Positions 1 through 64,000 of a stretch of DNA of 64,000 nt are shown here, one piece after another. The stretch comes from a virus (lineage: Duplodnaviria > Heunggongvirae > Uroviricota > Caudoviricetes). Every line of letters begins with the position of its first letter. The stretch's first letter is position 1. The position numbers and the translations under genes were made by a program. The stretch covers positions 1 to 64,000 of the IMG/VR virus record IMGVR_UViG_3300012348_000136; one strand, written 5' to 3'. The notes under the pieces were generated by a model. That model was not told where the DNA came from, ran no database searches, and worked only from the letters and a program-made list of their open reading frames with translations.

Positions 1-46
1 TTGGGGATTTTTGACGAAAATTTGTGAAAATTTATGAAAAAAGTTA

Positions 47-75
47 TTTACAAGCCGGCATTTTCCGTTTATAAT
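47..75 (+). promoter_or_regulatory. sigma70-like early promoter in a repeated promoter plus 5'UTR cassette
   Basis: -35 TTTACA, 17-nt spacer, TATAAT. Followed by the conserved leader gatctcgtaaggaaaaccaccac and an ATG at 104. AT-rich TTTGTGAAAA repeats lie upstream. Confidence 0.6.
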
Positions 76-103
76 GATCTCGTAAGGAAAACCACCACAG
101 AAT

Positions 104-289
104 ATGACCGAAACTGCTAAAACCGCCCGCAAGAATCTGATCGCCGAAATCGCCCGCCGCCACGCGGCTGACCGCGAGTTTGCCAAATCCGTGGCCGTCA
201 AGGAATCCACCTCGACCGCTGATGAACATGACGCAATCATCGCCGAAGAGTTTGAGCGCCTTGAAAAGGCCAGCGTGATCCTCGGCTAA
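104..289 (+). CDS. hypothetical early protein (61 aa)
   Basis: ORF directly downstream of the promoter cassette with an AAGGAAA Shine-Dalgarno sequence. Confidence 0.5.
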   Translation: MTETAKTARKNLIAEIARRHAADREFAKSVAVKESTSTADEHDAIIAEEFERLEKASVILG

Positions 290-396
290 TTTCAACGGTT
301 CTTAACTTTATGTTCCTAACTTTACTCCTAATATGCATAGGATTGTTATCTTACTATCTTAGCACATTCTTTGACCCATCTATCTAAATTCATTAT

Positions 397-552
397 GTCC
401 ATTTACATTATTGCTGCTTCTCTTGTCGGTTGGCTTTTTCCGGAGTTTCTTAAAATGCTTGCTCCTCGGAATTATAGTGTCCCTTGGACGATGAACGCTA
501 TGTGCGCTTTCATCGGCGGTGCGGTCGCACATTACCTTCTCACCCACTAATA
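397..552 (+). CDS. small hydrophobic peptide (about 51 aa)
   Basis: ORF MSIYIIAASLVGWLF.. read by hand; not in the supplied track. Confidence 0.2.
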
Positions 553-563
553 CACACTACATT

Positions 564-824
564 ATGAAAACCAAAGGATTCACGCTTATTGAACTGCTCA
601 TTGTTATCACAATTGTTGCAGCAGTTGCGATGTTAGTCTTCGGCATTGTGAATGGTGTCAACAATCCAGAAGAGTACGACTCTGATGTTGACTACACCTA
701 CTTTGCTCCAGAGATTGAAACTGCACGTTCACAACGTCGTATGGCCGAAGAAATGCAACGGCAAAATGACCTGCTGCAACGCCGCCTGGAACTCCTCGAG
801 CAACAAAACTCTAAAAATGAATGA
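564..824 (+). CDS. prepilin-like protein (type IV pilin or pseudopilin N-terminal signal)
   Basis: N-terminus MKTKGFTLIELLIVITIVAAVAML matches the class III signal motif G|FTLIELL plus a hydrophobic helix. Start refined from track ORF 519..824. Confidence 0.5.
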   Translation: MKTKGFTLIELLIVITIVAAVAMLVFGIVNGVNNPEEYDSDVDYTYFAPEIETARSQRRMAEEMQRQNDLLQRRLELLEQQNSKNE

Positions 825-927
825 AATTGCTAAAGCTCAAATTGCACTAAGAAGACTGACAATCGGTTCATCTGAATGGTGGACTGCACTCGATAAACTT
901 CGATCACTTGAACAAAAATCAAAATGA
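817..927 (+). CDS. small ORF (36 aa)
   Basis: Internal ATG of track ORF 652..927; overlaps the end of the pilin-like gene. Confidence 0.25.
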   Translation: MNEIAKAQIALRRLTIGSSEWWTALDKLRSLEQKSK

Positions 928-1328
928 AACAACCTCTACCACACCCTCATGCTAAACTTGCCCAGGAATACTGGACGGAAGCTGCCATTGACATTAATGC
1001 TTGGAAAAATTGGGAGTATCAAACAATTGATGGTGTGTGGCGTTCTTGCACCACAGCGCCTCGTTTTGAGACTTATATACAATACCGCCGCAAACCTAAG
1101 ACGATTAAGATCGGCAACTATGATGTTCCTGAGCCAATAAGAGAGGCACTGAAGAACGGGACCGGATATTACATTCCATCTTTTGTGGCGCCTAATAAAG
1201 TTTGGGCGTATTCGTGGGACGGCGGCGGTATTGACCAACACGTACTAGAGTGTGGCCTAATCCACCTCACTGCAGAAGCTGCAAGGCTCCATGCGGAAGC
1301 TCTAATCTCATTAACGAAATCACCATGA
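924..1328 (+). CDS. hypothetical protein (134 aa)
   Basis: Track ORF; start overlaps the previous stop in the usual phage style. Confidence 0.5.
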   Translation: MKQPLPHPHAKLAQEYWTEAAIDINAWKNWEYQTIDGVWRSCTTAPRFETYIQYRRKPKTIKIGNYDVPEPIREALKNGTGYYIPSFVAPNKVWAYSWDGGGIDQHVLECGLIHLTAEAARLHAEALISLTKSP

Positions 1329-1456
1329 AACGTCTTGCACAAAACTCACTTGAGATGCGAAACCTCGTGCGTCATCGCGTCGCTCCTCCAACGATTGCCT
1401 TCAAGGATCGTAAGAAGGAAATGAAGCGCAAAGCCTGCCGAAAGAAAGAATACTAA
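1325..1456 (+). CDS. small basic protein (43 aa)
   Basis: Internal ATG of track ORF 1250..1456 placed just after the stop of the previous gene. Confidence 0.3.
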   Translation: MKRLAQNSLEMRNLVRHRVAPPTIAFKDRKKEMKRKACRKKEY

Positions 1457-1468
1457 ATAACTACTTCT

Positions 1469-2155
1469 ATGGGAATGTTCGACTACTTTGAAATCAATAC
1501 GTCTCTATTGCCAACTGTTCCTAGTGAACTGATGGTGAGAAAAGATGGTTATTTTGTATTTCAGACAAAAGACACTGAAATGCGGGCAATGTCGACGTAC
1601 ATTCAGAACGCGTCCGGTAGGCTGATCTTAAAGAACACAACTGGTGAATTTGTCCCAGGTGAACCGGTTGGCGAAGATGCAGACTTTTTTGCAAAGCTAA
1701 ATTCAATAGGTTCATATGTCGTAAAAGACACATGGTATGAAGAGCAGCAAATAACAGACACAATTAGTTTTTACACTAGCCTAAGGCATCCGAAGTCTGA
1801 CAACAGCGATCGGTATGTTTACGGCTGGGTTGAATATTCCGCAAAGTATGAGTGTGGGAGTCTACAAGGCATCACGCTAAAAGAGTATACACCTCCTAAA
1901 GAATACACTGATGATGAATTGGCTGTTGAGAGATTAGCTAAGGAAAAAGCACGTGCACATTTTCAATCAAAGCTGATAACTATCCGAAAAGAAAATCCAA
2001 CACCCGAACAGCATCTTATTGATTCTATTTCAGCGATTTGTCGTAACGATGAAGCGCTATATGATGAAACTGATTTGATTCGCGCGATAAATTCTATAAA
2101 CAACCTAATTGAGGTATATCGAGAAAAGCATGATCCACATTACAGACCAACCTAA
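1469..2155 (+). CDS. hypothetical protein (228 aa)
   Basis: Track ORF. Confidence 0.5.
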   Translation: MGMFDYFEINTSLLPTVPSELMVRKDGYFVFQTKDTEMRAMSTYIQNASGRLILKNTTGEFVPGEPVGEDADFFAKLNSIGSYVVKDTWYEEQQITDTISFYTSLRHPKSDNSDRYVYGWVEYSAKYECGSLQGITLKEYTPPKEYTDDELAVERLAKEKARAHFQSKLITIRKENPTPEQHLIDSISAICRNDEALYDETDLIRAINSINNLIEVYREKHDPHYRPT

Positions 2156-2303
2156 AGAAAGACTCTATGAATATAGAGGTAAGCAATTCAAATGCGATGA
2201 AAGAACAATCGCTGCTCTAAACTATGCACTTGCATTAAACGGCAGCGAGGAAAGATATGTTCTTGTAACAAAAACCAAAAAGACAAATGGCAACGACGAA
2301 TGA
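2130..2303 (+). CDS. hypothetical small protein
   Basis: Track ORF 2109..2303 trimmed to an internal ATG. Confidence 0.3.
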   Translation: MIHITDQPKERLYEYRGKQFKCDERTIAALNYALALNGSEERYVLVTKTKKTNGNDE

Positions 2304-2580
2304 TATCACTGGCGCCGAAATTAAAAGCGGCATCTATAGCGCACAAGGACGCGATAACCATGATCGTATCTTTGCGAAAAAGACTGCGGCTGAATGGCTA
2401 GAGTTCCTACCGGAATGCAAAGGATGGACTATCCTTGATCCTGATGGCTGGCGCTACGATGACGGAATCACGCTTGAGTCAAAGATTTCATGCACGGAAT
2501 TTATTCGTCGCTTTAACAAAAGCACTAGAAGCATTATATTAGGTCCAGTTTTGCAACCGAAGAAAAATGACGAAGTATAA
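2287..2580 (+). CDS. hypothetical protein (97 aa)
   Basis: Track ORF. Confidence 0.45.
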   Translation: MATTNDITGAEIKSGIYSAQGRDNHDRIFAKKTAAEWLEFLPECKGWTILDPDGWRYDDGITLESKISCTEFIRRFNKSTRSIILGPVLQPKKNDEV

Positions 2581-2848
2581 CATAATCATTAGCGAAGGCT
2601 GCACTGCTTTCTACACTGACGTGAACGGAAAGACTGTCGGTGGGAGCTATGAACCAACACGATTGACGGAAGAAGAAGAAAACGAACTTGTTGATTATCT
2701 GCTTGTCAAAGTCAAAGAAGGTATCACAAATAGCACAATTAGTCTTAACGCATTGATTGGTCTTTTTCAATATGATGACTACGAGACTGATGAATATTCG
2801 TGTGAGCAATGCGGAGATTCCGTAAGCCGAACAATTTACAACATATGA
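2567..2848 (+). CDS. hypothetical protein (93 aa), Cys-containing C-terminus
   Basis: Track ORF. Confidence 0.45.
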   Translation: MTKYNIIISEGCTAFYTDVNGKTVGGSYEPTRLTEEEENELVDYLLVKVKEGITNSTISLNALIGLFQYDDYETDEYSCEQCGDSVSRTIYNI

Positions 2849-3240
2849 GCTACAATCTTTTTCTTGATGATGTTCGTAAACCCGACGATGCATGGTTGTA
2901 TGATCAAAAAGTAAAGTTGTGCGAGGCAAGCAACATTCACAACTGGGTGATTGTTCGCGATTATGACCAATTTGTCAAAATGATCCGTGACGGCGGTATT
3001 CCTACTGTCGTTTCATTTGACCATGATCTTCACTTTGAACATATGCGTCATTACTTTGATGTCACGTCCAAATGCGGAGTCGTTGAGTATGGTAATCTCA
3101 AGTATAAGACAGGACTATCATGTGCACAGTACCTAATTGATGCCTGTCGTGAAAAGAACGTGTCTCTTCCACGCTGTTATGTTCATAGTGCAAATGAATG
3201 GGGTCGCGAAAACATCAAGAAACTACTTGGGATTGACTAA
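2845..3240 (+). CDS. hypothetical protein (131 aa)
   Basis: Track ORF 2809..3240 with start moved to the ATG at 2845. Confidence 0.45.
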   Translation: MSYNLFLDDVRKPDDAWLYDQKVKLCEASNIHNWVIVRDYDQFVKMIRDGGIPTVVSFDHDLHFEHMRHYFDVTSKCGVVEYGNLKYKTGLSCAQYLIDACREKNVSLPRCYVHSANEWGRENIKKLLGID

Positions 3241-3249
3241 AGTTTTTTA

Positions 3250-3278
3250 TTTACAAACCGGAAGATTTGGTTTATAAT
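3250..3278 (+). promoter_or_regulatory. sigma70-like promoter
   Basis: TTTACA-N17-TATAAT. Confidence 0.55.
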
Positions 3279-3292
3279 AGTTCTATCAAACA

Positions 3293-3379
3293 ATGGTTTT
3301 ATTACTTTTACTTTTAATTTGTTGGGGCGAATGGGAAATTGCCTTAATGCTATACATACTTACATTAATCTTTGATTAA
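3293..3379 (+). CDS. small hydrophobic peptide (28 aa)
   Basis: Hand-read ORF MVLLLLLLICWGEW.. directly after the promoter. Confidence 0.2.
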   Translation: MVLLLLLLICWGEWEIALMLYILTLIFD

Positions 3380-3382
3380 ACT

Positions 3383-3487
3383 ATGAGCTACGGTATCCTA
3401 TTCATACTTGCGATAATTGCATACGTGTGTGATTATTGCATAGTTGCTGCAATATTGTTATTCTTATTCTTTCTTTTAGATGACTAG
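3383..3487 (+). CDS. small membrane peptide (34 aa)
   Basis: Hand-read ORF MSYGILFILAIIAYVCDYCIVAAILLFLFFLLDD; its stop overlaps the next ATG. Confidence 0.3.
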   Translation: MSYGILFILAIIAYVCDYCIVAAILLFLFFLLDD

Positions 3488-3827
3488 TGACATTTACTAC
3501 ACATACGCAACACGTGAAGAGCTACTTGCGGTAGGTGCAGATCCTGAGCATATCTTCGAGAACATTGCGCCTGATGGAGATACAATTCCATTACAGCAAG
3601 CGTCTCTAACCGAAGAACAATGTCATGCACTTATTCCTCAAGGAGGATATTGTTATTCTCGAAAGAATGGTAAGTTTGTCTATTGTCCTTTCCTTGACTC
3701 TATTCCAACTATGCCTAAGCAAAGCAATGGCTTTTGTCACTACCTTAAGCAAGGTGACTTCACCTCACCCGGTACAGATTTGCTTTGGGATAGCTGCAAA
3801 TGCTGTGGAGTAAAAGATTATGAATAG
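3480..3827 (+). CDS. hypothetical Cys-rich protein (115 aa)
   Basis: Track ORF. Confidence 0.5.
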   Translation: MTSDIYYTYATREELLAVGADPEHIFENIAPDGDTIPLQQASLTEEQCHALIPQGGYCYSRKNGKFVYCPFLDSIPTMPKQSNGFCHYLKQGDFTSPGTDLLWDSCKCCGVKDYE

Positions 3828-4164
3828 TAACATGACAACATTTAAAATTCGCGGAGAGACTATATATGACCGCATGAAGCAGTTTGCAGATCATTTAACC
3901 AAAGAGGGTATACAAGGTCGCGAACGTACCAAATTATTCAATCGGTTCTGCAAAGACCACCTTCGCGAAGGTAAGTATCTCATCAAGGTATCGCGAAAGA
4001 ATAAACAAAACTATTGCGGCGAAGGCAATCTATACATTGACTATACATACACTGCGGACGGATGGCTTGTGTTAAGTAAACGCGCAAATGCTCAATGGTT
4101 TACGGCAAAGGAAGCCGCGGAATTTGTAAGCCGCGTTAAAGGATTTAAAGTAGTGAAAAGGTAA
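3820..4164 (+). CDS. hypothetical protein (114 aa)
   Basis: Track ORF. Confidence 0.5.
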   Translation: MNSNMTTFKIRGETIYDRMKQFADHLTKEGIQGRERTKLFNRFCKDHLREGKYLIKVSRKNKQNYCGEGNLYIDYTYTADGWLVLSKRANAQWFTAKEAAEFVSRVKGFKVVKR

Positions 4165-4165
4165 T

Positions 4166-4381
4166 ATGATTCCTGAAAAAGATAAAAAGTATGCAATCGC
4201 TTTTCATCACCCACATTGGCGTGAATGCGACTTTGTTGGGATTGCGATGTGCAACGGCGAGCTAGATGGATTTGGTGAAGAAGACGACTATGAACAGTGG
4301 TATGGCTTCGTTAATCCAAAAGATCCAGACGACACTCTGTTCTTTGCATCTCAAGATATCGTATGTGAAGTGAAAGAATAA
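4166..4381 (+). CDS. hypothetical acidic protein (71 aa)
   Basis: Track ORF. Confidence 0.45.
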   Translation: MIPEKDKKYAIAFHHPHWRECDFVGIAMCNGELDGFGEEDDYEQWYGFVNPKDPDDTLFFASQDIVCEVKE

Positions 4382-4382
4382 T

Positions 4383-4559
4383 ATGGACCCGAACATTGAA
4401 AAGATCATAGAACTCGAGAAGGAAAAATCTGAGCTTGAGACTGAAGCTATTTACTTATACCAGACGTTGTGTAATATCCTAAGTATTGCTAGCGTTAATG
4501 GGCAGGTGTTTTATGTTGCCAACTCTGCGGTAACTGCATACGAACAACGCCGAAAGTAA
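4383..4559 (+). CDS. small ORF (about 58 aa)
   Basis: Hand-read ORF MDPNIEKIIELEKEKSELE.. in the gap between track ORFs. Confidence 0.3.
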   Translation: MDPNIEKIIELEKEKSELETEAIYLYQTLCNILSIASVNGQVFYVANSAVTAYEQRRK

Positions 4560-4561
4560 AC

Positions 4562-4846
4562 ATGGACATAACGATCAAAGCAAAAAATGGAGACATTCAT
4601 GAATTTGAATTTTTTAAATCGTGGGGTTTAAGAAATCCAAATACATGTGTATTCCAATACTATTGCCGTCGCAGCGATAATATTGAAATGGGAATACAAA
4701 TACTACCTCTTATGTTTTGGAAAGCATTTGGATTTTCGAGAGATTACTTTAATGATTTACGTATGAATGCCAAACATCGCCGTCGCATATTCATCGGCCT
4801 CGGCTTCTTTGAATTATTTTATGACGTATATGACAATGACGCGTGA
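4562..4846 (+). CDS. hypothetical protein (94 aa)
   Basis: Track ORF. Confidence 0.45.
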   Translation: MDITIKAKNGDIHEFEFFKSWGLRNPNTCVFQYYCRRSDNIEMGIQILPLMFWKAFGFSRDYFNDLRMNAKHRRRIFIGLGFFELFYDVYDNDA

Positions 4847-4847
4847 A

Positions 4848-5309
4848 ATGAAATTCCGTCTGTGGGACTATGAAAAGAAGACTATGGTTTACGCCGATAG
4901 TCTGCAGCAATTGTCGTTGATCGTTAAAGAGAGCGGTAAGTCATATGATCAATTTGCAATTCAGCAATTTAGCGGTAAGTATGATATTTATAAATTCCCG
5001 ATTTACGATGGAGACATTGTTGAATTAGTTCTTGCGTTGCAGACAGATGACCATGGTCGCAAACACGGTCCTGCAGATTCATTTGGTGTGTATGAAGTCT
5101 TCTATCGTGAGCGCAGTGCTGCATACTTCCTTCGTGTACATCGCAGTAATTGGCTTGATACATGGTTCACAACTGAGAAGCAAGCTGCCAAACTAACGAT
5201 TGATCCATTGTGTCCACATGTGACATGCTTGGAACGTGAATTGGGTAACTTCGGTATTATGCACGTCATCGGCAACATCTACGAAAACCCTGAACTACTA
5301 GAACAATGA
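4848..5309 (+). CDS. YopX-like phage protein, paralogue 1
   Basis: N-terminus MKFRLWDYEKK and C-terminus IGNIYENPELLEQ are shared with the next gene. Start chosen among several in-frame ATGs. Confidence 0.5.
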   Translation: MKFRLWDYEKKTMVYADSLQQLSLIVKESGKSYDQFAIQQFSGKYDIYKFPIYDGDIVELVLALQTDDHGRKHGPADSFGVYEVFYRERSAAYFLRVHRSNWLDTWFTTEKQAAKLTIDPLCPHVTCLERELGNFGIMHVIGNIYENPELLEQ

Positions 5310-5668
5310 GCAGAGAACTTAAATTTAGAATCTGGGATAAGCAGATGCGATACTTCTTATCTGAAACTGAAGCTCGTCATTATTTTTGTTATGATATCTT
5401 TACACAAAGCGATTTTATCGTTCAACAATACACTGGCTTGAAAGACAAGAATGGTGCTGAGATTTATGAAGGTGACATCGTTCGTGCAGTTACTGTGAAT
5501 GATGGGACTGAATTCTATGCACCGATTGTATTTTCTCCATGGGCGGGTTATTACCTTGACAGCCCAATTGAGTCATGCGATCGCGACGTATATGATGGCG
5601 GTGTTAGTATTGGAACAGAATGCGAAGTCGTCGGCAACATTCACGAAAATCCCGAACTACTAGACTAA
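5306..5668 (+). CDS. YopX-like phage protein, paralogue 2
   Basis: N-terminus LKFRIWDKQ; C-terminus VGNIHENPELLD. Confidence 0.5.
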   Translation: MSRELKFRIWDKQMRYFLSETEARHYFCYDIFTQSDFIVQQYTGLKDKNGAEIYEGDIVRAVTVNDGTEFYAPIVFSPWAGYYLDSPIESCDRDVYDGGVSIGTECEVVGNIHENPELLD

Positions 5669-5669
5669 C

Positions 5670-5867
5670 ATGGCATACATCCAAGAACAATACTGTAAAG
5701 CATGTGACTGTGTAAGATCATTCATAAACAATGTCTGTCCACAATGCGAGGAGCGTAAACGTCGAACCGAAATGGCTGCATGGCAAGCATTAACTTCTGA
5801 TGAAAAGTTGCTTGACATTCACCGACGTTTGCTTGCACTTGAAAACCGTAAAGAAATCAGATACTAA
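5670..5867 (+). CDS. zinc-ribbon protein (65 aa)
   Basis: CxxC...CxxC spacing (CKACDC...CPQCEE). Confidence 0.45.
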   Translation: MAYIQEQYCKACDCVRSFINNVCPQCEERKRRTEMAAWQALTSDEKLLDIHRRLLALENRKEIRY

Positions 5868-5868
5868 A

Positions 5869-6309
5869 ATGACACCAGCTGCTTCACTATTTAAGATTTG
5901 GAACAAGACACTAGGATGTTACGATGACCCATCGGATTACGCTCTACAATGCAACTTATATGCATTGCGTTATGATTGGAAGTCTGACTCTCAGCATACA
6001 CGTTCATGTGGACCGGTTTATTCTGAATATGCAGTTCAACTTTTTAGTGGACTGTTTGATAAAAACCGCAATCCAATTTATGATGGCGATTTTTTGATTG
6101 ATGAATCTGAATCTCGAAATGATATGTATTTCATTTATGAGGTCAGTATGTACTGCGGTAGCTATCGTAAGCCATACATCTATAAAGCATTTGCGAATTC
6201 GGATCAAGTCCACGTTGTTGGTCGAGTGAATAATGATGAAGCGCTTGACTTTTCTAAGTTGTCTATAGCAGGCAGCATATATTCAACTCCTCTTAATGTA
6301 TACCGATGA
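5869..6309 (+). CDS. hypothetical protein, possibly a YopX-like paralogue
   Basis: Internal ATG of track ORF 5800..6309; N-terminus LFKIWNKTL. Confidence 0.45.
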   Translation: MTPAASLFKIWNKTLGCYDDPSDYALQCNLYALRYDWKSDSQHTRSCGPVYSEYAVQLFSGLFDKNRNPIYDGDFLIDESESRNDMYFIYEVSMYCGSYRKPYIYKAFANSDQVHVVGRVNNDEALDFSKLSIAGSIYSTPLNVYR

Positions 6310-6491
6310 ATGATTACAACAAATATCCAGTCATACTTAGTGCAGAGTACATTCATGTCGATGATTTAACAGTCGCGACTTTAGAATCATGTGATATGAA
6401 TAGAGATATGATTCGGTTAAAGTGTTTAGATTCTCCATGGATCTTTGAATCTAATCATGCTACGTTTGCATACTATTGGAAACTCAAATGA
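6306..6491 (+). CDS. hypothetical protein (61 aa)
   Basis: Track ORF. Confidence 0.4.
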   Translation: MNDYNKYPVILSAEYIHVDDLTVATLESCDMNRDMIRLKCLDSPWIFESNHATFAYYWKLK

Positions 6492-6757
6492 ACATCTATC
6501 CTCCTGATAAAGAAGCGACGTATTACATAGAGTATGATAAAGAATGTAAAGAGGTCACGTTGTATCGTCGACACTTCTTTATGGATCATGCTGAATTTGA
6601 AGAATTAAAGAAAAGTGGAGATCACCATCCATTCATTACCAATGAAGGTCACCCTTATCAAATCTTTCGTTTGCCAGTGCCTCCTCTTGGGTGTGTGCCT
6701 GACATTACTTGGTATCAATGGATGGTGAACCGCTTAAATTCTCCATTTCTGAACTAA
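6476..6757 (+). CDS. hypothetical protein (93 aa)
   Basis: Track ORF. Confidence 0.4.
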   Translation: METQMNIYPPDKEATYYIEYDKECKEVTLYRRHFFMDHAEFEELKKSGDHHPFITNEGHPYQIFRLPVPPLGCVPDITWYQWMVNRLNSPFLN

Positions 6758-6781
6758 AATTCGCTGTGATGAATTTTCTTG

Positions 6782-6810
6782 TTTACATTTTCGACAGTTT
6801 GGTTTAAAAT
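6782..6810 (+). promoter_or_regulatory. sigma70-like promoter
   Basis: TTTACA-N17-TAAAAT; ATG at 6817. Confidence 0.5.
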
Positions 6811-6816
6811 ACAAAC

Positions 6817-7350
6817 ATGATTGATCGAGTATTCTGGGACATTGACGAAACGCTAATTCACACTGAGTTTAGCCCGTTTGGAGAAGGCTTTAATGACGTT
6901 CGACTCGTACTCGAAGATCACATATACTATACAAAGATTCGACCGTGCAGCATGCATCTTGTTGAATTTAGTCGTCAACTTGTAGGTTCCGAAAATGTTT
7001 ACATCCTGACGACAGCGACTCGTGATTACGCGCAAGAAGTTAATCGTCTTGCTGGTTGGAACTTTCCACATAGTCATATCTACTCTCGCGAGGACTTAAA
7101 GAAGCACCGTTACTCTACTGCATATGGTGGTTCTGGAACGGCGCAGAATAAAGAAATTGCATCAAGTAATAATGTCTTAATTGACAATTTGCCTCCTCGT
7201 GAGAACTGGGACAAGATGTCTTTCATCGGAATTGATAGTGGACGCTACTTGAAGATCCAAGATTACTACGGCGTAGATTTTCCAGATTGCGCCTTTGTCG
7301 AAGACGTCGAAAAATTCTTACTTAAACTACACAACAATGAACAACACTGA
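6817..7350 (+). CDS. HAD-superfamily phosphatase-like protein
   Basis: N-terminal FWDIDETLIHT matches HAD motif I (DxDxT). Confidence 0.5.
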   Translation: MIDRVFWDIDETLIHTEFSPFGEGFNDVRLVLEDHIYYTKIRPCSMHLVEFSRQLVGSENVYILTTATRDYAQEVNRLAGWNFPHSHIYSREDLKKHRYSTAYGGSGTAQNKEIASSNNVLIDNLPPRENWDKMSFIGIDSGRYLKIQDYYGVDFPDCAFVEDVEKFLLKLHNNEQH

Positions 7351-8323
7351 AGACATCCGCAAAAAGGAAAAGAAACTATCTCGCGATCACTGGATGTGTC
7401 GCATCCAAAAATACGCATTTGACATTGATGCACCTTCATACTACATGGGATACTGTCCATTCTTCTGGATGACATGGGTTGCGGTTGTATTGTTTCCAAT
7501 CATCTACGTTGGCCGTGTGTGTGCGAAACATCTTGTTAAGTTTAACGATTACTTAGACAGTAGGAGTAAGCCTATCCGCAATGCTATCACGAAGTCTGCT
7601 GATCCGTTTCGACCATTGCAGCCGACACACGAAGAGCTATGTCTCATTGCAGATTACCTCGATGAATTTGAGCAGTATCGGGATAATGAAAAACGCGACA
7701 GGGGATCATTGTTTGCATTCCTAAACATTTATGTAGATCTTCGTAACTATACATATAAATGCTCAAAACGTATTAGTAGATGGTTTGACGAAAATCCAAA
7801 TTGGCAAGAGACACATCTGCCAATTGCACGTGAATATGAAAAGAAGCTAGCAGCTGAAAGAAAGCTTGCAGAAGAACGCGAAAGACAAAAAGCGCTTCGT
7901 CGCCGTAAGGTTTCTAATTACACCAGCATCTGTGGGAAGTTTCTTTTTAAGATCATTATCCCGATTCTTATTGGTGCATTGGCTTTTATTGTGTACAAGC
8001 TTCTTGCGCTTGCATATGCAACAATCACTCTATTTGCAGTCCTTACAGTGTTACTTGGATCAATCGTCGCAGGTATCAGTTACTATCTAACACTCATCAT
8101 TTGCGACTTCCTCAAATCATTTGTCCTCACTGATAAAACTGCCGATACTTTCTGTGGAGTTATGGGTCGGATCACCGATTGCTTTGGGCGTATTGGAAAC
8201 ATGATTAAATCTGTGTATGCATTCATTGTTGATACCGTGAAGTTGACATACAAAGCAGAATGTCCAATGATCATCTGGGGTGAAGAAACCGGAAAAATTA
8301 CACGTCGTGAAAAAGAAATGTAA
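7337..8323 (+). CDS. integral membrane protein
   Basis: Several long hydrophobic helices (FFWMTWVAVVLFPIIYVG; ILIGALAFIVYKLLALAYATITLFAVLTVLLGSIV). Confidence 0.45.
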   Translation: MNNTEDIRKKEKKLSRDHWMCRIQKYAFDIDAPSYYMGYCPFFWMTWVAVVLFPIIYVGRVCAKHLVKFNDYLDSRSKPIRNAITKSADPFRPLQPTHEELCLIADYLDEFEQYRDNEKRDRGSLFAFLNIYVDLRNYTYKCSKRISRWFDENPNWQETHLPIAREYEKKLAAERKLAEERERQKALRRRKVSNYTSICGKFLFKIIIPILIGALAFIVYKLLALAYATITLFAVLTVLLGSIVAGISYYLTLIICDFLKSFVLTDKTADTFCGVMGRITDCFGRIGNMIKSVYAFIVDTVKLTYKAECPMIIWGEETGKITRREKEM

Positions 8324-8591
8324 TTATGTCTATGATGAAACATCGTGTATGTTCGTATGTGGCACATGTAAGAACGAAATAGTTGCGCATAGCCAAAGTG
8401 ATTTCAACCGAAAGAAAAGACAAAAGAAATGCCGTAAGCCTCAAACGTCTATGGAACATTTGGGCAAAGGCGATGGGTCAAAAAGCAACTGATCATGATG
8501 GAGAAGCAGATATTGCTGCAATCATACGAACCGTGTTCTGGGTGGTTAACCTCATTACCTGCTTCTTCATTATGGCCAACACAATAAGACA

Positions 8592-9026
8592 TTGGTAAAG
8601 ATGGATACAAAGCAAGTCATTGTCATGCGCAAAGATCTGAATATGCGCAAGGGCAAAATGTGCGCTCAGGCTAGTCATGCCAGTATGTCATTCTTAACAA
8701 AGAACGGATCTGTCTGTAGAGATTGGCGTGATGAAGATTGGTGCGTCATCGAGTTTTGTTCTAGCACATATGAAATAGAAAAGTATGAAGACGAAATCAA
8801 TCACTGGTTGCAAAATTCTTTTCGTAAGATCACTGTCTATGTCAACAGCCAAGAAGAACTAGAAGTAATTCATCAAAAAGCTCTTGATGCCAAACTAATC
8901 TCTCATTTGATTATTGATAATGGGGCGACCGAATTCAATGGAGTTCCTACAATGACATGCTGCGCAATTGGACCGCATTGGGACTCTAAGTTTGAAGGAA
9001 TTACTAATCACTTACCGCTACTATAA
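8592..9026 (+). CDS. peptidyl-tRNA hydrolase PTH2-family protein
   Basis: KQVIVMRKDLNMRKGKMCAQASHAS matches the PTH2 signature (..V.R.DL.M.KGK..AQ..HA). Confidence 0.55.
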   Translation: MVKMDTKQVIVMRKDLNMRKGKMCAQASHASMSFLTKNGSVCRDWRDEDWCVIEFCSSTYEIEKYEDEINHWLQNSFRKITVYVNSQEELEVIHQKALDAKLISHLIIDNGATEFNGVPTMTCCAIGPHWDSKFEGITNHLPLL

Positions 9027-9244
9027 TGTTACTATCAACCGAAGCAAGGCAAGTGTTTATAAATCGACGCACGTTAGAGCCTGAGTTTAGTAAAAAATTC
9101 GCTCTGATGATTAATCCTGATCAAATAGCGTTTATTAGATATCATGACGACTATGGAATGTATTTATGCTCGATAGGCGGAAATATCTTTTACTTAGATG
9201 TAGATTTTGTTGAAAATGAAATAGCAATCGTATCTGAATTATGA
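9026..9244 (+). CDS. hypothetical protein (72 aa)
   Basis: Track ORF. Confidence 0.4.
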   Translation: MLLSTEARQVFINRRTLEPEFSKKFALMINPDQIAFIRYHDDYGMYLCSIGGNIFYLDVDFVENEIAIVSEL

Positions 9245-9738
9245 TCACAGCAGCAATAAACCACAATAAGCAGTCTCTTGAAGTATTCAGAGACCAAACT
9301 ATGATCCTCTCGATCCCGCCTGAGTTATTTAAGTCATGGCAAGAAATGTATGGTGGAGATTACGGAGACACTTGGCTTGCGGACACCATCAGTAAAGAAT
9401 GTAACTTAAGCGAAACCGAGGCGGATGAGTTACTTCAGTGCATGAAAAATCCGCCTGAACAATTCAAGCCAAAAGATTTCATTACTCCGCTCATCGTTGA
9501 AACGCTTCCAACTGGATACATTCTCAACAGCAAGGATATTGTGCATCCGCAACGCAGTTACTATGATCCTGAAGGAGAATGTCATTTTCACATTTGGGCT
9601 GATAAGCGCTGCTATTACTGGGGAATTGAAATTGAAGCACGTTACACTGGTCTTGGTGAAGGTACTCCTAAGATTCGACGTTGTGAACATATCAGCCCAA
9701 AGGTGCATGCAATCTTTAAAGAACTTCCATTGTTATGA
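9241..9738 (+). CDS. hypothetical protein (165 aa)
   Basis: Track ORF. Confidence 0.45.
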   Translation: MITAAINHNKQSLEVFRDQTMILSIPPELFKSWQEMYGGDYGDTWLADTISKECNLSETEADELLQCMKNPPEQFKPKDFITPLIVETLPTGYILNSKDIVHPQRSYYDPEGECHFHIWADKRCYYWGIEIEARYTGLGEGTPKIRRCEHISPKVHAIFKELPLL

Positions 9739-9974
9739 ATGGCGAGTGTGAGAAATGCGGTGGGCGTATGACCATTGGACAAATCTTGTCAGGATCATAT
9801 GATGTATATGAAAGAGGTGGGATTATTCAGTTTGATCCGCCGCCTAGCAGCGGTAAACTTGAAGATTGTTTTAAGTGTGAAACATGTGGACATAGTGTAA
9901 CGTCAATTTACATCAAGCCTCCAATGCCTCTAAACTACATTAACGTTAAGATTGATCTAAATGAACTGCTTTGA
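9735..9974 (+). CDS. zinc-ribbon protein (79 aa)
   Basis: CEKCGG...CFKCETCGH. Confidence 0.45.
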   Translation: MNGECEKCGGRMTIGQILSGSYDVYERGGIIQFDPPPSSGKLEDCFKCETCGHSVTSIYIKPPMPLNYINVKIDLNELL

Positions 9975-10173
9975 TAAACACACCGATCTAAAAGGAAAAA
10001 GCAAAGATGAAATAATTCGCATCTTAGCTAAAGAACGAAATCGCTTTGCGCGTTCTCGACAGGAATGGATTGCTGCTGCATTTTTGCTAAACCGTGGAGA
10101 ACGTTCTGAATATGATCGTCTAGTCTCTGAAGAACTTTGTACTCACTGCATAAACCATTATGAGTTTCTTTAA
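9961..10173 (+). CDS. hypothetical protein (70 aa)
   Basis: Track ORF. Confidence 0.4.
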   Translation: MNCFDKHTDLKGKSKDEIIRILAKERNRFARSRQEWIAAAFLLNRGERSEYDRLVSEELCTHCINHYEFL

Positions 10174-10423
10174 CACAAAAGAAGACTGGGAAGAATTTCA
10201 ATCAGACATTGCAACCGAACTTGTAGATGATTATTTGACAGGTGGTGACGATGATTATCAATTTGTAGATCAGGTTTACCGTAACGGAGATGTGTATGTT
10301 AGTATATCATATGAAAGATGTCGATACCTTGGTACGTTAAGTTACAACTGGATGCATGCAATTCGTGTTTACCCAAAGCAAGTTATACGAACAATTTACG
10401 TAGAAGAAAATGAGCAGGATTAA
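10160..10423 (+). CDS. hypothetical acidic protein (87 aa)
   Basis: Track ORF. Confidence 0.4.
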   Translation: MSFFNTKEDWEEFQSDIATELVDDYLTGGDDDYQFVDQVYRNGDVYVSISYERCRYLGTLSYNWMHAIRVYPKQVIRTIYVEENEQD

Positions 10424-10940
10424 TCTATATGCAGGACCTGGAGCAGGTAAGAGTACAACAGCATCATGGCTATTTGCTGAACTAAAGAAACGTGGTTATA
10501 GCGTTGAACTTGTTAGTGAATATGTAAAGAGTTGGGCAATCGCCAAACGAGACGTGATCGGCTTTGACCAAGTGTACCTAATGGGAAAGCAACTCAATTA
10601 TGAATACCGCTTTCTTGCGCATGGCATACAACATATTGTGACAGACAGTCCAGTGTTGCTGTCTGCATGCTATACTCGATCTTACTTTGACGACCTTAAG
10701 ATTGCAGATCATATGGAAGCAATCATTGCTGAATATGAAGCACGTCATCCAAGCCTAAACATCTTTTTGAATCGTGATGGTAAAGAATACCGAACCGAAG
10801 GCCGTTGGCAAGACGCTGAAGCAGCAAAGAAGATTGACGGTATTGTGAAAGACGCTTTAAATCGCAACGGCTTGCCATACACTGAGTTTTCCTTCTATGA
10901 TAGTGAAGGTATCTTGAAACACGTGATTGAAAATATATGA
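10410..10940 (+). CDS. P-loop NTPase, putative (deoxy)nucleotide or nucleoside kinase
   Basis: Walker A GPGAGKSTTA; about 176 aa. The GK[SD]TTA pattern resembles my recollection of T4 gp1 dNMP kinase. Confidence 0.45.
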   Translation: MSRINLYAGPGAGKSTTASWLFAELKKRGYSVELVSEYVKSWAIAKRDVIGFDQVYLMGKQLNYEYRFLAHGIQHIVTDSPVLLSACYTRSYFDDLKIADHMEAIIAEYEARHPSLNIFLNRDGKEYRTEGRWQDAEAAKKIDGIVKDALNRNGLPYTEFSFYDSEGILKHVIENI

Positions 10941-11395
10941 ATGAAGAACTACTACATCATGATAGCGAAACATTGAAACACGTCAATGAAGTTCGCGCAA
11001 ACATTTGGACTCTAATTAAAGAACTCGATCACCGCGCCGCGGTTCACGATGCTTCTAAATTTGAGGAACCGGAACGCAGTGTCTTTGCGTCAAATACTCC
11101 AAAGCTAGCAAAGACGGAGTATGGAACTCCTGCATATGACGAACTGCTTAAGGAAGTGCAGCCAGCAATTCTGCATCACTACAGCAAGAACACTCACCAT
11201 CCTGAACATTGGCCAAACGGTGTAGACGGAATGGATCTTCTTGACGTCGTCGAAATGCTTGCGGACTGGGCGGCTGCTGTTAAGCGGAACAAGAACGGAA
11301 ACGTCCACAAGTCCATCCAGGTAAACCGTGAAAGGTTCGGACTCTCGGATCAGCTGGTTTCAATCCTTGAAAATACGGTCAATCGGTATTTTTGA
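10937..11395 (+). CDS. HD-domain phosphohydrolase-like protein
   Basis: His/Asp motifs (VHDASK; HHYSKNTHHPEHW). Confidence 0.45.
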   Translation: MNEELLHHDSETLKHVNEVRANIWTLIKELDHRAAVHDASKFEEPERSVFASNTPKLAKTEYGTPAYDELLKEVQPAILHHYSKNTHHPEHWPNGVDGMDLLDVVEMLADWAAAVKRNKNGNVHKSIQVNRERFGLSDQLVSILENTVNRYF

Positions 11396-11457
11396 TCCGT
11401 AACTTATTGAAAATCAATCGTTTTGTGAAAAAACGTGAAAATTTATGAAAAAAGTTA

Positions 11458-11486
11458 TTTACATGTGGTCGGTTTCCGTTTATAAT
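11458..11486 (+). promoter_or_regulatory. sigma70-like early promoter in a repeated cassette
   Basis: TTTACA-N17-TATAAT plus the conserved leader gtaaggaaaccaccaca. Confidence 0.6.
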
Positions 11487-11516
11487 GATCTTGTAAGGAA
11501 ACCACCACAATAAATC

Positions 11517-11699
11517 ATGGATAAAAACTCAGAAAACTTTTTCAAAGAATTGGCTGTTTTATTGGAAAAATACGAAGCTAATGTGTGGGTAAGCGGAGAT
11601 GGTGAGGTTGAATTTTGCGTCGGTGAGAAAGTCATTGACCGTGAATTCTTCTCATTTGGAGCTATGGAAATCCGCGAATTCCTTGAAGAGAATCAGTAA
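11517..11699 (+). CDS. hypothetical protein (60 aa)
   Basis: Track ORF after the cassette. Confidence 0.45.
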   Translation: MDKNSENFFKELAVLLEKYEANVWVSGDGEVEFCVGEKVIDREFFSFGAMEIREFLEENQ

Positions 11700-11707
11700 T
11701 TTTTCAT

Positions 11708-11905
11708 ATGACCATTCACGATCGTATAAGTGCTCTTGCGCAGGAAATTGATCAACTTCGTTGTCTCGCTGCGCAACCCAACATGTCACTTGAAACCGAA
11801 ATCATTTTTAAGAACGGAAAATCGCTTCATAAGCTTACAAAAATCGAGGCGAATTATTCAGTGAACACCGACACTGTAACTTTAGATTTTACCGCAGCCT
11901 ATTAA
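11708..11905 (+). CDS. hypothetical protein (65 aa)
   Basis: Track ORF. Confidence 0.4.
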   Translation: MTIHDRISALAQEIDQLRCLAAQPNMSLETEIIFKNGKSLHKLTKIEANYSVNTDTVTLDFTAAY

Positions 11906-11915
11906 CCTAAAGAGT

Positions 11916-12110
11916 ATGAATGCTAAAACATTTTACCCTGATAGAGGATACTTCAACAGCGGTCGAGGCGAACCTTTCAATAAGCCGATGTCAGCTCAGC
12001 GAAAAAGAATCATTCGCCGCTATAAGAAACGCTATCGGAGAATCATTGACAGACACGCTGACTATTCTCCATTTGAAGACACTCAAGAGTATCACGAATC
12101 CTTTGCATGA
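11916..12110 (+). CDS. small basic protein (64 aa)
   Basis: Track ORF; Arg/Lys-rich. Confidence 0.4.
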   Translation: MNAKTFYPDRGYFNSGRGEPFNKPMSAQRKRIIRRYKKRYRRIIDRHADYSPFEDTQEYHESFA

Positions 12111-12289
12111 AAAATCTCATTCTGACCACACTTGCCTGCGCCGTTCACATCGGCATTCATCAAGTCACCCATCACTACAGTCTGATCAGCGTAGAGTCAA
12201 ATCGTAACCTGCTTTTCCTTGCGCTCTTTGCAACCTTTGCTTTCGGAATCACCGCTGACATTAAACATCATGTACACTCTAAGGGATAA
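12107..12289 (+). CDS. small membrane protein (60 aa)
   Basis: Track ORF with two hydrophobic segments. Confidence 0.35.
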   Translation: MKNLILTTLACAVHIGIHQVTHHYSLISVESNRNLLFLALFATFAFGITADIKHHVHSKG

Positions 12290-12470
12290 AATCCACGATC
12301 TAGAAACCGAACTCTTGCAGCTGCAACTTCTTACTCTCAATGACGGTATCACGATTGACACTCCATTGTGTAATGAAGATTACATTCCTCTTGAGCGTGA
12401 AGATGATCCGATTTACACATGTTCAAAACAATGGGACGGCCAACGTGTCGTAATTCTCAAAAAACGCTAA
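12270..12470 (+). CDS. hypothetical protein
   Basis: Track ORF 12219..12470 trimmed to an internal ATG. Confidence 0.35.
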   Translation: MYTLRDKIHDLETELLQLQLLTLNDGITIDTPLCNEDYIPLEREDDPIYTCSKQWDGQRVVILKKR

Positions 12471-12480
12471 TCTCTACACT

Positions 12481-12750
12481 ATGAATAAAACTAACCTTAC
12501 ACTATTGACAACGTCAGTAATTTTGTCAGCGTCAGCCATCCTTGTATCGTCATGCAACGATCGGGAGTTGGACGAAGAGCACAAAGAGAAAATTGCTGCA
12601 CCACGTTTTCAAGTGGTTGAGCATGTCAAATTTGACGACCTGCGGCGTGACGGTCGAATTATGCTAGACAAAGAAACTGGAATTAAGTATCTTTATGTCC
12701 CTACGCAACATAATGATGGTCCTATCTTTACGCGACTTTGGGAAAAGTAA
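12481..12750 (+). CDS. putative lipoprotein (89 aa)
   Basis: Signal peptide plus lipobox-like ILVSSC. Confidence 0.45.
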   Translation: MNKTNLTLLTTSVILSASAILVSSCNDRELDEEHKEKIAAPRFQVVEHVKFDDLRRDGRIMLDKETGIKYLYVPTQHNDGPIFTRLWEK

Positions 12751-12774
12751 ACTTTAACATAATCACATATTTCT

Positions 12775-13725
12775 ATGAATAAACAACGCCTACATCTAAA
12801 TTGGGTCACGTCGACTCATCAAACCTACTTCGTTTCTTTGGACGGAGATTACTGTCCAATTGCGAAAACCGAAAATCTACTTCGTATTCCTTTGAAAGAG
12901 AATACATTCCCAGGCGGAGAAGTTCACCTTCGTCTTGACATCAATGAAGATCAAGTAGCTGACAACGCGCATCTTATTATTGCTGCGCGATACAACACCG
13001 CCGCCGACATCCTTAAGATTGTTCTTGCAGCTGATGCTGCACGCCGTCTTGGATTTTCTAAGACCACGCTTATTCTTCCATACTTCCCCGCGGCGCGTCA
13101 AGATCGTGTCTGTAATGTTGGCGAGCCTCTTACCGTCAAGATCTTTGCTGATATGATTAACGGATGCGGCTTTCATGCGGTTCATATTCTCAGCCCGCAC
13201 AGCGAAGTCACTCCGGCATTGCTGAATAATGTCGTGGTTCATGACGAATGCGGTTTGGTTGAGCGTGCACTGTGTAGGTGGATTACACAAACAAATTTGA
13301 CGACCATCAATATCGTTTGTCCCGATGCTGGCGCAGGCAAGCGTGTTGGTAAGGTTGCATCTTACCTTGCAAAGCGCTTTCCGCAAAACGGTGTCAATCT
13401 TATCCGTTGTGAAAAAGTCCGCGATGTGCGCGACGGCTCGCTTAAGGAGTTCTTTGTCCAAGCCGATGATCTTGGCGGATATCCAACGCTTATCATCGAT
13501 GACATTGTTGCATATGGTGGTACTTTCCTTGGTCTTGCTGACAAGTTGCGTGAACGTAACTGTGGTGAGCTTGGTATCTTCATCTCGCATGCTGACTGTG
13601 AAGAAGGCTTGATGAACCTGCGCCAAAAATTCAATTATGTTGTCACAACTGACTCTAAACGCGATTATGCGGGTTTCGCTTTGGATAATGACAAAACCGT
13701 TGATATCCTACCTTTTAAAATCTAA
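12775..13725 (+). CDS. PRPP-synthetase-family pyrophosphokinase (Prs-like)
   Basis: PRPP-binding loop LIIDDIVAYGGTF; about 316 aa; divergent N-terminus. Confidence 0.6.
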   Translation: MNKQRLHLNWVTSTHQTYFVSLDGDYCPIAKTENLLRIPLKENTFPGGEVHLRLDINEDQVADNAHLIIAARYNTAADILKIVLAADAARRLGFSKTTLILPYFPAARQDRVCNVGEPLTVKIFADMINGCGFHAVHILSPHSEVTPALLNNVVVHDECGLVERALCRWITQTNLTTINIVCPDAGAGKRVGKVASYLAKRFPQNGVNLIRCEKVRDVRDGSLKEFFVQADDLGGYPTLIIDDIVAYGGTFLGLADKLRERNCGELGIFISHADCEEGLMNLRQKFNYVVTTDSKRDYAGFALDNDKTVDILPFKI

Positions 13726-13727
13726 GT

Positions 13728-13937
13728 ATGAAAACGATTGAAAGCTACACAATCTTTGAAGCATATAATGATATTCAGGGCTTGTCACTAAGTGTTGACG
13801 AATATACCAAGATGGGTTGGCAACCATACGGAAGTCTTCAAGTAACGCCAGGTAGCTCTGCTGGCTCAGTACGATACACACAAGCAATGGTCAAGTATGC
13901 ACATGAATCTAACCTTCTAACTGAAACCACACGATGA
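13728..13937 (+). CDS. hypothetical protein (69 aa)
   Basis: Track ORF. Confidence 0.4.
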   Translation: MKTIESYTIFEAYNDIQGLSLSVDEYTKMGWQPYGSLQVTPGSSAGSVRYTQAMVKYAHESNLLTETTR

Positions 13938-14221
13938 AACTACTACTATTCACTGGAATTGGGCTAGCGTCGCTAGCTGCGGTCTATTGCATCTTCTTCA
14001 CATCGGTTGTTGATAAGATTATGCTTAAGATTGCACGCCACCGCGTTTCTGCGGTGGTAGCCAATCTCTCTACAATTAAAGAAGAAGCTGAGCGTCGTCA
14101 ACGACAGCTTTCAGATATGAAAAACGCTTTAGAGGAAGATGTAAAGACTGCGAAAAAAATCGCAGCTTCCGTCCCTCTACTAAACAAGAAAACGAAAAAC
14201 AAAGATACACATGAAAATTAA
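13934..14221 (+). CDS. small membrane protein with coiled coil (95 aa)
   Basis: N-terminal transmembrane segment; precedes the SPFH protein, resembling an NfeD-type partner. Confidence 0.4.
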   Translation: MKLLLFTGIGLASLAAVYCIFFTSVVDKIMLKIARHRVSAVVANLSTIKEEAERRQRQLSDMKNALEEDVKTAKKIAASVPLLNKKTKNKDTHEN

Positions 14222-15506
14222 GCTAATCCTAGCGGCGGTTGTAGTTTCGCTAATCTGTATGGTTGGTGTAAACTTGGTGCATAAAGTTGATGATACTGAA
14301 TGGCAAGCTGTTCAATATTTAAGCGGTGAAGTTGAAATTAAGGAAGACCCTGGAGTCTACTTTGCCTTCTTCCCAAAGGTAACAGAGTATGACCGAAATA
14401 TGTATTTCGAGTTCTCTAAGTTGCCGTCTCCAATGTCGCCAAACGATGAATCAACGCGTGTGACATTCAATGACGGCGGTACCGCTGATCTTGACGCCAC
14501 AATTCGTATTGCTTCACCGGCCACAAAGGAAAAGAAGCGAGAGTTTCACCGACAGTTTAATGGCTCGTCTGTAAACATCAAAGCTGCAATTTGGTCTCAC
14601 ATGGCAAACGTAATTAAGGCATCTGGTCCTCTTATGTCTGCATCTGAAAACCAAGCTGCACGTAAGTCAGAGTTCAACACTGTTGTTCTTAATCAGCTAA
14701 ATGATGGACTATATGAAATGCGTCGCGTTGAGCGTGAGATTGAACAGCTAGATGAAAAAGGCCAGAAGCTCCGCGTTGCAGCAACCGAAGTCATTCTTGC
14801 CAAGGATGGTAAACCAGTCATCTCTCAGGTATCTCCACTTGCGACATATGGCGTAACTGTAACGCAGTTCTCAATCACCGCAACGGAGTATGACGAACAG
14901 ACCAAAAAGCAATTCAGCACCAAGAAGGATGCATTCCTTGCAGCCGAATCTGCAAAGGCGCAGCGTGAAGGTGAAGTCCAACAGCGTCTGATGGTTATTG
15001 AGAAGGGCTTGCGTGAAAAGGCTGAAACCGAAGCAAAGTCCAACCTTGAGAAAGCACAAGCAGTGATTACCGCAATGAAAGAAAAGGAAGTTGCGGAAAC
15101 TCAAATTGCAAAAGAACTTGCGGTTGCAGAGACACAGAAGAAAATTGCTGAAACCGCTGCACAGCAAGCACTTGAAGTTGCAAAGCTAGAAAAGCAAGCA
15201 GCTGAAGAACAAGCGCAAAAGATTCGTATCCTTGCGGAAGCAGAAAAGGATAAGATTGCGCAAGCAGGTGCAATCACTGAAAAGGATCGCGTGACGCTTG
15301 AGGTTCAGCGTGAAACCGCGATTGGCGTTGCAACTGCACTTGCTAAGGTTAATGTTCCTCAGGTTGTTATCAGCGGAAAGGATGCCTCGGGTAACGGCGG
15401 CGGTTCCGCTACACAGTCTGAGCTGATCAACCTAATGCTCCTGAAGCAAAACGGATACCTTGATGCCATGAAGACTCCGTCGATTGGCACCCAAACCGTG
15501 AAATGA
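14211..15506 (+). CDS. SPFH/band-7 (stomatin, HflK/C-like) membrane protein
   Basis: N-terminal transmembrane segment, SPFH core, then a long Ala/Glu/Lys-rich coiled coil (EAEKDKIAQA). Confidence 0.6.
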   Translation: MKIKLILAAVVVSLICMVGVNLVHKVDDTEWQAVQYLSGEVEIKEDPGVYFAFFPKVTEYDRNMYFEFSKLPSPMSPNDESTRVTFNDGGTADLDATIRIASPATKEKKREFHRQFNGSSVNIKAAIWSHMANVIKASGPLMSASENQAARKSEFNTVVLNQLNDGLYEMRRVEREIEQLDEKGQKLRVAATEVILAKDGKPVISQVSPLATYGVTVTQFSITATEYDEQTKKQFSTKKDAFLAAESAKAQREGEVQQRLMVIEKGLREKAETEAKSNLEKAQAVITAMKEKEVAETQIAKELAVAETQKKIAETAAQQALEVAKLEKQAAEEQAQKIRILAEAEKDKIAQAGAITEKDRVTLEVQRETAIGVATALAKVNVPQVVISGKDASGNGGGSATQSELINLMLLKQNGYLDAMKTPSIGTQTVK

Positions 15507-15521
15507 TCGGCTAAAATGTAT

Positions 15522-15557
15522 GAGGTGGGGCGGCTACGGTCTCCCCACCTCTTTTTT
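15522..15557 (+). terminator. rho-independent terminator
   Basis: GAGGTGGGG/CCCCACCTC stem followed by TTTTTT. Confidence 0.7.
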
Positions 15558-15591
15558 GTGAAAAAAATATGAAAATTTGTGAATTTTTTTA

Positions 15592-15620
15592 TTTACAAGC
15601 TGACATTTTCCGTTTATAAT
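15592..15620 (+). promoter_or_regulatory. sigma70-like early promoter in a repeated cassette
   Basis: TTTACA-N17-TATAAT plus the conserved leader. Confidence 0.6.
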
Positions 15621-15645
15621 GATTCTGTAAGGAAACCACCACATT

Positions 15646-16104
15646 ATGAAATTCAAACTTTGGGACAACAAAAATCGCGAGTACATCAACAACCGTCACG
15701 CCGCAATTGACTGCGAAGGTTTTCTGTTTGACGTAAGCAACGATGATCCGATCGAGGCTGAAGTTCTTTATTCGACAGGAGTGACCGACTGTGACGGAAC
15801 CGAACTGTATGTCGGTGATGTGGTTGAAGCAATGAGATCTTCTGCTCGAGTTATGAATGGCGAATTGTTCATGGTCATTTTTAATGAAAAGCTGCGTTGC
15901 TTTGGACTAGTGCGAATTGACGGTCGGTCTGTCGAAAATTACATGGACCTTTTTGCAAGTGACGGCCGCAAAATCCCAGCGCTTAGCCGAGTGATGCCAA
16001 GCGTCGCCGTTCAAGTCACCACCTCAAAGAAGAAGGCTTTCCGCAAGAAAGGTGACATCAGCACTAACATGACTGCACAAATTCTTTTCTGCGGAGAAAA
16101 ATAA
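15646..16104 (+). CDS. YopX-like phage protein, paralogue
   Basis: N-terminus MKFKLWDNKNREY. Confidence 0.5.
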   Translation: MKFKLWDNKNREYINNRHAAIDCEGFLFDVSNDDPIEAEVLYSTGVTDCDGTELYVGDVVEAMRSSARVMNGELFMVIFNEKLRCFGLVRIDGRSVENYMDLFASDGRKIPALSRVMPSVAVQVTTSKKKAFRKKGDISTNMTAQILFCGEK

Positions 16105-16107
16105 TTG

Positions 16108-16136
16108 TTTACATCCGTTCGTTTTCCGTTTATAAT
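16108..16136 (+). promoter_or_regulatory. sigma70-like promoter
   Basis: TTTACA-N17-TATAAT. Confidence 0.55.
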
Positions 16137-16154
16137 CTAACCGACACAAACAAT

Positions 16155-16430
16155 ATGAAACTATCAACCTACGCTCTTTCTGTTCTAACCCTTGCGTTCT
16201 TTGCGACGTCTTGCACTGAAAACAAACGCGCCAAATCATATGGCGGAACACAGACGATCAATCTTCCAGCAAAGACAAAGCTTGTCAATGTTACTTGGAA
16301 GGAAGGCTCTAGCATGTGGATTCTGACACGCCCAATGCGTGAAGATGAAACCCCGGAAACTCTTACCTTCACTGAAAAGTCCGGTTTTGGACTCGTGGAA
16401 GGCAAGGTCATTATCAATGAATCCAAGTAA
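16155..16430 (+). CDS. putative secreted protein or lipoprotein (91 aa)
   Basis: Signal peptide; Cys in ..FFATSC.. Confidence 0.45.
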   Translation: MKLSTYALSVLTLAFFATSCTENKRAKSYGGTQTINLPAKTKLVNVTWKEGSSMWILTRPMREDETPETLTFTEKSGFGLVEGKVIINESK

Positions 16431-16455
16431 ACTAACACTCTCAATACACAACATT

Positions 16456-16851
16456 ATGCAAACATACAGTGAAACGCAAGGCAAAGAATCGTTCGATTGG
16501 AATGAATTTCTCAATCGCGAAAACATTTCTGAGGATGCCGCCGAAGACGCGCGTCTTCGTGCGAAAGATTGGGTCACGTGCGCATGCGGCAATCAATGCT
16601 CAGTCATCCCTCGTGACGGTGAGGGTCAGCCAGACGACTACATTCTGAGAACTTTAAGCGCTGAAGTCGGATTTTATGGCGCTATCAGAAAACAAAACTG
16701 GGAGGAAGCGAAAAATTTCCTGGCGCTAATTGAAATTCGCTCTGCATACTTGATCCGAAAGGAAACTGAAAAAGTCAAAGAAAACTTCATTGACGCTTTA
16801 AAGCAACTTGAGGTGCTTGGTATCAAACCGTCCGATCTCATCAATCAATAA
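16456..16851 (+). CDS. hypothetical protein
   Basis: Track ORF 16339..16851 trimmed to the first ATG after the upstream stop. Confidence 0.4.
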   Translation: MQTYSETQGKESFDWNEFLNRENISEDAAEDARLRAKDWVTCACGNQCSVIPRDGEGQPDDYILRTLSAEVGFYGAIRKQNWEEAKNFLALIEIRSAYLIRKETEKVKENFIDALKQLEVLGIKPSDLINQ

Positions 16852-16871
16852 CATCACATACACCAACAAAT

Positions 16872-18458
16872 ATGAAACCGAATAATGTCATTACTCTTGC
16901 ACCGCTCAATGTTGACGGTTACAAGGTCGATCACCGCCGTCAATATCCGTCCAACTCCGCGCTTGTCTTCAGCAATCTGACAGCTCGCGGCACTCGCATT
17001 AACAGCCTTGATAAGATCATTTTCTTTGGTCTGCAGTACTTCATGGACGAGTATCTGATCAAGGACTGGAACAACAACTTCTTCAATCTCCCACTTGATG
17101 AAGTCACTGAGCAATATGGATACGATCTGCTTGGTTACCTTGGCGTGAACAACATCGGTGATCAGCACATCCGCGACCTCCACGCTCTTGGCCATCTGCC
17201 GCTTGAGATTTGGGCGCTGCCTGAAGGCTCGAATGTCGACCTTCGCGTTCCGATGTTCGTCGTGTGGAATACCGACGCTCGCTTCTACTGGCTGACAAAT
17301 GCTATTGAGACCATTCTCAGTACTACAATGTGGATGCCGTGTACCAGCGCTACAACCGCGCTGATGTACCGCCGTATTCTTCAGCGCTATGCTGATGAGA
17401 CGAATCCGGAGATGGGTGAATTTGTCCAATGGCAAGGTCACGACTTCTCTTTCCGCGGTCACTCTTCGCGTGAATCTGCTTGCACTAGCGGCGGCGGTCA
17501 CCTCCTGTCTTTCACTGGAACTGATACACTGCCGGCAATTAGCTTTCTTGAGAAGCACTATGATTGCAGCCGCCGTACTCAGCTTGTTGGTGGTTCGGTT
17601 GCGGCTACTGAACACAGTGTTATGTGCATGGGTGGTATGGAAGATGAAGTTGAAACCTTCAAGCGCCTCATCACTGAGATCTATCCGTCCGGTATTGTGT
17701 CTATTGTGTCCGATACTTGGGACTTCTGGAATGTTGTTAATCCAAACGGTGGCATTGCAGCTCAACTCAAAGATCTAATCATGGCTCGTGATGGTAAGGT
17801 TGTCATTCGTCCTGACAGTGGTGATCCAGTTAAGATTGTGACTGGCTACACCGAAGATGAAATCATTTGTGAAGATGGTAAGATTTACGAAAAGCAATTT
17901 AAAGCTCTAGCGAATGCATTTCCATCGAAAGGCAAGGAACTCACCGAGCTTGAAGTCAAGGGTATGATTCAGTGCCTTTGGGAAATCTTCGGTGGTACCG
18001 AAACGTCCACTGGTTACAAGCAGCTTGACCGCCACATCGGTGCAATCTACGGCGACAGTATTACGCTTGAACGTGCCGAGCAAATCTGCGCACGCCTCAA
18101 GGCTAAAGGCTTTGCTTCGACCAACCTTGTGTATGGTATCGGATCTTACACTTACCAATATGTTACTCGCGATACGCATATGTTTGCGGTTAAGAGCACC
18201 TACGGCGAAGTCTTCGATGCTGAAGGTAATCGTGTTGGAATTGAGATCTTCAAGGATCCCAAGACTGACAGCGGAATTAAGAAATCCGCAAAAGGCTTGA
18301 CTGCCGTTTATCGTACCGCCGATGGTTTTGAACTGAAGGACCAAGCAACTTGGGACGATGTTAAGAACTGCGCGTTCGTTCAGGTCTTCAAAGATGGCAA
18401 CGTTGTGAAGCGCTGGACTCTGAACGAGGTTCGTGGCGAGGTTGCCAAGAGCTTCTAA
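16872..18458 (+). CDS. nadV: nicotinamide phosphoribosyltransferase-family enzyme (NadV/NAMPT-like)
   Basis: 528 aa; overall NAMPT-like features as recalled from T4-like phage KVP40 NadV. The antisense ORF 16854..17765 is regarded as spurious. Confidence 0.6.
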   Translation: MKPNNVITLAPLNVDGYKVDHRRQYPSNSALVFSNLTARGTRINSLDKIIFFGLQYFMDEYLIKDWNNNFFNLPLDEVTEQYGYDLLGYLGVNNIGDQHIRDLHALGHLPLEIWALPEGSNVDLRVPMFVVWNTDARFYWLTNAIETILSTTMWMPCTSATTALMYRRILQRYADETNPEMGEFVQWQGHDFSFRGHSSRESACTSGGGHLLSFTGTDTLPAISFLEKHYDCSRRTQLVGGSVAATEHSVMCMGGMEDEVETFKRLITEIYPSGIVSIVSDTWDFWNVVNPNGGIAAQLKDLIMARDGKVVIRPDSGDPVKIVTGYTEDEIICEDGKIYEKQFKALANAFPSKGKELTELEVKGMIQCLWEIFGGTETSTGYKQLDRHIGAIYGDSITLERAEQICARLKAKGFASTNLVYGIGSYTYQYVTRDTHMFAVKSTYGEVFDAEGNRVGIEIFKDPKTDSGIKKSAKGLTAVYRTADGFELKDQATWDDVKNCAFVQVFKDGNVVKRWTLNEVRGEVAKSF

Positions 18459-18730
18459 TATTCACGGTCGTGCTCCCGGACCTATACGGGAGACCACATT
18501 TCAGCCTCTGCAATGAGGGCATGTCCTAAAGATTAGTCTCGGACTGACACAGGAGGCAACATGAGTGACCTGATCAGAGGTTGAAATGTGGTTGACTATT
18601 ACATACCATGGGTGTCCATGGCAATGAATACATCACAAATTACGGTAGCGATGCTTTAAAGTGGGCACCTTAAGTGGAGTAGCCTCCGCCGTTTAACATT
18701 TTCATACTATGACCGCCACCCAACTTACAT

Positions 18731-18903
18731 ATGAAACCAAACAGATTTTGGACACTTGAACCATCCAAGCCAGATTTACATTACATCCCTGACGCGCAAG
18801 AAATTGCCGAAATGGCTGAGATTGAACGCATGCAAGATGAATGTCAGCACAGAAATTTCAATCATGATGATGGTTGCCTAGACTGCGGCTACTATGCAAA
18901 GTG
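18731..18903 (+). CDS. small Cys-containing ORF (57 aa)
   Basis: Hand-read ORF MKPNRFWTLEPS.. Confidence 0.25.
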
Positions 18904-19038
18904 AAACGCTTAAAGAAAAGAAGAACCGTCTACGAAATCTGAAAAGATTGTTGCGACATAAGTCTCGCTATAACTATTCACGGGAATGCTATAATATCAA
19001 TCAAAGCATAAAGACTCTACAAAAAGAAATAACACAAT

Positions 19039-19338
19039 ATGATCCTAGTAAAATTTGACGACAATTGGGCTGATGAAATGGATGTCAGCGGGTTTAAGCT
19101 CTACGATAATATCGACGCATGGAATGCTGCTATTGCTAAGTTCAAAGAAAAACGCAAAATTGATGAAGAGAATTACTTTGAAGTTTACTTCGGGACTAAC
19201 GAATGGATTGAGTATGATTCTCTCGATGAATTCCTTAATAACTTCAAAGTTATTGAAATTAGCGACACGGACGCTGCGGTGATTGGAGCAATGTTTCCTG
19301 AAGCTAATAGTTGTGGATATGCCCACTTCCCGATCTAA
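19039..19338 (+). CDS. hypothetical acidic protein (99 aa)
   Basis: Track ORF. Confidence 0.45.
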   Translation: MILVKFDDNWADEMDVSGFKLYDNIDAWNAAIAKFKEKRKIDEENYFEVYFGTNEWIEYDSLDEFLNNFKVIEISDTDAAVIGAMFPEANSCGYAHFPI

Positions 19339-19854
19339 ATGAAAACGAACACTACTGTATACACTCCCCCTAGATACTCTAAGAGATACTCTAAGAGAGA
19401 CAGCTCCGCTCCTTCAGTCTTCCTAGCAGGAAGTATTGAAATGGGTAACGCTGAAGATTGGCAAACAAAAGCTATTGATTATTTTAGGCGCGTTATTCCG
19501 ATTGGAAACTCTATCGACTTCTATAATCCTCGGCGTCCTGATTGGGATTCTAGTTGGGTTCAAGATCTAAACAGTCCCAACTTCTATGAGCAGGTATCTT
19601 GGGAACTTGATCATTTGCTTGCAGCTGACTTCATTTATATGTACTTTGATCCATCTACTCAAAGTCCCATTTCTCTCCTTGAGCTTGGCATGTTTGCAAA
19701 TAGCGGCAAGATGGTTGTATGCTGTCCCAATGGATTCTATCGTAAAGGAAACGTCGATATCGTTTGCCAAAAGATGCAGGTACCACTCTTTACTAACTTT
19801 GAGGCAAGCCTAATTGCGCTAAGAAACAGAATTGGAGAATACGCTGAATGGTGA
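19339..19854 (+). CDS. nucleoside 2-deoxyribosyltransferase-family protein
   Basis: VFLAGSIE ... LLELGMFANSGK pattern of the Nuc_deoxyrib_tr fold. Confidence 0.5.
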   Translation: MKTNTTVYTPPRYSKRYSKRDSSAPSVFLAGSIEMGNAEDWQTKAIDYFRRVIPIGNSIDFYNPRRPDWDSSWVQDLNSPNFYEQVSWELDHLLAADFIYMYFDPSTQSPISLLELGMFANSGKMVVCCPNGFYRKGNVDIVCQKMQVPLFTNFEASLIALRNRIGEYAEW

Positions 19855-19863
19855 ATTTTCTTG

Positions 19864-19892
19864 TTTACAATTGACGTAAACTGTTTATAATA
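19864..19892 (+). promoter_or_regulatory. sigma70-like promoter
   Basis: TTTACA-N17-TATAAT. Confidence 0.55.
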
Positions 19893-19900
19893 CAACTATC

Positions 19901-20368
19901 ATGGGAACGCTATTCGATGATCGACAATTTCTACACGGACTTCCAGTTTGGGGCCAGAAGATCAAATATGTAAAGCCAACTGAATTTGCATTTCACTCAA
20001 ATGTTATTGAGAATGAAAAGAGTCTTCTTGAACTTGGGAGGGAATACACCGTCCGAAGAGTTCAATTAAACAGTAGCAGCACGTATGTTTGTCTCGAAGA
20101 GTTTTGGGAAGAAGGATTAGATGAATATCGCTTTAATCAAAAATCGTTCAACATGCATGCGTTTGAGTGGGAGAAACCACCGATTGATCCGTCTATGCTG
20201 ATTGGTCGCAACCCTAGAGATTGTGCAATGCTACATAACACTTACGGATGCGGAGTCACTCAAAACGGAAAGTTGTGGTATGAAGGTGATCCGATGCTTC
20301 ATATTGAATATGAAATGCGCGATGACGAACGCAACAGTCTATACATAATAAAAGCAGAAATCAAATAA
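19901..20368 (+). CDS. hypothetical protein (155 aa)
   Basis: Track ORF. Confidence 0.45.
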   Translation: MGTLFDDRQFLHGLPVWGQKIKYVKPTEFAFHSNVIENEKSLLELGREYTVRRVQLNSSSTYVCLEEFWEEGLDEYRFNQKSFNMHAFEWEKPPIDPSMLIGRNPRDCAMLHNTYGCGVTQNGKLWYEGDPMLHIEYEMRDDERNSLYIIKAEIK

Positions 20369-20369
20369 A

Positions 20370-20900
20370 ATGAAAACTCTACAAACACCTGAAGAATATG
20401 GATACGTCCAGCATGGAAACATTGTCCTCTTTCAGAAAGGACCGCTTAGCCAATGGTATGGTGGCTTTAAAGATCAGGATAGTTGTTTCTATGATCAATA
20501 TAGCGGCTATCATTTTAATTGTTGTGAACAATGGATGATGGCTCAAAAGGCGTTTCTTTTTAGTGATTTGGATACAGCCGACCTTATTATTGCAGAGAGA
20601 CATCCAGGAACCCAAAAGGACCTCGGTCGACGTGTTAAGAACTTTGATCCTACGCTTTGGGACGCCGTGAAAGAAGACATCGTGTTTCTTGGAAACTATT
20701 ATAAGTTTACTAAGTGCAATCATTTACGTGACTTTTTGTTTTCGTATGATGTTAATACAATCTTTGCTGAGGCTGCTCCATGGGATCCAATCTGGGGAAT
20801 CGGACTTGGGCCAAATGATCCGGATGCAGCCGATCCTTCAAAGTGGCGTGGTCAAAATCTGCTTGGTAAAGCAATCAGTCGCGTTCGTAAATTACTCTAA
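20370..20900 (+). CDS. NADAR-domain (YbiA-like, DUF1768) protein
   Basis: FYDQYSGYHFNCCEQWMMAQKAFLF ... DPIWGIGLG ... WRGQNLLGKAI match NADAR family motifs. Confidence 0.6.
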   Translation: MKTLQTPEEYGYVQHGNIVLFQKGPLSQWYGGFKDQDSCFYDQYSGYHFNCCEQWMMAQKAFLFSDLDTADLIIAERHPGTQKDLGRRVKNFDPTLWDAVKEDIVFLGNYYKFTKCNHLRDFLFSYDVNTIFAEAAPWDPIWGIGLGPNDPDAADPSKWRGQNLLGKAISRVRKLL

Positions 20901-21430
20901 TGAAAGCATATCTGAAAAATCTATTCCGCGTATTCCGTGAGCCATCTATGCTCTTTAATCGTTTTTGGAGACACGATGTCTATTACGGTTTCACATCATA
21001 CTTTAATCCTCGCCAAAAGTGGCTCACAGAGGAAATACCAAACACTTGGTGCGACAAGGTTGAGCTAATCCCACGCCTGCTATTTGCATGTCTTATTGAC
21101 TTTGTTGAAAAGGAAAAGGGTCTAAATCAGCTTGACATTGATTGGAGCAAAGAACTTGAAGCAGGACATGTTTCTCAGGAGTATGTTGACAATGTCATCT
21201 CGACTTATTCTGAACTAAAGAAAGTTTACGATTACATCAAGACTGAACGTCCAGCATTACAAAAGCAACATGATGAATCATATCCAGACTATCCGCTTCC
21301 AGCTGATATGAAGAATCTTCCATATGATGAACTTTATAGCGAAACCAATCGCCTTGAGAAACTAATTGAAGAAAAAGATCAGTGGGCAATGCATGCGATT
21401 GTAACACGTGTTGGTTACTTATGGACGTAA
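20900..21430 (+). CDS. hypothetical protein (176 aa)
   Basis: Track ORF. Confidence 0.45.
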   Translation: MKAYLKNLFRVFREPSMLFNRFWRHDVYYGFTSYFNPRQKWLTEEIPNTWCDKVELIPRLLFACLIDFVEKEKGLNQLDIDWSKELEAGHVSQEYVDNVISTYSELKKVYDYIKTERPALQKQHDESYPDYPLPADMKNLPYDELYSETNRLEKLIEEKDQWAMHAIVTRVGYLWT

Positions 21431-21774
21431 AGATCTATAGCGATAAATTCGCTGATTCCGATTATGAAGTGATCGCTACAAACGTTCCTGAACCAAAACA
21501 TTCGTCGTTCTTTTATGCGCCTTACATACCATTAATGATTATAAAACCTATGGACGAATACACTGCATTTATGCATAGTTACAATCACAAGCATTCATGT
21601 TGCCCAAGTTGCGGATGCAATAGCACAATTCAAACTTTGGTTGCATACGTCTTGGATCTATCAAAGAAAGAAGAATATGTAGACCGTAATGGATGTACGT
21701 GTTGCGGTTGTGGATGGACTGGAATTGTGCATGACCTAACATCTCCTAAAGAAAATGAAAGTGAAATCTCTTAA
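21421..21774 (+). CDS. Cys-rich zinc-binding protein
   Basis: CCPSCGC ... CTCCGCGW; start trimmed from track ORF 21382. Confidence 0.4.
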   Translation: MDVKIYSDKFADSDYEVIATNVPEPKHSSFFYAPYIPLMIIKPMDEYTAFMHSYNHKHSCCPSCGCNSTIQTLVAYVLDLSKKEEYVDRNGCTCCGCGWTGIVHDLTSPKENESEIS

Positions 21775-22456
21775 AGAAATTAGAGATAAAATTGACATGG
21801 CTATACAAGAAGAAAAGTCTTTTGAGGAGTATCTGATGGAGAAGTATCCATCTCTCTTTGACAAGGATGCGGACGGTAAACTGTTGCCGCCTGACTGCGG
21901 TATCAGCTGTCCTCCAGGTTGGTATAAGCTGGTTGATCGGTTGTGCCAAAGCATCGTGTTTCGAGTTGAGAACAACCATGTCTATACTCCTCGCACGTTC
22001 TTTGCGTTGCCGCTTCGTCTTTGGATTTGGAATACCATCGTTTATCCGATTCGTGTTTGTAATGACCCTAAGGCAAAAGCTTTAAAGAATAAGAGATTTA
22101 TAACAGTAGCCGAGTCCAAAGGTATTGAAGCAGACCATCCATGGCGAACATACATTGTAAAAAAGATCTTCAGCCGTATTGAGACGTTTCTCGTACCGCG
22201 GAATAAATACAAACTGAGCCCCATTCCCGAAGTTAAGATTGGTCAAATCAAAGAAAAGTTCGGTACATTGAGATTCTACTATGATGGTGGAGACTCTGTC
22301 ATTCAAGGAATGGTAAGCTTCGCTGAAGCGATGTCTGACAGTATCTGTGAGATGACTGGCGAAGCTGGTAGCCTTTGTAAGAGAGGCGCAGGAATGCCTT
22401 GGTATAAGACACTCTCTGAGGAAAAGGCAAAAGAACTAGAATACAAAAAAGCATAA
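21755..22456 (+). CDS. hypothetical protein (233 aa)
   Basis: Track ORF. Confidence 0.45.
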   Translation: MKVKSLKEIRDKIDMAIQEEKSFEEYLMEKYPSLFDKDADGKLLPPDCGISCPPGWYKLVDRLCQSIVFRVENNHVYTPRTFFALPLRLWIWNTIVYPIRVCNDPKAKALKNKRFITVAESKGIEADHPWRTYIVKKIFSRIETFLVPRNKYKLSPIPEVKIGQIKEKFGTLRFYYDGGDSVIQGMVSFAEAMSDSICEMTGEAGSLCKRGAGMPWYKTLSEEKAKELEYKKA

Positions 22457-22869
22457 TGAAAACATTACTTATTCTGATGTTCGCGACACTCTCTGTGTCG
22501 TGTTCACAATTTGCACATTCAAGTGAAAAGACAAAGACTGCACCTGTTGTCGTTGCAGTTGAGCATGGCAAGGCGTCTTGGTATAGCATAAAGACAAATC
22601 GTGGTACTAAGACCGCAAGCGGTAAAAGATTGGCTAACCATGAATTGACTGCAGCACATAAAACTCTTCCTATGGGTTCGGTTGTTAAGGTTACAAATAA
22701 GAGCAACGGAAAATCTGAAGTTGTGACGATTACTGACCGCGGACCTTACATTAAAGGAAGAATCATCGATGTTACGATCGGTACCGCGGAAAAGCTCGGA
22801 TTTGTGAAGTCTGGGACCGCTCCTGTGAAAATTGAGGTGCTTCGGCACGGAAAAATGAAAAAAAATTAA
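22456..22869 (+). CDS. RlpA-like (double-psi beta-barrel) lipoprotein
   Basis: Signal peptide plus lipobox LSVSC; KASWYS ... AAHKTLPMGSVVKVTN ... VVTITDRGPY resembles the RlpA/DPBB domain. Confidence 0.5.
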   Translation: MKTLLILMFATLSVSCSQFAHSSEKTKTAPVVVAVEHGKASWYSIKTNRGTKTASGKRLANHELTAAHKTLPMGSVVKVTNKSNGKSEVVTITDRGPYIKGRIIDVTIGTAEKLGFVKSGTAPVKIEVLRHGKMKKN

Positions 22870-22897
22870 AAATTTTCACATTTTGTGAATTTTCTTG

Positions 22898-22926
22898 TTT
22901 ACATTGGTCGGTTTTCCGTTTATAAT
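22898..22926 (+). promoter_or_regulatory. sigma70-like early promoter in a repeated cassette
   Basis: TTTACA-N17-TATAAT plus the conserved leader; a TTCACATTTTGTGAA inverted repeat lies upstream. Confidence 0.6.
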
Positions 22927-22948
22927 GATCCTGTAAGGAAACCACCAC

Positions 22949-23215
22949 ATGTCCGACAACATTCCAACCTTAGATCTCGCCGACATTATTTCAAAGTGCG
23001 GCCTATCGCAAAACACTCGGATCTGCTCAACAACGGTTGACCCACAAGTACTTGACGAAATCTTTGAATGCGCGAGTTTCCGCTTGAAACGGAAAGGTCG
23101 CAAAACCATAAAGTTCGATTTTTTATACACCGTGGATAATGAAATCGTTTACGGTAATGACGATGCTGATGAATATATGTCGATCGCTATTCATTCTAAA
23201 TCAAAGAGGAAATGA
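22949..23215 (+). CDS. hypothetical protein (88 aa)
   Basis: Track ORF. Confidence 0.45.
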   Translation: MSDNIPTLDLADIISKCGLSQNTRICSTTVDPQVLDEIFECASFRLKRKGRKTIKFDFLYTVDNEIVYGNDDADEYMSIAIHSKSKRK

Positions 23216-23239
23216 AACTCGGTTGAAAGGAAACCACCA

Positions 23240-23545
23240 ATGCAACACGCAACTTACCGCAAACATAATGATAGGTCGCTTAATTCAAGCACCTACCATA
23301 AAAAGGACGGCACGGCCATTCGTGCAATTCTCAAAGAAGAACTTCACGCGGAAGCAGGCGAAGACTCGATTCTTGCAAACGTCTACGAAAGCTATGAACG
23401 AAACGGCGATGGGTTCGTAATGTTCAACACCGAAGAAGCGGCGCAAAACCACTCATTCTTTGAAGTCGCGTATGTTGTTAAAACTCAAGTGTTCCTGTCG
23501 CCTCAAGGATATGCCGAACTGATGCAAGGTAAACCGATCTTTTGA
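23240..23545 (+). CDS. hypothetical protein (101 aa)
   Basis: Track ORF preceded by a partial leader copy (aaggaaaccaccaATG). Confidence 0.45.
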   Translation: MQHATYRKHNDRSLNSSTYHKKDGTAIRAILKEELHAEAGEDSILANVYESYERNGDGFVMFNTEEAAQNHSFFEVAYVVKTQVFLSPQGYAELMQGKPIF

Positions 23546-23546
23546 A

Positions 23547-23738
23547 ATGAAACCTACTGTCAAACAACTTATTAAATTCCTGGAAAAGCTTCCACAAGAT
23601 GCTCAAGTCAGGATCCTTTCTGCTGGCGGATTTGGATGTGACTCATTCGCCGAATGGGAAAACATCGACCTTAACCCACCTACTGAAGACGTCGTAATCA
23701 TCGACGGAATCGTTCACATCGGAAACCGTTCACTGTGA
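23547..23738 (+). CDS. hypothetical protein (63 aa)
   Basis: Track ORF. Confidence 0.4.
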   Translation: MKPTVKQLIKFLEKLPQDAQVRILSAGGFGCDSFAEWENIDLNPPTEDVVIIDGIVHIGNRSL

Positions 23739-24316
23739 AAACTAAACTCACCATTGCTGCTTTAGGTTGCGCTACCGTTGCCAGTCTTGTTGGTCTTTCG
23801 CACTGCAAGCTGACTTCGCTGAAATATACGGTCACGCCTATTCAATATCCCAAGCTGATCAAGCCTACGGTAAAGTTGGTCAATTGGACTGATGAAATCA
23901 TTGAAGGTGTTAAGCGCTTCGAGAGTTTCCGTTCACAGCCCTATCGTTGTCCTGCTGGTGTACTTACCGTCGGCTACGGTTACACCGGACCAGGTGCCAA
24001 TCTTCCGGTGACTCACACACAAGCCGAACACTTGCTTCGAAAGGAATTGTCTGAAGCCGCTAAGATCGTCGATCGTAACATTCATGTGAAGCTTACGGAA
24101 TATCAACGTGCTGCACTGGTCAGCTTTACTTTCAACTGTGGTGAATCAAATCTCAGGCAACTTGTGAATGGCAAGAATCGCCTGAACGCCGGAAACTATG
24201 ATAGCATCGTTAAGCTAATGCCGAAATATATGTATGGCAACGGTAAACCTCTGCGCGGATTGTCCAAGCGGCGTGGATGGGAACTTCAAGTTTGGCAAGG
24301 AATCTTTACAATTTAA
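23735..24316 (+). CDS. lysozyme (GH24 T4-E/lambda-R type) with N-terminal signal-anchor (SAR-like)
   Basis: EGVKRFESFRSQPYRCPAGVLTVGYGYT, ALVSFTFNCG and GLSKRRGWE lysozyme motifs; Gly/Ala-rich N-terminal hydrophobic segment. Confidence 0.55.
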   Translation: MKTKLTIAALGCATVASLVGLSHCKLTSLKYTVTPIQYPKLIKPTVKLVNWTDEIIEGVKRFESFRSQPYRCPAGVLTVGYGYTGPGANLPVTHTQAEHLLRKELSEAAKIVDRNIHVKLTEYQRAALVSFTFNCGESNLRQLVNGKNRLNAGNYDSIVKLMPKYMYGNGKPLRGLSKRRGWELQVWQGIFTI

Positions 24317-24319
24317 TCA

Positions 24320-24506
24320 TATGTGTGACTGCTATCGTATTGGAGGGCCTTGGATTGCTGAAGATCCAAATTGCCCAGTGCATGGAACTGAAGCTAAGCG
24401 TAAGCGCGAGACAGCAAGTGCTCTGAGGAGCAAGATTGAAAATGCGACTACTTTTGAAGGCTTGCAAGAAGTAATGATTAGTCTATTAGAACTCATTGAA
24501 GAATAA
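24320..24506 (+). CDS. small ORF (62 aa)
   Basis: Trimmed from track ORF 24234..24506. Confidence 0.3.
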
Positions 24507-24507
24507 T

Positions 24508-24837
24508 ATGAAATGGACCCAAGGGAGATGTGAGCAAACATCGGCTTTAAAGAAGCTAACTCTTAAAGTTGGAAAATCGTATGATGCATACATTATATCG
24601 ATGCCGACCGGTGCAACCATCGGCGAGCACCTTGACACCGTGGGTGAAGACAAAAATCATTATCGCTTAAACATTACACTAAAAGGCAAATGGAGTCTTG
24701 GTTTACATTCTCGGCAAATCCCTCAGAGAGTTGGAAGCTTCCATTTGTTTAGGCCTGACATTCAACCGCATTCGGCGGCAGTACAATCAAAAACTTACAT
24801 TTTAAGTATCGGCTGGGTTACAAGAAAGAAACTGTGA
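24508..24837 (+). CDS. hypothetical protein
   Basis: Trimmed from track ORF 24496..24837. Confidence 0.4.
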   Translation: MKWTQGRCEQTSALKKLTLKVGKSYDAYIISMPTGATIGEHLDTVGEDKNHYRLNITLKGKWSLGLHSRQIPQRVGSFHLFRPDIQPHSAAVQSKTYILSIGWVTRKKL

Positions 24838-24946
24838 AATCTAAGGAAGATTCTGCATTATGCGGCGGAATATCCGTCAGGTTCACCGAAAATGCCGAAA
24901 TTCTTGCTTTGTGGAGAAAATTTGTGAAAATTTATGAATTTTCTTG

Positions 24947-24975
24947 TTTACATCCAAGCATTTTCCGTTTATAAT
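24947..24975 (+). promoter_or_regulatory. sigma70-like early promoter in a repeated cassette
   Basis: TTTACA-N17-TATAAT plus the conserved leader. Confidence 0.6.
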
Positions 24976-25002
24976 GATTCTGTAAGGAAACCACCGCAAA
25001 AT

Positions 25003-25419
25003 ATGATCAAAGTTACCAATTGCCGAGCTAGAGGCGGCCGCGAAAAACGAATCAATGGCGCTCGCGCGTATGTTAATTCATCGGTCGGAAAGGTCGTTGA
25101 CAAATTCTTCGACGACAACAAAATCTATGCTCTCAATTTCACTTGCAGCACGTGGAATGCATTGAAGCGGAAGGCAGTCGAGTCCGACATTGCCGATTTG
25201 AAGACGATTTTTGGCGAAGACGCTGAAATCCGCTGGTCAAAAACCGCCGGTTGCTCATGCGGATGCTCTCCAGGATATGTCGTTGACGGACAAATGAAGT
25301 CCGAATTCCGCAATAAGAATGTCTGGATCGACATCGAGTCTTCCACCGATCATCTTGTGAAACTCCTCCCGGACTTCACCAAGAAACTGGCGGCTGAAAT
25401 TGCCAAGAAAAATTCTTGA
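25003..25419 (+). CDS. hypothetical protein
   Basis: Track ORF 24934..25419 trimmed to the ATG following the cassette leader. Confidence 0.45.
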   Translation: MIKVTNCRARGGREKRINGARAYVNSSVGKVVDKFFDDNKIYALNFTCSTWNALKRKAVESDIADLKTIFGEDAEIRWSKTAGCSCGCSPGYVVDGQMKSEFRNKNVWIDIESSTDHLVKLLPDFTKKLAAEIAKKNS

Positions 25420-25428
25420 AGATTTTTA

Positions 25429-25457
25429 TTTACAAGCAGCCAAAAACCTGTTAGAAT
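25429..25457 (+). promoter_or_regulatory. sigma70-like promoter
   Basis: TTTACA-N17-TAGAAT. Confidence 0.45.
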
Positions 25458-25497
25458 AATTCTGTAAGGAAACTAAAACCTCAAACTACACTACATT

Positions 25498-25932
25498 ATG
25501 TCACTAGCCCGAATGAATGAAATGCTGGAAGATATGAACTCCCAGCCGTCCGCAGCCGAAGGATTCTCCGCCGCCCACTTTTACAAGATGGGCCAAAAAT
25601 ACGGACTGACCTGCAGCGAAATCATGGTGAACTTCCTTGGCAAGGCGCGTGCGCTTTCCCGTGGCAAGTATCCCGCCGTCGCTCCCGATGCGCCGCTTGA
25701 AACGAGCCGCAAGCCGAAAGCGGTCGCTCCCAAGCCGCTGAAGGCTGCCGCTAAAAAGGCGCCTAAGAAGGCTGCTGCGGAAAAACCCGCTAAGGCGCCC
25801 AAGAAGACCAAGCCAAGCATTGCCGATGAAATCAATGCTGAGCTTGACGCTGAAGATCTCGACGAGGTCGAGGAAACTGGCACGGTGTTTGAATACATCG
25901 CGACTCCTGAGGAAATCGCTGAAGAAGGCTGA
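25498..25932 (+). CDS. histone-H1-like basic protein with AKKAPKKAA repeats
   Basis: Ala/Lys/Pro repeat block and acidic C-terminus; locally GC-rich. Confidence 0.5.
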   Translation: MSLARMNEMLEDMNSQPSAAEGFSAAHFYKMGQKYGLTCSEIMVNFLGKARALSRGKYPAVAPDAPLETSRKPKAVAPKPLKAAAKKAPKKAAAEKPAKAPKKTKPSIADEINAELDAEDLDEVEETGTVFEYIATPEEIAEEG

Positions 25933-25941
25933 ATCATTCAC

Positions 25942-25966
25942 GCGGGGCGAAAGCCCCGCTTTTTTC
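25942..25966 (+). terminator. rho-independent terminator
   Basis: GCGGGGC GAAA GCCCCGC followed by TTTTTT. Confidence 0.7.
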
Positions 25967-26236
25967 ATTATGGAAAATCTCAAGAAAACATTTTGGCGTG
26001 CGTATTACCGCATGACTCTTGGCGCTGAGGAAAGCAATCGCCGCATGCAATCCGCAAAGCTGTTTGGCGGTTACCTTGATGAACAGTCTGAAAAGGTTGG
26101 CATCGGTCGCAATTATGATGTGCAGGGAAATCAGATTCGCGGTTGGCATCGGCGTTCACATCATGCACCGCCTCCTGCAAAAAGTTCTCATCCACTCATT
26201 GATAAGTATTGCTAAAATCTGCACGTGCTTTTGCCG

Positions 26237-26269
26237 GCAGCTGAACCTTTAAGGTCAGCTGCCTTTTTG
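26237..26269 (+). terminator. rho-independent terminator
   Basis: GGCAGCTGA ... TCAGCTGCC followed by TTTTTG. Confidence 0.65.
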
Positions 26270-26272
26270 TTA

Positions 26273-26301
26273 TTTACATTCTTGCAACAATAAATTATAT
26301 T
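26273..26301 (+). promoter_or_regulatory. sigma70-like promoter
   Basis: TTTACA-N17-TATATT. Confidence 0.5.
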
Positions 26302-26307
26302 AGACAT

Positions 26308-26640
26308 ATGAATATTCCAATCCTCAATCGCCTTCGCGAAATGTTTAAAGCCGAGCGTCCAGAACGCTATGAAAACGATGCACTTGCATCACTTATGTTT
26401 ATCTTCGTTAAAGAAGGAAACGGATATGATGATCAGGACTTAGGCATTGCAGTACATGACATCATTGAAGAATGTCAAACGTACATTTATCGCGATCGTC
26501 CTCTTCAAGTTAACGCTATGATTGAGGCTGAAATAAACGGAGAATATGATGAAGCCGATTACATCGCGAAAAGTATTTACGAACAAGATACAATCGTCAT
26601 GTGCAACCTAGTTAAAATCAGAGAATACATTTACGCATGA
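26308..26640 (+). CDS. hypothetical protein (110 aa)
   Basis: Track ORF. Confidence 0.45.
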   Translation: MNIPILNRLREMFKAERPERYENDALASLMFIFVKEGNGYDDQDLGIAVHDIIEECQTYIYRDRPLQVNAMIEAEINGEYDEADYIAKSIYEQDTIVMCNLVKIREYIYA

Positions 26641-27344
26641 AACAACCAAGAACAGCAGACATACGCGACACACTTGCATCGCTTTATAAGCAAGGGCACT
26701 TCTCAACCGATAAGACTGGTGTAAAAACCGTAGAGATTGTCGGCGCAAGCTTCATTGCCGATGAACCGACAATCTTTGGAGCTCTTAACGATGAATACAT
26801 TGAAAAGGAATTGGATTGGTACTTGTCGCAAAGCTTATATGTCAAAGACATCGGTGATCCTGTTCCGAAGATTTGGACAGCCGTTTCTGACCGTGAAGGT
26901 AAGATCAATTCAAACTATGGCTATCTAATTTTCTCACAGGAGAATGGTCTGCAATTCCAAAATGTTCTAAATGAATTGCTTTCTAACAAAGATTCGCGTC
27001 GGGCCGTAATGATTTACACGCGCCCAAGTATGCATACGGATTACAACTCAAATGGCATGAGTGATTTCATTTGTACCAATGCAGCGCAGTACTTGATCCG
27101 TGATGGCGCATTACATACAGTTGTCCAGATGCGCAGCAATGATGTTGTCTTCGGATATCGCAATGATTATGCTTGGCATCAATATGTAACAAAAGAACTT
27201 CTTAAGCAATACAATGACTGTCTTGCGGATCCAAGTGATGCTGTTGTTCTTGGACAAACGTCGTGGCAAGTGGGTTCTTTACATGTGTATGAAAGACACT
27301 TTAAGATGATTGAGGACTATATAGCTTCACTCTCTGAGCAATAA
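26637..27344 (+). CDS. 42: dCMP hydroxymethylase (thymidylate-synthase family, T4 gp42-like)
   Basis: GASFIADEPTIFGALNDEY, SRRAVMIYTRPS and MSDFICTNAAQYLIRD ... MRSNDVVFGYRNDYAW match ThyA-family motifs and resemble my recollection of T4 gp42. Confidence 0.6.
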   Translation: MKQPRTADIRDTLASLYKQGHFSTDKTGVKTVEIVGASFIADEPTIFGALNDEYIEKELDWYLSQSLYVKDIGDPVPKIWTAVSDREGKINSNYGYLIFSQENGLQFQNVLNELLSNKDSRRAVMIYTRPSMHTDYNSNGMSDFICTNAAQYLIRDGALHTVVQMRSNDVVFGYRNDYAWHQYVTKELLKQYNDCLADPSDAVVLGQTSWQVGSLHVYERHFKMIEDYIASLSEQ

Positions 27345-27348
27345 ATTG

Positions 27349-27377
27349 TTTACAATTTGTGCACGGCCTGATATAAT
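27349..27377 (+). promoter_or_regulatory. sigma70-like promoter
   Basis: TTTACA-N17-TATAAT. Confidence 0.55.
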
Positions 27378-27383
27378 ATCTTT

Positions 27384-27848
27384 ATGATACGGAATGAGAT
27401 TCCTGCGCTACTAGCCAAACCCACTAGGAAATTTCCAGAGCTGGTTGCGCATTTTATCCCTGCACCTGATTACACAAACGAACCAAACAAAATAGACTAT
27501 ACCCGAATGGAAGAAAAAGAAAGCATTAAAATTCTTGACGAATGTAAAGCACTTCAAATCAAGAAGTCAAACGATTACCAAAATCCCCACTCACGTATTC
27601 GTCAAGCAGATTATTATCCTCGCGGCGTTGCTACAATTCTTGACATCATTCAAGCAAAAGTGCTGCGAATGTATTCGGTAATTGAGGCTATGGAAAACGA
27701 TCCAAGCTATGTTCCGAACTTTGAAAGCTTTGAGGATAGCTGTAAAGATCTTATTAACTATGCTTCATTTGCAGCTGCATATTCACGTGGCAAGGTCGAT
27801 GGTCAGTCTCCTTCCAAAGACTTCCTAAATCGCAATGTGAACGCATGA
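27384..27848 (+). CDS. hypothetical protein (154 aa)
   Basis: Track ORF. Could be an NTP-pyrophosphatase-type nucleotide-metabolism protein; I could not assign it. Confidence 0.4.
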   Translation: MIRNEIPALLAKPTRKFPELVAHFIPAPDYTNEPNKIDYTRMEEKESIKILDECKALQIKKSNDYQNPHSRIRQADYYPRGVATILDIIQAKVLRMYSVIEAMENDPSYVPNFESFEDSCKDLINYASFAAAYSRGKVDGQSPSKDFLNRNVNA

Positions 27849-28720
27849 AGAACGTAGTGTTTATCCCGACGTCTAATCTTTACAGAGTGCGTACTCTGAT
27901 AAAGTACTATAACGTCCATAACTTACCAACTGATCAGCGTGTCATTTTCATCGCCGATGATCGTGGCAACATCTCAAAGGAAGAGTATGCTGAGGCTGTA
28001 AATGATTCGAGGTTTGAGTTAATCTATACCTCCGATATGATGGCTGCCGTGAATGACTTGTTTGCGGACTGTCCATATTATGATCCAATCATCAATGACA
28101 TGTATAAAGTGTCAGTGAAAATGCTTGTGTTCATTTATGCAGCTCGTCATATGAGTATCCGCAAGAGCTTGATGCTTGACGACGACATCTTGTTTCTCAA
28201 GCCGCTTGATGAATGGTTTGCGTATGATTATGTTGTCAAAGAGGACGGCTTGTCAACGATGACTACAACATTAGTTAATGGTTTTCAAAGTACATACCCT
28301 CATGTTGATGTTGCGGAATTTAATCAGCCAAAGCATCGTATCAATTCAGGAAGCATTCTTTACACTATGGAAGATAACGACCGTTTGCTTAACGACGTTC
28401 GTGCTTTCTTCTCATCAGACGACATATATCGCATTCTCGTGAATCGTCTAAATAAGACAAGTTCACGTCGAAAAGGTTGGGGTTATGATTGGATGCTTGA
28501 ACAATACTTCTATGGCATCCATATGTATTCCTTAGGCGTAGAGATTCCGCGCTTCCGTTCAGCCGTTAATATTGGTCTTGGATATCCAAAGGAAGATAAA
28601 CCGCTTAAGCCATTTAAGAAAATTCCAAATGTGATTCATTTCCTTCAGATGGAAAAGCAGCGAATGTACGATGCATATCTACCTCTGATTGATGAATACA
28701 TCAGAACCAATAAACTGTAA
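27845..28720 (+). CDS. putative glycosyltransferase
   Basis: DDD motif (LMLDDDILF), possibly a GT-A DxD. Confidence 0.35.
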   Translation: MKNVVFIPTSNLYRVRTLIKYYNVHNLPTDQRVIFIADDRGNISKEEYAEAVNDSRFELIYTSDMMAAVNDLFADCPYYDPIINDMYKVSVKMLVFIYAARHMSIRKSLMLDDDILFLKPLDEWFAYDYVVKEDGLSTMTTTLVNGFQSTYPHVDVAEFNQPKHRINSGSILYTMEDNDRLLNDVRAFFSSDDIYRILVNRLNKTSSRRKGWGYDWMLEQYFYGIHMYSLGVEIPRFRSAVNIGLGYPKEDKPLKPFKKIPNVIHFLQMEKQRMYDAYLPLIDEYIRTNKL

Positions 28721-28721
28721 C

Positions 28722-29771
28722 ATGGCACAACATATCACAACACTTGTCGTTGACTATGACGACACAATAGCAATTACTTTTAATCGTGATTGGCAGAATG
28801 CTAAACCAAATCAGCCGCTGATTAATAAACTAAATCAGCTGTATGATCAAGGATGGACCATTCACATTGTAACTGCACGCGGTCAGCTTTCATGTGATGG
28901 TGACTATCAAAAAGCAGATGATAAGTATCGTAAGCAAATTGAAAAGTGGTTGAGCGATCATAATGTAAAGTATCATACGCTAAGTTTCCAAAAGAAGCTG
29001 GCAGCATATTACATTGATGATAAAGGAATAACTCCTGAGCAGTTTGTTGAAAAATTTGATCGGGTTGATCTACAAAACGGTTGGTCAGGTGCTTCAGTTT
29101 ATTATGATGCAGTTACTGATTGCGTTTATAAGACCGCGTCAAACGGTCATGAAGCAATTCAGTGGTATGAGCATGCAACCGCATTAGGTTACAATACACC
29201 ACATGTCCACAACATCATCGGCAACACTATTCGTATGAGTAGGCTGCCTGCTTACACTGGAAGTGTATGTGATGCGGTTGATAGTATCATATCATTCGGC
29301 AAACATCCAGCATTGCGCGGAAATAAAGACGCTCTTGCATATGTTGAACGCTGTACCGCGCGCGTAAAGAACATGTTGCCAACCGATACTTTAAAAAGTA
29401 TTGTTAACTTTCTACAGGTTGCAATGCAGTCTACACCATTCACATTTGGGCACGGTGATTGTTCATCGTTGAACATTATGGGAGCTGCGGCTGACTCATG
29501 TGTTCCTGCATTCATTGATCCAATCAACGATTCTACATTGTATAGCAGCTATGTCATTGACCTTGGAAAATATTATGCAAGCATTGACATCTTTAAACAA
29601 GAACCATCTATTAAAGACGAAATCCTTAATGCTGTAGATAGCGTAAGTAGCTGGACAATCAAAGCGCATGCACTTGGACATCTTTGCCGTTGCTTGCCAT
29701 ATGCACCCACTGAGGCAGACAAACTGCATATAACTACTCTTATCGAAAAACAAACATATGCTCTTAGATAA
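28722..29771 (+). CDS. bifunctional HAD-like phosphatase / APH-type sugar kinase candidate
   Basis: N-terminus VVDYDDTIA (HAD motif I) and IVTAR. C-terminal HGDCSSLNI (HGDxxxxN kinase motif) and FIDPIND. Confidence 0.45.
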   Translation: MAQHITTLVVDYDDTIAITFNRDWQNAKPNQPLINKLNQLYDQGWTIHIVTARGQLSCDGDYQKADDKYRKQIEKWLSDHNVKYHTLSFQKKLAAYYIDDKGITPEQFVEKFDRVDLQNGWSGASVYYDAVTDCVYKTASNGHEAIQWYEHATALGYNTPHVHNIIGNTIRMSRLPAYTGSVCDAVDSIISFGKHPALRGNKDALAYVERCTARVKNMLPTDTLKSIVNFLQVAMQSTPFTFGHGDCSSLNIMGAAADSCVPAFIDPINDSTLYSSYVIDLGKYYASIDIFKQEPSIKDEILNAVDSVSSWTIKAHALGHLCRCLPYAPTEADKLHITTLIEKQTYALR

Positions 29772-30207
29772 AAAAGAACTAGCCGCTAGACTTGGAAAAG
29801 ATATCAACGACGTAAAGATTGGTCTTACCGCGTCCACATTTGACTTGTTTCATGCAGGCCATAATGTAATGCTGATGGAAGCAAAACAACTTTGTGACTA
29901 TCTCATTGTTGGCTTGCTGGTAGACCCAACAAAAGATCGCCCAGACACAAAGAACAAGCCAGTCCAAAGTGTGTTTGAGCGTTACATCCAAATTTCAAGC
30001 TGCAAGTACATTGATGAAATCATTCCGTTTGAAACCGAAAACGATTTGGTCGATATGATCCTAACTATCAATCCTGACATTCGTATTGTTGGGGAAGAAT
30101 ACAAAGGTACTGACCATACTGGAGTTGGTCTTTGCCCAATTCATTATAATAAGCGTCGCCACTCGTTCTCTACAAGTGAGCTACGCACACGAATTCAAAA
30201 TCAATAA
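29758..30207 (+). CDS. cytidylyltransferase-like nucleotidyltransferase (TagD/HldE-adenylyltransferase type)
   Basis: TASTFDLFHAGH HxGH nucleotidyltransferase motif; 149 aa. Confidence 0.55.
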   Translation: MLLDKKELAARLGKDINDVKIGLTASTFDLFHAGHNVMLMEAKQLCDYLIVGLLVDPTKDRPDTKNKPVQSVFERYIQISSCKYIDEIIPFETENDLVDMILTINPDIRIVGEEYKGTDHTGVGLCPIHYNKRRHSFSTSELRTRIQNQ

Positions 30208-30215
30208 TTACATAT

Positions 30216-31238
30216 ATGAAAATACTGATCACCGGCGGTGCCGGATTTGTTGGAACTAATCTAATTCCTTGTTTACTAAATGATGGTCATGATGTTTATG
30301 TCTTTGATAACCTTGCACAAGGAAGCCTAATTCCTGAGGTTCACAATCGTGTTCACGTGTGCATTGGTGATATTACAAATCGTGAACACATCTTTTCGTA
30401 TGTTGAAAATGTAAAGCCTGATATCACGTTTCACTTTGCAGGACTGGTTAGCATTTATGATTGTCATAAAGATTCAGCATCAGCGTGTTTGAATAACATC
30501 AATGGCTCACTCAATGTATTTGATGCATTGCTAGCACATGGTTGTCCGCGTGTTATCTTTTCTGAAACAAGCGCGGTTTATGAGAATTGTGCGTTGCCTC
30601 CAAATGGTTACAATGAATCTCAAAGCGATCCTACTACTTTCTATTCTACATCTAAGGCATGTGTTGCATTGATTGCTGAAAGCTATGCACGTACTAAAGG
30701 ATTGCGATACACTGCGCTTCGTTACTTTAATGTCGCTGGTCCTATTCAAGACTATCGTCGAACAGTACCTCCACTCTTCGCTGGATTTGCAATTCGTATG
30801 ATGGCTGGTAATAATCCAATCATCTTTGGTAACGGTGAACGTCGTCGTGACTTCATTCATGTGGATGACATCAATGATTTCCACATCCTTGCAATGAACA
30901 ATGATGAGACCATCGGTGAGACATACAACCTCGGCCGCGGCGAAAGTTATAGCTTGTATGAAATTGGTGATATTGTCGCAGATGTTTTGCGTAAGCGCGG
31001 ATATCAAAATATTCCCGAAAAGATTACTTATACAATGATGCCTGAAATCAATGGTGAAGCATTTGATATTTACGCAGATGTTCGCAAAGCAAATACATTA
31101 GGGTGGTCTGCATCACGTAGCATTGAAGAAGCGCTAAATGATACCATTGTGTATCTTGAACGTGAAATTGAAAATGGCGCAATTAAGCCAGATACATACA
31201 TGAGCAATATTAATACTGACAGCGTTAAGATTGGATAA
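30216..31238 (+). CDS. NAD-dependent sugar epimerase/dehydratase (extended SDR)
   Basis: ILITGGAGFVGTNL Rossmann motif and YSTSK catalytic YxxxK. Confidence 0.7.
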   Translation: MKILITGGAGFVGTNLIPCLLNDGHDVYVFDNLAQGSLIPEVHNRVHVCIGDITNREHIFSYVENVKPDITFHFAGLVSIYDCHKDSASACLNNINGSLNVFDALLAHGCPRVIFSETSAVYENCALPPNGYNESQSDPTTFYSTSKACVALIAESYARTKGLRYTALRYFNVAGPIQDYRRTVPPLFAGFAIRMMAGNNPIIFGNGERRRDFIHVDDINDFHILAMNNDETIGETYNLGRGESYSLYEIGDIVADVLRKRGYQNIPEKITYTMMPEINGEAFDIYADVRKANTLGWSASRSIEEALNDTIVYLEREIENGAIKPDTYMSNINTDSVKIG

Positions 31239-32514
31239 CATGAACATCTTTGTAGGAAAATTAGGAAAAAGTATTCTCTTCAAGCGATCGTCTTGGGGAC
31301 CAATTGGTGGTGATAATGAAGCTCCGCTATATTATGAAAATCTATTTCATCGCAATCCTGACATTCAATTTTACTTGTTAGGTTGCAGCGACTATGATCG
31401 TCTAGCACCTGAAGAACGTGATCGTATTAATAAGAACGGTAACGTCCATAATATCTGGGGTGATGATTGGAAGAACTTCAAAAAGACATATAGCGGACCA
31501 AAGGTTAGCTGCCGTATTGATTACATGGATCAATGGGCTGCAAAGGCTAAAGAGTCTGGTTTGAACATGGATGTTGGAATCCTTTTTGCAGGACCAAACG
31601 CAACATGTAATATGCCATTTCGTGTGACGAAAATGAAGGATCCAACTGTAATAGCTAAGCCTATTGATATGTTGGCTCTTTATGCTGGTCCGTTGGTTTC
31701 TTACCTAAACACTTACCGTGTTCCATATACATTGATCGTAAATGACCCTCGGTTCTTTCCATTTATGTCAAAGGATTTGCTACACGCGCCATCGAGTGTA
31801 TTGTCGCAATACAATGAGACAATTACTTTCAAGCACCGAAAGACATACACTGATAACACCGTCATTCAGTTTCCACTTGAAGCAAGGTATGCATCGTCTG
31901 AAACAATTTATTTGATTAACGATAAGAGTAAAGAAACTGAATCGAAACCATGCTCGCTTGAGTCATTCTTCGGTGAAGATACGCCAGTTGAAGAAACGGG
32001 TGTGGTAGAGCGCGACATTAAGTTCCTAGTTGTTCTTAATGAAGGTCGCCCTTCGCGCTATGGTCTTCTTAAAGAAAATATTTTAGATCATATTGATGAT
32101 GTTAGTGTTTATGGTCAATGGGATCCTGAAACTATTGGAGATGATCCTCGCTTTAAAGGTAGCGTATCTTATGATGAACTGCAAAAGATGCTTCCTCGTA
32201 TCAAGTATTCATATTGCATTCCAATTAAGCCAGGCTGGGTGACAATGAAGTTTTGGGAACTGTTAAATCATGGAGTTATTCCATTCTTGCATCCAACATA
32301 TGACAGTCAAAATAATCTAAATGCTCCAGAGTTTCTGAGAGTTAAAGATAGTAAAGATTTAGCAGCTAAGATAAATTTCTTAGAGAATAATCCTGAAGAA
32401 TATACGCTATTCTTAAATAGGCTAAAAGCAATGATTAAGCCAGAGCATCGCGATGGGTCGCTATTAAATAACATCGTAATGAATGAAATCACAAAGATAA
32501 CAAATAATGACTAA
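31231..32514 (+). CDS. DNA beta-glucosyltransferase homologue (T4 beta-gt-like)
   Basis: Blocks resembling my recollection of T4 beta-gt: WVTMKFWELL vs ITLRVWETM, a RPSRYG block and a C-terminal EFLRVKDSKDLAAKINFL block. Confidence 0.5.
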   Translation: MDNMNIFVGKLGKSILFKRSSWGPIGGDNEAPLYYENLFHRNPDIQFYLLGCSDYDRLAPEERDRINKNGNVHNIWGDDWKNFKKTYSGPKVSCRIDYMDQWAAKAKESGLNMDVGILFAGPNATCNMPFRVTKMKDPTVIAKPIDMLALYAGPLVSYLNTYRVPYTLIVNDPRFFPFMSKDLLHAPSSVLSQYNETITFKHRKTYTDNTVIQFPLEARYASSETIYLINDKSKETESKPCSLESFFGEDTPVEETGVVERDIKFLVVLNEGRPSRYGLLKENILDHIDDVSVYGQWDPETIGDDPRFKGSVSYDELQKMLPRIKYSYCIPIKPGWVTMKFWELLNHGVIPFLHPTYDSQNNLNAPEFLRVKDSKDLAAKINFLENNPEEYTLFLNRLKAMIKPEHRDGSLLNNIVMNEITKITNND

Positions 32515-33781
32515 TAAGAAATATACATACGCAGCAATTGTACCTCTAATTGGGGGTGAAGTATTGGGTACAACCGAAGCTCTAAATGGGCAGCTACCCG
32601 AATATGTACTATCATATACTCCATTCAAGAATAATGATGAGCATTACATCAATTACATCCGTACTCAAAAAGGATGGTCTGGTGATTATGTTTTCTTAGA
32701 TGAAAACACTGATTATGTAGCGCCGCATGTAGACGTTGTTCTTACAACATGTCCATGCGCAGGACTATCAAGCTTTAGTACAACAAGTAATGAAAATAGT
32801 GCAACCAATGATTGGATGTATCGCACTGCAGAATATGTACTTGGCACAATTAAGCCAACTGTTTTCTGGGGAGAAAATGCTCCACGATTGTATGGTAACA
32901 GCGGTAAGAAAGTAGCAGACCGTCTGCATGAAATTGGTAAGGCGCTTGGATACAGCCTGAATCTTTACTATACCGAAAGCCGTCTGCATGGATTGTCACA
33001 AAAGAGACCGCGCACATTCTACTTCTTCACGAAGAGTGAATCCGCTCCTATCTTTTCGTGGCATAATAAAGAGCCTGAGTCAGTTGAAGACGTTCTTAAA
33101 ATGGCAAAGCGTCCAGATGACCCGATGAATATTCTTACCAATGAAGAATGCCCAACCGCTAATGCATGGGTTGCATACAACATGGCAATGACGGAGTCAA
33201 AGACAATCGGTCAATTGGCTACACACTTTGACAAGACAACTAACATGATTGTTAACACTGACGGCGGTTATGGTAAGAATCTTCTTGAGGTTGCGGATTG
33301 GATGGACGCTAATGGCCATAGTCATGTAGCAAAGCGCGCACGCGCAATGCAAGCAAAACTCGATGATGGTAAAGGCTACTGGGCGCACGGCGTCACTCTT
33401 CCAAAAGGTCAACTTATTCCTGCTTTCATCGGTGCACTTCCGTACTGTATGATTAACCCATTCACCGAAAAGTACATTACTATTCGTGATGGTCTTCGTC
33501 TAATGAAGATGCCTGAAGACTTTAATCTTGTGGGTGATAAACCACTCGCCAAGCTTAATCACGTTTGCCAAAACGTTCCAGTTACGACTGCACGTGACAT
33601 GATGCTTAATGTTATTGAGTATCTTGAAGGCAAAACGCAATATGGAGACTGCTCATATATCAAGCAAAGTAATAAGAATAAGAATATTGTTCGTGTTACG
33701 CTTGATGAAACGTACGCAGCAAATACTGCGGACCTTGATGAGTTTTTCCATTTACATAAACACAAAACTAATATACAATAA
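32507..33781 (+). CDS. C5-cytosine methyltransferase-fold protein
   Basis: Ordered motifs: I PLIGGEVLG, IV TCPCAGLSSFS, VI GENAPRL, VIII SQKRPRTFYFF, X-like CQNVPV. Confidence 0.5.
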   Translation: MTNKKYTYAAIVPLIGGEVLGTTEALNGQLPEYVLSYTPFKNNDEHYINYIRTQKGWSGDYVFLDENTDYVAPHVDVVLTTCPCAGLSSFSTTSNENSATNDWMYRTAEYVLGTIKPTVFWGENAPRLYGNSGKKVADRLHEIGKALGYSLNLYYTESRLHGLSQKRPRTFYFFTKSESAPIFSWHNKEPESVEDVLKMAKRPDDPMNILTNEECPTANAWVAYNMAMTESKTIGQLATHFDKTTNMIVNTDGGYGKNLLEVADWMDANGHSHVAKRARAMQAKLDDGKGYWAHGVTLPKGQLIPAFIGALPYCMINPFTEKYITIRDGLRLMKMPEDFNLVGDKPLAKLNHVCQNVPVTTARDMMLNVIEYLEGKTQYGDCSYIKQSNKNKNIVRVTLDETYAANTADLDEFFHLHKHKTNIQ

Positions 33782-33797
33782 ACATAATACAAATACT

Positions 33798-34880
33798 ATG
33801 TCATCCGTACTCGATAAACTAAAAAAGAATTGCCGAATTAAAGAAGCAGATGTCCTTTCAGAATCGGACTTCTATTCGGAAAAGGATATTACTCCTACAC
33901 CAGTGCCAATGATTAATGTTGCTCTTAGCGGCAGCATTGATGGTGGTCTTACTAGCGGACTTACTGTTCTTGCAGGTCCGTCCAAGCACTTCAAGACTAG
34001 CTTTGCGCTTCTTATGGCTGCAAGCTATCTGAAAAAGCATAAGGATGCAGTTCTTATGTTTTATGATTCCGAATTCGGATCGCCACAGCAATACTTTGAA
34101 AGCTTTGGCATTGATACATCGCGCGTTCTACATGTTCCTATTAAGAACATTGAAGAACTAAAGTTTGACTTGGTCAATCAGCTTGATCAAATTGAACGTA
34201 AGGATAAGGTTGTAATTGTTATCGACTCGGTTGGTAACCTTGCAAGTAAGAAGGAACTTGAAGATGCTCTGAACGAAAAGAGCGTCGCTGACATGACGCG
34301 CGCAAAGGCGCTAAAAGGTCTGTTCCGTATGGTTACTCCATATCTTACAATGAAGAACATTCCGCTTATTGCAATTAACCACACCTATCAGGAAATTGGA
34401 TTGTTCCCGAAGGCGATTGTTAGCGGCGGCACCGGCATTACTTACAGTGCCGACAACATCTGGATTCTTGGTCGTCAGCAAGATAAAGATGGTACTGAAA
34501 TTCAGGGATATCACTTCATCATTAACGTCGAGAAGTCTCGCTTCGTTAAGGAAAAGTCGAAGATCCCGATCAGCGTAAGTTGGGAAGGCGGTATTCAGAA
34601 GTGGTCTGGATTGCTTGATGTTGCTATTGACGGTGGATATGTTATCAAACCAAAGAATGGTTGGTACATGGCAGTGAACAAGGCAACTGGAGAACCGCTT
34701 ACGCAAAACTTGCGAGCTGCGCAGACTATGACGTCTGACTTCTGGGAGAAGGTGTTTAATAACACTAACTTTGCCAAATACATTAAAGACAAGTATACAA
34801 TTGGTCTGCGTGACATGATCACTGAGACTGCTTCTAAAGACTTGTCTGATGATGAAATCCTTGAGCAGTACGAAGAGTAA
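33798..34880 (+). CDS. uvsX: UvsX RecA-like recombinase
   Basis: Extensive similarity to my recollection of T4 UvsX (MINVALSG ... LAGPSKHFKTSFAL ... LFYDSEFG ... DSVGNLASKKELEDALNEK ... DMTRAKALKGLFR ... NHTY). Confidence 0.8.
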   Translation: MSSVLDKLKKNCRIKEADVLSESDFYSEKDITPTPVPMINVALSGSIDGGLTSGLTVLAGPSKHFKTSFALLMAASYLKKHKDAVLMFYDSEFGSPQQYFESFGIDTSRVLHVPIKNIEELKFDLVNQLDQIERKDKVVIVIDSVGNLASKKELEDALNEKSVADMTRAKALKGLFRMVTPYLTMKNIPLIAINHTYQEIGLFPKAIVSGGTGITYSADNIWILGRQQDKDGTEIQGYHFIINVEKSRFVKEKSKIPISVSWEGGIQKWSGLLDVAIDGGYVIKPKNGWYMAVNKATGEPLTQNLRAAQTMTSDFWEKVFNNTNFAKYIKDKYTIGLRDMITETASKDLSDDEILEQYEE

Positions 34881-35179
34881 TGATTGAAGGAAAAGACTAC
34901 TTGTTGGTCGAAGATGATTTACATCCAGACCAATTCCTGATACAATTAACAAGTAGCGGATATGCTGGTGTAATTTACCGTTATGGTAAAGTCAGTATAG
35001 TTGAGGAAAAGAATCAGGCACGCTTGAAGTTTATCTACAAGATTGAGAGCGTGCCTGATTTTCTCACACACCGCCGCGACAAATTGCAAGAAGATCCTGA
35101 GTTCAATAATCTGCTCGGTGAAATTCTCGCTGACATTCTCTCAAATAACGACTGTAAAATAGGAAGACCACATGATTGA
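34880..35179 (+). CDS. small protein in the position of T4 gene 40
   Basis: Lies between the uvsX and gp41 homologues as gene 40 does in T4; no motif support. Confidence 0.35.
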   Translation: MIEGKDYLLVEDDLHPDQFLIQLTSSGYAGVIYRYGKVSIVEEKNQARLKFIYKIESVPDFLTHRRDKLQEDPEFNNLLGEILADILSNNDCKIGRPHD

Positions 35180-36581
35180 TATTTCTCTTGAATCCCTTAT
35201 CTTAAACAACCTTGTCAACAATGAAGCATACACACGCAAAGCTATGCCTCATATTAAGCCTGAATACTTTACAGGCTCTCAGCGTGTAATCTATGAGCTG
35301 ATTCTTGACTTCATCAGCAAGTATAATAAGCTTCCAAACGCTAGTGTACTTGACATTGAATTTCAAAAAAGTAATGCAGCGGTGCGTCCAGACCGTCACG
35401 ATATTCTAAAAGAGATACGTGAATTTAGTACGCCACAACCAGCTGAACATGAATGGCTTGTAGACAGCACTGAAAAGTGGTGTAAGGATCGCGCTGTTCA
35501 TTTGGCTGTTATGGAAGCCATCTCAATCATCGATGGCAAAAATAAAGATAAGGCCGAAGGAGCAATTCCTGAGATTCTTAACAAAGCTTTAAGCGTAACA
35601 TTTGATACAAACGTAGGTCACGACTATCTTGAGAATGCTGATCGTCGATTTGATTTCTATCATCGTGTTGAAGATAAGATTGAGTTTGATCTTGATATGC
35701 TTAATCAAATTACCAATGGCGGTGTTCCTCGTAAGACACTAAATATCATCCTTGCAGGTACAGGTGTTGGTAAGAGTTTGGGTATGTGTCACCTTGCCGC
35801 AGCTGACCTTTCTATGGGTCGCAACGTTCTTTACATTACGATGGAAATGGCAGAAGAACGTATTGCTGAACGTATTGATGCTAACCTGCTTGATGTTCGT
35901 ATTGATGAGCTAAAGAACTTGTCACAAACTGCTTTCTCATCGAAGATTAAGAACCTATCAGAACGCACAAAAGGTAAGATTGTTATTAAGGAATATCCAA
36001 CAGCTAGTGCACATGCTGGACACTTCCGCGCATTGCTACATGAGCTGAAACTGAAAAAGAAGTTTACGCCTGATGTCATTTACATTGACTATCTTAACAT
36101 TTGCGCTAGCAGCCGTATTAAAGGATTAAGCGGTAGTGTTAATACTTACAGCTTAATCAAGGCTATTGCTGAAGAACTACGTGGTCTTGCGGTTGAATTT
36201 AATGTTCCGATTTGGAGTGCAACACAGGTTACACGTGGCGGCTATAACAGTTCCGATGTTGAACTAACTGACACATCCGAAAGTTTCGGTTTGCCTGCAA
36301 CCGCTGACTTGATGATTGCGTTTATCAGCACTGAGCAACTTGAAAAGATGAATCAGCTTATGGTTAAACAGCTCAAGAATCGTTATAATGATGCAAATAC
36401 AAATAAGCGATTCACTGTTGGTATTGATCGCTCAAAGATGCGACTGTATGATGTTGCTGATCCAACCGCAAATATTATGAGTGAGGAATCTTCATCAGCT
36501 GCGCCAGTTGCAAATACACCATTTAGTCGAGGCGGTAATAATGCACAAAGAGGAAAATCCTTTAGCGACTTCAAAGTATGA
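35172..36581 (+). CDS. 41: gp41-like replicative DNA helicase (DnaB family)
   Basis: ILAGTGVGKSLGMCHLAA ... NVLYITMEMAEE ... IDANLLDV ... GLPATADLMIA match my recollection of T4 gp41. Confidence 0.8.
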   Translation: MIDISLESLILNNLVNNEAYTRKAMPHIKPEYFTGSQRVIYELILDFISKYNKLPNASVLDIEFQKSNAAVRPDRHDILKEIREFSTPQPAEHEWLVDSTEKWCKDRAVHLAVMEAISIIDGKNKDKAEGAIPEILNKALSVTFDTNVGHDYLENADRRFDFYHRVEDKIEFDLDMLNQITNGGVPRKTLNIILAGTGVGKSLGMCHLAAADLSMGRNVLYITMEMAEERIAERIDANLLDVRIDELKNLSQTAFSSKIKNLSERTKGKIVIKEYPTASAHAGHFRALLHELKLKKKFTPDVIYIDYLNICASSRIKGLSGSVNTYSLIKAIAEELRGLAVEFNVPIWSATQVTRGGYNSSDVELTDTSESFGLPATADLMIAFISTEQLEKMNQLMVKQLKNRYNDANTNKRFTVGIDRSKMRLYDVADPTANIMSEESSSAAPVANTPFSRGGNNAQRGKSFSDFKV

Positions 36582-36630
36582 AAATTATAATATCAAAAGA
36601 CTATAATGTAATTCGTGATGGGGATCACAT

Positions 36631-36804
36631 ATGCACCCAGTTCTTAATCAGGATGAATGCGGTTACATTCAAGTAATTCAGGATTTTTCAATTGGATCAC
36701 GTCGTACGCAAAGAGAAGGAAGATGGTTAGGTATGCTACCACCGCCCGATCATCTATGCTCACGACATGTTGAAATAAATGCTGAAGATTTAGTGTTTGT
36801 ATAA
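36631..36804 (+). CDS. small ORF (57 aa)
   Basis: Hand-read; low support. Confidence 0.2.
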   Translation: MHPVLNQDECGYIQVIQDFSIGSRRTQREGRWLGMLPPPDHLCSRHVEINAEDLVFV

Positions 36805-36807
36805 ATA
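36800..36807 (+). promoter_or_regulatory. T4-type late promoter core
   Basis: Exact TATAAATA a few nt upstream of the ATG at 36814. Confidence 0.4.
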
Positions 36808-36813
36808 GACTAT

Positions 36814-38364
36814 ATGTCTACAACACTTAGCTTAAAAGGATACTTAGCTGAGGCGATTTCCTCGTCTTCAGCGGATAAAGCAGCTTTCCTTATTGCTAAA
36901 TATCTCAAGAAAAAGACAGGATTGATCTTCTTCCGTTATCCGGGCCTTGAGAAATTTAAAAGCAGTAAAGGTCAGGGATTCGGCTTACGCTTCTATACTC
37001 ACAAAAAGAATCGCTCTGTTCGATTTAACTGGGTTAGCGTAACTGCAGTTGGAATGGTTGGTCTACACAGCATCGACTATTGGGATGGCGTTTCGGATAC
37101 ACCATGGCACATCGAGTTTGACACTGAAGTTTCATTGGTTAAGACATTGCCGATCATTGCATCGATGATCAGTAAGGTAAAACCAGAACTTGGTTCGTTC
37201 TATACTCTACCAGATGGTGTTCCTCTTGAGGAAGCAGGCCTTGTTGCAGAATCAGCAATGATTCTTGAAGCAAAAGGCGGTGTTAGTGTTGAGGATATGC
37301 TTGACGGTATTCTTGACATGGTTGCAATGCCAAACTTCTCAAAGGGTAAGGTATACACTGCATACAAAGGCGCTGGTATGAAGATCTTCGATCAGCTTGA
37401 AATGATGTACCCAACCTTGATTGTTAAGAGCGGTACAAAGTATACTTGGGATGGTTCTCCAAAGGATCTGCAAAAGATCAAAAAGGAAAAGAACAAGTTG
37501 CTTGCGGCAATTGGTAGTGTTGAAGCAAAGGTAACAAAAGGCGCATCTAATGAAACATATGCGCCTGAAGGTAACATCGCTGAAATTGAAAATAACCGCG
37601 AGCGCCTTTCATTTGAAAAGCAGTTGCTTGACCTTGAGAACTTGCTTAAGCTAACGGTCAACGGTGCCGCAAACGCAATCTTCGTTTCAGGTAAAGGTGG
37701 TGTTGGTAAGACTCACACAACCGAAAAGATTCTTGCAAGCATGGGTCTACGTGACGGTGCTGGTTACTTCAAGAATACTGGTTCTGCTTCGGCTGCTGGT
37801 ATGTACTCGTTGCTATTCCGCTACAAGAACGATATTATCTTCTTCGATGACTCTGACGACGCTCTTAAGGATCAGGAAAGCCGTAACTTGCTTAAGGCTG
37901 CAACTGATACCAAGAAGATTCGTAAGCTTGTTTGGAACAAGATGGGTAAGAACGTTGTTGATAACGAGGATATGACCGACGAAGAAATCCTTGACCAAGG
38001 GTTGATTCCACGTTTCTTCGAATTCACTGGTAAGGTAATCTTTATCTCTAACCTTGATCTTGACAAGCTAGATCCAGACGGTGCACTACGCACTCGCGCA
38101 TTCATCGTAAACATCGATCCAACTGAAATGGAAATCTATGATTTCATGGAAAAGATCGTTGGTGATATCCAACTTGAAGATGGTCTTACGCTTGATCTTA
38201 CAGCACGTAAGCACGTTGTTGATCTGCTACGTAAAGGTAAGAGCAAACAAAGCGCTAACCTTCGTAAGCTATCACGCGGCCTATCTATGGCAGCAGGTGC
38301 ACTTGCAGCTGGCGTTGATGTCAGCGACAATGACCTGCAGCGCATGATTGAAACATACGCTTAA
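36814..38364 (+). CDS. AAA+-type P-loop ATPase with an unknown N-terminal domain
   Basis: Walker A GKGGVGKT, Walker B IIFFDD about 55 aa later, sensor-1-like VIFISN, then ALRTRAF. Confidence 0.5.
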   Translation: MSTTLSLKGYLAEAISSSSADKAAFLIAKYLKKKTGLIFFRYPGLEKFKSSKGQGFGLRFYTHKKNRSVRFNWVSVTAVGMVGLHSIDYWDGVSDTPWHIEFDTEVSLVKTLPIIASMISKVKPELGSFYTLPDGVPLEEAGLVAESAMILEAKGGVSVEDMLDGILDMVAMPNFSKGKVYTAYKGAGMKIFDQLEMMYPTLIVKSGTKYTWDGSPKDLQKIKKEKNKLLAAIGSVEAKVTKGASNETYAPEGNIAEIENNRERLSFEKQLLDLENLLKLTVNGAANAIFVSGKGGVGKTHTTEKILASMGLRDGAGYFKNTGSASAAGMYSLLFRYKNDIIFFDDSDDALKDQESRNLLKAATDTKKIRKLVWNKMGKNVVDNEDMTDEEILDQGLIPRFFEFTGKVIFISNLDLDKLDPDGALRTRAFIVNIDPTEMEIYDFMEKIVGDIQLEDGLTLDLTARKHVVDLLRKGKSKQSANLRKLSRGLSMAAGALAAGVDVSDNDLQRMIETYA

Positions 38365-38795
38365 TGAAACTCGTAAAAGTATACGGCTGCTCAAAAACCC
38401 CAACTCGTAAGGACTTAGTCCGCCGAGCAGCCGTATACTTTCTTAAGCTTTTACTACCACGTAAACGAAAAATACAAATTGACATTCATCTCGAAGAAGA
38501 CCTTATAACAAAAGAAAGCGTCTATGGTGAATGTTATCATATGTCTAAGTCGCCGTCTAAGTATAAAATACGGCTTGACAAAGACATGAATGATCTTACG
38601 CTAATAACAACACTGGCGCACGAATTTATCCACGTGAAACAGTTTGATCGCAATGAATTAGCGTTTCTTTATAGCTGTAGCCGTTGGCACGGCGAATATT
38701 ATCCAGATGATGAGTTTATTGAAAGTGAAGAACCATGGGAGGTTGAGCCGCGTGAACGCGAATCAGACTTAGCCTCAAAATTCTTTGCACAATAA
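38364..38795 (+). CDS. HExxH zinc-metallopeptidase-like protein
   Basis: TLAHEFIHVKQ motif. Confidence 0.45.
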   Translation: MKLVKVYGCSKTPTRKDLVRRAAVYFLKLLLPRKRKIQIDIHLEEDLITKESVYGECYHMSKSPSKYKIRLDKDMNDLTLITTLAHEFIHVKQFDRNELAFLYSCSRWHGEYYPDDEFIESEEPWEVEPRERESDLASKFFAQ

Positions 38796-38804
38796 ATATC
38801 ATCT

Positions 38805-39626
38805 ATGGCTGCATCAGAAGGAGTAGATTTAGAATGGGCGATTGTTGACTATGTAAATACTCAGATGTCAAACAAAATAGTATCGTCTGGTAAAACATAT
38901 TCTAAGAAGATAGAAGACCAAGCAAAAAAATGCACTGAGCATATTATTAAGTATGCAGCTGGCAAGCGCGTTGAAGCGTGGCATTCAGACGATTCAACAA
39001 ATCCATTTGGGATTGCGATTTACGCGAAACCGGAACCTAAAACCGATATTATACTTAAGATCGGCTCAAAGGTTTATTCTACATCGGTTAAAATGGCTGG
39101 AGGCGTACAATTAGCATCAGGCCAGGGTTCGTCAACAGCGGACTTATTTGAGGCAGCATCAAAGTCATTAAGCAATTCAAAAAAGAAAACAGTATTAAGT
39201 TCTATCATAAAAGAATTAAGAGTTCTTCCTACTAGATTATTATCACAATCAAATCTCAATAGGATTTTAACTGAAGGATCAGATTCAACAATTAAGGAAT
39301 TTGTATCACGTGGAAAAATCATAAGTGATAAAAGCTATGACTTGTGGTTGAAAAATAATAAGCCAAAATTAATGAGTGATTTGCTGAGTTATATCCAAAA
39401 GGATAAGGAATTCACTGAAGCTCTACTATATGAAAGTATGACTGGTGAGCAAACGTTAAAGTCATATAGAGGAGCGGTTGCGGATTCAATTATTAGTCCT
39501 AAAGGATTCTATGTCATAGATTCAAAATATGTGTCTTCTATCATGAATAAGATTAAATTTGACATCCGCGGTAAGTCAAGAAGTGGAATTACTGGACTAG
39601 CATTCAGAATAGATTTAAAAGCATGA
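38805..39626 (+). CDS. hypothetical protein (273 aa)
   Basis: Track ORF. Confidence 0.45.
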   Translation: MAASEGVDLEWAIVDYVNTQMSNKIVSSGKTYSKKIEDQAKKCTEHIIKYAAGKRVEAWHSDDSTNPFGIAIYAKPEPKTDIILKIGSKVYSTSVKMAGGVQLASGQGSSTADLFEAASKSLSNSKKKTVLSSIIKELRVLPTRLLSQSNLNRILTEGSDSTIKEFVSRGKIISDKSYDLWLKNNKPKLMSDLLSYIQKDKEFTEALLYESMTGEQTLKSYRGAVADSIISPKGFYVIDSKYVSSIMNKIKFDIRGKSRSGITGLAFRIDLKA

Positions 39627-40924
39627 AATCATTTAGAAGTTTTTTAACTGAAGGAGCAAACCTTGCACCAGCCGAACTTTATAAGTACGATTGGCGTCTT
39701 GAGCTGTTTATCGACAAACTTAAAAGTGGGCTACCATTAGCTCTTGTAAAAGGCGGAGAGATTTCGCTGCACTATGACGCGGACGCTGAAAGTCGTTTAC
39801 GCGCTAAGCAAGACCCAGGTAAGATTTCTTTTCGAGGTTATGACAATTCCGTCTATTACCTAAAGGACTTTGCAAAGTCAAAGGAATTTGGAGGAGGCGG
39901 TGGTTCTGGTGCAGGTGCCGACGTTACACAGCTAACCGAAAGCGCGCAGGCAGTTTATGCTGCAGCTAAATGGGCTGGCGCTAAGACATATAATACTGCT
40001 GAATTAACTCAAGGATATTCTCACTCTGAAGTTGATGATGATCTTAATCGTATCTTAAATGACTTGCCAAAAGAATGGCGTGAGTCATGCATTCTTGGTG
40101 CTGAGGAATTATACAAACTACTTCATGGAAAAGCTTACACATTCCATCGTGGTAGTGCATGGGTAGATAAACTTGAAAAGCACTTCAAGACTCTTAATTC
40201 TAAAGAGAAGGCTTTCTCAAACTTAAATAAGTGGAGTCCAGCTGATATTTACTTAGTGTCTCCTGTTGGTAAAAATATTCACTTTGAGAATGCACAAAGT
40301 ATTGCTGAATTAAACAGCATGCTAACTGAAGCATTAAAGAACAAAGATGTAGTTGGCGTGTCATTGAAGCTACTTAAAAAGAATGCTCATATTTCATACT
40401 ACAACTTTGATACCAAGAAAAAGATTGTTGAATTTGATCACTTCACAACTGGTAACAAAGGATTCTTTAGCGGTAAGGACGTCTATATGTACTTTACGTT
40501 AGACGGTAAGATTCAGTTCCGTACATTTCCCGAAACATTCCAAGGCGAAATTAAAGGTAAGAATGCTAACCAAGGGAAGTTAAGTTATGGACCAATTCAA
40601 ACGATTCTTCGCCAACTAAAGCTACCTCAGCTGATTGACGTTAAGAAACTGCGTAGCGGATTGCAAAAGAGCGACCCAACCTTGCTTAAGGAGTTTTATT
40701 CAAACTATACACGTTACTCAAAGGACACCGTAAAGGTTTCATATGACGAGTTTGTTGACAGGATAAAAGATCAGGGCGTTTCTTGGTCCTTTAGTAAATT
40801 CCTTGGAGTTGAACTTATTGACATAATCTCAAAAAGCTCGCAAGAAGACGAGTTTATTACAGCATGCATCAGCTATGCAAGTAGCAGCAGCGATCTTAGC
40901 GCACCATTTATCAAATTAGAATAA
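39623..40924 (+). CDS. putative internal head protein (capsid-targeting-sequence-like N-terminus)
   Basis: N-terminus MKSFRSFLTEG resembles the T4 internal-protein targeting peptide MKTYQEFIAEA. Confidence 0.45.
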   Translation: MKSFRSFLTEGANLAPAELYKYDWRLELFIDKLKSGLPLALVKGGEISLHYDADAESRLRAKQDPGKISFRGYDNSVYYLKDFAKSKEFGGGGGSGAGADVTQLTESAQAVYAAAKWAGAKTYNTAELTQGYSHSEVDDDLNRILNDLPKEWRESCILGAEELYKLLHGKAYTFHRGSAWVDKLEKHFKTLNSKEKAFSNLNKWSPADIYLVSPVGKNIHFENAQSIAELNSMLTEALKNKDVVGVSLKLLKKNAHISYYNFDTKKKIVEFDHFTTGNKGFFSGKDVYMYFTLDGKIQFRTFPETFQGEIKGKNANQGKLSYGPIQTILRQLKLPQLIDVKKLRSGLQKSDPTLLKEFYSNYTRYSKDTVKVSYDEFVDRIKDQGVSWSFSKFLGVELIDIISKSSQEDEFITACISYASSSSDLSAPFIKLE

Positions 40925-40927
40925 CAC

Positions 40928-42166
40928 ATGAAATCATTTAAAGACTACATCGCTGAGGCTTCGGCTGAAGGCAAAAATTTACACATGACTCATATCGAGG
41001 ATGCTGTTATTTACGGCGGCATTAAAGGAGCACGTGATGCAATTCTTGCGTTGCGAAGCTTACGCGATATGCTCGCGGGTAATGCTAAATCAGCCACAGA
41101 CGTTACAGTAAAATGGGATGGTGCACCGGCAGTATTTGCTGGTATTGATCCATCGGACGGACAGTTCTTTGTTGCTAAGAAAGGTATCTTCAACAAGAAT
41201 CCAAAGATCTATAAGAGCGTGTCAGACGTTCGTGCTGATACGTCTGGAGACCTTGCTGATAAACTGTCCATTGCTTTTAATGAATTACAAAAGCTTGGAA
41301 TTAAAGGAGTGCTACAAGGTGACATTATGTTCACCCAAAAGGATCTTAGTGTTGAAGACTATGATGGAGAAAAGTACATCACGTTTCAGCCCAACACAAT
41401 TGTTTATGCAGTTCAAGCTAATAGCGAAATTGCAAAGACTATCAAGAAAGCTAAAATTGGCGTAGTATTCCATACACGATACACCGGAGCTACTCTTGAA
41501 AGTATGAAAGCTTCTTATGACTTTGATCAAAGCGAACTTAAAAAGACTTCGTCAGTTTGGTTCCAAGACGCAAAAGTTCATGACCTTTCAGGTAAGGCTA
41601 CCTTTACAGCTGAAGAGACCGCTGAGCTAACCGCAAGACTGTCAGTTGCAGGTAAGATATTTCAAAAGATCAACGGTTCTACACTCAAGGAAATTGAAGA
41701 CAATCCTGACTTTGCACAAAGCCTTGAAACATTCAATAACACATATGTACGTCGCGGTGAAACCGTAAAGGATACAAAAGCACATGTTGATAACTTAATC
41801 AAATGGGCAACAGATCGCTTCAATAAAGACATCGAGTCTAAGAAGTCAGCAAAAGGTAAGGAAGCTGCATCGGCAAAACGCGACGACTATATGAAGTTCT
41901 TTTCGGATGAAAACAAAAAGAACCTCAACTTGGTTTATCAGCTACAAAATGCAATTATTGATGCAAAGATGTTAATTATAAATAAACTCGATACTCTTAA
42001 AAAGTTAAGTACTTTTATTAGAACTAAGAACGGATTTAGAGTTACAAGTCAAGAAGGTTTTGTTGCAATTGATCATTTATCAGGTGGCGCAGTAAAATTG
42101 GTTGACCGCATGAATTTCTCTTATTCAAATTTTAGTCCTGACGTAATTAAAGGATGGGATCGCTAA
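40928..42166 (+). CDS. putative internal head protein (capsid-targeting-sequence-like N-terminus)
   Basis: N-terminus MKSFKDYIAEA; also carries a KWDG motif reminiscent of nucleotidyltransferase motif I. Confidence 0.45.
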   Translation: MKSFKDYIAEASAEGKNLHMTHIEDAVIYGGIKGARDAILALRSLRDMLAGNAKSATDVTVKWDGAPAVFAGIDPSDGQFFVAKKGIFNKNPKIYKSVSDVRADTSGDLADKLSIAFNELQKLGIKGVLQGDIMFTQKDLSVEDYDGEKYITFQPNTIVYAVQANSEIAKTIKKAKIGVVFHTRYTGATLESMKASYDFDQSELKKTSSVWFQDAKVHDLSGKATFTAEETAELTARLSVAGKIFQKINGSTLKEIEDNPDFAQSLETFNNTYVRRGETVKDTKAHVDNLIKWATDRFNKDIESKKSAKGKEAASAKRDDYMKFFSDENKKNLNLVYQLQNAIIDAKMLIINKLDTLKKLSTFIRTKNGFRVTSQEGFVAIDHLSGGAVKLVDRMNFSYSNFSPDVIKGWDR

Positions 42167-42167
42167 T

Positions 42168-43166
42168 ATGAAACAATCAGATACACCTGCAAGTAAAGAA
42201 CCTAAGAAGATTCGATTAAAGGATCTTATCGCTGTTGACTACACTGACGACTCATGGCCTGAGGACGAAGAAGGACAGTTAGCATACGATTATTGGAAGC
42301 GCGCGTCTGGAGTTCTTGATGAGGAAGAAATTGAAGAAGGCATTGATTGGTTTAAGCTTGTCTATGGTGACAGCAAATTAGCTATTGCTAAGAAGATTAA
42401 AGCTACCCCATCTAAGACTTTAGAAACTCTAGCTAAATCAAATCCAAATGCAGCTGGTGCTCAAAAATTTCAGCATGAGTTTGCCGTAAAAGAACTTGAA
42501 TATCGCAAGAAGATTAATGATCATTCTGACGGTAACCCAAAATATAAGAAAGAATATGGGAATGGATATAGTCATTTAGAAGATTCACTCGAAGAATCTC
42601 ACGATTCTCAAATCTCTAAGTATGAACTAAATGGCGAGCTTAAGCGTGTAAATGATCGTATTAAGTTCCTACGTGCGGCTCATCATGGTTCCTCTTTACC
42701 TAAGGACGTTTCATCTGAGCTAAAGCGACTTGAAGATCAACGTGATAGTATTCTTTCAATGCTTAAGGAAGAAGATATCCTTGAAGATGTTGACTCTGAG
42801 ACTATCACAGAGGCACTTAATATGTTGCAGCGCATGAAGCGCCGCGCGATTATGCGTAGAAACAAATCAAAGATTCTTGCAGGCCGTCGTCGCGCGCAAC
42901 GCCGCCGCGCATCCACCTCAGTTCTTCAGCAACGTGCAGTGCGCGCGGCTCGTGCTGCTCTTGCTCGCCGCTTGTTACATAAAAATAAAGGTGAAGCTAG
43001 CTATGGTGAAAAGGTTCGAGTTGAAAGAATGCTTGCTGCTCGCCAAGGGGCAATTAAGAACATTGCTCGCCGTCTTCTTTCAAAGGTTCGTCAAAAGGAA
43101 CGTATGCGTTTCCAAAAGCATGCTACCCCTCCAAAGCCAATCCAATCCATTAAGCCAAATAAGTAA
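42168..43166 (+). CDS. hypothetical protein with a strongly basic C-terminus
   Basis: Arg-rich tail RRRAQRRRAST... Confidence 0.45.
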   Translation: MKQSDTPASKEPKKIRLKDLIAVDYTDDSWPEDEEGQLAYDYWKRASGVLDEEEIEEGIDWFKLVYGDSKLAIAKKIKATPSKTLETLAKSNPNAAGAQKFQHEFAVKELEYRKKINDHSDGNPKYKKEYGNGYSHLEDSLEESHDSQISKYELNGELKRVNDRIKFLRAAHHGSSLPKDVSSELKRLEDQRDSILSMLKEEDILEDVDSETITEALNMLQRMKRRAIMRRNKSKILAGRRRAQRRRASTSVLQQRAVRAARAALARRLLHKNKGEASYGEKVRVERMLAARQGAIKNIARRLLSKVRQKERMRFQKHATPPKPIQSIKPNK

Positions 43167-44401
43167 TGGGACTCAAATCATTCCGTACCTACACCGAAGA
43201 ATCAACTAAGGAATTAGTTGCGACATTCGGCCGCTTTAATCCGCCGACAATTGGTCATGAAAAATTGATTAATGCGGTTGCAAAAGAAGGCAAAGGTAAA
43301 ACATATCGCATTTACGCATCGCAAAGCGAGGATTCAAAAAAGAACCCGCTATCTTACGATGATAAGATTAAATTTATGCGTAAGATGTTTCCACAGTATG
43401 GTCGCAATATCATACTGGATCGCGCAATCAAAAATGTGTTTAACGTAGCGTCAGCTGCACATGACGATGGCTACACAAAATTCACGTTGGTTGTAGGGAG
43501 CGATCGTGTTCCAGAATTTAAGTCTTTGCTTGCAAAGTATGATGGTGTTAAAGGTACACATGGGTACTATAAATTCCGTGATGGTATTCAAGTTGTATCT
43601 GCGGGCGAACGCGATCCTGATGCAGACGATGTAAGTGGTATGAGTGCATCAAAGATGCGTGCTGCGGCGGCTGATAACGATCTTGATACTTTTGCAAAAG
43701 GACTGCCTAAAACATTTGGTGAAGTCAAGGAGTTGTTTAATGCTGTGCGAAAAGGAATGGGTCTAAAAGAAAGCCATAACTTCCGTAAGCATGTTCAGTT
43801 TGAGCCACTAAGCAATATTCGTGAACGCTATATTGCTGGAGAAATTTTCAATGTTGGCGATGAAGTTTATGCTGAATCTGAGAGTGACATGATCCTTACT
43901 GTTGAATCACGCGGACCAAACCATGTCACGTGTAAACTACCAAATGGAGAAACCAAACGCTTCTTTATAACCGATCTGCATATAGTTGAAGGCTCTTCAT
44001 ACTATACGGGCCTGTCAAAATCAACCGCTGATAAACGCGAAAAGCATTTTGACAAGAACGCTAAGAAGGATGACGATGATGACAGTGCATACGCGCCTGC
44101 ACCAGGCGATAAGACCGCTGTCACTAAACCTTCAAAATACACAAAAGAATATCAAAGGAGATTTGATGAAGGCGCTAGCCCAGTGTCTAAAGCACTGCGT
44201 AAAAAGTCAGAAGATTCTGGTATTGACTATGGTATACTTAAAGACGTATATGACCGTGGACATGCTGCATGGAGAACTGGCCATCGTCCTGGAACAACGC
44301 CTGAGCAGTGGGGATTGGCTAGAGTAAACAGTTTTATAGTTGGAGGAACAACCCGCAAGACCACAGACTCCGACTTATGGAAAAAGCATAAAGGTAAATA
44401 A
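43166..44401 (+). CDS. cytidylyltransferase-like nucleotidyltransferase, NMNAT candidate, with capsid-targeting-like N-terminus
   Basis: N-terminus MGLKSFRTYTEES, then GRFNPPTIGHEKL (HxGH motif) and SGMSASKMR (ISSTxxR-like); unknown C-terminal half. Confidence 0.5.
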   Translation: MGLKSFRTYTEESTKELVATFGRFNPPTIGHEKLINAVAKEGKGKTYRIYASQSEDSKKNPLSYDDKIKFMRKMFPQYGRNIILDRAIKNVFNVASAAHDDGYTKFTLVVGSDRVPEFKSLLAKYDGVKGTHGYYKFRDGIQVVSAGERDPDADDVSGMSASKMRAAAADNDLDTFAKGLPKTFGEVKELFNAVRKGMGLKESHNFRKHVQFEPLSNIRERYIAGEIFNVGDEVYAESESDMILTVESRGPNHVTCKLPNGETKRFFITDLHIVEGSSYYTGLSKSTADKREKHFDKNAKKDDDDDSAYAPAPGDKTAVTKPSKYTKEYQRRFDEGASPVSKALRKKSEDSGIDYGILKDVYDRGHAAWRTGHRPGTTPEQWGLARVNSFIVGGTTRKTTDSDLWKKHKGK

Positions 44402-44409
44402 ATAAACAT

Positions 44410-45648
44410 ATGAAGAAACTTTCACAAATTGAATCAGAAGCCATTGCGATATATGAAAATATGGAAATGGCACTCGGAGGTAACTCAAATGAAATTGTCC
44501 CTCCAATCACACCAGCGACGGTTGACCGTGTTGGTTCTGCGCTAGAGAAGTTAGATCAAATTGGCGAAATGGCAAATGATCTATACAATACAATTTCTCA
44601 TCTTGAAGAAATTGATGCAGAGACTGATGCTGCTCTAACAGGTGCATACAATTCTATTGACGACCTATACACGAAGATTGATGACAAGTATGACGTCATT
44701 CCAGTTGAACTCGATGAATATGACATTGAGGAAGAACTTGAACTTTCAGCCGACATTGAAATCATTGCTGAAAAGCTATCAGCTGATGCAGATGCATCTG
44801 AATGGATCGATGATTTTGTCAATAGCGATGCTCCACAGTTTAAAGGTAAGTCCAAGAAGGAACGTATCAAGATGGCTCTAGGCGCATACTATGGTGCACA
44901 AAAGAACGAAGAAGTTGATCTTGAAGAAGCAGCTGCATCTGACACTAAATGGCGAGTAGCATTCTCATATGCTGATCCATCTGGATCTGGTGTTGCTAAT
45001 GCTAGAATCGTTATTAAAGCAAACGATTCCGAAACTGCAAAACGATATGCAGAAACAAGTCTTAAAAGAAAAGGCAATTACAAAGATTTCAAAATTAAGT
45101 CTGCTTCGAAGATGAATGAAGAAGTTGAGCTTGAAGAAGCGCTGTTACCAAGTCACAATTGGAGTCCTGGTCATGATATGGTACCTGCGCCAATTGGTAA
45201 AGATACTATAACTGCAAAAGGAACGACCAAAGACATTCAAAAACTTTGGGGTATCAAAATGCGCGCAGGAAAGTGGGCTGATACCTTCGTTGGCATGTAT
45301 AAAGATGGAACGCTTGGAATTTTTAACAATGATGGCGAATGGAAATATAAAAATGTAGCCGATTTTGAAAAAGCCTTTGCTAAATTCCGTAAGACAGGCG
45401 ATCTTGACGAGAATGTTGACCTTGAAGAAAGTGTTAACCTTCCAAAAATCAAAGAGCTTGTATCACTTGCTCTAATTGATGAAAAAGATGTACCTGCTAC
45501 AATTGCTGCATTAAAAGCAACTCAATCTGATAAGACATTAACTCCAGCGCAAACCAAACTACTTGGTAACCTTGCTGTTATGTTGACCAACGTTATCCTT
45601 GGAGATACAAGTGCATTGTCCAGCGTTAAGCGCGCATCTAAGGAATAA
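44410..45648 (+). CDS. acidic repeat protein, possibly a processed internal-protein precursor
   Basis: Repeated EEVDLEEA, EEVELEEA and ENVDLEES (LxE-type sites). Confidence 0.45.
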   Translation: MKKLSQIESEAIAIYENMEMALGGNSNEIVPPITPATVDRVGSALEKLDQIGEMANDLYNTISHLEEIDAETDAALTGAYNSIDDLYTKIDDKYDVIPVELDEYDIEEELELSADIEIIAEKLSADADASEWIDDFVNSDAPQFKGKSKKERIKMALGAYYGAQKNEEVDLEEAAASDTKWRVAFSYADPSGSGVANARIVIKANDSETAKRYAETSLKRKGNYKDFKIKSASKMNEEVELEEALLPSHNWSPGHDMVPAPIGKDTITAKGTTKDIQKLWGIKMRAGKWADTFVGMYKDGTLGIFNNDGEWKYKNVADFEKAFAKFRKTGDLDENVDLEESVNLPKIKELVSLALIDEKDVPATIAALKATQSDKTLTPAQTKLLGNLAVMLTNVILGDTSALSSVKRASKE

Positions 45649-45838
45649 CTCTAATCCACCTTTGCCTAACCTAAGGATTATTTTATGATCCCTTCGGGAA
45701 CCTTCGGTCAATCTAGTTTCTTCTGGATTGGCCGTTTGTTTATATGCAGCCATCAAACGGTTGCTGCGGAATGAATACTTAATTATTATAACATGGTCTG
45801 CGAGAATGTAAATAACAAAATTCACAATATATACAATT

Positions 45839-46618
45839 ATGGACTTTAATGGAAGAAAAGATTTAGTAAAGAGAGTGCAATCTGCTCTGGGATTACAAGT
45901 GGATGGAGATGATGGCTTTAAAACATGGTCAGCTATTGTCGAAAAGATTTGCCCTCTTGAAACTGAAGCACCAAAACCAGTTCAACCTGAACCATCAGTT
46001 GGATTATCACCTCGCGCTTTAAAACTAATCATCGACTATGAAGTTGGTGGAGGTGAAGGTTACTACAATGCTGCATTAAAGCGTCCATGTTATCCAGGCG
46101 GTCAAAGCGGAGTTACAATTGGCATCGGCTACGATTTAGGATACAATACCGTAGCACAATTTCAATCTGATTGGGGATTCCATCTTAGCGGCGGCGACTA
46201 CAATCGACTCGTTCAACATGTCGGCAAAAAAGGATCGTCTGCTAGCGCTGCAATATCTTCTGTTAGGGATATTCAAATATCTTGGGAAGATGCGCTTGCG
46301 GTATTTAAACAGAGTACTTTACCACGCTTTATTAAAGAAACTCTTCGAGTGTTTCCAGGCGCAGACAAGTTACATCCAGACGCATTTGGCGCACTTGTCT
46401 CGTTGGTATTTAACCGCGGTGGATCGCTCAGCGGAAGCAGCCGAATTGAGATGCTAAATATTTCAAAAGCAATTAAAGGCGAAATTCAAACTCCAAACAT
46501 TTACGGCTATATCGCCGACCAAATTATCGCGATGAAGCGTCTATGGGTTGGTAAAGGACTAGATGGTTTGTTACGTCGCCGCAATGAAGAAGCCGATGTA
46601 ATTCGCAAATGTAACTAA
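45839..46618 (+). CDS. endolysin: peptidoglycan-binding domain plus lysozyme-like catalytic domain
   Basis: VKRVQSALGLQVDGDDGFKTWSAI (PG_binding-like), then GIGYDLGYNT ... ALVSLVFNRG ... GLLRRRNEEADV. Confidence 0.55.
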   Translation: MDFNGRKDLVKRVQSALGLQVDGDDGFKTWSAIVEKICPLETEAPKPVQPEPSVGLSPRALKLIIDYEVGGGEGYYNAALKRPCYPGGQSGVTIGIGYDLGYNTVAQFQSDWGFHLSGGDYNRLVQHVGKKGSSASAAISSVRDIQISWEDALAVFKQSTLPRFIKETLRVFPGADKLHPDAFGALVSLVFNRGGSLSGSSRIEMLNISKAIKGEIQTPNIYGYIADQIIAMKRLWVGKGLDGLLRRRNEEADVIRKCN

Positions 46619-46626
46619 ACGAAAAT

Positions 46627-47895
46627 ATGCCTACCCAATACCTATCAGGACCAAAAACATTAACGCGCGAGCATGCGCGATATGAAGTCCATATGTTAGC
46701 TGACCAACTAACACCTGGCGGATCTATAACCGATGCCTTTGGACGACTACGAACAAGTTCTCCTTTCACTATATTTGACAGCCAGTATCGTTATGGCGAT
46801 AATGGCAAGTGGGATACGTTAACAGCAACAAACGGATCTGCTACACATGTCTCGGCTGAAAACGTAATGTCATTAACTGTCACTAACGAATCAGGTAGCA
46901 AGGTTGTTCGTGAAACACGTCGAGTGATGCCGTATCAGCCAGGAAAAAGTCTACTGATTCTTGCAAGCTTTTGTCTAGGTACTCTTAAAACAAATCTTAG
47001 ACAGCGTGTTGGTTATTTTGGCGACAATGATGGGATATTCCTTGAAGCCAATGGCGAAGATGTATCTCTAAAGATACGCAGCCGCAGTCTCAACACAACA
47101 CTGTCAGCTCCTCGGGCTGAATGGAACGGCGATAAATTTGACGGGACTGGATATAGCGGTCGCACCATTGATTTTTCCAAGTCTCAAATATTTTGGATGG
47201 ACATTGAATGGCTAGGCGTTGGCGATGTTCGTTGTGGCTTTATTGTTGATGGACATTTAATTGTAGCACACACGTTCCATAATGACAACATCCGAACCAC
47301 AACGTATATGTCAACTGCATGCTTGCCTATACGTTATGAAATTGAAAACCTTGCAGCTACTTCAGGCTCAACAACGCTAAAGCAAATTTGCTCTACTGTA
47401 ATTTCCGAAGGAGGTTATGAACAAATCACCAAGCAATGGTCAGCCACTCGAACATCTGCTATAGCAAGCGTCGATGTCGCAACTGGATGGGCTCCTGTTG
47501 TATCACTTCGTCTCAAAAGTGGATACACCGATGCTATAGTTTTACCATCTCAAATCCATATTATCGGGAGCGGTAACTCTAGCACATATGAATATGCATG
47601 TATTCGTAATGCGACTATAACAAACGGTAATTGGACTACGCACACTGGCAGCGGTGGTGTATTGGAATATAACATAGGAGCAACTTCAATGAGTGGAGGC
47701 ACCGTTGAAGACAGCGGAATATTTGCTAGTAGCAACCAATCAAATGCTCTCATCAATGCTTACCTACCAAGCACATTTGAACAGCAACTTGGAAGAACTA
47801 TAGGAGGGACCGCTGATACATATACATTAGCAGTGCGACACTTAGGCACTGGCGGAAACGTCTATGGAACTCTAAACTGGAACAGCATACTCTAA
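46627..47895 (+). CDS. hypothetical Gly/Ser/Thr-rich beta-type protein (422 aa)
   Basis: Track ORF; composition resembles fibre or decoration proteins. Confidence 0.4.
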   Translation: MPTQYLSGPKTLTREHARYEVHMLADQLTPGGSITDAFGRLRTSSPFTIFDSQYRYGDNGKWDTLTATNGSATHVSAENVMSLTVTNESGSKVVRETRRVMPYQPGKSLLILASFCLGTLKTNLRQRVGYFGDNDGIFLEANGEDVSLKIRSRSLNTTLSAPRAEWNGDKFDGTGYSGRTIDFSKSQIFWMDIEWLGVGDVRCGFIVDGHLIVAHTFHNDNIRTTTYMSTACLPIRYEIENLAATSGSTTLKQICSTVISEGGYEQITKQWSATRTSAIASVDVATGWAPVVSLRLKSGYTDAIVLPSQIHIIGSGNSSTYEYACIRNATITNGNWTTHTGSGGVLEYNIGATSMSGGTVEDSGIFASSNQSNALINAYLPSTFEQQLGRTIGGTADTYTLAVRHLGTGGNVYGTLNWNSIL

Positions 47896-47896
47896 T

Positions 47897-48439
47897 ATGA
47901 AATCATTTAAAACATACGTAGAAAATTCTACAATCCCTAAGGCTTTACTATATCATATTCTATATGATATCCCATTAGCGCAAAATGTGTTTCGTCCACA
48001 TACTCCAAACTATTATGCATTGTTTGAGTATGCACGCCAAAATGTAGATAGTCTTGAAACTCTATCTGAATTTGATCGTATGCTTATGGAAAGCGACATT
48101 GGTCAAATTGGAATATATGAAGGACAGGAAGTTCCGCTTGACCATCCTCTACTTGAAAAAGAAGATGAAGACGTAGAACTCAATTCTCCAAAGCGCGGCG
48201 GATCTAAGAAATACTATGTCTATGTTAAGAATGATAAAGGCAACATTATCAAAGTTCAGTTTGGAGACACTTCTGGATTAACTGCAAAGATTGATGATCC
48301 AGCTGCTCGCAAATCATTTGCGGCGCGTCATAACTGCGATCAGAAAAAGGATAAGACCAAGCCTGGGTATTGGGCGTGTCGCCTCCCTTATTATGCTAAG
48401 CAACTTGGTCTTAAAGGCGGAGGTTCATTTTATTGGTAA
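47897..48439 (+). CDS. putative internal head protein (capsid-targeting-like N-terminus)
   Basis: N-terminus MKSFKTYVENS. Confidence 0.4.
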   Translation: MKSFKTYVENSTIPKALLYHILYDIPLAQNVFRPHTPNYYALFEYARQNVDSLETLSEFDRMLMESDIGQIGIYEGQEVPLDHPLLEKEDEDVELNSPKRGGSKKYYVYVKNDKGNIIKVQFGDTSGLTAKIDDPAARKSFAARHNCDQKKDKTKPGYWACRLPYYAKQLGLKGGGSFYW

Positions 48440-48440
48440 T

Positions 48441-48710
48441 ATGAATACTCCTTATTATGATAGTGAAAAAGCGAATAACAAGTGGATTCGCGAATTTAAG
48501 CCAAATACTGATAGTCATGAATTAGTTTGGCATCGTGACCATAATGATCGAATCGTTAAGGTATTAGACGGCCAAGGCTGGGTGTTTCAAATGGATGAAC
48601 AGGTTCCATATGAACTACGCAAAGGCGATGTATTAAATGTGCCTAAGCAAACATATCATCGTCTGTTTAAAGCTGGAGATACTACTTTAAGAATTGAGAT
48701 TACTGAATAA
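48441..48710 (+). CDS. small cupin-like protein
   Basis: Trimmed from track ORF 48291..48710; HRDHNDRIVKVLDGQGW ... KGDVLNVP. Confidence 0.4.
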   Translation: MNTPYYDSEKANNKWIREFKPNTDSHELVWHRDHNDRIVKVLDGQGWVFQMDEQVPYELRKGDVLNVPKQTYHRLFKAGDTTLRIEITE

Positions 48711-48716
48711 TTTCAC

Positions 48717-49073
48717 ATGGACTTAAACGATCGCACCTTTGCCTTATATGCAGCTAAGAATTATCGCAATCCATGTTGCACTGACATTAAGGAATTTTAT
48801 GAAGACTTATTGAGGTTTAAGTATCTTAAGAAACTACTTAAACGATATAAGGATAAAGGCGATCTACAAGAAAGACTAATTCTTAATCACATAATTATCA
48901 TCCATAACTCATTTGGAGTTGCGGCTGGCATACGCTTATGCTTTTTCAAAATACCAGAAGAGTATTGGCCTGCATTGAAAACCTTCTTGCTGTACTTAAA
49001 CTATGTACACCGTGACGACTATATAAATATACCAAGCGATATGTACGTCGCGCGTAAACTGCAGCAAATTTAA
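48717..49073 (+). CDS. hypothetical protein (118 aa)
   Basis: Track ORF. Confidence 0.45.
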   Translation: MDLNDRTFALYAAKNYRNPCCTDIKEFYEDLLRFKYLKKLLKRYKDKGDLQERLILNHIIIIHNSFGVAAGIRLCFFKIPEEYWPALKTFLLYLNYVHRDDYINIPSDMYVARKLQQI

Positions 49074-49084
49074 TTTTAAGACGT

Positions 49085-49669
49085 ATGGGATTACTTTCAA
49101 GAGCAACTGACACCTTTTATGCATTCCGCTTTTTGCGCTTGCTTACTACTCCATGGGAAAAGACTGGAGCTTATAAAGCAGGAATTATTGATGACAGAGG
49201 AAAGCTTATAAAGAAGCCTGAAACATCGGACGAAAAGAGCGTCTATAACTATTTTCATCGTCTAGTGTTTAATGTCAAGCGTATGTTAAACAAGCTACCG
49301 CTTGGGAAGACAACAATTGCAAGTTATCTTACTGCGTTGTTTCTTATTAAAGAGCACGCTGATTTATCAAACGAAGCGCTGTTAAAGGCGCTAAGCGAAA
49401 TTGCAGATGTAAAAGCATGCATGATGCCTTTACTTGAAAGCACTTGGTATCAAACCGACAACGGTTATTTGCGTGAAGGCGCATATATGCTACGCCATAC
49501 ACTACCTTTACCAAAGACGGGTGAACTCCTTGCATTGCGCAATACTCGTGTAATTGCTGAATCTGACGTCAAGCCTTGCGGAAATATTTTTGGAGCTCCT
49601 GTCTACAAGGTGCACCATCAGAAGACTAACCAATACATTTACGTAACCCAAGCTGACCTAATCCAATGA
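49085..49669 (+). CDS. hypothetical protein (194 aa)
   Basis: Track ORF. Confidence 0.45.
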   Translation: MGLLSRATDTFYAFRFLRLLTTPWEKTGAYKAGIIDDRGKLIKKPETSDEKSVYNYFHRLVFNVKRMLNKLPLGKTTIASYLTALFLIKEHADLSNEALLKALSEIADVKACMMPLLESTWYQTDNGYLREGAYMLRHTLPLPKTGELLALRNTRVIAESDVKPCGNIFGAPVYKVHHQKTNQYIYVTQADLIQ

Positions 49670-49953
49670 CCAACGAAGATACAACAACCGCCGCAGTTGC
49701 AATGCCTCCATCAGACTATCCAAAGACTGGAGCAACATGGAGACTCTTTAGTGTGAAGCCTGACGTCTTCCGTAGATTCGAGACTGGACGCAACAAATTT
49801 GAACGTTGGTCTAAGTACTTAGATTTGACTGACGAGACTCATAAAGAGATTGTTGATTATGCTAAGAAGAACAAAGGAAAGAAGACCATCGTACTTCAAT
49901 GCAGTGAGACCGGCGCGATGCGAAGCATCAGAAAACGTGCTGCCAATGAATAA
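49666..49953 (+). CDS. hypothetical protein (95 aa)
   Basis: Track ORF. Confidence 0.4.
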   Translation: MTNEDTTTAAVAMPPSDYPKTGATWRLFSVKPDVFRRFETGRNKFERWSKYLDLTDETHKEIVDYAKKNKGKKTIVLQCSETGAMRSIRKRAANE

Positions 49954-50044
49954 TTAGATTTACACTAGAGGCAAAATAATATATAGTAAACCATAACCAA
50001 AGGGCTACACAATACGTAGCCCATTTTTATGTAAGAAAAATCAT

Positions 50045-51025
50045 ATGTCACACAGTATTTTTGAAGAACAAGTATCACGTAAACCAAATCGCTATTCATG
50101 GGCAGAGCAATTCATTGAAGCAATGCACAATGGATTTTGGACCGATAAAGAATTTACTTTTAAACCTGACCTACAGGATTTCCGAACAATTCTTAATGAT
50201 CAAGAACGTGAAATTGTAGTACGTACTCTTTCAGCAATTGGTCAGATCGAAGTTGCGGTTAAAACCTTTTGGGCAAAGCTTGGAGAGAATCTTCCGCATC
50301 CATCTCTTCAAGATCTTGGGTATGTAATGGCCAACACTGAAGTTATTCATAACAATGCATATGAACGTTTGCTAACAGTTCTTGATCTTGAGGACGTGTT
50401 TGAAGAAAACCTTAAGCTTGAGTGGATTCAAGGTCGTGTTAAGTATCTTCGTAAATACACTCATCGCTTCTATAAGGATTCCAAGAAGCAATATTTGTAT
50501 GCGCTAATTCTCTTTACTCTGTTTGTCGAAAACGTGTCGTTGTTTAGCCAGTTCTATATCATCAACTGGTTTGCTACTTTTAAGAACGTTCTTAAGCATA
50601 CTGATCAGCAAGTTAAGTATACACGCAATGAAGAAACTATTCATGCTCTTGTTGGTATTAAACTTGTGAATACAATTCGTGAAGAACTTCCAGAACTGTT
50701 TGACGCTGATCTTGAGGATCGAATTGTATCTGAAGCGCATGAAGCATTTAAAGCAGAATCACGTATTGTTGATTGGATGATTAATGGAATTCAAGAAGAA
50801 GGCTTGACTGCTCCAATTCTAAAAGAGTTCATCAAGAATCGTATCAACGAAAGCATGGCTCAAATTGGATTCCGCGCTCCATTTGAAGTTGATAAAGAGT
50901 TGTTGAAACACACCGTTTGGTTTGATGAACAGGTGCTTGGTAACAACATGACAGATTTCTTCAACTCTCGTCCCGTCGAATATTCTAAGAAGAATCAAAG
51001 TTTCGACGAAGACGAACTGTTCTAA
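50045..51025 (+). CDS. nrdB: ribonucleotide reductase small subunit
   Basis: 326 aa ferritin-like R2 protein; contiguous, no intron apparent. Confidence 0.7.
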   Translation: MSHSIFEEQVSRKPNRYSWAEQFIEAMHNGFWTDKEFTFKPDLQDFRTILNDQEREIVVRTLSAIGQIEVAVKTFWAKLGENLPHPSLQDLGYVMANTEVIHNNAYERLLTVLDLEDVFEENLKLEWIQGRVKYLRKYTHRFYKDSKKQYLYALILFTLFVENVSLFSQFYIINWFATFKNVLKHTDQQVKYTRNEETIHALVGIKLVNTIREELPELFDADLEDRIVSEAHEAFKAESRIVDWMINGIQEEGLTAPILKEFIKNRINESMAQIGFRAPFEVDKELLKHTVWFDEQVLGNNMTDFFNSRPVEYSKKNQSFDEDELF

Positions 51026-51037
51026 CACACGTATAAA

Positions 51038-52696
51038 TTGATTATGGAAACAAATATTTACTGGCTCAATAAAGATAGCCGAAAGTTCTTAAGCCGCGGC
51101 TACCTGCTTGAGGGAGAAACTGCTGAAGGTCGCATACGTGATATTGCTGAAAGTGCCGAAAAGATTTTAGGCATACCTGGATTTGCTGATAAGTTCGAGA
51201 AGTATATGCATCTCGGATACTATTCATTGTCAAGTCCTATTTGGTCTAACTTTGGACGTGAACGCGGTTTGCCTATTAGTTGCTTTGGTAGCTACATTGA
51301 AGACACGCTTGAAGAAATCACGGGATATAAGCTTGCGGAAGTCAGCATGATGACTAAAGGCGGCGGAGGTACAAGTGCATACTTTGGTGCGCTACGTGGT
51401 CGTGGTGCACCAATCAGCAGTGGTGGGCAATCAACTGGAAGTGTTCACTTTATGGAACTGTATGACAAGTTGATGAATGTTGTCTCACAAGGCAATGTTC
51501 GTCGTGGATCATTTGCGGCATACCAATCAATTGACCATCATGATATTGAAGAATTCCTTAAGATCCGTAGTGAAGGTAATTCAATTCAGGACATGTCTAT
51601 TGGTGTTACTGTTAGTGACCAATGGATGCGCGAAATGATTGATGGCGATAGCTCAAAGCGTAAGATCTGGGGTCTCGTTATCAAGAAGCGTTTTGAGTCA
51701 GGATATCCATACATCTTCTTTAGTGATAATGCTAATAACGGTGCTCCTGATGTTTACAAACAGCAGGGTATGCGGATTTATTCCAGTAACCTTTGCACTG
51801 AGATTTTTCTTCCAACGACAAAGGATGAAAGCTTTGTATGCGACCTTAGCTCGATGAACCTCGAGAAGTGGGATGAATTCTCTAAGACAGACGCTGTTGA
51901 AACGCTGGTTTATTTCCTCGACGCTGTTATGACTGAGTTCATTAACAAGACCGAAGGTGTTCCATTTATGGAAGCTCCAAGAAAGTTTGCAATTTGCCAT
52001 CGTGCTCTTGGTGTTGGTGTCCTTGGTTGGCATAGCTTGCTGCAGAGCAAAATGATTGCCTTTGAAGGAATGGATGCACAGTTCCTTAACATGGATATTT
52101 GGAAATTCATTCGTGAACGTGCAGATAAAGCAACCGGCGAGTTGGCCACGCTGTTTGGTGAACCTGAAGTATGCAAAGGTTATGGACGTCGCAATACAAC
52201 TACACTTGCGATCGCTCCAACAACTTCAAGTTCGTTTATCCTTGGACAAGTATCGCCGAGTATTGAACCGCTTAACAGTAACTACTTTGTTAAGGATCTT
52301 GCAAAAGGTAAGTTCACATACAAGAATCCATACCTTGCTAAACTCCTTAAGGAAAAAGGTCAAGATGATATTGACGTATGGAAGGATATCCTTGTCCACG
52401 GCGGTAGTGTACAACATCTTGACTTCCTGACTCCTGAAGAAAAGGCAGTGTTTAAAACCTTTGGTGAAATCTCGCAAAAGGAAATTGTTACACAAGCCAT
52501 TCAGCGTCAACGATACATCGACCAAGGACAAAGTCTTAATCTCATGATTAGTCCAAAAGCCAAACCGAAAGAGGTTAATGAGTTGATGATCTATGCATGG
52601 GAAAACGGAATTAAGAGTCTGTATTATCAACGTAGCGCTAATCCAGCTCAAGAACTTGCGCGTAGTATTTTAACTTGTAGCACATGCGAAGGCTGA
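51038..52696 (+). CDS. nrdA: ribonucleotide reductase large subunit (short form)
   Basis: SNLCTEIFLP active-site motif; 552 aa. Confidence 0.7.
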   Translation: MIMETNIYWLNKDSRKFLSRGYLLEGETAEGRIRDIAESAEKILGIPGFADKFEKYMHLGYYSLSSPIWSNFGRERGLPISCFGSYIEDTLEEITGYKLAEVSMMTKGGGGTSAYFGALRGRGAPISSGGQSTGSVHFMELYDKLMNVVSQGNVRRGSFAAYQSIDHHDIEEFLKIRSEGNSIQDMSIGVTVSDQWMREMIDGDSSKRKIWGLVIKKRFESGYPYIFFSDNANNGAPDVYKQQGMRIYSSNLCTEIFLPTTKDESFVCDLSSMNLEKWDEFSKTDAVETLVYFLDAVMTEFINKTEGVPFMEAPRKFAICHRALGVGVLGWHSLLQSKMIAFEGMDAQFLNMDIWKFIRERADKATGELATLFGEPEVCKGYGRRNTTTLAIAPTTSSSFILGQVSPSIEPLNSNYFVKDLAKGKFTYKNPYLAKLLKEKGQDDIDVWKDILVHGGSVQHLDFLTPEEKAVFKTFGEISQKEIVTQAIQRQRYIDQGQSLNLMISPKAKPKEVNELMIYAWENGIKSLYYQRSANPAQELARSILTCSTCEG

Positions 52697-52697
52697 T

Positions 52698-52907
52698 ATG
52701 AATCCCTACACTGAACATCGCGTTTTACGTCCGTTATTTGAATCAATCGCTTCTTTGATTGTAATGCCATTTGTGATACTCACGCTGGCAGTTGCATTCT
52801 TCGTGATTTTACTTACTCTCTTGGTTATGTGGCCGCTTGCGCCTTTCTTTGTTTATGCTGAACGTAAAAAAGAACTAACCGAAGAAGAAGATGATAGAAA
52901 AGAATAA
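52698..52907 (+). CDS. small membrane protein (69 aa)
   Basis: Two hydrophobic helices. Confidence 0.4.
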   Translation: MNPYTEHRVLRPLFESIASLIVMPFVILTLAVAFFVILLTLLVMWPLAPFFVYAERKKELTEEEDDRKE

Positions 52908-53100
52908 ATGCACATGTTGTAAGAATGTTTACGAAATCATGTGGGACGATGACATTGACGATTACTACTCAGACAGTATCGAGAATGATGATGACTCTAT
53001 TTACGAAGATGATCAGTACCCTGAGTACTGTCCTTTTTGTGGAGTTCATCGCGAGTATGGTGGTGAAGAAGATGGCTATGATTCATTTGCCGATAAATAA
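52891..53100 (+). CDS. small acidic zinc-ribbon protein
   Basis: CTCC ... CPFCG. Confidence 0.4.
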   Translation: MIEKNKCTCCKNVYEIMWDDDIDDYYSDSIENDDDSIYEDDQYPEYCPFCGVHREYGGEEDGYDSFADK

Positions 53101-53106
53101 AAGCAT

Positions 53107-53646
53107 ATGAAAGATTTACTACAAGCGGCTAAAGACATTATCGAAAACACAAATGAAGTAACGGACATTGATACTAGGTGGTCTAGCCCTGAAAATTTAA
53201 CGATTTATGGAAAAAGCCATTGGTCAACCCAGTCCGATACAATTTTTATGTATGCAGACAATACGGTAATTTTTTGCGACACAAACATTGATGGAGAGGA
53301 AGTGTTACATTATACTATGACGCAAGCTTTAGCTGGTGCTAAAAAATATGATTGGTGTCGTACACAACTAAAGTATTCAAAACGACCTAACACCGCAAAG
53401 TTGCAACAAATAGGAGCGTCCGCAACAACATTAGACGGTAGTCGTCTTGAAGAGTTTTGCGCTAAGCATAAATCAGGTAATCTTTGGAAATTGCGCGATC
53501 ATGACAATCAGACAGTAATTAGCTTTTGGTCAGATGAGCATCAAATAGACAATGCATACCTTAAGCAATTGGCATCAGCCTTTAAACTAAAATCATTCCT
53601 ATGGTGCGCTTCCGATTCAAAGTTCTTCTTTAGATATTCTGCATAA
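53107..53646 (+). CDS. hypothetical protein (179 aa)
   Basis: Track ORF. Confidence 0.45.
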   Translation: MKDLLQAAKDIIENTNEVTDIDTRWSSPENLTIYGKSHWSTQSDTIFMYADNTVIFCDTNIDGEEVLHYTMTQALAGAKKYDWCRTQLKYSKRPNTAKLQQIGASATTLDGSRLEEFCAKHKSGNLWKLRDHDNQTVISFWSDEHQIDNAYLKQLASAFKLKSFLWCASDSKFFFRYSA

Positions 53647-53670
53647 CTCGTTTGCCGATAAATAAGTTGT

Positions 53671-54105
53671 ATGAGTCCATGGACATATCAGAACAACGCA
53701 TTTACAAAGGAAGACGCTGAACTAAAAATCGAGGAAGGCTGTATCGGATTCGTCTATGAAATTACAGACGTCTCAAACGGCAAAAAGTACATCGGCAAAA
53801 AGCTGCTAGTCACAAAAAGAAAACGTCCACCGCTTAAAGGTCAAAAGAGAAAGCGCATTGACATTATTCAAAGTGATTGGGAAAAGTATTGTGGCAGCAG
53901 CGAAACAGTTAAGCTATTAGTTAAAGATCGTCCTGATGATTTCCGTCGTGAAATACTTGAGTTCTGTAAAGCAAAAGGCGAACTATCTTACATTGAAGCA
54001 AAGTGGCAATTTGCAAAAGAAGTACTTCTAAAAGAAGAGTACTACAATGAGTTCGTGGGCTGCAGAATACACGCTAAACATGTGAAAAATCTTTGGAAAA
54101 AGTAA
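53671..54105 (+). CDS. hypothetical protein (144 aa)
   Basis: Track ORF. Confidence 0.45.
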   Translation: MSPWTYQNNAFTKEDAELKIEEGCIGFVYEITDVSNGKKYIGKKLLVTKRKRPPLKGQKRKRIDIIQSDWEKYCGSSETVKLLVKDRPDDFRREILEFCKAKGELSYIEAKWQFAKEVLLKEEYYNEFVGCRIHAKHVKNLWKK

Positions 54106-54134
54106 TTTACATTTCATCTACTTTTGGTTATAAT
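54106..54134 (+). promoter_or_regulatory. sigma70-like promoter
   Basis: TTTACA-N17-TATAAT; ATG at 54157. Confidence 0.55.
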
Positions 54135-54156
54135 CTAAATCTAAAGAAACAATATC

Positions 54157-55026
54157 ATGGTAATAGTTGACTACAGCGGAATCGCAATTGCAAGTATCTT
54201 TTCTCAAGTTAAGAATGACAAGATCGAGGAATCATTCATTCGCCACTTGATCTTAAATACGTTGAGAATGTATAATGTAAAGTACCGCGCCAAGTATGGC
54301 GAGATGGTACTAGCGTGTGATGGTGGATCATGGCGTAAAACATACTACCCTTTCTATAAAGCAGCTCGCCGTAAAAACCGCGAGGAGTCCTCGCTTGATT
54401 GGACTGAGATCTTTCGTATCCTTAATAAAGTCAAGGAAGAGATCAGCGAACATATGCCTTATAAGGTAATTCAGGCTCCACACGCTGAAGCAGACGATGT
54501 GATTGGCTCTCTTGTCGCAAACACTCAGGAGTTTGGCCAGTATGAGCCAGTTATGATTATTAGCGCTGACAAGGACTTCATTCAGTTGCAACGATATGAC
54601 AATGTTCAGCAGTTCAGCCCTATGACTAAGAAGCTGGTGACTGATAAGAATCCACATCGTTATCTTTTTGAGCATATTGTCAAAGGAGACGGCGGCGATG
54701 GTGTTCCAAACATTCTTTCGGCTGACGATGTATTTGTTACTGAAGGTACACGTCAGACGCCAGTTCGTGCAACTAAGATTGAGGATTGGTATGCTGCATA
54801 CAAGAAAGGCGATATGCAAAGTGTTCTTGATGCCAATACATATCGCAACTATATTCGTAACCGTACTGTCATTGATCTTGAGTGTACTCCATCTGATCTG
54901 CGCGAAATCATCCTTGATACATATCGCAAAGCTCCAGCTGTTGGCAACTCTAAGGTACTAAACTATCTTATTGCTAATCGATGCAATATGCTTATCAGCT
55001 GCGCCGAAGAATTTTTTGTTAAATAA
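54157..55026 (+). CDS. rnh: RNase H (FEN-family 5'-3' exonuclease)
   Basis: MVRHLILNT, YMPYKVIQAPHAEADDVIG, IISADKDFIQLQ and NVQQFSPM match my recollection of T4 RNase H. Confidence 0.75.
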   Translation: MVIVDYSGIAIASIFSQVKNDKIEESFIRHLILNTLRMYNVKYRAKYGEMVLACDGGSWRKTYYPFYKAARRKNREESSLDWTEIFRILNKVKEEISEHMPYKVIQAPHAEADDVIGSLVANTQEFGQYEPVMIISADKDFIQLQRYDNVQQFSPMTKKLVTDKNPHRYLFEHIVKGDGGDGVPNILSADDVFVTEGTRQTPVRATKIEDWYAAYKKGDMQSVLDANTYRNYIRNRTVIDLECTPSDLREIILDTYRKAPAVGNSKVLNYLIANRCNMLISCAEEFFVK

Positions 55027-55031
55027 AGTAT

Positions 55032-55493
55032 ATGCGTAAACTACCAAATCGTAAATTACCTCATGAGGTTTTTGACCTCGTTGAACAAGCTAAGAAGGTC
55101 GAGGATCGTGTTCGTATTCTTCAAGAAAACAATACATTTGAGATTCAAACTATTCTACAAGGAGCATTCCATCCTGGAGTAATCTTCGACCTACCTGAAG
55201 GAGCTCCGCCATACACTCCTGATAAAGCAGCGCCTGGATGTCAACCAACTCCGCTGCACAAGCAGTTGATTTATCTTGTTAACTGTGTTAAAGGAAAAGG
55301 TAAGTTTGATGAGAATGATCGCTACACACGTATGCGTCGTGAAACTCAATTCATCAAGCTTCTTGAAATTGCATATGAGAAAGATGCTGAAATTCTAATT
55401 GCAATGAAGGACAAGAAACTAAATAAGATGTATCCTTCATTGACTGCATCGTTGGTACGTAAAGCATTCCCTAACATTCTTCCACAAAAATGA
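55032..55493 (+). CDS. hypothetical protein (153 aa)
   Basis: Track ORF. Confidence 0.45.
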   Translation: MRKLPNRKLPHEVFDLVEQAKKVEDRVRILQENNTFEIQTILQGAFHPGVIFDLPEGAPPYTPDKAAPGCQPTPLHKQLIYLVNCVKGKGKFDENDRYTRMRRETQFIKLLEIAYEKDAEILIAMKDKKLNKMYPSLTASLVRKAFPNILPQK

Positions 55494-55750
55494 CATACAC
55501 ATATAATTGCGAAAACTGTAATGAGACTTGGGAAGATCGTCAGCTTCTAGTTGATCGCGATCTACCAACATCTGAACCTTGTCCACATTGTAAAGCTGAA
55601 GGTAATGTGAAACGTATTATTGATTTTGCGCCTCGCGTAAGTTATGATGGCGCAAAGACAGTTCTACAACGTGCTGGCTCTGGATGGAATGACCTCCTAA
55701 ACAAAGTAAAGAAGAGCAGCGGTCGTCACGCAAAGATTGAAACTCGTTAA
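55490..55750 (+). CDS. zinc-ribbon protein (86 aa)
   Basis: CENCNE ... CPHCK. Confidence 0.4.
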   Translation: MTYTYNCENCNETWEDRQLLVDRDLPTSEPCPHCKAEGNVKRIIDFAPRVSYDGAKTVLQRAGSGWNDLLNKVKKSSGRHAKIETR

Positions 55751-55923
55751 TGCCATGGGCAAGAGTAAAAAGAATCGCAATAAGGACAAACGGTCAGCCG
55801 GTGCATACTATGACGATTATGAAGCCAATCGTCGTAAGAACAAGCGGAACAAAAATCATTACGTCCACAATCATGATAAACCTCGTCGAGAATTTAATGA
55901 TTGGGATTCCTTATAATTAAAAC

Positions 55924-56268
55924 ATGGGACAAATTACAATACCTTGCAAGCCTGGTGAAGTATCGGATGGATACCATACCTTTGATGAATTGTATGCACA
56001 TCGCAGTGCGCTATACATGGCTTTCCTAAAAAGCCGTCCGTCCGATTCATGGATGAGTAAACGTCACTGTGATAACAGCTTATGGGAAGGTTGGTTTGTT
56101 GCAGGAACAACTCTACCAACCGGCGACATTACATATCATCTTAGTATGCAGTATTGGGATTGCTTAAAATCCGCAGGTGTATTGGTTTTAGACAACGCTC
56201 CTAAATGGGATGGTCATACAAGTAAAGACGTTTATGAGCGAATTATCGAATATGTTCAAAAACACTGA
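55924..56268 (+). CDS. hypothetical protein (114 aa)
   Basis: Track ORF. Confidence 0.4.
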   Translation: MGQITIPCKPGEVSDGYHTFDELYAHRSALYMAFLKSRPSDSWMSKRHCDNSLWEGWFVAGTTLPTGDITYHLSMQYWDCLKSAGVLVLDNAPKWDGHTSKDVYERIIEYVQKH

Positions 56269-56962
56269 ACCTCGCAAGATCTTTACTCATGAACCAGTTG
56301 TTCTTGGGTATGATAATCTTAGCGACTCTAGTGGTCCTTCAGGAAGAACTTACATCACGCCTGAAGGAAAGAAATATCCAAGTATCACCACGGTGCTTGG
56401 CGCGCGTTCAAAAGATTCTATCATGGAATGGCGACGTCGCGTTGGTGAAGAAGAAGCAAATAGAATATCGCGACATGCTGCAGCACGTGGTACTGCACTA
56501 CACACAGTTGCTGAAAACTATATCAACAATGACGTTGAGTATTTTCCTCCAAACACAATGCCGCATGTCCGAGCATTGTTTAAAAGCGTAAAGCCAATTA
56601 TTGATACTTACGTGGGCACGGTGGTTCTTCAAGAAAAGCCACTATACTCTGACCATCTTGGTGTCGCTGGACGTGTCGACCTTGTTGCTGAATTTAACGG
56701 TACTCTTTCGATCGTTGACTTCAAAACATCTAAGCGCCGTAAAACGCGAGAAGAGATTAAGAACTATTTTGCTCAAGCTACTGCTTATTCAATTATGTTT
56801 GAGGAGCGGACCGGTATTCCAGTTCCTCAGCTAGTGATCATAATGGCTGTTGATGACGACCCTAAGCCTATTGTTTTTGTTGAGAAAAGAAACAAGTGGG
56901 TTGAGGAGCTACGTGATGCAATTCGAGAGTATAACAAACTAATCATATTCGGACATGCTTAA
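56252..56962 (+). CDS. PD-(D/E)xK-family nuclease-like protein
   Basis: GRVDLVAEF ... IVDFKTSK (D ... ExK); start trimmed from track ORF 56210. Confidence 0.45.
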   Translation: MFKNTEPRKIFTHEPVVLGYDNLSDSSGPSGRTYITPEGKKYPSITTVLGARSKDSIMEWRRRVGEEEANRISRHAAARGTALHTVAENYINNDVEYFPPNTMPHVRALFKSVKPIIDTYVGTVVLQEKPLYSDHLGVAGRVDLVAEFNGTLSIVDFKTSKRRKTREEIKNYFAQATAYSIMFEERTGIPVPQLVIIMAVDDDPKPIVFVEKRNKWVEELRDAIREYNKLIIFGHA

Positions 56963-57605
56963 CAATAACAAACAAAACCAAAACAACAAAGGCCTTCTTG
57001 ATCTAATTAAAGGAGCTCATTCAGATTCATTTAACACTGACTATGGGTCTATCAAAGATTATTACCTATCGGACGAAATTGGAAGTCCTGATGAGTATAC
57101 TCAAATGATACACGACATAAGAACATCTAGACAAACGGATGTAATTAAGCTACATATCAATTGTCCAGGCGGTAACTTATTTACGACAATCCAAATCCTA
57201 CAAGCAATGGCTGAATGCGAAGGTCATATCATTGCAAGCGTTGAAGGAGCATGCATGTCCGCTGCAACATTAGTCTTTCTATGTGCAGATGAGTTTATGA
57301 TTACCAATCACAGCATGTTCCTGTTCCACAATTACAGCGGCGGTACTTTTGGTAAAGGCGGAGAAATGTATCATGGAGTAATTCATGAACGAAAGTGGAG
57401 CGAAGGTTTAATGCGCGACTTGTATGAAGACTTCCTAACAGATGATGAAATCTCAGATCTTATCAATGACAAGGATATTTGGATGGACGCGAATCAGGTC
57501 TTAGAGCGCCTTGAAAAGCGCGGGAAGACAATCGAGAAAAAGACCAAGGCTGCCGCGAAGACTCCTCGCAAAAGGAAGAAGGAAGTCTCCGAAACTGAAA
57601 GTTGA
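56955..57605 (+). CDS. ClpP/S49-like serine peptidase
   Basis: HINCPGG (ClpP YINSPGG-like), GACMSAA (Ser), MFLFHNYSGG (His). Confidence 0.5.
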   Translation: MLNNNKQNQNNKGLLDLIKGAHSDSFNTDYGSIKDYYLSDEIGSPDEYTQMIHDIRTSRQTDVIKLHINCPGGNLFTTIQILQAMAECEGHIIASVEGACMSAATLVFLCADEFMITNHSMFLFHNYSGGTFGKGGEMYHGVIHERKWSEGLMRDLYEDFLTDDEISDLINDKDIWMDANQVLERLEKRGKTIEKKTKAAAKTPRKRKKEVSETES

Positions 57606-57691
57606 CCTAAAAATCACAAATTTTCACAAAAATCCGTAACTTATTGATTTTCAATGGGCAAGATTTTTTGTGAAAATTTGTGAAAAAAGTT

Positions 57692-57720
57692 ATTTACAAG
57701 CGGTCGTTTTCCGTTTATAA
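57692..57720 (+). promoter_or_regulatory. sigma70-like early promoter in a repeated cassette
   Basis: TTTACA-N17-TATAAT plus the conserved leader. Confidence 0.6.
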
Positions 57721-57745
57721 TGATCTCGTAAGGAAACCACCGCAA

Positions 57746-57920
57746 CATGAAAAAGAAATTTACTGTAACTGTCGCTGATGAAAAAACCGCAATTCGCGTG
57801 TGTAAACTTTTGAGAGGCATTTATCCCGATATTTCTAGGGAAGGTAAGGTTGTCGGTACATCGGCCGCTGGAACTTCTCAGAAAGGCTTAGAGGAATGGG
57901 TGAAGGAAGCAATCGCATAA
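57746..57920 (+). CDS. small protein (58 aa if read through an A8 run; 22 aa otherwise)
   Basis: ATG after the cassette. The frame hits a stop at 57814 unless one A of the A8 run (57780-57787) is skipped, in which case the ORF ends exactly at the TAA at 57918-57920. Confidence 0.3.
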
Positions 57921-57927
57921 AATTTTA

Positions 57928-57956
57928 TTTACATGTGCTAAGTTTCCGTTTATAAT
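57928..57956 (+). promoter_or_regulatory. sigma70-like early promoter in a repeated cassette
   Basis: TTTACA-N17-TATAAT plus the conserved leader. Confidence 0.6.
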
Positions 57957-57982
57957 GATCTCGTAAGGAAAACCACCGCAAC

Positions 57983-58171
57983 ATGAAACCGCCAAAAAAT
58001 TACGCATTGCGAAGCGGCGCCTACCAAGGGCTGCTACTGAGTCTTGAACATGACGTCGATATTCACCGGCTTCTTGATTATGACAAAGTGAAGCATGCGA
58101 CCTTTGTCTCAATTCTCCAAGCCTTGACAAAGAAGGCTGAAGAAATCTGCGAAAATTTCGAATCTCAATAA
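57983..58171 (+). CDS. hypothetical protein (62 aa)
   Basis: Track ORF. Confidence 0.45.
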   Translation: MKPPKNYALRSGAYQGLLLSLEHDVDIHRLLDYDKVKHATFVSILQALTKKAEEICENFESQ

Positions 58172-58185
58172 CACAACATTACATT

Positions 58186-58551
58186 ATGCAAACCAATCTT
58201 GACATCACCACGCTCGTTTACCAAGAAGTTCTCAAAGTCAAAAATGACCTCGGCGGTCATGAAACGATTGCTGACCTTCGCCGTCAAGCACGTGCTGAAA
58301 ACAAAAAGCAACGCGCCAAAGCAGTACTTGATTCGTCATACAATCCGGTCTTTGTGCGAGTTGTAACCTTCGGCCGTCTTGGCAAGAACAACCCAAATTC
58401 ATGGATTTACAAGCAACGTAACAGCGGCTTCCGCAACGGATATCAACGCATTGATACCCAACATGCAGCTGAACTTGCTGTTTACATCAACCCTATGAAT
58501 AAGACTAAGTGGGGTTATCATCAAACCTCTAAATTCAATTTCGTCAAATGA
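58186..58551 (+). CDS. hypothetical protein (121 aa)
   Basis: Track ORF. Confidence 0.45.
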   Translation: MQTNLDITTLVYQEVLKVKNDLGGHETIADLRRQARAENKKQRAKAVLDSSYNPVFVRVVTFGRLGKNNPNSWIYKQRNSGFRNGYQRIDTQHAAELAVYINPMNKTKWGYHQTSKFNFVK

Positions 58552-59141
58552 TTCCAGTACCTCCAACACGTAAGACCACGCTGGTTCTTACTGCAGCTTT
58601 TCAGCCGTGTGGATTTTTCTCTGCACGCAGCGCAATCCGAAACCTTATGGTCGGGGGCGTAAAGGCATATGATACACATGGAAATATTCATGATTGGAAA
58701 AGCTGGATTGCGAATGACAACATTCTTGATCCGGATCATCCTTCACTGCGTAGCGTTAGTGCCGATTGGGCAATTCCAACAATTGTTGTGATTCCTGGTT
58801 ACTTCGGTAATCACAAGCGTCGGGGTAAGCGTCGCAATCGTACTGTCAACCTGCGTCAGCTGTATCATGTTTATGATGGTCAATGCCAATACTGCCTGAA
58901 GAAGATTCCGTATACACATGCGACACGGGACCACCTTCTTCCGCGCAGTAAGGGCGGTGGCAATCATGACGACAACATTGTCTTGAGCTGTAAGAAGTGT
59001 AACACCAAGAAGTCTAACCACTTCCCATACTTCAACGTTCATGGCAGCGAAGTCAAGCCAAAGATTCTGTCTGACATTGACTTTACAGCATTGTCCGAAA
59101 AGGTTCAGCGTCGTCCAGAATGGGAAATTTTCCTTGGATAA
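58548..59141 (+). CDS. HNH endonuclease
   Basis: CQYC ... DHLLPRSKGGGNHDDNIVLSCKKCNTKKSN; N-terminus TLVLTAAFQP ... like standalone HNH proteins. Confidence 0.55.
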   Translation: MIPVPPTRKTTLVLTAAFQPCGFFSARSAIRNLMVGGVKAYDTHGNIHDWKSWIANDNILDPDHPSLRSVSADWAIPTIVVIPGYFGNHKRRGKRRNRTVNLRQLYHVYDGQCQYCLKKIPYTHATRDHLLPRSKGGGNHDDNIVLSCKKCNTKKSNHFPYFNVHGSEVKPKILSDIDFTALSEKVQRRPEWEIFLG

Positions 59142-59149
59142 AGAGAAAG

Positions 59150-59157
59150 TATAAATA
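59150..59157 (+). promoter_or_regulatory. T4-type late promoter core
   Basis: TATAAATA 5 nt upstream of the ATG at 59163. Confidence 0.4.
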
Positions 59158-59162
59158 CAAGT

Positions 59163-59582
59163 ATGAACAGTTTAGAAAACTCAGCTTTAGCCTGTCTTAG
59201 CGAATCACTGGTACCATCTGGTATCAAGTGGGTTAGAGGCAAATCAAAGAACCTTGGCAACGGTGTAATTGGTTCGGATCTTGGTTCGGAAATTGATCCG
59301 TTCATTAAACGCATGAAGGATCAACCGTTGCTTGGTAAGTACCTTGAAGTGCACACTGGAGGAGATTCAGTGCGTGGTCAATGCGTTGGCTTTTTCATGT
59401 TGAAAGGTCATCCTTACCTTGTGTTACATGATGGTAACATGGAAACAATTGTTGTCGAGTGCCATAAAGCACAACGCAAGATTTACGAATTCGTTCCAAG
59501 CGGCGGTGAAGTAACTGGCGTGACAGGAACCGGAAGCTCCGATGATCCTGCTCTTTATAGCATGTCCAAGAAAAATTACTAA
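59163..59582 (+). CDS. hypothetical protein (139 aa)
   Basis: Track ORF. Confidence 0.4.
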   Translation: MNSLENSALACLSESLVPSGIKWVRGKSKNLGNGVIGSDLGSEIDPFIKRMKDQPLLGKYLEVHTGGDSVRGQCVGFFMLKGHPYLVLHDGNMETIVVECHKAQRKIYEFVPSGGEVTGVTGTGSSDDPALYSMSKKNY

Positions 59583-59590
59583 GCTATCAT

Positions 59591-59914
59591 ATGGATTTAC
59601 TAAAAGCATCAATGGCAGTATTGTCTGAATCCAAATTGGGTGACGACGAGCTTTACTCTAAGTTGTCTAAGGATCTCATTCATATCTTTAGCGCTTTGCA
59701 TCCAGGTAATCGTAGTGACGCAGACTGGAAAAAGTTTCATGATGATTTCTCAAATTCAGTCTATGGCATTGATGCTTCAAATGGATTGGAGTATATGGAA
59801 CTCCGCAAGAACAAACTTAAGATCTATCTAAGCAATAAAAAGCCAGAGGGCGTAGAAGGAAAGTATACTAAGTTAATACATGACTTCAAAGCATCATGGC
59901 ATATTTTTTCATAA
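59591..59914 (+). CDS. hypothetical protein (107 aa)
   Basis: Track ORF. Confidence 0.4.
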   Translation: MDLLKASMAVLSESKLGDDELYSKLSKDLIHIFSALHPGNRSDADWKKFHDDFSNSVYGIDASNGLEYMELRKNKLKIYLSNKKPEGVEGKYTKLIHDFKASWHIFS

Positions 59915-59949
59915 TGTGAAGATTTTGTGCTTTTTGAGATCTCTTCGAG

Positions 59950-59957
59950 TATAAATA
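59950..59957 (+). promoter_or_regulatory. T4-type late promoter core
   Basis: TATAAATA upstream of a small ORF. Confidence 0.35.
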
Positions 59958-59962
59958 AACCA

Positions 59963-60091
59963 ATGGCAAATAACAGTCATACATATAGCAATACATGGAC
60001 ACGACCTCTCAGTGTCGTTGTTTCATTATGCCTATGCATTGCGATGCCTGCGGAATTTAATGGACAAAAAGATCCAAGACTCCAAAGATAA
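59963..60091 (+). CDS. small late ORF (42 aa)
   Basis: Hand-read MANNSHTYSNTWTRPLSVVVSLCLCIAMPAEF..; followed by a terminator. Confidence 0.25.
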   Translation: MANNSHTYSNTWTRPLSVVVSLCLCIAMPAEFNGQKDPRLQR

Positions 60092-60113
60092 GCCAGAAGA
60101 AAATTTCCCCTCC

Positions 60114-60156
60114 GAAAACCTTCGTTCTGGCAACCCCAAACGAAGGTTTTTTATTT
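60114..60156 (+). terminator. rho-independent terminator
   Basis: AAAACCTTCG ... CGAAGGTTTT stem followed by a T-run. Confidence 0.6.
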
Positions 60157-60273
60157 CCAACAAATTGAAAAAAGATATTTACAGAAGCACATTTTTGAGT
60201 TAGAATATATTCACGATCGGCAACGGTAAACAAACCAAAGCCGATCCGATCTCAAAAAGATTGAAAAAAGTTA

Positions 60274-60302
60274 TTTACATTCAGTCCTTTTTAGATTATA
60301 AT
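60274..60302 (+). promoter_or_regulatory. sigma70-like promoter driving the tRNA array
   Basis: TTTACA-N17-TATAAT preceded by GAAAAAAGTTATTTACA, shared with the early cassettes. Confidence 0.55.
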
Positions 60303-60665
60303 AGCTCTACAATCAACGGCAGATAATACAACCTGCCGCTGAACATCGAAAAGCCCGCCAGGTGCAAAAGAAACTTGGTAACGACCGTGGTTGAACGGCT
60401 TGGATCTTGAAGAAGGATGCGATGACAATAAGTTAAGAAGCAGGAGCACTCAGTCCCTGTGTAACAAGATATAGCTGATGAAGAGTTTAGGTTGTAGCGC
60501 CGCACGTTGCGGATCACGCTCCCATACTTTCAAAAGAAAAGCCAAACTATATCAACTGAGAAATTTTCATGCGTCGGTAAAGCAAGCGGCTCTTGCAGCG
60601 AGATTGTAAACCTCGGCCCTTAATTGGGGAGTGGGTCGGCACCACACCGGCGCACCATTCTATAT

Positions 60666-60740
60666 CCTCCAGTAGCTCAGTGGTAGAGCGGGTTCTTTAT
60701 AAGGGCCGGGTCGTTGGATCGTTCCCAACCTGGAGGACCA
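60666..60740 (+). tRNA. tRNA, anticodon UAU (Ile-like), CCA encoded
   Basis: Hand-folded cloverleaf; anticodon stem has two G-U pairs; T-loop ATCGTTC. Confidence 0.5.
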
Positions 60741-60743
60741 TAA

Positions 60744-60818
60744 CCGCCTGTAGCTCAGAGGCAGAGCGCGCGCCCGATAAGTGCGAGGTCGTGATATCGT
60801 AATTCACCAGGCGGACCA
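60744..60818 (+). tRNA. tRNA-Ile (GAU)
   Basis: Hand-folded; anticodon loop CCGATAA; CCA encoded. Confidence 0.6.
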
Positions 60819-60827
60819 TTTCATAAC

Positions 60828-60902
60828 GCGGGATTCGTATATCGGTTAATATGTGAGTTTTCCAAACTTGAGAGAAGGGTTCGATTCCCTTATCCCGTAC
60901 CA
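60828..60902 (+). tRNA. tRNA-Gly (UCC)
   Basis: Hand-folded; loop TTTCCAA; canonical T-arm AAGGGTTCGATTCCCTT; CCA encoded. Confidence 0.55.
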
Positions 60903-60911
60903 CTTTAAATT

Positions 60912-60988
60912 GGGGGCAAAGCATTGCTGATTGATGCACTAGGCTCTTACCCTTGAGAACTCGGTTTGATTCCAGAGTGCCCTAACCA
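60912..60988 (+). tRNA. tRNA-Lys (CUU)-like with a bulged T-stem
   Basis: Anticodon loop CTCTTAC; T-stem CTCGG/CC(A)GAG with one bulge; 1-72 mismatch; CCA encoded. May be a pseudogene. Confidence 0.35.
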
Positions 60989-61000
60989 ATTTCAAAATAA

Positions 61001-61099
61001 CGTCGCGTGTCCGAGTTTGGTTAAAGGAGCTCGCCTTGGAAGCGAGTGCGTGCAGCAAGAGGCTGTGGGCCGTGGGTTCGAATCCCACCGCGGCGACCA
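61001..61099 (+). tRNA. unusual 99-nt tRNA: anticodon UGG (Pro-type loop CTTGGAA) with a 25-nt variable arm
   Basis: C1-G72 and A73; 3-bp D-stem of the long-variable-arm class; variable-arm hairpin GCAGC AAGAG GCTGT; canonical T-arm GTGGGTTCGAATCCCAC; CCA encoded. Confidence 0.45.
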
Positions 61100-61176
61100 A
61101 TTTTAATCGAGTGCTGAAGAATACGGTTACTTCTTCAAGCGAAACAACCACCGTGTTCGTTTGTTGCCTCGAATAT
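61100..61176 (+). ncRNA. conserved structured spacer element, copy 1
   Basis: Paralogous to 61252-61327 and 61924-62017; paired segments ATCGAG/CTCGA and ACGGT/ACCGT. Confidence 0.45.
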
Positions 61177-61251
61177 GGCGTGATGGGGGAATGGCTACTC
61201 GACGGCCTGCAAAGCTGATCCATGTCGGTTCGAGTCCGACTCACGCCTCCA
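61177..61251 (+). tRNA. tRNA-Cys (GCA)
   Basis: Loop CTGCAAA; 27-43 mismatch; T-arm GTCGGTTCGAGTCCGAC; CCA encoded. Confidence 0.5.
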
Positions 61252-61327
61252 ATTTCAAATCGAGTGTTGAATGCAACGGTTACTTCTTTTGGTGAAAACA
61301 CACCGTTGCAGTTTGTTACCTCGACAT
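61252..61327 (+). ncRNA. conserved structured spacer element, copy 2
   Basis: ATCGAG ... CCTCGA outer pairing; inner stem TGCAACGGT/ACCGTTGCA. Confidence 0.45.
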
Positions 61328-61401
61328 ACGGCGTTCGTCTAATGGTAAGACTACTCCCTCCAAAAGAGAAAACGTGGGTTCGATTCCTACACGCCGTGCC
61401 A
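61328..61401 (+). tRNA. tRNA-Trp (CCA)
   Basis: Loop CTCCAAA identical to the E. coli tRNA-Trp loop; weak anticodon stem; CCA encoded. Confidence 0.5.
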
Positions 61402-61415
61402 ATTTCATAAATAAT

Positions 61416-61490
61416 GCGCGTGTAGCTCAGAGGCAGAGCAGCTCCTTTACACGGAGAAGGCCGGGGTTTCGATATCCTCCATGCGTACCA
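61416..61490 (+). tRNA. tRNA-Val (UAC)
   Basis: TAGCTCAGAGGCAGAGC D-arm; loop TTTACAC; CCA encoded. Confidence 0.55.
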
Positions 61491-61499
61491 CTTTCAAAT

Positions 61500-61574
61500 C
61501 GCAGGGAGAGTGTTGGTTCTCCGAGGGTCTCATAAGCCGCTCTGACGTGGGTTCGATTCCCACCCCCGCATCCA
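61500..61574 (+). tRNA. tRNA-like, CAU loop (CTCATAA), initiator-like C1·A72; poor anticodon stem
   Basis: 3' end CCCCGCA-T-CCA resembles the tRNA-fMet acceptor; canonical T-arm GTGGGTTCGATTCCCAC; the body folds poorly. Confidence 0.3.
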
Positions 61575-61583
61575 CTTTTAAAT

Positions 61584-61660
61584 AGAGCCGTAGCTCAGTT
61601 GGTTAGAGCGCTTGCCTGTCAAGCAAGAGGTCGCGGATTCGAGCTCCGTCGGTTCTGCCA
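61584..61660 (+). tRNA. tRNA-Asp (GUC)
   Basis: Clean cloverleaf; loop CTGTCAA; CCA encoded. Confidence 0.65.
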
Positions 61661-61668
61661 AGTTTAAT

Positions 61669-61753
61669 GCCGCAGTGATGAAATGGTAGCACATGCCAGA
61701 CTTAGAATCTGGTGCCTCACGGCGTGTCGGTTCGAGTCCGACCTGCGGTACCA
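61669..61753 (+). tRNA. tRNA-Leu (UAG)
   Basis: Long-variable-arm type; stem CCAGA/TCTGG; loop CTTAGAA; 13-nt variable arm; A73; CCA encoded. Confidence 0.65.
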
Positions 61754-61764
61754 CTTTACATAAT

Positions 61765-61840
61765 AGATAGCAATGCACCGGGCGTGCAGGGACGCTGTTA
61801 ACGTCTGTCGAGCTAGGTTCGAGTCCTAGGCTATCTGCCA
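61765..61840 (+). tRNA. tRNA-Asn (GUU), copy 1
   Basis: Loop CTGTTAA; T-arm CTAGGTTCGAGTCCTAG; G73; CCA encoded. Confidence 0.6.
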
Positions 61841-61848
61841 TTCTTAAC

Positions 61849-61923
61849 CCACCGGTAGCTGAGATGGATTAGCGCTAGCCTGAAGAGCCTGAGAGATTGG
61901 ATCGTTACCAATCCGGTGGACCA
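61849..61923 (+). tRNA. tRNA-Phe (GAA)
   Basis: Loop CTGAAGA (the E. coli tRNA-Phe loop); acceptor CCACCGG/CCGGTGG; weak anticodon stem; CCA encoded. Confidence 0.5.
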
Positions 61924-62017
61924 TTTTATCAAGTGCTGAAGAACAGTGTTACTTCAACGCAAATGAAACAACCCCAAACCAACACTGTTCGCCTATTGCC
62001 TTGATACTTTCTTTAAC
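61924..62017 (+). ncRNA. conserved structured spacer element, copy 3
   Basis: ATCAAG ... CCTTGAT (G to A change compensated by C to T); inner stem ACAGTGTT/AACACTGT. Confidence 0.45.
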
Positions 62018-62094
62018 GGGACATTCGACAAGTGGCCTAAGTCACCGATTTCATAAGTCGGCTATCGTTGGTTCGAATCCAACATGTCCTACCA
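62018..62094 (+). tRNA. tRNA-Met or Ile2 (CAU)
   Basis: Loop TTCATAA; stem CCGAT/GTCGG; T-arm GTTGGTTCGAATCCAAC; CCA encoded. Confidence 0.55.
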
Positions 62095-62102
62095 ATTTCA
62101 AT

Positions 62103-62178
62103 AGATAGCAATGCACCAGGCGTGCAGGGACGCTGTTAACGTCTGTCGAGCTAGGTTCGAGTCCTAGGCTATCTGCCA
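62103..62178 (+). tRNA. tRNA-Asn (GUU), copy 2
   Basis: Near-identical to 61765-61840, with one D-loop difference. Confidence 0.6.
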
Positions 62179-62519
62179 TTTTAGATGACGGCGTGGAAAG
62201 CAGACACGCAGGAATATTCGACTGGACGAAACCCTAGGCGGAGATGCACCGAGATGCGATAGGTTAGTAATCTGGTTGTGACCGTAGAGAAGAGCCGTGC
62301 ATGGCGAGTAAACAGAAAGCAAACCGACTCTGAATCGAGAGGCTTGTCCTGTTGATCGGGTACACCGATTTCAAATCCGAGTAGCGACGGATTCATCTAA
62401 TAACTTTCTCGACAGATTGACTGTGGTTGGTCACTCGAAATAAGATGCGTGTAGATCGTCGATGGATCCCCGACAAAGTAAGCACGCTGGAGCTTCAGCA
62501 GGCTCCGTCTGTTGAAGAT

Positions 62520-62594
62520 TGCTCTGTAGCTCAAAGGAAGAGCGCTTGTATGACATGCAAGAGGTTTGGGTATCGTGATCCCACAGAGCAACCA
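62520..62594 (+). tRNA. tRNA-Val (GAC)
   Basis: TAGCTCAAAGGAAGAGC D-arm; loop ATGACAT; CCA encoded. Confidence 0.5.
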
Positions 62595-62691
62595 ATTTAC
62601 AAACCTAGCGTTAACTTAAAACGATACTGAGGAGGGGCTGAACTCCTGACCTCAGAGAGTGACAGCGAGAGAGAACGCACCAATTTTCAAA

Positions 62692-62774
62692 GGGCATTGC
62701 AGTGTATGTCTTGGATGCATACCGTATCGGAATAAACATACGGAGGTTGGGTTCAAATCCCACTATGTCCACCA
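62692..62774 (+). tRNA. tRNA-like element (canonical T-arm, acceptor and CCA; non-canonical body)
   Basis: TTGGGTTCAAATCCCAC then TATGTCC-A-CCA; upstream hairpin CCGTAT ... ATACGG with a 10-nt loop. Confidence 0.25.
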
Positions 62775-62784
62775 ATTTTTCAAT

Positions 62785-62861
62785 GAATGTGTAGCGCGCA
62801 GTGGTGGGCAGGACCCGCTATGAGGCGACGGAAATGTACGTTCGAATCGTATCCACATTCG
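62785..62861 (+). tRNA. tRNA-like element without encoded CCA, bulged T-stem
   Basis: Perfect acceptor GAATGTG/CACATTC; T-arm GTACGTTCGAATCGTA(T)C; anticodon arm not resolved. Confidence 0.25.
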
Positions 62862-62866
62862 CTAAC

Positions 62867-62941
62867 GCCGCATAAGCATAAAAGGTGATGCGCCGGTTTT
62901 GTACTCCGGATAACTCAGTTCGATTCTGGGATGTGGCTCCA
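62867..62941 (+). tRNA. tRNA-Thr (UGU)
   Basis: Loop TTTGTAC; D-stem GCAT/ATGC; CCA encoded. Confidence 0.55.
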
Positions 62942-62947
62942 CTTTTG

Positions 62948-62955
62948 TATAAATA
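62948..62955 (+). promoter_or_regulatory. T4-type late promoter core
   Basis: TATAAATA 4 nt upstream of the ATG at 62960. Confidence 0.4.
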
Positions 62956-62959
62956 GAGT

Positions 62960-63205
62960 ATGGAAAAAGATACTGAGACTACACTATTGGAAGCGGCTAC
63001 AGCTGCACTAACCGAAGCTCAAATTGAACCATCCGCTAAGACATTGTATGCAATGAAAGATGGTGCAATCATATTCGTCGATCGCGTTAAGGGCGACGAA
63101 GTAATGATTTTTAAAGCTTCTAATTGGAATAGTGGTGCAATCACGCTTGATATGTTTAAGTCTAAAGTTTCTGGTAAAATCGGAGAAGCCGATTTACGTA
63201 AGTAA
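62960..63205 (+). CDS. hypothetical protein (81 aa) embedded in the tRNA array
   Basis: Track ORF with a late-promoter motif upstream. Confidence 0.45.
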   Translation: MEKDTETTLLEAATAALTEAQIEPSAKTLYAMKDGAIIFVDRVKGDEVMIFKASNWNSGAITLDMFKSKVSGKIGEADLRK

Positions 63206-63212
63206 TTACATT

Positions 63213-63287
63213 GCTCCTTAAGCATAGATGGCGATGCGCTGATTTCGTACATCAGAAAGGACGGCTCAAGTCCGTCAAGGAGCTCCA
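63213..63287 (+). tRNA. tRNA-Thr (CGU)
   Basis: Clean fold; loop TTCGTAC; T-loop CTCAAGT; CCA encoded. Confidence 0.55.
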
Positions 63288-63294
63288 CTTTTAT

Positions 63295-63384
63295 GGAGCG
63301 GGCCCAGGCTGGCCGATGGAACATACCTGGAAAGTATGTGGACCCTACAAGGTCTCAGGAGTTCGAATCTCCTCTGCTCCGCCA
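63295..63384 (+). tRNA. tRNA-Ser (GGA)
   Basis: Long-variable-arm type, 90 nt; stem CATAC/GTATG; loop CTGGAAA; T-arm AGGAGTTCGAATCTCCT; G73; CCA encoded. Confidence 0.65.
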
Positions 63385-63392
63385 TTTTTAAT

Positions 63393-63466
63393 TGTTCCGT
63401 AGCGTAATGGTAGCGCAACTGACTTTGACTCAGTGTGTATGGGTTCGACTCCCGTCGGAACTACCA
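63393..63466 (+). tRNA. tRNA-Gln (UUG)
   Basis: Loop CTTTGAC; stem ACTGA/TCAGT; weak 1-72 pair as in E. coli tRNA-Gln; CCA encoded. Confidence 0.55.
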
Positions 63467-63472
63467 ATCTTG

Positions 63473-63480
63473 TATAAATA
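63473..63480 (+). promoter_or_regulatory. T4-type late promoter core
   Basis: TATAAATA 5 nt upstream of the ATG at 63486. Confidence 0.4.
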
Positions 63481-63485
63481 ATCAC

Positions 63486-63914
63486 ATGAATAATCCATTT
63501 TTAGATACAAATAGTGATCCGCTTGTTGAAGCAGCTAAGACAATCCTTGAAAAGGTTTCTATCGCTGCGGTCACTGGATATGGTAAGTCCGTTCCAAGCG
63601 AGATACAAGAGCATCTGCAGACAATTTTGAATTCAGCTGATAGTCCTAAAGGTTCCATAACACGTGCTAAGTTTTTTGATTCTGGTTACTATGGAGTTTC
63701 CTTTATGATTGGCGGACGTGAATATAACATCACCATGAACATGGGAAAACTTGGATCTGATGATTATGTTCGAGGTAATATGACTCTTACCAAAACCGGA
63801 GATTCTAAACCAATCCTTGTAATTAAAGGGGATGACAAGTTGAATAGCGGTTTTCCAACAATGAGCGATCTCGGCAAGATGACGCGAGCTGTTTCTGATT
63901 TGATCAGACGTTAA
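63486..63914 (+). CDS. hypothetical protein (142 aa)
   Basis: Track ORF 63435..63914 trimmed so it no longer overlaps tRNA-Gln. Confidence 0.45.
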   Translation: MNNPFLDTNSDPLVEAAKTILEKVSIAAVTGYGKSVPSEIQEHLQTILNSADSPKGSITRAKFFDSGYYGVSFMIGGREYNITMNMGKLGSDDYVRGNMTLTKTGDSKPILVIKGDDKLNSGFPTMSDLGKMTRAVSDLIRR

Positions 63915-64000
63915 TTCTTTGGGTATGATGTAGTGATAGCATGACACCTTCCAGGTTGAGAAGCATTTGCTTCTCTGTATGATAAAGTCAGCGTACGTTT

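Follow-up and report, generated by a model that had tools for sequence, protein, structure and literature searches.

What does an uncultured marine T4-like phage make with the eight genes (A to H) that it carries in the place of the one glucosyltransferase gene of T4? Within the window, i.e., the whole 64 kb stretch of DNA that was analyzed, we read this locus as a gene cluster for DNA cytosine hypermodification, with a probability of about 0.72. Hydroxymethylcytosine (hmC) would be made, a phage-made sugar, probably a heptose, would then be attached to it, and the methyltransferase H would methylate leftover cytosines. It is very probable that the cluster produces hmC and decorates it with a sugar of the phage's own making, most likely a heptose.

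All six open reading frames listed in the initial annotation (C to H) were recovered on the plus strand with identical boundaries, together with the motifs named for them: LDDDIL in C, HGDCSSLN in D, FHAGH in E, and GGAGFVG and YSTSK in F. The description as a six-gene locus, however, had omitted the conserved gene B. The claimed synteny is correct, as the T4 gene order reads 42 - beta-gt - segA - uvsX - 40 - 41. The genes are closely spaced or overlapping: D begins at 28722, next to the stop of C at 28720, and the overlaps measure 14 nt for D and E and 8 nt each for F and G and for G and H. The family matches given below for A, the HAD part of D, E, F and H are much stronger than chance would produce. 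The G+C content of the locus (0.38-0.43) resembles that of its flanks and thus gives no sign of recent foreign origin. A sigma-70-like promoter match between A and B is the top-scoring consensus match in the region (11/12) and may, at low confidence, mark the start of a transcription unit from B to H; consensus matches in the region numbered 31 against 27.7 expected in shuffled sequence, i.e., there is no excess. Upstream of A lies a 110-aa open reading frame without a match in Pfam or PHROG. Some relatives have a counterpart in the corresponding place (56% identity in contig L011, 32% in L005), and its membership in the system is uncertain. At the uvsX position, the related contig L036 is annotated with RecA_N / T4_UVSX_C.

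Table 1 Features of the locus and basis of their assignment.
Feature	Coordinates	Strand	Assignment	Basis
110-aa ORF	26308..26640	+	small ORF upstream of A, overlapping it by 4 nt	
A	26637..27344	+	dCMP hydroxymethylase, T4 gp42 type	phmmer against PDB, motif, residue criteria
Promoter match	27349..27377	+	sigma-70-like, TTTACA-17-TATAAT with TG, located in the 39 nt that separate A from B	
B	27384..27848	+	DUF1599 ("nucleotide modification associated domain 1")-like protein	PF07659, phrog_1485, neighborhood
C	27845..28720	+	GT-A fold, GT8-like (retaining-type) glycosyltransferase, invariant DDD	structure prediction
D	28722..29771	+	HAD phosphatase (~residues 1-115) and APH/choline-kinase-like sugar kinase (~120-349)	profile and PDB matches, motifs
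E	29758..30207	+	small class-I (HxGH) cytidylyltransferase-like nucleotidyltransferase	PF01467, phrog_7878, NCBIfam, PDB
F	30216..31238	+	extended SDR NDP-sugar epimerase, GalE-like	PF01370, 4zrm, TIGR01179, motifs GGAGFVG and YSTSK
G	31231..32514	+	GT-B glycosyltransferase, 427 aa, structurally closest to T4 DNA beta-glucosyltransferase	structure prediction
H	32507..33781	+	C5-cytosine DNA methyltransferase fold, divergent N-terminal (cofactor) region	PF00145, profile, motifs
uvsX	33798..34880	+	recombinase, right-hand boundary of the island, outside the system	

The product of gene A matched T4 deoxycytidylate hydroxymethylase (PDB 1b49/1b5d) in phmmer searches with an E value of 1.1e-81, and its motif MRSNDVVFGYRNDYAW is nearly identical to the T4 counterpart. 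It retains Asp at ThyA position 169, has Asp at ThyA position 177 and carries an acidic residue three positions before the catalytic Cys (SDFICTN). By the criteria published for these residues, Asp169 distinguishes hmC synthases from the 5-hydroxycytosine synthases of the RB69 type (PMC13326640). The match and the retained Asp169 thus support the proposed gp42-like dCMP hydroxymethylase as a true hmC synthase. As judged from its homology, A converts dCMP to 5-hydroxymethyl-dCMP, which replication would incorporate in place of cytosine. A search of the 64 kb window turned up no dCTPase, dNMP kinase or phosphoheptose isomerase, so that complete cytosine replacement and the supply of heptose 7-phosphate are assumed here. 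Gene B adjoins the hydroxymethylase gene in nearly all related loci. Its product matches phrog_1485 (1.9e-12), whereas PF07659 is matched by six of nine family members (best 3.6e-6) and by the window copy with an E value of 0.074 only. Neither a MazG-like protein nor any PDB entry showed detectable similarity to B, which would be a constant partner of A.

To the right of the sugar genes, H shows the C5-methyltransferase fold assigned to it earlier. PF00145 (DNA_methylase) is matched at 3.4e-14 over residues 60-366 only, a profile of the H family finds Dnmt1 and M.HaeIII at 5e-10, and hhalign aligns motifs IV-VIII only with E. coli Dcm. Homologues of H numbered 1405. Invariant features are the catalytic Cys (PC), ENAP, QxRxR, QNVP and, at the N terminus, PLxGG; the catalytic motifs are unchanged across homologues of 26% to 88% identity. 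H is therefore predicted to be an active C5-cytosine methyltransferase that most plausibly methylates cytosines escaping replacement, providing a second protective layer. This is the least certain step of the proposed mechanism. Such a clean-up role leaves the close tracking of H with glycosyltransferases unaccounted for, and complete replacement of cytosine would leave H without a substrate.

This tracking was seen in a B-anchored comparative sample of 55 related loci, covering the stretch from B to uvsX, in which the island between hydroxymethylase and uvsX consists of interchangeable cassettes in related marine viral contigs. Some cassettes carry the confirmed DNA glycosyltransferase families AGT (PF11440, 7e-36) and TAGT (PF20691, 7e-18), and Glf-like and UGDH-like genes occur in sister islands as well. 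In this sample, a recognizable glycosyltransferase accompanies H in 35/35 H-bearing loci, H is present in every multi-gene glycosyltransferase island (35/35), and H is absent from 13/13 loci without a glycosyltransferase and from 7/7 with a single glycosyltransferase gene. Of 73 loci that carry D and E, each on a different viral contig, 69 also have H, and in all but three of the 73 the D-E pair is accompanied by a glycosyltransferase. Pseudoalteromonas phage XG4 and Bacillus phage G, too, have distant homologues of H in the vicinity of genes for DNA glycosyltransferases and nucleotide sugars. These associations argue against H being an ordinary stand-alone anti-restriction or epigenetic methyltransferase that happens to border a recombination hot-spot on the right and whose co-occurrence with glycosyltransferases would reflect shared inheritance of the backbone and no functional tie; such an enzyme would, moreover, meet few or no targets in a phage replacing cytosine by hmC. 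Nevertheless, we regard this explanation as a serious competitor, at somewhat less than even odds. Whereas the cassettes to the left of H are exchanged, H itself stays directly upstream of uvsX: compared with L011, the closest viral contig, identity is 88% for H and 97% for uvsX, and the sugar genes differ. In addition, all SAM-dependent C5-methyltransferase catalytic motifs are intact in H, orphan C5-methyltransferases are common among phages, and G-type glycosyltransferases of Enterococcus phages function without H.

The products of D, E and F bear out the proposal that a kinase, a phosphatase, a nucleotidyltransferase and an epimerase together activate a sugar as NDP-sugar. The HAD part of D matches PDB 9iqw (1e-12), PDB 1xpj (2.4e-10), TIGR01689 (1.9e-16) and phrog_1238 (3.9e-20). 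Its C-terminal kinase carries the motifs HGDCSxxN and FIDP. In hhalign (66%, E 5.6e-5), AfhE-like nucleotidyltransferase-kinases have a C-terminal kinase domain that can be aligned to it, HGD..N and IDP being in register. E matches PF01467 (CTP_transf_like, 3.8e-14) and phrog_7878 (1.5e-29); its top NCBIfam match is the heptose-1-phosphate adenylyltransferase domain of RfaE (TIGR02199, 2.3e-18, under the trusted cut-off), and its top PDB matches are ethanolamine-phosphate and glycerol-3-phosphate cytidylyltransferases. F matches PF01370 (Epimerase, 6.6e-51) and UDP-glucose 4-epimerase 4zrm (2.3e-38), scoring better as GalE (TIGR01179, 2.6e-42) than as heptose epimerase (TIGR02197, 2.7e-34), with both values under cut-off. 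Judging from these domain families and from a reconstituted cluster described below, the APH-like kinase of D would phosphorylate C1 of a host sugar phosphate, most likely D-glycero-D-manno-heptose 7-phosphate, and the HAD domain would strip the distal phosphate to give a sugar-1-phosphate. E would then join this to a nucleotide, and F would epimerize the resulting NDP-sugar. The label "ADP-heptose-type" given to this pathway fits well, as the top match of E and a heptosylating cluster of the same architecture speak for it. The enzymes are analogues and not orthologues of HldE, GmhB and HldD, given the APH-fold kinase and the better score of F as GalE than as HldD.

As E and F score well under the trusted cut-offs of every equivalog model, the identity of the sugar is not readable from sequence. 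The same pathway logic would also serve another sugar, with D, E and F activating a pentose or hexose phosphate (e.g., ribose-5-phosphate, arabinose-5-phosphate or hexose-6-phosphate) toward pentosyl- or hexosyl-hmC. Both domains of D share homology with AfhF and AfhE domains, which act on arabinofuranose-5-phosphate in RB69, DLP3 and HY126, F is nearest to UDP-hexose 4-epimerases, other sugars are clearly used by the sister islands with Glf-like, UGDH-like, AGT and TAGT genes, and the distantly T4-like Shewanella phage Thanatos carries a pentose on cytosine (PMC12838424). We nonetheless consider a pentose or hexose rather unlikely. Heptose is the product of the only tested cluster that combines a HAD-APH fusion, a small CTP_transf_like enzyme and a beta-GT-like GT-B protein, E has a heptose-1-phosphate adenylyltransferase domain as its top match, and the Afh-type hallmarks, i.e., a GT-A-fold NTP-transferase fused to the kinase and a SIS-domain arabinose-5-phosphate isomerase, are absent here. 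The initial proposal of a non-glucose sugar is the best reading.

For C and G, no useful sequence match was obtained, and their folds were assigned by structure prediction. G has T4 beta-GT and BshA as its leading structural matches. The "blocks resembling T4 beta-gt" noted before thus reflect a kinship at the level of the fold but not of the sequence, in which Pfam did not detect beta-gt and hhalign returned a probability of 8%. Based on the predicted structure, G is probably the DNA hmC glycosyl (heptosyl) transferase, which would move the sugar, perhaps repeatedly, onto the hmC hydroxyl of double-stranded DNA. C, earlier a putative DxD glycosyltransferase, proved GT8-like and resembles the LPS and O-antigen enzymes WbbM and LgtC in its predicted fold, which agrees with the idea of two glycosyltransferases. 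It is probably a second or alternative sugar transferase that would add a further sugar or glycosylate a different subset of hmC. That the sugar genes are instead auxiliary metabolic genes remodeling host surface polysaccharide or LPS (e.g., for superinfection exclusion), as the likeness of C to these enzymes, of E and F to LPS-core heptose enzymes and of the D HAD domain to a "capsule biosynthesis phosphatase" family might suggest, is highly improbable in view of their placement in the replication module between hmC synthase and uvsX at the T4 beta-gt position, the DNA glucosyltransferase as top structural match of G, the presence of AGT and TAGT, both genuine DNA glycosyltransferase families, in sister islands, an architecture-matched trio that modifies DNA in vivo, and C and G translations that show no membrane-protein features by eye. 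With hmC glycosylation as the preferred reading, the net product would be virion DNA with glycosyl-hmC, probably heptosyl-hmC, resisting host restriction and CRISPR nucleases.

The strategy is that of T4, i.e., replacement before and glycosylation after replication (in T4 by gp42 and the alpha-GT and beta-GT, GT63 and GT72), with an orthologous hydroxymethylase and an island at the same position from gene 42 to uvsX. T4, however, draws on host UDP-glucose, encodes no nucleotide-sugar synthesis genes and has no C5-methyltransferase, and G is undetectable as GT63 by sequence. From the bacterial ADP-L-glycero-D-manno-heptose pathway (GmhA, HldE, GmhB, HldD) the locus shares the order of C1 phosphorylation, distal dephosphorylation, nucleotidyl transfer and epimerization, and the HldE adenylyltransferase domain is the top family match of E. 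In contrast, the kinase here has an APH and not a PfkB fold, the phosphatase belongs to another HAD subfamily (EcbF/BcbF-like), F is nearer to GalE than to HldD, GmhA is absent, and all scores are far under equivalog cut-offs.

RB69-like phages had been cited as a case of arabinosyl-hmC, which does not hold, as the RB69 sugar sits on 5-hydroxycytosine (PMC13326640). The Afh arabinosylation pathway of RB69, DLP3 and HY126 (PMC13326640) does resemble the present locus in its phage-encoded nucleotide-sugar supply, which follows the same logic of C1 kinase, HAD phosphatase at the distal phosphate and subsequent nucleotidyl transfer. The HAD domain of D and the AfhF phosphatase of the RB69/DLP3 pathway belong to one family (1xpj/9iqw), the kinase domains are alignable, and both systems have several glycosyltransferases. 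They differ in the acceptor, as the 5-hydroxycytosine of the Afh pathway stems from a ThyA homologue with D169N, whereas Asp169 is kept here. The Afh kinase forms a fusion with a GT-A-type UDP-sugar pyrophosphorylase, in contrast to the kinase-HAD fusion and separate class-I HxGH nucleotidyltransferase of this locus; arabinose-5-phosphate isomerase is absent here, and the Afh pathway has neither epimerase nor methyltransferase.

The initial view that the gene combination had not been described was overstated. A preprint has described the core trio as well as a general link, in viral metagenomes, between thymidylate-synthase homologues and glycosyltransferases, epimerases, APH kinases and methyltransferases (bioRxiv 10.1101/2023.12.21.572611). 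Contig 53 of that preprint, assigned to subclass III cytosine hypermodification, encodes a HAD-APH bifunctional enzyme, a cytidylyltransferase and the 429-aa GT-B enzyme GT53 with T4 beta-GT architecture, and in E. coli all three were needed for 5-heptosyl-mC (449 u) and a di-heptosyl product (641 u) (bioRxiv 10.1101/2023.12.21.572611). D, E and G have the same three-enzyme architecture, a likeness based on architecture, family matches, length and fold-match pattern, not on alignment. G (427 aa) is close to GT53 in length and shares its leading structural matches T4 beta-GT and BshA. D matches TIGR01689 and E matches TIGR02199, models that the preprint, among others, uses to search for its annotation classes of APH phosphotransferases and NTP-transferases (bioRxiv 10.1101/2023.12.21.572611). 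A C5-methyltransferase is present in both clusters. The core of the pathway was demonstrated in this 2023 preprint. In contig 53, 5hmC arises after replication by C5-methyltransferase and TET (5mYOX), whereas here it would arise before replication by the gp42-type hydroxymethylase, with no TET found within the 64 kb window. Only the present locus adds the SDR epimerase F, the GT8-like second glycosyltransferase C and the DUF1599 protein B. By this comparison, the locus would represent a variant of the contig 53 system in which hmC is supplied by a thymidylate-synthase homologue and to which an epimerase and a second glycosyltransferase have been added.

All six open reading frames (ORFs) named in the initial annotation lie on the plus strand where it placed them, and the motifs read from them (LDDDIL, HGDCSSLN, FHAGH, GGAGFVG and YSTSK) were located as well. 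One further conserved gene of the locus, termed B here, had been missed. The ORFs run head to tail with spacing or overlap of 1-14 nt, and the G+C content of the island equals that of its flanks. As a scan for promoters and terminators gave no more matches than shuffled sequence, operon structure was inferred from gene packing alone. A strong intrinsic-terminator-like hairpin, in which seven G-C pairs are followed by a T run, lies directly 3' of a lysine/alanine-rich ORF of 144 aa; no transcription boundary upstream of the locus is clearer. In T4 the gene order is 42 - beta-gt - segA - uvsX - 40 - 41, and the island therefore fills the T4 beta-gt slot, as had been proposed. Searched at the nucleotide level against 50,697 phage records, the locus gave no match. 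The nearest cultured relatives are marine cyanomyoviruses, with 58-62% identity in the gp41 helicase, and many related contigs are present in IMG/VR. The source phage is a member of an uncultured marine T4-like lineage, one that is abundant among marine T4-like phages. Walking beyond the window by look-ups of edge proteins yielded short Logan contigs only.

Coordinates of the features discussed, in the window and in related phage loci.
Feature	Sequence	Positions	Strand
ORF of 144 aa, lysine/alanine-rich	window	25498-25932	
Terminator-like hairpin	window	25942-25959	
A, hydroxymethylase	window	26637-27344	
B, DUF1599-like	window	27384-27848	
C, GT8-like GT-A	window	27845-28720	+
D, HAD-APH	window	28722-29771	+
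E, nucleotidyltransferase	window	29758-30207	+
F, SDR epimerase	window	30216-31238	+
G, GT-B	window	31231-32514	+
H, C5-methyltransferase	window	32507-33781	+
uvsX and gp41	window	33798-36581	
Side genes, listed together	window	19339-19854, 20370-20900, 43166-44401	
S-TIM54/S-TIM5 'ThyA' and H-family C5-methyltransferase region	L003	5120-5962 and 7992-9209	- for 5120-5962
Enterococcus phage 9183 region	L002	4776-10788	
Four-gene module	L039 (also L044, L065, L089, L112, L095)	2620-6792	
244-aa and 442-aa proteins	L081 (also L084, L091)	6717-8779	
Bacillus phage G region	L200	1-7077	

The protein A adopts the thymidylate-synthase fold (PF00303, 1.3e-15) and aligns over its full length to structures of the T4 dCMP hydroxymethylase gp42 (E 1.1e-81). 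Its catalytic Cys is present within GMSDFICTN (GMSDFMCTN in T4), and the active-site string MRSNDVVFG(F/Y)RNDYAW is held in common with T4. The RNDYAW segment, identical to that of T4, provides Asp at the ThyA N177 position, where the mutant chain of 6l18 reads RNNYAW, and an Asp three residues ahead of the Cys fills the ThyA L143 position with an acidic side chain. Asp at N177 accounts for specificity towards cytosine, and the acidic side chain at L143 for hydration to the hydroxymethyl group (PMC13326640). According to Lee et al. 2026, 5-hydroxy-dCMP synthases of the RB69 type carry Asn at ThyA position 169 and hmC synthases of the T4 type carry Asp (PMC13326640). With MRSND, as in T4, A keeps Asp169 and differs from the D169N type of RB69 gp48 and DLP3 gp80. 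This rules out RB69-type 5-hydroxycytosine (5hoC) chemistry for A, and the modified base is therefore hmC rather than 5hoC.

The product of B is a member of DUF1599 ('nucleotide modification associated domain 1'), to which 6 of 9 family members match (best 3.6e-6), and its gene adjoins A in nearly all related loci. The NMAD and TAGT domains were reportedly defined by Iyer et al. 2013. Comparing the B profile with the PDB gave noise only. A MazG-like dCTPase found no support as an identity for B, since hhalign against the candidate of Pseudoalteromonas phage XG4 gave a probability of 0.2%; the XG4 protein itself lacks a MazG Pfam match. Pfam sweeps of about 90 plus-strand ORFs, covering about 87% of the window, detected no MazG-like dCTPase.

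For the glycosyltransferase G, the T4 beta-GT family was absent from Pfam matches at E<=0.1, and the profile of the G family searched against PDB sequences did not find beta-GT, giving only a weak match to a fucosyltransferase C-terminus. Alignment to the T4 beta-gt sequence by hhalign was collinear but weak (8% probability, E 0.004). Since the profile search against the PDB was uninformative, a fold search was needed to place the protein. It returned a GT-B fold, with T4 beta-GT ranking ahead of BshA (18.5) and T4 alpha-GT (15.9). Thus, the relationship to T4 beta-gt suggested initially holds at the level of the fold, but membership of the GT63 sequence family was not borne out by Pfam, profile or hhalign comparisons. 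G is predicted to be a GT-B enzyme most similar to T4 beta-GT and, like GT63 enzymes with their inverting transfer, to glycosylate 5hmC in double-stranded DNA.

The four remaining proteins upstream of H, C to F, can be assigned to sugar activation and transfer. D combines an N-terminal HAD phosphatase (residues 7-110; 1xpj/9iqw/TIGR01689 family), of a family common to the sugar-bisphosphate phosphatase AfhF of RB69 and DLP3, with a C-terminal APH-like kinase, whose HGDxxxxN and IDP motifs align with the AfhE-like kinase domain (hhalign 66%). E is a small HxGH cytidylyltransferase-like enzyme (PF01467, 3.8e-14), its best NCBIfam match being TIGR02199, the RfaE heptose-1-P adenylyltransferase domain (2.3e-18; 66 bits against a cut-off of 181.5). 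F is a GalE-like extended SDR, which scores higher with the GalE model (145 bits) than with TIGR02197 (119 bits, cut-off 274.6). Neither E to HldE domain II nor F to HldD reached an equivalog-level match. The idea of a heptose pathway was a good intuition, but the enzymes correspond to HldE, GmhB and HldD as analogues and not as orthologues. C shows a GT-A fold with a DxD metal/nucleotide-sugar motif and is GT8-like. The joint presence of C and F is rare, being seen besides the window only in the related locus L036, in which C follows G.

We propose the following scheme, to which we assign a probability of roughly 0.7. The first step is shown by homology: A together with B provides hmdCMP, and replication then places hmC in DNA. 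D would phosphorylate a host sugar phosphate at C1, with heptose-7-P as the likeliest substrate, before removal of the distal phosphate; E would make the NDP-sugar and F would epimerise it. G would move the sugar onto hmC in DNA, possibly twice, and C may add a further alpha-linked sugar or serve another subset of sites. As to the sugar itself, heptose is slightly favoured. A pentose or hexose is possible instead, because the arabinosyl-5hoC (Afh) pathway of RB69, DLP3 and HY126 runs on the same logic and F is nearer to GalE than to HldD.

Among 55 related loci running from B to uvsX, the content of the slot proved interchangeable, with at least six types of cassette. Besides the window type, D-E-(F)-G, these hold a HAD protein with an AfhE-like nucleotidyltransferase-kinase and G; an enzyme of the T4 alpha-GT family (PF11440, 7e-36), alone or together with SDR and UGDH-like genes; a glycosyltransferase of the TET-associated family (PF20691, 7e-18); a set with a Glf-like mutase; a lone 342-aa gene or a four-gene module, both of no assigned function; or no genes at all. 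The closest relative, L011, is 97% identical in uvsX, 88% in H, 87% in C and 85% in A, but its core cassette differs, which indicates recent cassette exchange. The region bounded by gene 42 and uvsX is thus a hot-spot at which whole sugar cassettes are swapped between near-identical backbones. A four-gene module (about 390, 325, 300 and 345 aa), for which the sole Pfam match is a weak one to PALP, fills the slot in relatives that lack both H and a recognisable glycosyltransferase, and may encode another, non-sugar modification of hmC. Some relatives (L081, L084 and L091) carry B with no gp42-type gene nearby and instead encode proteins of 244 aa and 442 aa (the latter starting MCGLIAAK), which, by eye only, look like a further enzyme of the thymidylate-synthase kind and a glutamine amidotransferase of class II. 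In L004-L006, L015, L011, L040 and L052, uvsX and/or gp41 are interrupted by inserts of about 1.1-1.7 kb, possibly an intein or an element of the homing-endonuclease type; both genes are intact in the window.

A second sample, anchored on D, comprised 73 loci in which D and E occur together; a glycosyltransferase is also encoded in all except 3 of them. The common gene orders were D-E-G-H (24 loci), AGT-like-D-E-H (15), D-C-E-G-H (10), D-E-F-G-H (8) and G-D-E-H (7). Phage XG4 has the order A - HAD - nucleotidyltransferase/kinase - G - second glycosyltransferase - H. The Enterococcus phages 9183, Planchet and TJE4 encode a thymidylate-synthase homologue, dUTPase, HAD protein, nucleotidyltransferase/kinase and G homologue in this order and lack H, and in Denvervirus phages the set qualifies as a candidate cluster for pyrimidine glycosylation in a Gram-positive phage. 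In phage 9183 the nucleotidyltransferase-kinase measures 545 aa and the G homologue is 30% identical; RNase HI and a 'nucleotide sugar synthetase-like' protein are encoded in the same region.

It is puzzling that a conserved C5-cytosine methyltransferase travels with glycosyltransferases where unmodified cytosine should be scarce. H matches PF00145 (3.4e-14) and, by PDB profile, Dnmt1/M.HaeIII (5e-10). Motifs IV, VI, VIII, IX and X are intact (TCPCAGLS, GENAP, QKRPR, the RLMKMPEDF region and QNVP) and invariant or nearly so in 13 homologues of 26-88% identity. Residues 1-60, the SAM-binding part (canonically motifs I-III, with FxGxG and an acidic residue after strand 2), were aligned by none of Pfam, PDB profiles and hhalign against E. 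coli Dcm, the last alignment being confined to motifs IV-VIII without reaching motif I. An invariant PLxGG occupies the canonical place of motif I at residues 13-17, with the Phe and first Gly of FxGxG replaced. Within the B-anchored sample, H is found in 35 loci, all with a recognisable glycosyltransferase (35/35), and accompanies every multi-gene glycosyltransferase island (35/35); it is missing from the 13 loci without a glycosyltransferase and from the 7 with a single glycosyltransferase gene. It is also present in 69 of the 73 loci with D and E, although the loci in these counts are not phylogenetically independent. The fixed place of H beside uvsX would also be compatible with a conserved recombination flank.

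In XG4 and Bacillus phage G, distant H homologues have DNA glycosyltransferase or nucleotide-sugar genes in their vicinity. In the latter, a giant phage, the H-family protein gp301 is encoded within 5 kb of both an annotated alpha-glucosyltransferase (gp306) and a glucose-1-phosphate thymidylyltransferase (gp309), a proximity that suggests a DNA glycosylation system. In S-TIM5-type cyanophages, another homologue adjoins a ThyA homologue that looks dCMP-specific. This 'ThyA' of S-TIM54/S-TIM5, two genes from the methyltransferase, carries Asp (RSND...PLD) where ThyA has N177 and may therefore use dCMP rather than dUMP, a hint that this group may have an uncharacterised modification of cytosine.

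In clusters of methyltransferase, TET and glycosyltransferase, the methyltransferase makes the TET substrate (PMC8256090). The setting of H differs, as hmC blocks C5 and a TET partner is lacking; no TET/JBP or 2OG-oxygenase family was detected in the Pfam sweeps of the plus-strand window ORFs. Our working guess is that H is a SAM-dependent methylase of residual cytosines, which leaves its tie to glycosyltransferases unaccounted for and its cofactor region atypical. We consider it rather improbable that H is an integral, unrecognised part of glycosyl-hmC synthesis in phages using a thymidylate-synthase homologue for hmC. It could then perform Cys-C6 covalent chemistry on hmC or glycosyl-hmC, use a non-SAM cofactor, or pattern the sugar sites. 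If true, this would cover both co-occurrence counts, the absence of TET from the window, the scarcity of free C5 and the divergent cofactor region.

Elsewhere, the window encodes functions such as NAD salvage, ribonucleotide reductase and RNase H, and the sweeps of plus-strand ORFs detected no additional glycosyltransferase or methyltransferase outside the locus. Side genes encode a nucleoside 2-deoxyribosyltransferase-like protein (2e-35), a protein with a NADAR domain (2e-41) and a second CTP_transf_like protein in fusion with DUF5824. In the first ~19 kb lie NAPRTase/NAMPT and PRPP-synthetase-like genes, which form an NAD salvage set, along with genes for three YopX paralogues and for a protein with a cREC_REC domain.

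Sugar-coated cytosines allow phages to escape restriction enzymes and CRISPR nucleases, and the systems that make them are also a source of enzymes for epigenetic sequencing tools. The window differs from the Afh pathway in that it lacks a SIS arabinose-5-P isomerase and a GT-A-type NTP-transferase fused to a kinase; the SIS isomerase and NTP_transferase families were absent from locus and window in the Pfam sweeps of plus-strand ORFs. AfhE-like fusions are seen in the sister loci L018, L021 and L023 and in XG4. A closer match in architecture is contig 53, a cluster from viral metagenomes with a HAD-like and APH-like bifunctional enzyme, a cytidylyltransferase and the 429-aa GT-B enzyme GT53, for which Foldseek matches were BshA and, at 11% identity, T4 beta-GT (bioRxiv 10.1101/2023.12.21.572611). 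All three enzymes were required in E. coli for 5-heptosyl-mC (449 u) and the di-heptosyl form (641 u), with 5hmC supplied by a methyltransferase and TET (5mYOX) (bioRxiv 10.1101/2023.12.21.572611). In the same study, a survey of about 25,000 contigs often linked GT-B enzymes with thymidylate-synthase homologues, in neighbourhoods of epimerases, secondary glycosyltransferases, APH phosphotransferases and methyltransferases (bioRxiv 10.1101/2023.12.21.572611).

The window repeats this architecture: D is likewise a HAD-like and APH-like bifunctional enzyme, E a separate cytidylyltransferase-like nucleotidyltransferase and G a GT-B protein of about 429 aa with the T4 beta-GT architecture in the fold search. 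D and E match TIGR01689 and TIGR02199, the models used for these classes in that study's annotation scheme, and G resembles GT53 in length and fold-match pattern. Judging from architecture, families, length and fold pattern, the three are probably orthologous to the contig 53 proteins. Since this cluster and the survey are published, the kind of system was already known, and the initial annotation, upheld in its overall interpretation, overstated the novelty of the gene combination (bioRxiv 10.1101/2023.12.21.572611). The difference lies in the origin of hmC from a gp42-type enzyme and in the presence of H without TET. The heptose-type module (HAD-APH, CTP-transferase and beta-GT-like enzyme), so far demonstrated solely alongside a methyltransferase and TET, in a setting taken from viral metagenomes, is thus predicted from sequence to lie downstream of a T4-type hydroxymethylase too. 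What is new is a heptose-type cytosine glycosylation cluster in a marine T4-like phage that takes its hmC from a thymidylate-synthase homologue and additionally carries an epimerase, a GT8-like transferase and, with no TET to partner it, a conserved methyltransferase.

Follow-up and report, generated by a model that had tools for sequence, protein, structure and literature searches.

Introduction

In the usual view, T4-type pre-replicative 5-hydroxymethylcytosine (hmC) systems need nothing beyond a hydroxymethylase that works on nucleotides, a dCTPase, a kinase and DNA glycosyltransferases (GTs). T4 has no C5-cytosine methyltransferase (C5-MTase) at its hmC module, and its only DNA methyltransferase is the adenine methylase Dam. 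Orphan MTases are commonly carried by phages. In C5-MT/TET (5mYOX)/GT clusters, hmC arises post-replication, when 5mC made by an MTase is oxidised by TET (PMC8256090; bioRxiv 10.1101/2023.12.21.572611). A cassette with HAD/APH kinase, cytidylyltransferase and epimerase parts was found experimentally to give heptosyl-hmC, and the same preprint lists methyltransferases as GT neighbours, including in thymidylate-synthase-associated contigs, without analysing them (bioRxiv 10.1101/2023.12.21.572611). Among thymidylate synthase homologs, hm-dCMP synthases are distinguished by N177D and L143D/E (ThyA numbering) with D169 retained, and D169N marks the 5-hydroxy-dCMP type (PMC13326640). CmoX of Synechococcus phage S-B43 (PDB 8yf3) is a DNA cytosine C5-carboxymethyltransferase, which has Arg350 at the position of M.HhaI N304, an SPPC motif and a neighbouring CmoA (carboxy-SAM synthase) gene (PMC12783734). 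In the literature searched, on S-TIM5, phage G, dehydroxymethylation and hmC with C5-MTases in phages, no work dealt with a C5-MTase inside an hmC cluster of the thymidylate-synthase type, and no member of the clade described here was characterised.

Here we describe a C5-MTase-family gene within an hmC-sugar module of a tailed phage (Caudoviricetes). The DNA analysed, hereafter the window, comprises 64,000 nucleotides (positions 1 to 64,000 of IMG/VR record IMGVR_UViG_3300012348_000136).

Results

Motifs and fold of the C5-MTase-family protein

The initial annotation, made from the sequence and its ORF translations, had described the MTase ORF as a C5-MTase-fold enzyme, and its call of the ORF (Table 1) was exact. 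All of the C5-MTase motifs that it quoted are present in the translation in canonical order, namely motif I PLIGGEVLG (residues 13–21), motif IV TCPCAGLSSFS (81–91), motif VI ENA (123–125), motif VIII QKRPR (165–169) and the C-terminal QNVPV (355–359); the residue following ENA, given as Val, is actually Pro (ENAP). The protein matched PF00145 (DNA_methylase) with E=3.4e-14 and 53.5 bits (cut-off 22), over profile positions 49–319 only, with the motif I region outside the Pfam alignment, and matched PHROG 116 (‘DNA methyltransferase’) at 2e-10. PF00145 was also carried by all 120 MTase homologs among the matches listed. A search of the PDB with the family profile detected M.HaeIII, M.HhaI, DNMT1 and CmoX (E=6e-9 to 1e-4). 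Motifs I–III were left unaligned in PDB searches with the single sequence or the family profile, and were aligned by global hhalign of the 208-sequence family profile to M.HhaI, which placed every motif in register (probability 98.9%, E=1.8e-16). The AF2 model (pLDDT 90.2, pTM 0.86) shows the class I MTase catalytic domain and the small-domain fold of C5-MTases; the catalytic loop (residues 89–94) has low pLDDT, as expected of a mobile loop. Motifs VIII and IX are separated by a large insertion, at about residues 180–320, which is conserved and resembles a DNA target-recognition domain. The motif set and the profile matches are far beyond chance. Profile, structure prediction and fold search all gave the C5-MTase fold with ordered motifs, clearly showing that matches to C5-MTases exist and that the motif order is not coincidental.

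Organization of the hmC-sugar module

The MTase gene is located in a module with the order gp42-like dCMP hydroxymethylase, sugar-nucleotide cassette, beta-gt-like GT, MTase, uvsX and gp41 (Table 1). The stop of the GT gene and the start of the MTase gene overlap by 8 nt.

Table 1. Genes of the hmC-sugar module and its downstream flank, with positions in the window
Product	Coordinates	Strand	Basis
dCMP hydroxymethylase, T4 gp42 homolog; predicted 5-hydroxymethyl-dCMP source	26637..27344	+	PF00303 E=1.3e-15
p154, 154 aa, candidate nucleotide pyrophosphohydrolase (possible dCTPase)	27384..27848	+	PHROG ‘hydrolase’ 3e-9
Possible GT-A glycosyltransferase, 291 aa, DxD-like motif LMLDDDILF	27845..28720	+	Sequence reading
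Bifunctional HAD-phosphatase/APH-like sugar kinase	28689..29771	+	PHROG (N-terminus), kinase motif (C-terminus)
Cytidylyltransferase-like sugar-1-phosphate nucleotidyltransferase	29758..30207	+	PF01467 E=3.8e-14; PHROG 7878 ‘heptose 1-phosphate adenyltransferase’ 1.5e-29
NAD-dependent nucleotide-sugar epimerase/dehydratase	30216..31238	+	PF01370 E=6.6e-51; PHROG 540 ‘nucleotide-sugar epimerase’ 5e-61
GT-B DNA glycosyltransferase, structural homolog of T4 beta-glucosyltransferase	31231..32514	+	
C5-cytosine methyltransferase-family enzyme, 424 aa, ATG start	32507..33781	+	PF00145, PHROG, PDB, AF2, M.HhaI alignment
UvsX recombinase, T4 uvsX homolog, downstream module flank	33798..34880	+	PF00154 and PF21134 on the identical gene in L001
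DnaB-type replicative helicase, T4 gp41 homolog	35172..36581	+	PF03796 DnaB_C on the identical gene in L001

The hydroxymethylase shared 57% identity with T4 gene 42 and 60% with a ‘dCMP hydroxymethylase’ of an Aeromonas phage, and its D143, C146, R166, D169 and D177 (E. coli ThyA numbering) form the signature of the hm-dCMP type. A 5-hydroxycytosine (RB69-type) pathway was rejected, because Asp169 is retained. Homologs of p154 with 45–90% identity adjoin the gp42 homolog in nearly all related loci. T4-like phages of Serratia and Cronobacter encode hypothetical proteins that are 58% identical to p154, and Xp12-like phages have genes annotated ‘nucleotide pyrophosphohydrolase’ that are weakly similar to it (E about 1e-4). 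It had no Pfam match and is at most a weak candidate for a pyrophosphohydrolase or dCTPase. A clear dCTPase was not found within the window, where p154 is the sole candidate, nor was a homolog of the MazG/PRA-PH-type genes of its relatives. The 291-aa protein matched neither Pfam nor PHROG. It recurs in L010, the relative with 88% identity, and at 29% in a few more; its DxD-like motif hints weakly at a GT-A glycosyltransferase. In the HAD/APH protein, the N-terminus matches the PHROG ‘phosphoheptose isomerase’/PNK-phosphatase families and the C-terminus contains the kinase catalytic motif HGDCSSLN. Phage matches to the gp41-type helicase carry the annotation DNA primase/helicase. A promoter and terminator scan gave overall no enrichment over shuffles; an intergenic TTTACA-17-TATAAT at 27349–27377 is worth noting from it.

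This phage had been proposed to replace cytosine with hmC and to glycosylate it. The setting in an hmC glycosylation locus, as named in the initial annotation, was borne out. The gp42 signature, the beta-gt-like GT and the sugar cassette, whose parts match those of the cassette that gave heptosyl-hmC, support hydroxymethylation and glycosylation by inference; this support does not extend to complete replacement of cytosine. No TET/2OG-dioxygenase was present among the Pfam matches to the ORFs at 23.7–51 kb of the window, where Pfam-less ORFs could hide a divergent one, and no TET-like gene was present in the annotated relatives L002, L004, L005 and L090. The post-replicative MT/TET/GT pathway was therefore rejected as the local logic, there being a gp42-type synthase and no TET-like neighbor. 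With a gp42-type source of hmC and no TET found, the MTase has no obvious place in the pathway.

Catalytic and cofactor-binding residues

Residues were counted across 208 MTase family sequences of roughly 20–100% identity. Cys84, which corresponds to HhaI C81 (P83-C84 on P80-C81), was kept in 207 of these, and Glu123 (HhaI E119) and both Arg167 and Arg169 (HhaI R163 and R165; Q165-x-R167-x-R169 in the window protein) were kept in all 208. Asn356 (HhaI N304) was kept in 201. This near-invariance indicates that the catalytic machinery is under strong selection. The residues next to the catalytic ones are different from those of HhaI: A85 takes the place of Q82 (PCQ to PCA) and A125 that of V121 (ENV to ENA), Ala being found at the latter position in 202/208. 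PCA and ENA are common to the whole family, cyanophage S-TIM5 included, and do not track with any cluster type. From the alignment, they would place smaller side chains beside C5 and the transferred group, and the pocket is thus predicted not to be canonical.

Our statements on the AdoMet pocket rest on alignments and DSSP. Motif I, V12-P13-L14-I15-G16-G17, aligned to HhaI F18-A19-G20-L21-G22-G23, and only a few of the 208 sequences retain the Phe and first Gly of F-x-G-x-G-G. At the position of HhaI Glu40, the ribose-binding acid, the window protein has T38-P39, so that the motif II acid is absent, and it keeps F40 (HhaI W41) and D60 (HhaI D60). In the family, where the alignment of these loops is uncertain, an acid was found at the E40 equivalent in 101/208 sequences, at the D60 equivalent in 54/208 and at neither in 75/208. 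Such poor conservation of both adenosine-binding acids appears odd for an obligate AdoMet enzyme, as far as the uncertain loop alignment allows. The motif II acid persists in about half the sequences, which points to an origin from enzymes that bind AdoMet. Asn356 occupies the position that selects carboxy-SAM in CmoX (PMC12783734), and Asn at this position, together with the lack of SPPC, counts for AdoMet as the cofactor. No CmoA-like match was found in Pfam scans of the MTase neighbors. A CmoX-type carboxymethyltransferase was rejected on these three points (Asn instead of Arg at the N304 position, no SPPC and no CmoA neighbor).

One distant family member is fused to a CXXC zinc finger, and the other distant relatives lack a second Pfam domain. 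CXXC zinc fingers read unmethylated CpG DNA, and this fusion counts toward the reading favored below.

Recurrence of the MTase with hm-dCMP synthases

A gp42 homolog was present in 29 of the 30 related viral contigs that extend at least 8 kb upstream, and the hm-dCMP signature was found in 48/48 gp42-homolog ORFs of related loci. The glycosyltransferase and sugar genes between the hydroxymethylase and the MTase are freely exchanged (AGT, TAGT and GT-B); a DNA GT, of varying family, was present in every relative whose intervening genes were scanned, and L043, L051 and L048 use the TET-associated glycosyltransferase family PF20691. Throughout the clade, the MTase is retained at 40–88% identity and its active site is intact. 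Downstream, uvsX follows within 3.5 kb of the MTase start in 68 of 70 related loci, mostly directly after the gene.

Equivalent clusters surround MTases of only 22–32% identity in Pseudoalteromonas phage XG4, in Bacillus phage G, whose MTase homolog is gp301, and in the metagenomic lineage L090/L091, and the hm-dCMP signature was likewise found in XG4, L090 and phage G gp319. In cyanophage S-TIM5, the sole partner of the MTase copy (gp080) is a ThyA homolog of the dCMP type; a GT was not seen, and the MTase gene is on the strand opposite to its neighbors. The pairing was observed in at least five unrelated phage groups. The substrate puzzle noted in the initial annotation, that an m5C MTase would lack a target on its own genome, holds in its logic, and is general across lineages rather than a quirk of one genome. 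A near-identical phage was not found in GenBank, which gave only helicase matches of about 80 bp. Nothing further came from the 12.5-kb Logan contig of the window itself.

Discussion

The recurrent co-location of the MTase gene with hm-dCMP synthases and DNA GTs suggests that this enzyme probably plays a part in cytosine modification that has so far gone unrecognised. The reading that we favor, to which we give an even chance, is that it is a predicted catalytically competent DNA C5-MTase of a phage-specific clade, which would serve as a conserved accessory of pre-replicative hmC and glycosyl-hmC modules and target cytosines other than hmC. Its family membership, fold, conserved catalytic residues and operon position, and the recurrent co-location, are shown here, and we infer its use of AdoMet, its DNA substrate, the DNA that it targets and its biological role. 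Judging from the conserved residues, the enzyme would flip a cytosine out of duplex DNA; Cys84 would attack C6 of the flipped base, Glu123 together with Arg167 and Arg169 would hold N3/N4 and O2, and C5 would receive a one-carbon unit, most likely methyl from an AdoMet that sits near Asn356. The phage's own cytosines would be made as hm-dCMP before replication and then glycosylated. Because they would thus be blocked at C5, the substrates must be cytosines other than hmC. Residual C in new phage DNA may be methylated as a post-replicative second layer, leaving no bare C, or host or foreign DNA may be methylated freely, which would be possible since the phage's own genome is immune. Two points weigh against these options: a dCTPase, if present, that removes dCTP as in T4 would leave almost no bare C to polish, and we know of no demonstrated benefit to a phage of methylating host DNA. 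The atypical motif I, the lack of an acid at the Glu40 position, the poor family-wide conservation of the adenosine-binding acids and the PCA and ENA replacements likewise count against the favored reading.

The conserved target-recognition-like domain and the tight linkage to hmC clusters in many lineages would also fit an enzyme acting on hmC itself. A repurposed MTase-fold enzyme, performing a true hypermodification step by acting on a modified base or by installing a non-methyl group at the DNA level, appears unlikely. Cys84 would in this case attack C6 of hmC or of bare C, and the C5 one-carbon unit would be exchanged, removed or added; for example, leftover C might be hydroxymethylated with formaldehyde or a folate donor, or hmC turned into another 5-(X-methyl)cytosine. 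In another version, an AdoMet analogue would be the cofactor. Repurposing would account for the repeated linkage to hm-dCMP synthase and DNA GT clusters in unrelated lineages while the surrounding sugar genes change, and for base-activating residues that are invariant, yet accompanied by poorly conserved adenosine-binding acids and an atypical motif I. The replacement of HhaI Q82 and V121 by alanines points the same way, Q82A being reportedly among the substitutions that enlarge the M.HhaI pocket for bulkier groups. C5-MTases are also reported to add and remove formaldehyde at C5 and to derivatise hmC in vitro without AdoMet, reactions that lend repurposing some plausibility. CmoX provides a natural precedent for a non-methyl C5-MTase homolog (PMC12783734). 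However, the conservation of Asn356 matches that in true methyltransferases, about half of the sequences keep the motif II acid, and no partner enzyme for an alternative cofactor, CmoA included, came up when the neighbors were scanned with Pfam and PHROG. Furthermore, PCA and ENA occur family-wide, even in S-TIM5, and are therefore tied to no one cluster type, and a DNA-level hydroxymethylase would be largely redundant beside the gp42 homolog. We know of no natural chemistry of the DNA-level non-methyl exchange or addition kind, which also counts against repurposing.

We consider it unlikely that the clade is a dedicated component of pre-replicative cytosine hypermodification that adds, exchanges or edits the C5 one-carbon substituent instead of making ordinary 5mC. 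Such an enzyme could hydroxymethylate escaped C so that the GTs coat every position, or convert a subset of hmC to another 5-substituted cytosine. If so, it would be a natural DNA-level counterpart of the ‘atypical’ in vitro reactions of C5-MTases, and the second case after CmoX of this fold being diverted from methylation.

It is quite unlikely that the gene encodes an ordinary orphan phage C5-MTase that rides with DNA-metabolism genes in a ‘DNA modification island’ by synteny, with no functional link, and that guards against certain host restriction enzymes only if and while C is present. Phages often carry such genes, uvsX adjacency in the marine T4-like clade makes the linkage there partly plain synteny, and the S-TIM5 copy lies on the opposite strand. 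Nevertheless, the linkage to hm-dCMP synthase and GT genes survives the loss of uvsX synteny in XG4, L090/L091 and phage G, the level of identity and the intact active site are maintained across the clade with a start codon that overlaps the GT stop, and evasion of restriction would be pointless on a genome already substituted at C5. It is highly improbable that the protein methylates RNA, as a Dnmt2-like tRNA m5C enzyme, or that it binds DNA or hmC without any catalysis, since, even though an RNA substrate would dissolve the self-genome paradox, Dnmt2 scores below DNA MTases, the insertion resembles a DNA target-recognition domain and, in regard to a silent binder, the catalytic residues are invariant.

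Marine T4-like phages, the jumbo phage G of Bacillus, a phage of Pseudoalteromonas and a metagenomic lineage all carry a conserved C5-MTase-family gene alongside their predicted hmC machinery. These phages may combine pre- and post-replicative cytosine modification, which bears on how completely their DNA is shielded from restriction, CRISPR and DNA-glycosylase defences; alternatively, a phage may exploit its own immunity to C5-methylation to attack or mark host DNA. If the fold has instead acquired a new chemistry, this would be of use in tools that label or sequence DNA. XG4, phage G and S-TIM5, three of the carriers, are in culture, so the question is directly testable.

Compared with the solved PF00145 enzymes M.HhaI, M.HaeIII, M.MpeI and the prophage MTase 3g7u, the window MTase has the same motif order, the Pro-Cys, the motif VI Glu, Q-x-R-x-R, the motif X Asn and a large variable, target-recognition-like region between motifs VIII and IX, at only 13–17% identity. 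Unlike them, it has V-P-L-I-G-G, PCA and ENA and lacks the motif II acid, and the genome that encodes it is predicted to have cytosines already blocked at C5. It resembles CmoX in being a phage-encoded C5-MTase homolog, which in CmoX is used for hypermodification and not for plain methylation, and differs from it in having Asn356 and CPC. As in the C5-MT/TET/GT clusters, a C5-MTase gene lies beside DNA GT and sugar-nucleotide genes; unlike in those clusters, hmC is predicted to come from a gp42-type dCMP hydroxymethylase before replication. The HAD/APH, cytidylyltransferase and GT-B set of the window mirrors the heptosyl-hmC cluster ‘contig 53’, in which the HAD/APH enzyme has the same architecture (bioRxiv 10.1101/2023.12.21.572611). 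Finally, the hmC module of T4 (42, beta-gt, uvsX, 40, 41) has the same gene order and homologous proteins, but in the lineage of the window, unlike in T4, gene 42 and uvsX are separated by a sugar cassette that can be swapped and by a C5-MTase-family gene that is constant.

Organization of the MTase locus

The open reading frame (ORF) for the C5-cytosine methyltransferase-family protein (MTase) lies in a module whose genes are all on the plus strand. The initial annotation had placed it inside a 5-hydroxymethylcytosine (hmC) glycosylation locus, and this was justified, as a homolog of T4 gp42 with the hm-dCMP signature, a sugar cassette and a glycosyltransferase (GT) gene are found beside it. 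The gp42 homolog carries Asp at positions 143 and 177 of E. coli ThyA and retains Asp169; under the residue criteria that separate dCMP hydroxymethylase, thymidylate synthase (TS) and 5-hydroxy-dCMP synthase (Lee et al. 2026, PMC13326640), it is predicted to be the first of these enzymes. We infer that hmC completely replaces C in the window phage.

Features of the module around the MTase gene
Feature	Position	Strand	Remarks
dCMP hydroxymethylase (TS homolog)	26637-27344	+	57% identity to T4 gene 42
154-aa conserved protein	27384-27848	+	directly after hydroxymethylase; weak similarity to nucleotide pyrophosphohydrolases
291-aa ORF	after 154-aa gene	+	DDD motif (LMLDDDILF)
HAD phosphatase fused to APH-type kinase	after 291-aa ORF	+	kinase motif HGDCSSLN
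Cytidylyltransferase-like enzyme, then NAD-dependent epimerase	after HAD/APH gene	+	
beta-gt-like GT-B	ends 32514	+	stop codon overlaps MTase ATG by 8 nt
C5-cytosine methyltransferase-family ORF	32507-33781	+	ATG start, 424 aa
UvsX, 99-aa ORF, gp41-type helicase	downstream of MTase	+	

A near-consensus sigma-70-like site (TTTACA, 17 nt, TG-TATAAT) is present at 27349-27377, within the 39 nt that separate the hydroxymethylase from the cassette, the whole scan not being enriched relative to shuffles. Intergenic gaps upstream of the MTase end contained no terminator-like site, the few weak plus-strand matches lying inside ORFs. This is compatible with a single transcription unit that extends to the MTase.

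The 64-kb window showed no clear dCTPase, dCMP deaminase or ThyX. The 154-aa protein, which occurs at 45-90% identity beside the hydroxymethylase in nearly all relatives (most of loci L002-L088), shares 58% identity with hypothetical proteins from the T4-like Serratia phages PS2 and Muldoon and shows weak similarity to "nucleotide pyrophosphohydrolase" genes in the 5mC phage Xp12 and its relatives; it may be the missing dCTPase.

Elsewhere in the window, a DUF6267 protein (E=5e-101) and a cytidylyltransferase-like/DUF5824 fusion are encoded downstream of the helicase, at 40928-42166 and 43166-44401. Both genes recur in two related loci (L002 and L005), and the DUF6267 gene in Pseudoalteromonas phage vB_Psh_XG4 (XG4). 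An NAD-salvage/nucleotide set (12775-13725, 16872-18458, 19339-19854 and 20370-20900) comprises ribose-phosphate pyrophosphokinase-like, nicotinamide phosphoribosyltransferase, nucleoside 2-deoxyribosyltransferase-like and NADAR domain proteins. Such sets are associated with KVP40-like T4 relatives.

The window protein is a member of the C5-MTase superfamily

All of the C5-MTase motifs named in the initial annotation occur in the translation in canonical order, and family membership was supported both by a profile check against PF00145 and by structure prediction. PF00145 matched with E=3.4e-14 and 53.5 bits (cut-off 22), in an alignment covering the protein only from profile position 49 onward, and PHROG 116 ("DNA methyltransferase") matched at 2e-10. 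With a profile of 80 homologs, the PDB matches were M.HaeIII, CmoX, DNMT1, M.HhaI and M.MpeI (E=6e-9 to 1e-4). The AlphaFold2 model obtained from the same 80-homolog alignment (pLDDT 90.2, pTM 0.86) was confident except in the catalytic loop (residues 89-94) and at the C-terminal tail, and its top match among predicted viral structures was Bacillus phage G gp301 (TM 0.71).

Global profile alignment of M.HhaI with the 208-sequence family alignment (98.9%, E=1.8e-16) paired window V12-P13-L14-I15-G16-G17 with M.HhaI F18-A19-G20-L21-G22-G23, F40 with W41, D60 with D60, P83-C84-A85 with P80-C81-Q82, E123-N124-A125 with E119-N120-V121, Q165/R167/R169 with Q161/R163/R165, and N356 with N304. The window protein is a member of a known superfamily. 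No description of its clade, of the atypical motif set or of the partnership with thymidylate-synthase-type hmC/glycosyl-hmC clusters was found in the searched literature; one preprint (bioRxiv 10.1101/2023.12.21.572611) names methyltransferases among the neighbours of DNA GTs, ThyS-associated contigs included, without analysis of them.

The MTase is a constant flank of a hypervariable cassette

A large protein collection contained 1405 relatives at E<1e-5, almost all metagenomic and many on 50-180 kb contigs, and in a 50%-identity representative library 634 clusters reached E<=1e-3 and 214 reached E<=1e-30, most of them full-length. Among distant relatives, P0332 (598 aa) carries a fused CXXC zinc finger, a known reader of unmethylated CpG DNA, and the long proteins P0303 (768 aa) and P0340 (1462 aa) have large extensions without a Pfam match.

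We surveyed by tblastn 80 IMG/VR loci with MTase homologs 40-88% identical to the window protein. A gp42 homolog was located 2-8 kb upstream of the MTase in 29 of the 30 loci that extend at least 8 kb upstream, and the D143/C146/R166/D169/D177 signature was present in all recovered TS ORFs (48/48). Of the 70 loci with sufficient downstream DNA, 68 had uvsX no more than 3.5 kb from the start of the MTase, usually directly after it, and the four contigs inspected gene by gene shared the order TS homolog, variable cassette, MTase, UvsX, helicase.

Gene content in the interval from the hydroxymethylase to the MTase varies by phage, a DNA GT being present in every scanned relative, from different families: the T4 alpha-gt family PF11440 (L066, L025, L049, L088), the TET-associated GT PF20691 (L043, L051, L048), or a beta-gt-like GT-B as in the window (also L010, L030). 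Their companions are epimerases, an aminotransferase, NeuB with a CMP-sugar synthetase, or NTP-transferase/kinase fusions. Since the GT and sugar genes vary while the MTase stays, even in L010, whose MTase is 88% identical to the window protein yet whose cassette differs, the MTase forms the fixed border of a hypervariable glycosylation cassette. The stretch is also a hot spot of whole-cassette exchange (L004, L005, L010, L025, L043, L048, L066), even where flanking genes are 85-97% identical; exchanged items include T4 alpha-gt family and TET-associated GTs, NeuB with CMP-sugar synthetase, a class-V aminotransferase and an FkbM-type methyltransferase.

The association with hmC genes was kept where the uvsX neighbourhood is gone. 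In XG4 (MTase 32% identical) the order is TS homolog, HAD, NTP-transferase/kinase, two GTs, MTase and a MazG-like gene. Loci L090 and L091 (30%) have a TS homolog bearing the hm-dCMP signature, dCMP deaminase, NTP-transferase, two unknowns and the MTase, followed by SprT, RNA ligase and PNK, and in L089 (34%) an epimerase gene and a UDP-glucose dehydrogenase gene come after the MTase. Gp301 of jumbo phage G is a 22% identical homolog, with two annotated alpha-glucosyltransferases (gp306, gp313), a glucose-1-phosphate thymidylyltransferase, a HAD hydrolase and a dCMP deaminase within about 15 kb. Nearby gp319 (L093 5069-6115), annotated "thymidylate synthase", has D143/D169/D177, the T4-type dCMP hydroxymethylase signature, which together with the two glucosyltransferase genes, the deaminase and gp301 points to glucosyl-hmC in the DNA of phage G. 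The homolog in cyanophage S-TIM5 is gp080, and 2.4 kb away is the ThyA homolog gp076 (L008 5772-6608, minus strand). Gp076, a "thymidylate synthase", has Cys at 143 and Asp at the ThyA N177 position, the latter implying dCMP specificity, and may modify deoxycytidylate instead of making dTMP.

The initial annotation had noted that a canonical m5C methyltransferase would lack a substrate on a genome already substituted at C5. Because the association persists in all of these phages and loci, the puzzle is one of recurrent pairing: the family is recurrently paired with genes for pre-replicative cytosine modification.

Predicted activity of the MTase

The base-activating residues are essentially invariant among the 208 family sequences (Cys84, 207; Glu123, Arg167 and Arg169, 208 each; Gln165, 204), which is strong evidence for the predicted covalent catalysis on a flipped cytosine-type base. 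The reading with the best support, to which we give an even chance, is that of a DNA C5-methyltransferase that is active, belongs to hmC modules as a conserved accessory and acts on cytosines other than hmC. Such an enzyme would cap bare C slipping into phage DNA, or alternatively would modify host or foreign DNA, which would be safe for the phage, whose own cytosines are blocked at C5.

The main rival reading is repurposing, in which the enzyme would edit the C5 substituent at the DNA level or draw on a donor other than methyl. It is favoured by the tight, repeated linkage to hmC clusters and by the non-canonical cofactor pocket. The cofactor side is atypical: motif I reads V-P-L-I-G-G in virtually all members, and the window protein has Thr38-Pro39 at the position of the ribose-binding Glu40 of HhaI. 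An acid is found at the Glu40 equivalent in 101/208 sequences, at the Asp60 equivalent in 54/208 and at neither in 75/208. At the positions of HhaI Gln82 and Val121, on either side of C5 and the transferred group, Ala is found in 182/208 and 202/208, respectively. These features depend on loop alignments; they hint at an unusual pocket and are no proof against AdoMet use. Asn356 (HhaI Asn304) is conserved in 201/208, the motif II acid is kept in half of the family and no partner enzyme for a new cofactor was seen; we regard repurposing as unlikely. One specific candidate, a CmoX-type carboxymethyltransferase, was ruled out: CmoX has an Arg at the Asn304-equivalent position that binds the carboxylate of carboxy-SAM, an SPPC motif and a CmoA partner (PMC12783734), whereas the window protein has Asn356, lacks SPPC, and Pfam scans of its neighbours gave no CmoA-like hit.

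That the MTase merely hitch-hikes with its neighbours is improbable, as the linkage persists across unrelated gene orders, and it is very doubtful that the protein targets RNA or binds silently. The function can be tested directly in cultured carriers, namely XG4, phage G and S-TIM5.

Comparison with known modification systems

The window cassette (27384-32514) has the same parts, HAD/APH, cytidylyltransferase, epimerase and GT-B, as the "contig 53" cluster, for which experiments demonstrated the addition of one or two heptoses to 5hmC (Pyle et al., bioRxiv 10.1101/2023.12.21.572611). By analogy, because these parts match, the window phage may decorate hmC with heptose. The window cytidylyltransferase resembles heptose-1-P adenylyltransferase, and the 291-aa ORF could encode a second (GT-A) transferase. 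The gene order of the module is that of T4 (42, beta-gt, uvsX, 40, 41), to which the sugar cassette and the C5-MTase-family gene are added.

Follow-up and report, generated by a model that had tools for sequence, protein, structure and literature searches.

A probable capsid-cargo locus in a marine T4-like myovirus, headed by N-termini resembling the T4 capsid targeting sequence

The closest described counterparts of the locus considered here are the internal proteins IPI, IPII and IPIII of bacteriophage T4 and the capsid targeting sequence that they carry (Mullaney and Black 1996; see the reviews PMC9026906 and PMC3012670). Residues 4 and 7 of the T4 tag control targeting and residues 8 and 10 control processing (PMC9026906), and IPII and IPIII both begin MKTYQEFIAEA (read from NC_000866). 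T4 also packages in its head the ADP-ribosyltransferase Alt, which gp21 processes and which is injected (PMC9026906), while its core proteins gp22, gp67 and gp68 are cut by gp21 into internal peptides. Many head-packaged, ejected proteins are likewise found in the giant phages phiKZ and SPN3US and, as Dar proteins, in P1; in the giant phages a related prohead protease cleaves them after Glu (PMC5694885). Unlike the locus described here, these systems have long propeptides, in many cases of more than 100 residues, with A-x-E or S-x-E sites, and are without a ten-residue tag of the T4 type.

The window, as the whole 64 kb stretch of DNA analysed is called here, derives from a marine T4-like myovirus related to Kyanoviridae, its nearest isolates being phage C48C1, Methylophilales phage Melnitz and cyanomyoviruses. 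Positions 36800-48439 quite probably encode capsid cargo that is packaged, cleaved and injected; core binding, cleavage and ejection are what we infer, as is the part that the cargo plays inside the host. As with the T4 internal proteins, a ten-residue N-terminal tag of the layout M-K-[ST]-[YF]-x-x-[FY]-[IL]-x-E, followed by A, with hydrophobic residues at 4 and 7 and [IL]-x-E at 8-10, heads proteins that otherwise share no relationship, several genes of this kind lie clustered, and arginine- or lysine-rich cargo of a DNA-binding type is present. In contrast to T4, a member of the Straboviridae, the phage is Kyanoviridae-like, its locus lies between gene 41 and the nrd genes, and its cargo proteins, mostly 180-516 aa with enzyme-like domains, include a conserved core (DUF6267, nucleotidyltransferase, arginine-rich protein) common to a huge marine group. 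The mature parts are dissimilar to IPI-III, as had been stated before, and no internal-protein family appears among the Pfam and PHROG matches. The size of the cargo, earlier noted as much larger than in T4, has a precedent in Alt, a large processed capsid enzyme (PMC9026906); since Alt is delivered from the capsid after prohead-protease cleavage, the T4 route can accommodate cargo of enzyme size. The window enzymes differ from Alt in having ligase and HxGH nucleotidyltransferase folds, not the ADP-ribosyltransferase fold, and their processing is predicted.

Layout of the locus

At least five, and probably six, unrelated proteins encoded in one operon, several of them enzyme-like, bear the tag. 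It is found in ORFs 39623, 40928, 43166 and 47897, as an aliphatic variant in 44410 and as a shifted copy in 36814, and no tag-like N-terminus was found in ORFs 38364, 38805, 45839, 46627 and 48444-49953. The features of the locus, all on the plus strand, are as follows.

36800..36807, plus: T4-type late-promoter box TATAAATA, 6 nt before the ATG that opens the first tagged gene
36814..38364, plus: first operon gene, P-loop ATPase-like protein, 516 aa; shifted tag MSTTLSLKGYLAE, then A
38364..38795, plus: HExxH protein, 143 aa, putative small metallopeptidase; untagged, conserved operon member
38805..39626, plus: basic protein (pI 9.5), 273 aa, phrog_22045; untagged
39623..40924, plus: candidate cargo, 433 aa; MKSFRSFLTE, then G; family across cyanomyoviruses
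40928..42166, plus: candidate cargo, 412 aa, DUF6267; MKSFKDYIAE, then A
42168..43166, plus: 332-aa protein with acidic N-part (pI 5.0) and arginine-rich 117-aa C-part (pI 12.0)
43166..44401, plus: candidate cargo, 411 aa; MGLKSFRTYTEE; HxGH-superfamily nucleotidyltransferase (NMNAT-like) and DUF5824
44410..45648, plus: acidic modular protein, 412 aa; aliphatic tag variant MKKLSQIESE, then A
45705..45734, plus: terminator-like hairpin of 12 pairs with a T-rich tail after it, probably closing the first transcription unit
45839..46618, plus: lysozyme-family protein, 259 aa; untagged, not a conserved neighbour
46627..47895, plus: virion structural protein family, 422 aa, phrog_1645 (2.1e-110); untagged
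47897..48439, plus: candidate cargo, 180 aa, phrog_7595; MKSFKTYVEN, the targeting half of the tag only

An earlier note on this DNA had placed the locus at 38805-49953. The ORFs and N-termini it quoted were all found (39623-40924, 40928-42166, 43166-44401, 44410-45648 and 47897-48439) and these five do lie inside that range, but the true start is earlier, at ORF 36814-38364 with its shifted motif. The note described the T4 locus as hypervariable; the present one is not simply so, having a conserved core with a variable periphery. The late promoter TATAAATA, which matches 8 sites in the window where 3.4 would be expected, stands at the identical distance of 6 nt from the ATG in 16 of the 16 homologous loci examined, despite differing flanks. 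It would start a tightly packed operon at 36814, which the hairpin at 45705 probably closes, with a second unit running to about 50022. The neighbours of the locus are the replication genes uvsX, helicase 41 and nrdAB, not late structural genes; the head module and prohead protease lie outside the window, so that their presence in this phage is deduced from its relatives.

The N-terminal motif in the window and in related loci

Four ORFs (39623, 40928, 43166 and 47897) open with M-K-S-F-x-x-[FY]-[ILVT]-x-E, and the corresponding regular expression finds only these and one internal start across the whole 64 kb. When 235 ORF N-termini of the window are scored against T4 MKTYQEFIAEA with BLOSUM62, 40928 ranks first (32) and 39623 second (23), and five of the top six come from this locus, 36814 being joint fifth; the best of 19,626 internal 10-mers scores 24, against 32 for the N-terminus of 40928. 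The proposed match to the T4 capsid targeting sequence is thus far above chance and statistically strong. From 119 unique N-termini the consensus MKSFK[QE]Y[IL][TS]EA is obtained, and AlphaFold2 models show the tags as disordered. The second half of the motif, F-L-T-E followed by the cut, is identical to the cleavage site of T4 gp23 (...GSFLTE65/AEIGG); Melnitz has AFLSE/AA in gp23 and AELEE/A near the N-terminus of gp22. Cleavage positions deviate in three of the six tags (43166, T-E-E; 47897, V-E-N; 44410, E-S-E), the last two being without the [IL]-x-E cleavage part.

Across the window and 83 related loci (80 metagenomic, 3 from isolates), the motif heads 173 of 1,845 plus-strand ORFs (9.4%) versus 3 of 958 minus-strand ORFs (0.3%), and starts at 42 of 8,472 internal Met positions taken as a control, raw counts that overstate the number of independent events because the related loci are phylogenetically dependent. 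The motif occurs on about two dozen unrelated protein clusters, the figure being 26 at a looser threshold with the first 20 residues removed before clustering. Within single families the tag is either present or precisely absent, as a module (for example, MASLSQQEIYKYDW versus MKSFRSFLTEGANLAPAELYKYDW). In the roughly 97% of the Melnitz genome that was covered, the strict motif is confined to the syntenic locus; this phage encodes a T4-type portal, small core proteins, a prohead core serine protease, gp22 and gp23.

The candidate cargo and its neighbours

The N-terminus of ORF 36814-38364 reads MSTTLSLKGYLAEA, and its homologues show the motif more clearly (MSKLTEFKRYLTEA, MSNVVSFKSYLAEA); the product matches AAA_16 of Pfam weakly and phrog_1250 at 9.6e-27. 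Homologues of 39623 are either tagged or start about ten residues later, and the AlphaFold2 model of its product (pLDDT 87, residues 1-10 disordered) found no match in the PDB, matching only uncharacterised cyanophage proteins. The product of 40928 is a ligase-fold nucleotidyltransferase with a helical insert, in which the KWDG motif reported earlier is present at residues 62-65. That of 43166 matches CTP_transf_like (26.5 bits) and DUF5824 (2.9e-22) and falls far under the cut-off of the NMNAT equivalog model; FGRFNPPTxGH and MSASKMR are conserved in its family, every member of which is tagged. N-termini in the family of 47897 include MKKFKDFISE and MKSFKEYTT.

Three V-[DE]-L-E-E sites divide 44410 into segments 11-173, 174-243, 244-340 and 341-412, and the three occurrences of [VILM][DEN]LEE in the whole window all fall inside this protein (residues 169, 239 and 336). 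Its homologues open with MKKLSDILLEA, share single segments with it at 60-86% identity and have E-x-[VL]-[DE]-L-E-E-[AS] one to four times where segments meet; the suggestion that the LEE blocks are additional protease sites is supported in that this motif bounds shuffled modules in the homologues. The protein resembles the T4 core proteins gp22, gp67 and gp68 in being acidic with repeated L-x-E sites, which are also similar to AELEE/A of Melnitz gp22, but differs from them in its shuffled modules and its position away from the head module. Built of such modules, two of them basic (pI about 9), it resembles a carrier for several small cargo peptides more than a scaffold. An internal I-T-E/A site is present in 42168 (nt 42804-42812; phrog_23027), and the arginine-rich part corresponds in C48C1 and Melnitz to a protein of 123-130 aa that opens directly with a tag (MLSFKQFVSE, MKKFSELTSE).

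Among the untagged genes, the product of 38364 matches DUF6782 weakly and phrog_10499, and none of its 45 homologues in related loci has the motif. The product of 45839-46618 narrowly passes Pfam Phage_lysozyme (23.5 bits, cut-off 22.3). Its adjacency, previously read as a T4-like feature, is incidental, with homologues in only six ORFs, the window's own counted, across the window and 80 related loci. Annotations of cyanophages and of HMO-2011 give the 46627 family as a virion structural protein.

Virion orthologues, the proposed route and its alternatives

Mass spectrometry has confirmed orthologues of two window genes as virion proteins of cyanophage S-SCSM1, and ORFs 89-93, 95 and 97 of this phage, which lie in the syntenic block, are annotated as virion proteins. 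ORF91, an NMNAT-like virion protein starting MKSFLQFLKEA, is 42% identical to the 43166 product, and ORF90, an annotated virion protein, is 34% identical to that of 39623; as ORF90 has no canonical tag, the tag is not the sole route into the particle. NMNAT-like or cytidylyltransferase proteins occur in the published virion proteomes of S-SCSM1, S-CBWM1, S-SZBM1 and S-CREM2, the S-SZBM1 enzyme starting MRFRQFIIEA, and these papers offer no mechanism for their presence in virions.

The central proposal of the earlier note, that these are T4-type capsid targeting sequences on packaged and injected proteins, was supported by every test run: motif statistics, modularity, peptide-level selection, identity to the gp23 site, the late promoter and the virion orthologues. 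A propeptide of about ten residues, M-K-S-F-K-[QE]-Y-[IL]-[TS]-E then A, would head at least five, probably six, proteins, its aromatic residues 4 and 7 binding the prohead's scaffolding core during assembly, as has been shown for IPIII of T4. At [FY]-[IL]-[TS]-E, a putative site of a gp21-type prohead protease, the tag would be removed and the cargo freed inside the head; the same protease may cut 44410 at its three V-[DE]-L-E-E sites and release the arginine-rich C-part of 42168, a presumed DNA-neutralising cargo, at I-T-E/A. At infection, the matured proteins would exit the capsid along with the DNA and act ahead of any phage gene expression. This cargo would comprise ligase-fold and NMNAT-like nucleotidyltransferases, a P-loop ATPase, the 433-aa protein of unknown fold and several small modules; it looks enzymatic, and the anti-restriction role once suggested for it finds no support.

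It is improbable, though the least so of the alternatives, that these are ordinary unpackaged cytoplasmic enzymes of nucleotide or NAD metabolism, 43166 for example being the NMNAT partner of a phage NAMPT, with the shared N-terminus an oligomerisation helix or stability element and virion detection due to soluble carry-over. The locus does lie in a replication and nucleotide-metabolism neighbourhood, the window encodes NAMPT and PRPP synthetase with no other NMNAT among the window ORFs scanned, and DUF6267 proteins of cyanophages are untagged, so this enzyme is able to work without a tag. The authors of one of the cyanophage proteomes caution that abundant soluble proteins may co-purify with virions, raising contamination as a possibility (PMC10665884). 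However, the tag matches T4 residue by residue at functionally mapped positions and ends in a capsid cleavage site, it heads many unrelated proteins, even very small ones that lack any enzymatic domain, there is agreement among four independent virion proteomes and a whole syntenic block is detected in S-SCSM1, and the late promoter upstream of the operon is conserved.

Slightly less likely still is that the motif serves another machine, as a degron or adaptor signal for a ClpP-like protease or as a signal for incorporation into tail or baseplate. A ClpP-family protease is encoded at 56955-57605, and a tail-fibre-like protein and the virion structural protein family lie in or beside the syntenic blocks, but the match is specifically to the T4 head-targeting sequence and the gp23 and gp22 cleavage sites, and we know of no ClpP degron resembling the motif.

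At 137 distinct gene starts, codons at the invariant Phe (TTT/TTC 79/21 versus a background of 72/28) and Glu (GAA/GAG 82/18 versus 76/24) are at background frequency, indicating selection on the peptide and not on DNA. A 5' nucleotide element (a translation-initiation signal or mobile regulatory cassette, the latter known in T4-type phages, PMC2839356) or a recent duplication of gene starts is therefore very improbable: ATG AAA TCA TTT is common to three window genes, but the codon use largely refutes this explanation, the upstream regions of the window genes are dissimilar, variable motif positions swap conservatively (F/Y, I/L, T/S) and the proteins are unrelated past residue 20. With capsid targeting as the preferred reading, sequence alone may suffice to predict which proteins this abundant phage group injects.

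The locus and its surroundings

All long ORFs of the window are on the plus strand, its G+C content is about 40%, and the locus that carries the tagged genes stands between recombinase and helicase genes upstream and ribonucleotide reductase genes (nrdB, nrdA) downstream. Protein searches group the locus with T4-like myoviruses that are assigned to Kyanoviridae or stand near that family; at the DNA level it has no near-identical counterpart in 50,697 phage records. Its best relatives among isolates, by the same protein searches, are phage C48C1 (DUF6267 protein 54% identical), Methylophilales phage Melnitz (49.5%), Stenotrophomonas phage DLP_6 and Pelagibacter phage HTVC008M, together with cyanomyoviruses in the hundreds. 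A 196-kb metagenomic contig shows the same order of genes at 92% identity, and the product of 44410 is an exact match to a homologous protein (P0241) encoded on a 95.7-kb JGI contig. With the DUF6267 protein as query, 80 related loci were taken from IMG/VR. Unrelated to the tag, the annotation of Melnitz (MZ577098, locus L087, 22985-23437) includes a tmRNA (SsrA) of the phage's own and the curli secretion genes CsgF and CsgG.

Features of the locus and its neighbours, genes being named by start coordinate
33609-34880, +, UvsX-like recombinase, upstream of the locus
35172-36581, +, gene-41-type helicase, upstream of the locus
36814, +, P-loop protein with a shifted tag
38364-38795, +, small HExxH protein without tag
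38805, +, basic protein without tag
39623, +, 433-aa tagged protein (model pLDDT 87, tag disordered)
40928, +, DUF6267 protein, tagged
42168, +, acidic part and arginine-rich part of pI 12, joined via I-T-E/A
43166, +, putative HxGH nucleotidyltransferase with DUF5824, tagged
44410, +, acidic modular protein
45705-45734, +, terminator-like hairpin, after 45648
45839, +, lysozyme-family protein
46627, +, member of a virion structural protein family
47897, +, 180-aa protein with the targeting half of the tag
after 49953, second hairpin
50045, +, nrdB, downstream of the locus
51038, +, nrdA, downstream of the locus

The genes from 36814 to 45648 follow one another closely, overlapping or lying no more than 9 nt apart. 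Ahead of them, a TATAAATA box stands at 36800-36807 (+), separated by 6 nt from the first ATG, that of 36814. The position of this box is kept in all 16 homologous loci examined, with differing flanking sequence. Late-promoter boxes show no clear enrichment upstream of tagged genes generally (27/173 vs 151/1,442), only the box before the first gene being conserved, and counts of sigma-70-like promoters equal the shuffled expectation. The 6-nt gap between TATAAATA and ATG leaves no room for a ribosome-binding site (window 36800-36816; related loci L005-L025), and this spacing, conserved in 16 loci, suggests that the late mRNA of 36814 is leaderless or nearly so.

Several smaller observations concern the genes in and beside this block. 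The 143-aa product of 38364-38795 has a HEFIH motif and a weak match to the putative metallopeptidase DUF6782; 45 related ORFs lie in the tagged operon, none of them with a tag. Just downstream of 47897, a small ORF at 48444-48710 encodes a cupin domain (Pfam Cupin_2, 5e-8), and it may be functionally part of the locus, since a cupin domain is fused to certain DUF6267 homologues about 500 aa long (P0058, P0118) and an 89-aa ORF after the nucleotidyltransferase of Melnitz has the short motif ELVWHRD in common with it. The lysozyme-family gene had been read by the earlier note as a parallel to T4, in which a lysozyme gene is a conserved neighbour of the internal-protein genes (NC_000866); the comparison with T4 gene e was rejected because homologous ORFs number just six across the related loci.

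A T4-type tag on unrelated proteins

All of the ORFs and N-termini quoted in the earlier note were found where it had placed them. Read from NC_000866, T4 ipII and ipIII both begin MKTYQEFIAEA, to which the start of 40928, MKSFKDYIAEA, corresponds with six identities and four conservative changes over 11 residues. In the T4 tag, positions 4 and 7 serve targeting and positions 8 and 10 processing (PMC9026906), and at these four positions the window genes have F, F/Y, I/L and E. The targeting residues F4 and F/Y7 are present in 39623, 40928 and 47897, and 43166 has their equivalents with a two-residue offset; 44410 has L4/I7, and 36814 L/Y with an offset. The processing half, [IL]-x-E followed by a small residue, occurs in 39623 (L-T-E/G), 40928 (I-A-E/A) and 36814 (L-A-E/A), and this cleavage determinant is lacking in 43166 (T-E-E), 47897 (V-E-N) and 44410 (E-S-E), the homologues of the last having L-L-E/A where the window protein has E-S-E. 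When BLOSUM62 was used to score 235 ORF N-termini of the window, and 19,626 internal 10-mers, for similarity to the T4 peptide, 40928 ranked first (32) and 39623 second (23), the top six N-termini also including 43166, 36814 and 47897, and the best internal 10-mer scored 24. By these scores and ranks the similarity to the T4 tag is better than chance; similarity at chance level was among the outcomes that the earlier note had named as refuting its reading. The mature parts show no homology to IPI, IPII or IPIII in scans against Pfam, PHROG and NCBIfam, which assign them to other families or to no family, as expected given that T4-group internal proteins have just the tag in common (PMC3012670). 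Far from the locus, the ORF at 21755-22456 has an internal ATG at 21797 whose product, MAIQEEKSFEEYLMEK, has no family assignment; this start is possibly a seventh tag with a longer prefix.

The tag was also followed across the related loci with the expression M-x(1-4)-[FYW]-x-x-[FYW]-[ILVMT]-x-[ED]. In the window and related loci together, it is found at the start of 173 of 1,845 plus-strand ORFs; in the controls it fits 3 of 958 ORFs on the minus strand and begins at 42 of 8,472 internal methionines. These counts are not independent events, because the related loci share ancestry. The number of unrelated cargo clusters is a more robust figure: with the first 20 residues cut off before clustering, the motif heads 26 clusters at a looser threshold, several very short proteins among them. 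Taken together, 119 distinct N-termini give the consensus M-K-S-F-K-[QE]-Y-[IL]-[TS]-E-A. Members of a single family either have the tag or lack it cleanly: the 433-aa family has members starting MKSFRSFLTEGANLAPAELYKYDW and members starting MASLSQQEIYKYDW, and cyanophage DUF6267 proteins are without it, beginning at the conserved domain. The arginine-rich part of 42168 is, in C48C1 and Melnitz, a separate small protein that starts directly with the tag. Synonymous codons of the invariant residues occur at background frequencies (Phe 79/21 vs 72/28; Glu 82/18 vs 76/24) and the DNA upstream of the tagged window genes is dissimilar, so that selection is at the level of the peptide.

The sequence of T4 gp23 reads ...GSFLTE65/AEIGG, and the protein is annotated as cut by gp21, the cut falling after Glu65; the start of 39623, MKSFRSFLTE/G, has the same pentapeptide as this site. 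Melnitz has a T4-type head module with portal, small core proteins, prohead core serine protease, gp22 and gp23, in which gp23 has AFLSE/AA and the start of gp22 ...AELEE/A, and the N-termini of its locus include MQGFKTFLSEA, LINFSKYITE, MKKFSELTSE and MKKFSEIIEA. The strict motif is confined in Melnitz to the syntenic locus, about 97% of the genome having been scanned. Cyanophage S-SZBM1 likewise has prohead core proteins and protease. We infer the protease of the window's own phage, since its head module lies outside the 64-kb window. A ClpP-family serine protease encoded at 56955-57605, with exonuclease genes on either side (Pfam CLP_protease 9.9e-10; phrog_1827), was considered as a protein that might read the tag instead.

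Enzyme-like putative cargo and a candidate precursor

PHROG and NCBIfam scans give no function for 38805, 39623, 42168, 44410 or 47897, the model of 39623 has no structural match other than cyanophage proteins, and against the PDB neither sequences nor profiles of 40928, 39623 and 43166 gave a significant match. Two tagged proteins resemble enzymes. The KWDG motif that the earlier note had pointed out in 40928 is K62-W-D64-G65, which has the K-x-D-G form of motif I, the one with the catalytic lysine, of ATP-dependent RNA/DNA ligases and capping enzymes, and which is invariant in 30 homologues together with E376-G377 and K390; on our reading of the alignment, E376-G377 would be motif IV and K390 motif V of ligase-type nucleotidyltransferases. 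The 43166 family conserves FGRFNPPTxGH (FGRFNPPTIGH) and MSASKMR, which would answer to the (H/T)-x-G-H and ISSTxxR-like motifs of NMN/NaMN adenylyltransferases; in every member the tag directly precedes the catalytic domain. The score of 43166 against Pfam CTP_transf_like (26.5 bits, cut-off 21) and its motifs place it in the HxGH nucleotidyltransferase superfamily; against the NCBIfam NMNAT equivalog it reaches 19 bits (cut-off 341), and its PDB profile matches, to MJ0951, NMNAT and NadR, are weak. An NAD-related role of this candidate nucleotidyltransferase is a reasonable idea because the window encodes NAMPT, PRPP synthetase and a NADAR domain protein.

NAD-related cluster, 12775-20900
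12775-13725, +, PRPP synthetase
16872-18458, +, NAMPT
19339-19854, +, nucleoside 2-deoxyribosyltransferase-like protein
20370-20900, +, NADAR domain protein

No separate NMNAT was found among the window ORFs scanned, so 43166 might complete an NAD salvage route. Between the PRPP synthetase and NAMPT genes lies that of a 431-aa SPFH/Band 7 domain protein (14211-15506; Pfam 4.9e-8).

The repeated LEE blocks noted earlier in 44410 are borne out: it has three [VILM][DEN]LEE sites, found among the window's plus-strand ORFs only there. In the related loci this pattern occurs 26 times, compared with 6 in shuffled sequences, and chiefly in proteins that occupy the corresponding place in their loci. 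Homologues of 44410 begin MKKLSDILLEA, an aliphatic version of the tag; 250-700 aa long, they have single segments of the query in common at 60-86% identity, and E-x-[VL]-[DE]-L-E-E-[AS] occurs one to four times at the segment borders. This arrangement fits a probable precursor cut into several peptides by a protease recognising L-x-E; by means of its conserved V-E-L-E-E-[AS] sites, a number of small peptides might be packaged as a single precursor.

Virion proteomes of relatives and the reach of the tag

Cyanophage S-SCSM1 has a syntenic block from helicase to nrdA, in which ORFs 89-93, 95 and 97 are annotated as virion proteins by mass spectrometry; ORF91, called NMNAT, is 42% identical to 43166 and starts MKSFLQFLKEA, and ORF90 is 34% identical to 39623. 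NMNAT-like proteins have been detected repeatedly in cyanophage virion proteomes (PMC9602691, the S-SCSM1 paper): the S-SZBM1 virion contains a cytidylyltransferase, starting MRFRQFIIEA, and an adjacent hypothetical protein (PMC9146016), and the S-CREM2 virion proteome holds a cytidylyltransferase homologue, co-purification with virions being considered possible in that paper (PMC10665884). No paper, these three included, that ties DUF6267, 'cytitidyltransferase' or cyanophage virion enzymes to a targeting tag was found in a search covering literature outside subscription journals.

Computation and the proteomics of related phages thus support the reading of the tagged proteins as T4-type capsid-targeted cargo, which is well supported and from which we infer packaging, cleavage and ejection. 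Two features that the earlier note had attached to this reading need revision. Large cargo is no departure from T4, as Alt, an enzyme that gp21 processes there, is itself large (PMC9026906), and a conserved core joined by tagged accessory genes that vary from locus to locus fits better than a hypervariable locus. On an anti-restriction function, which the earlier note had brought up from T4, the analysis yielded evidence in neither direction. What appears new is cargo that would be partly enzymatic, together with the probable multi-peptide precursor. Known from the T-even coliphages, the mechanism would be extended to a distant, ecologically dominant branch of the T4 superfamily. A far wider reading, to our minds rather unlikely, would make the tag, conserved across the whole T4 superfamily, a general loading system of the very abundant marine T4-like phages that shuffles about two dozen protein families and has as its core a conserved pair of ligase-fold and NMNAT-like enzymes, sometimes fused, injected to act before phage transcription, for example by repairing cleaved RNA or restoring NAD+ against abortive-infection defences. 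Were this true, a search of metagenomes for the tag could reveal which effectors uncultured ocean phages inject.

Proteins delivered from the capsid are at work before the phage expresses its genes and are for this reason prime candidates for host takeover and counter-defence; detailed knowledge of them is limited, as far as we are aware, to a few model phages. The T4-like phages that infect marine and freshwater bacteria rank with the most abundant ocean viruses, and if the tag works in them as in T4, their injected proteins could be listed from sequence alone. The tag also offers a mechanism for a recurring and so far unexplained finding, the NMNAT-like or cytidylyltransferase proteins of cyanophage virion proteomes, and it flags DUF6267 and the 433-aa family, both large and uncharacterised, as candidate injected proteins.
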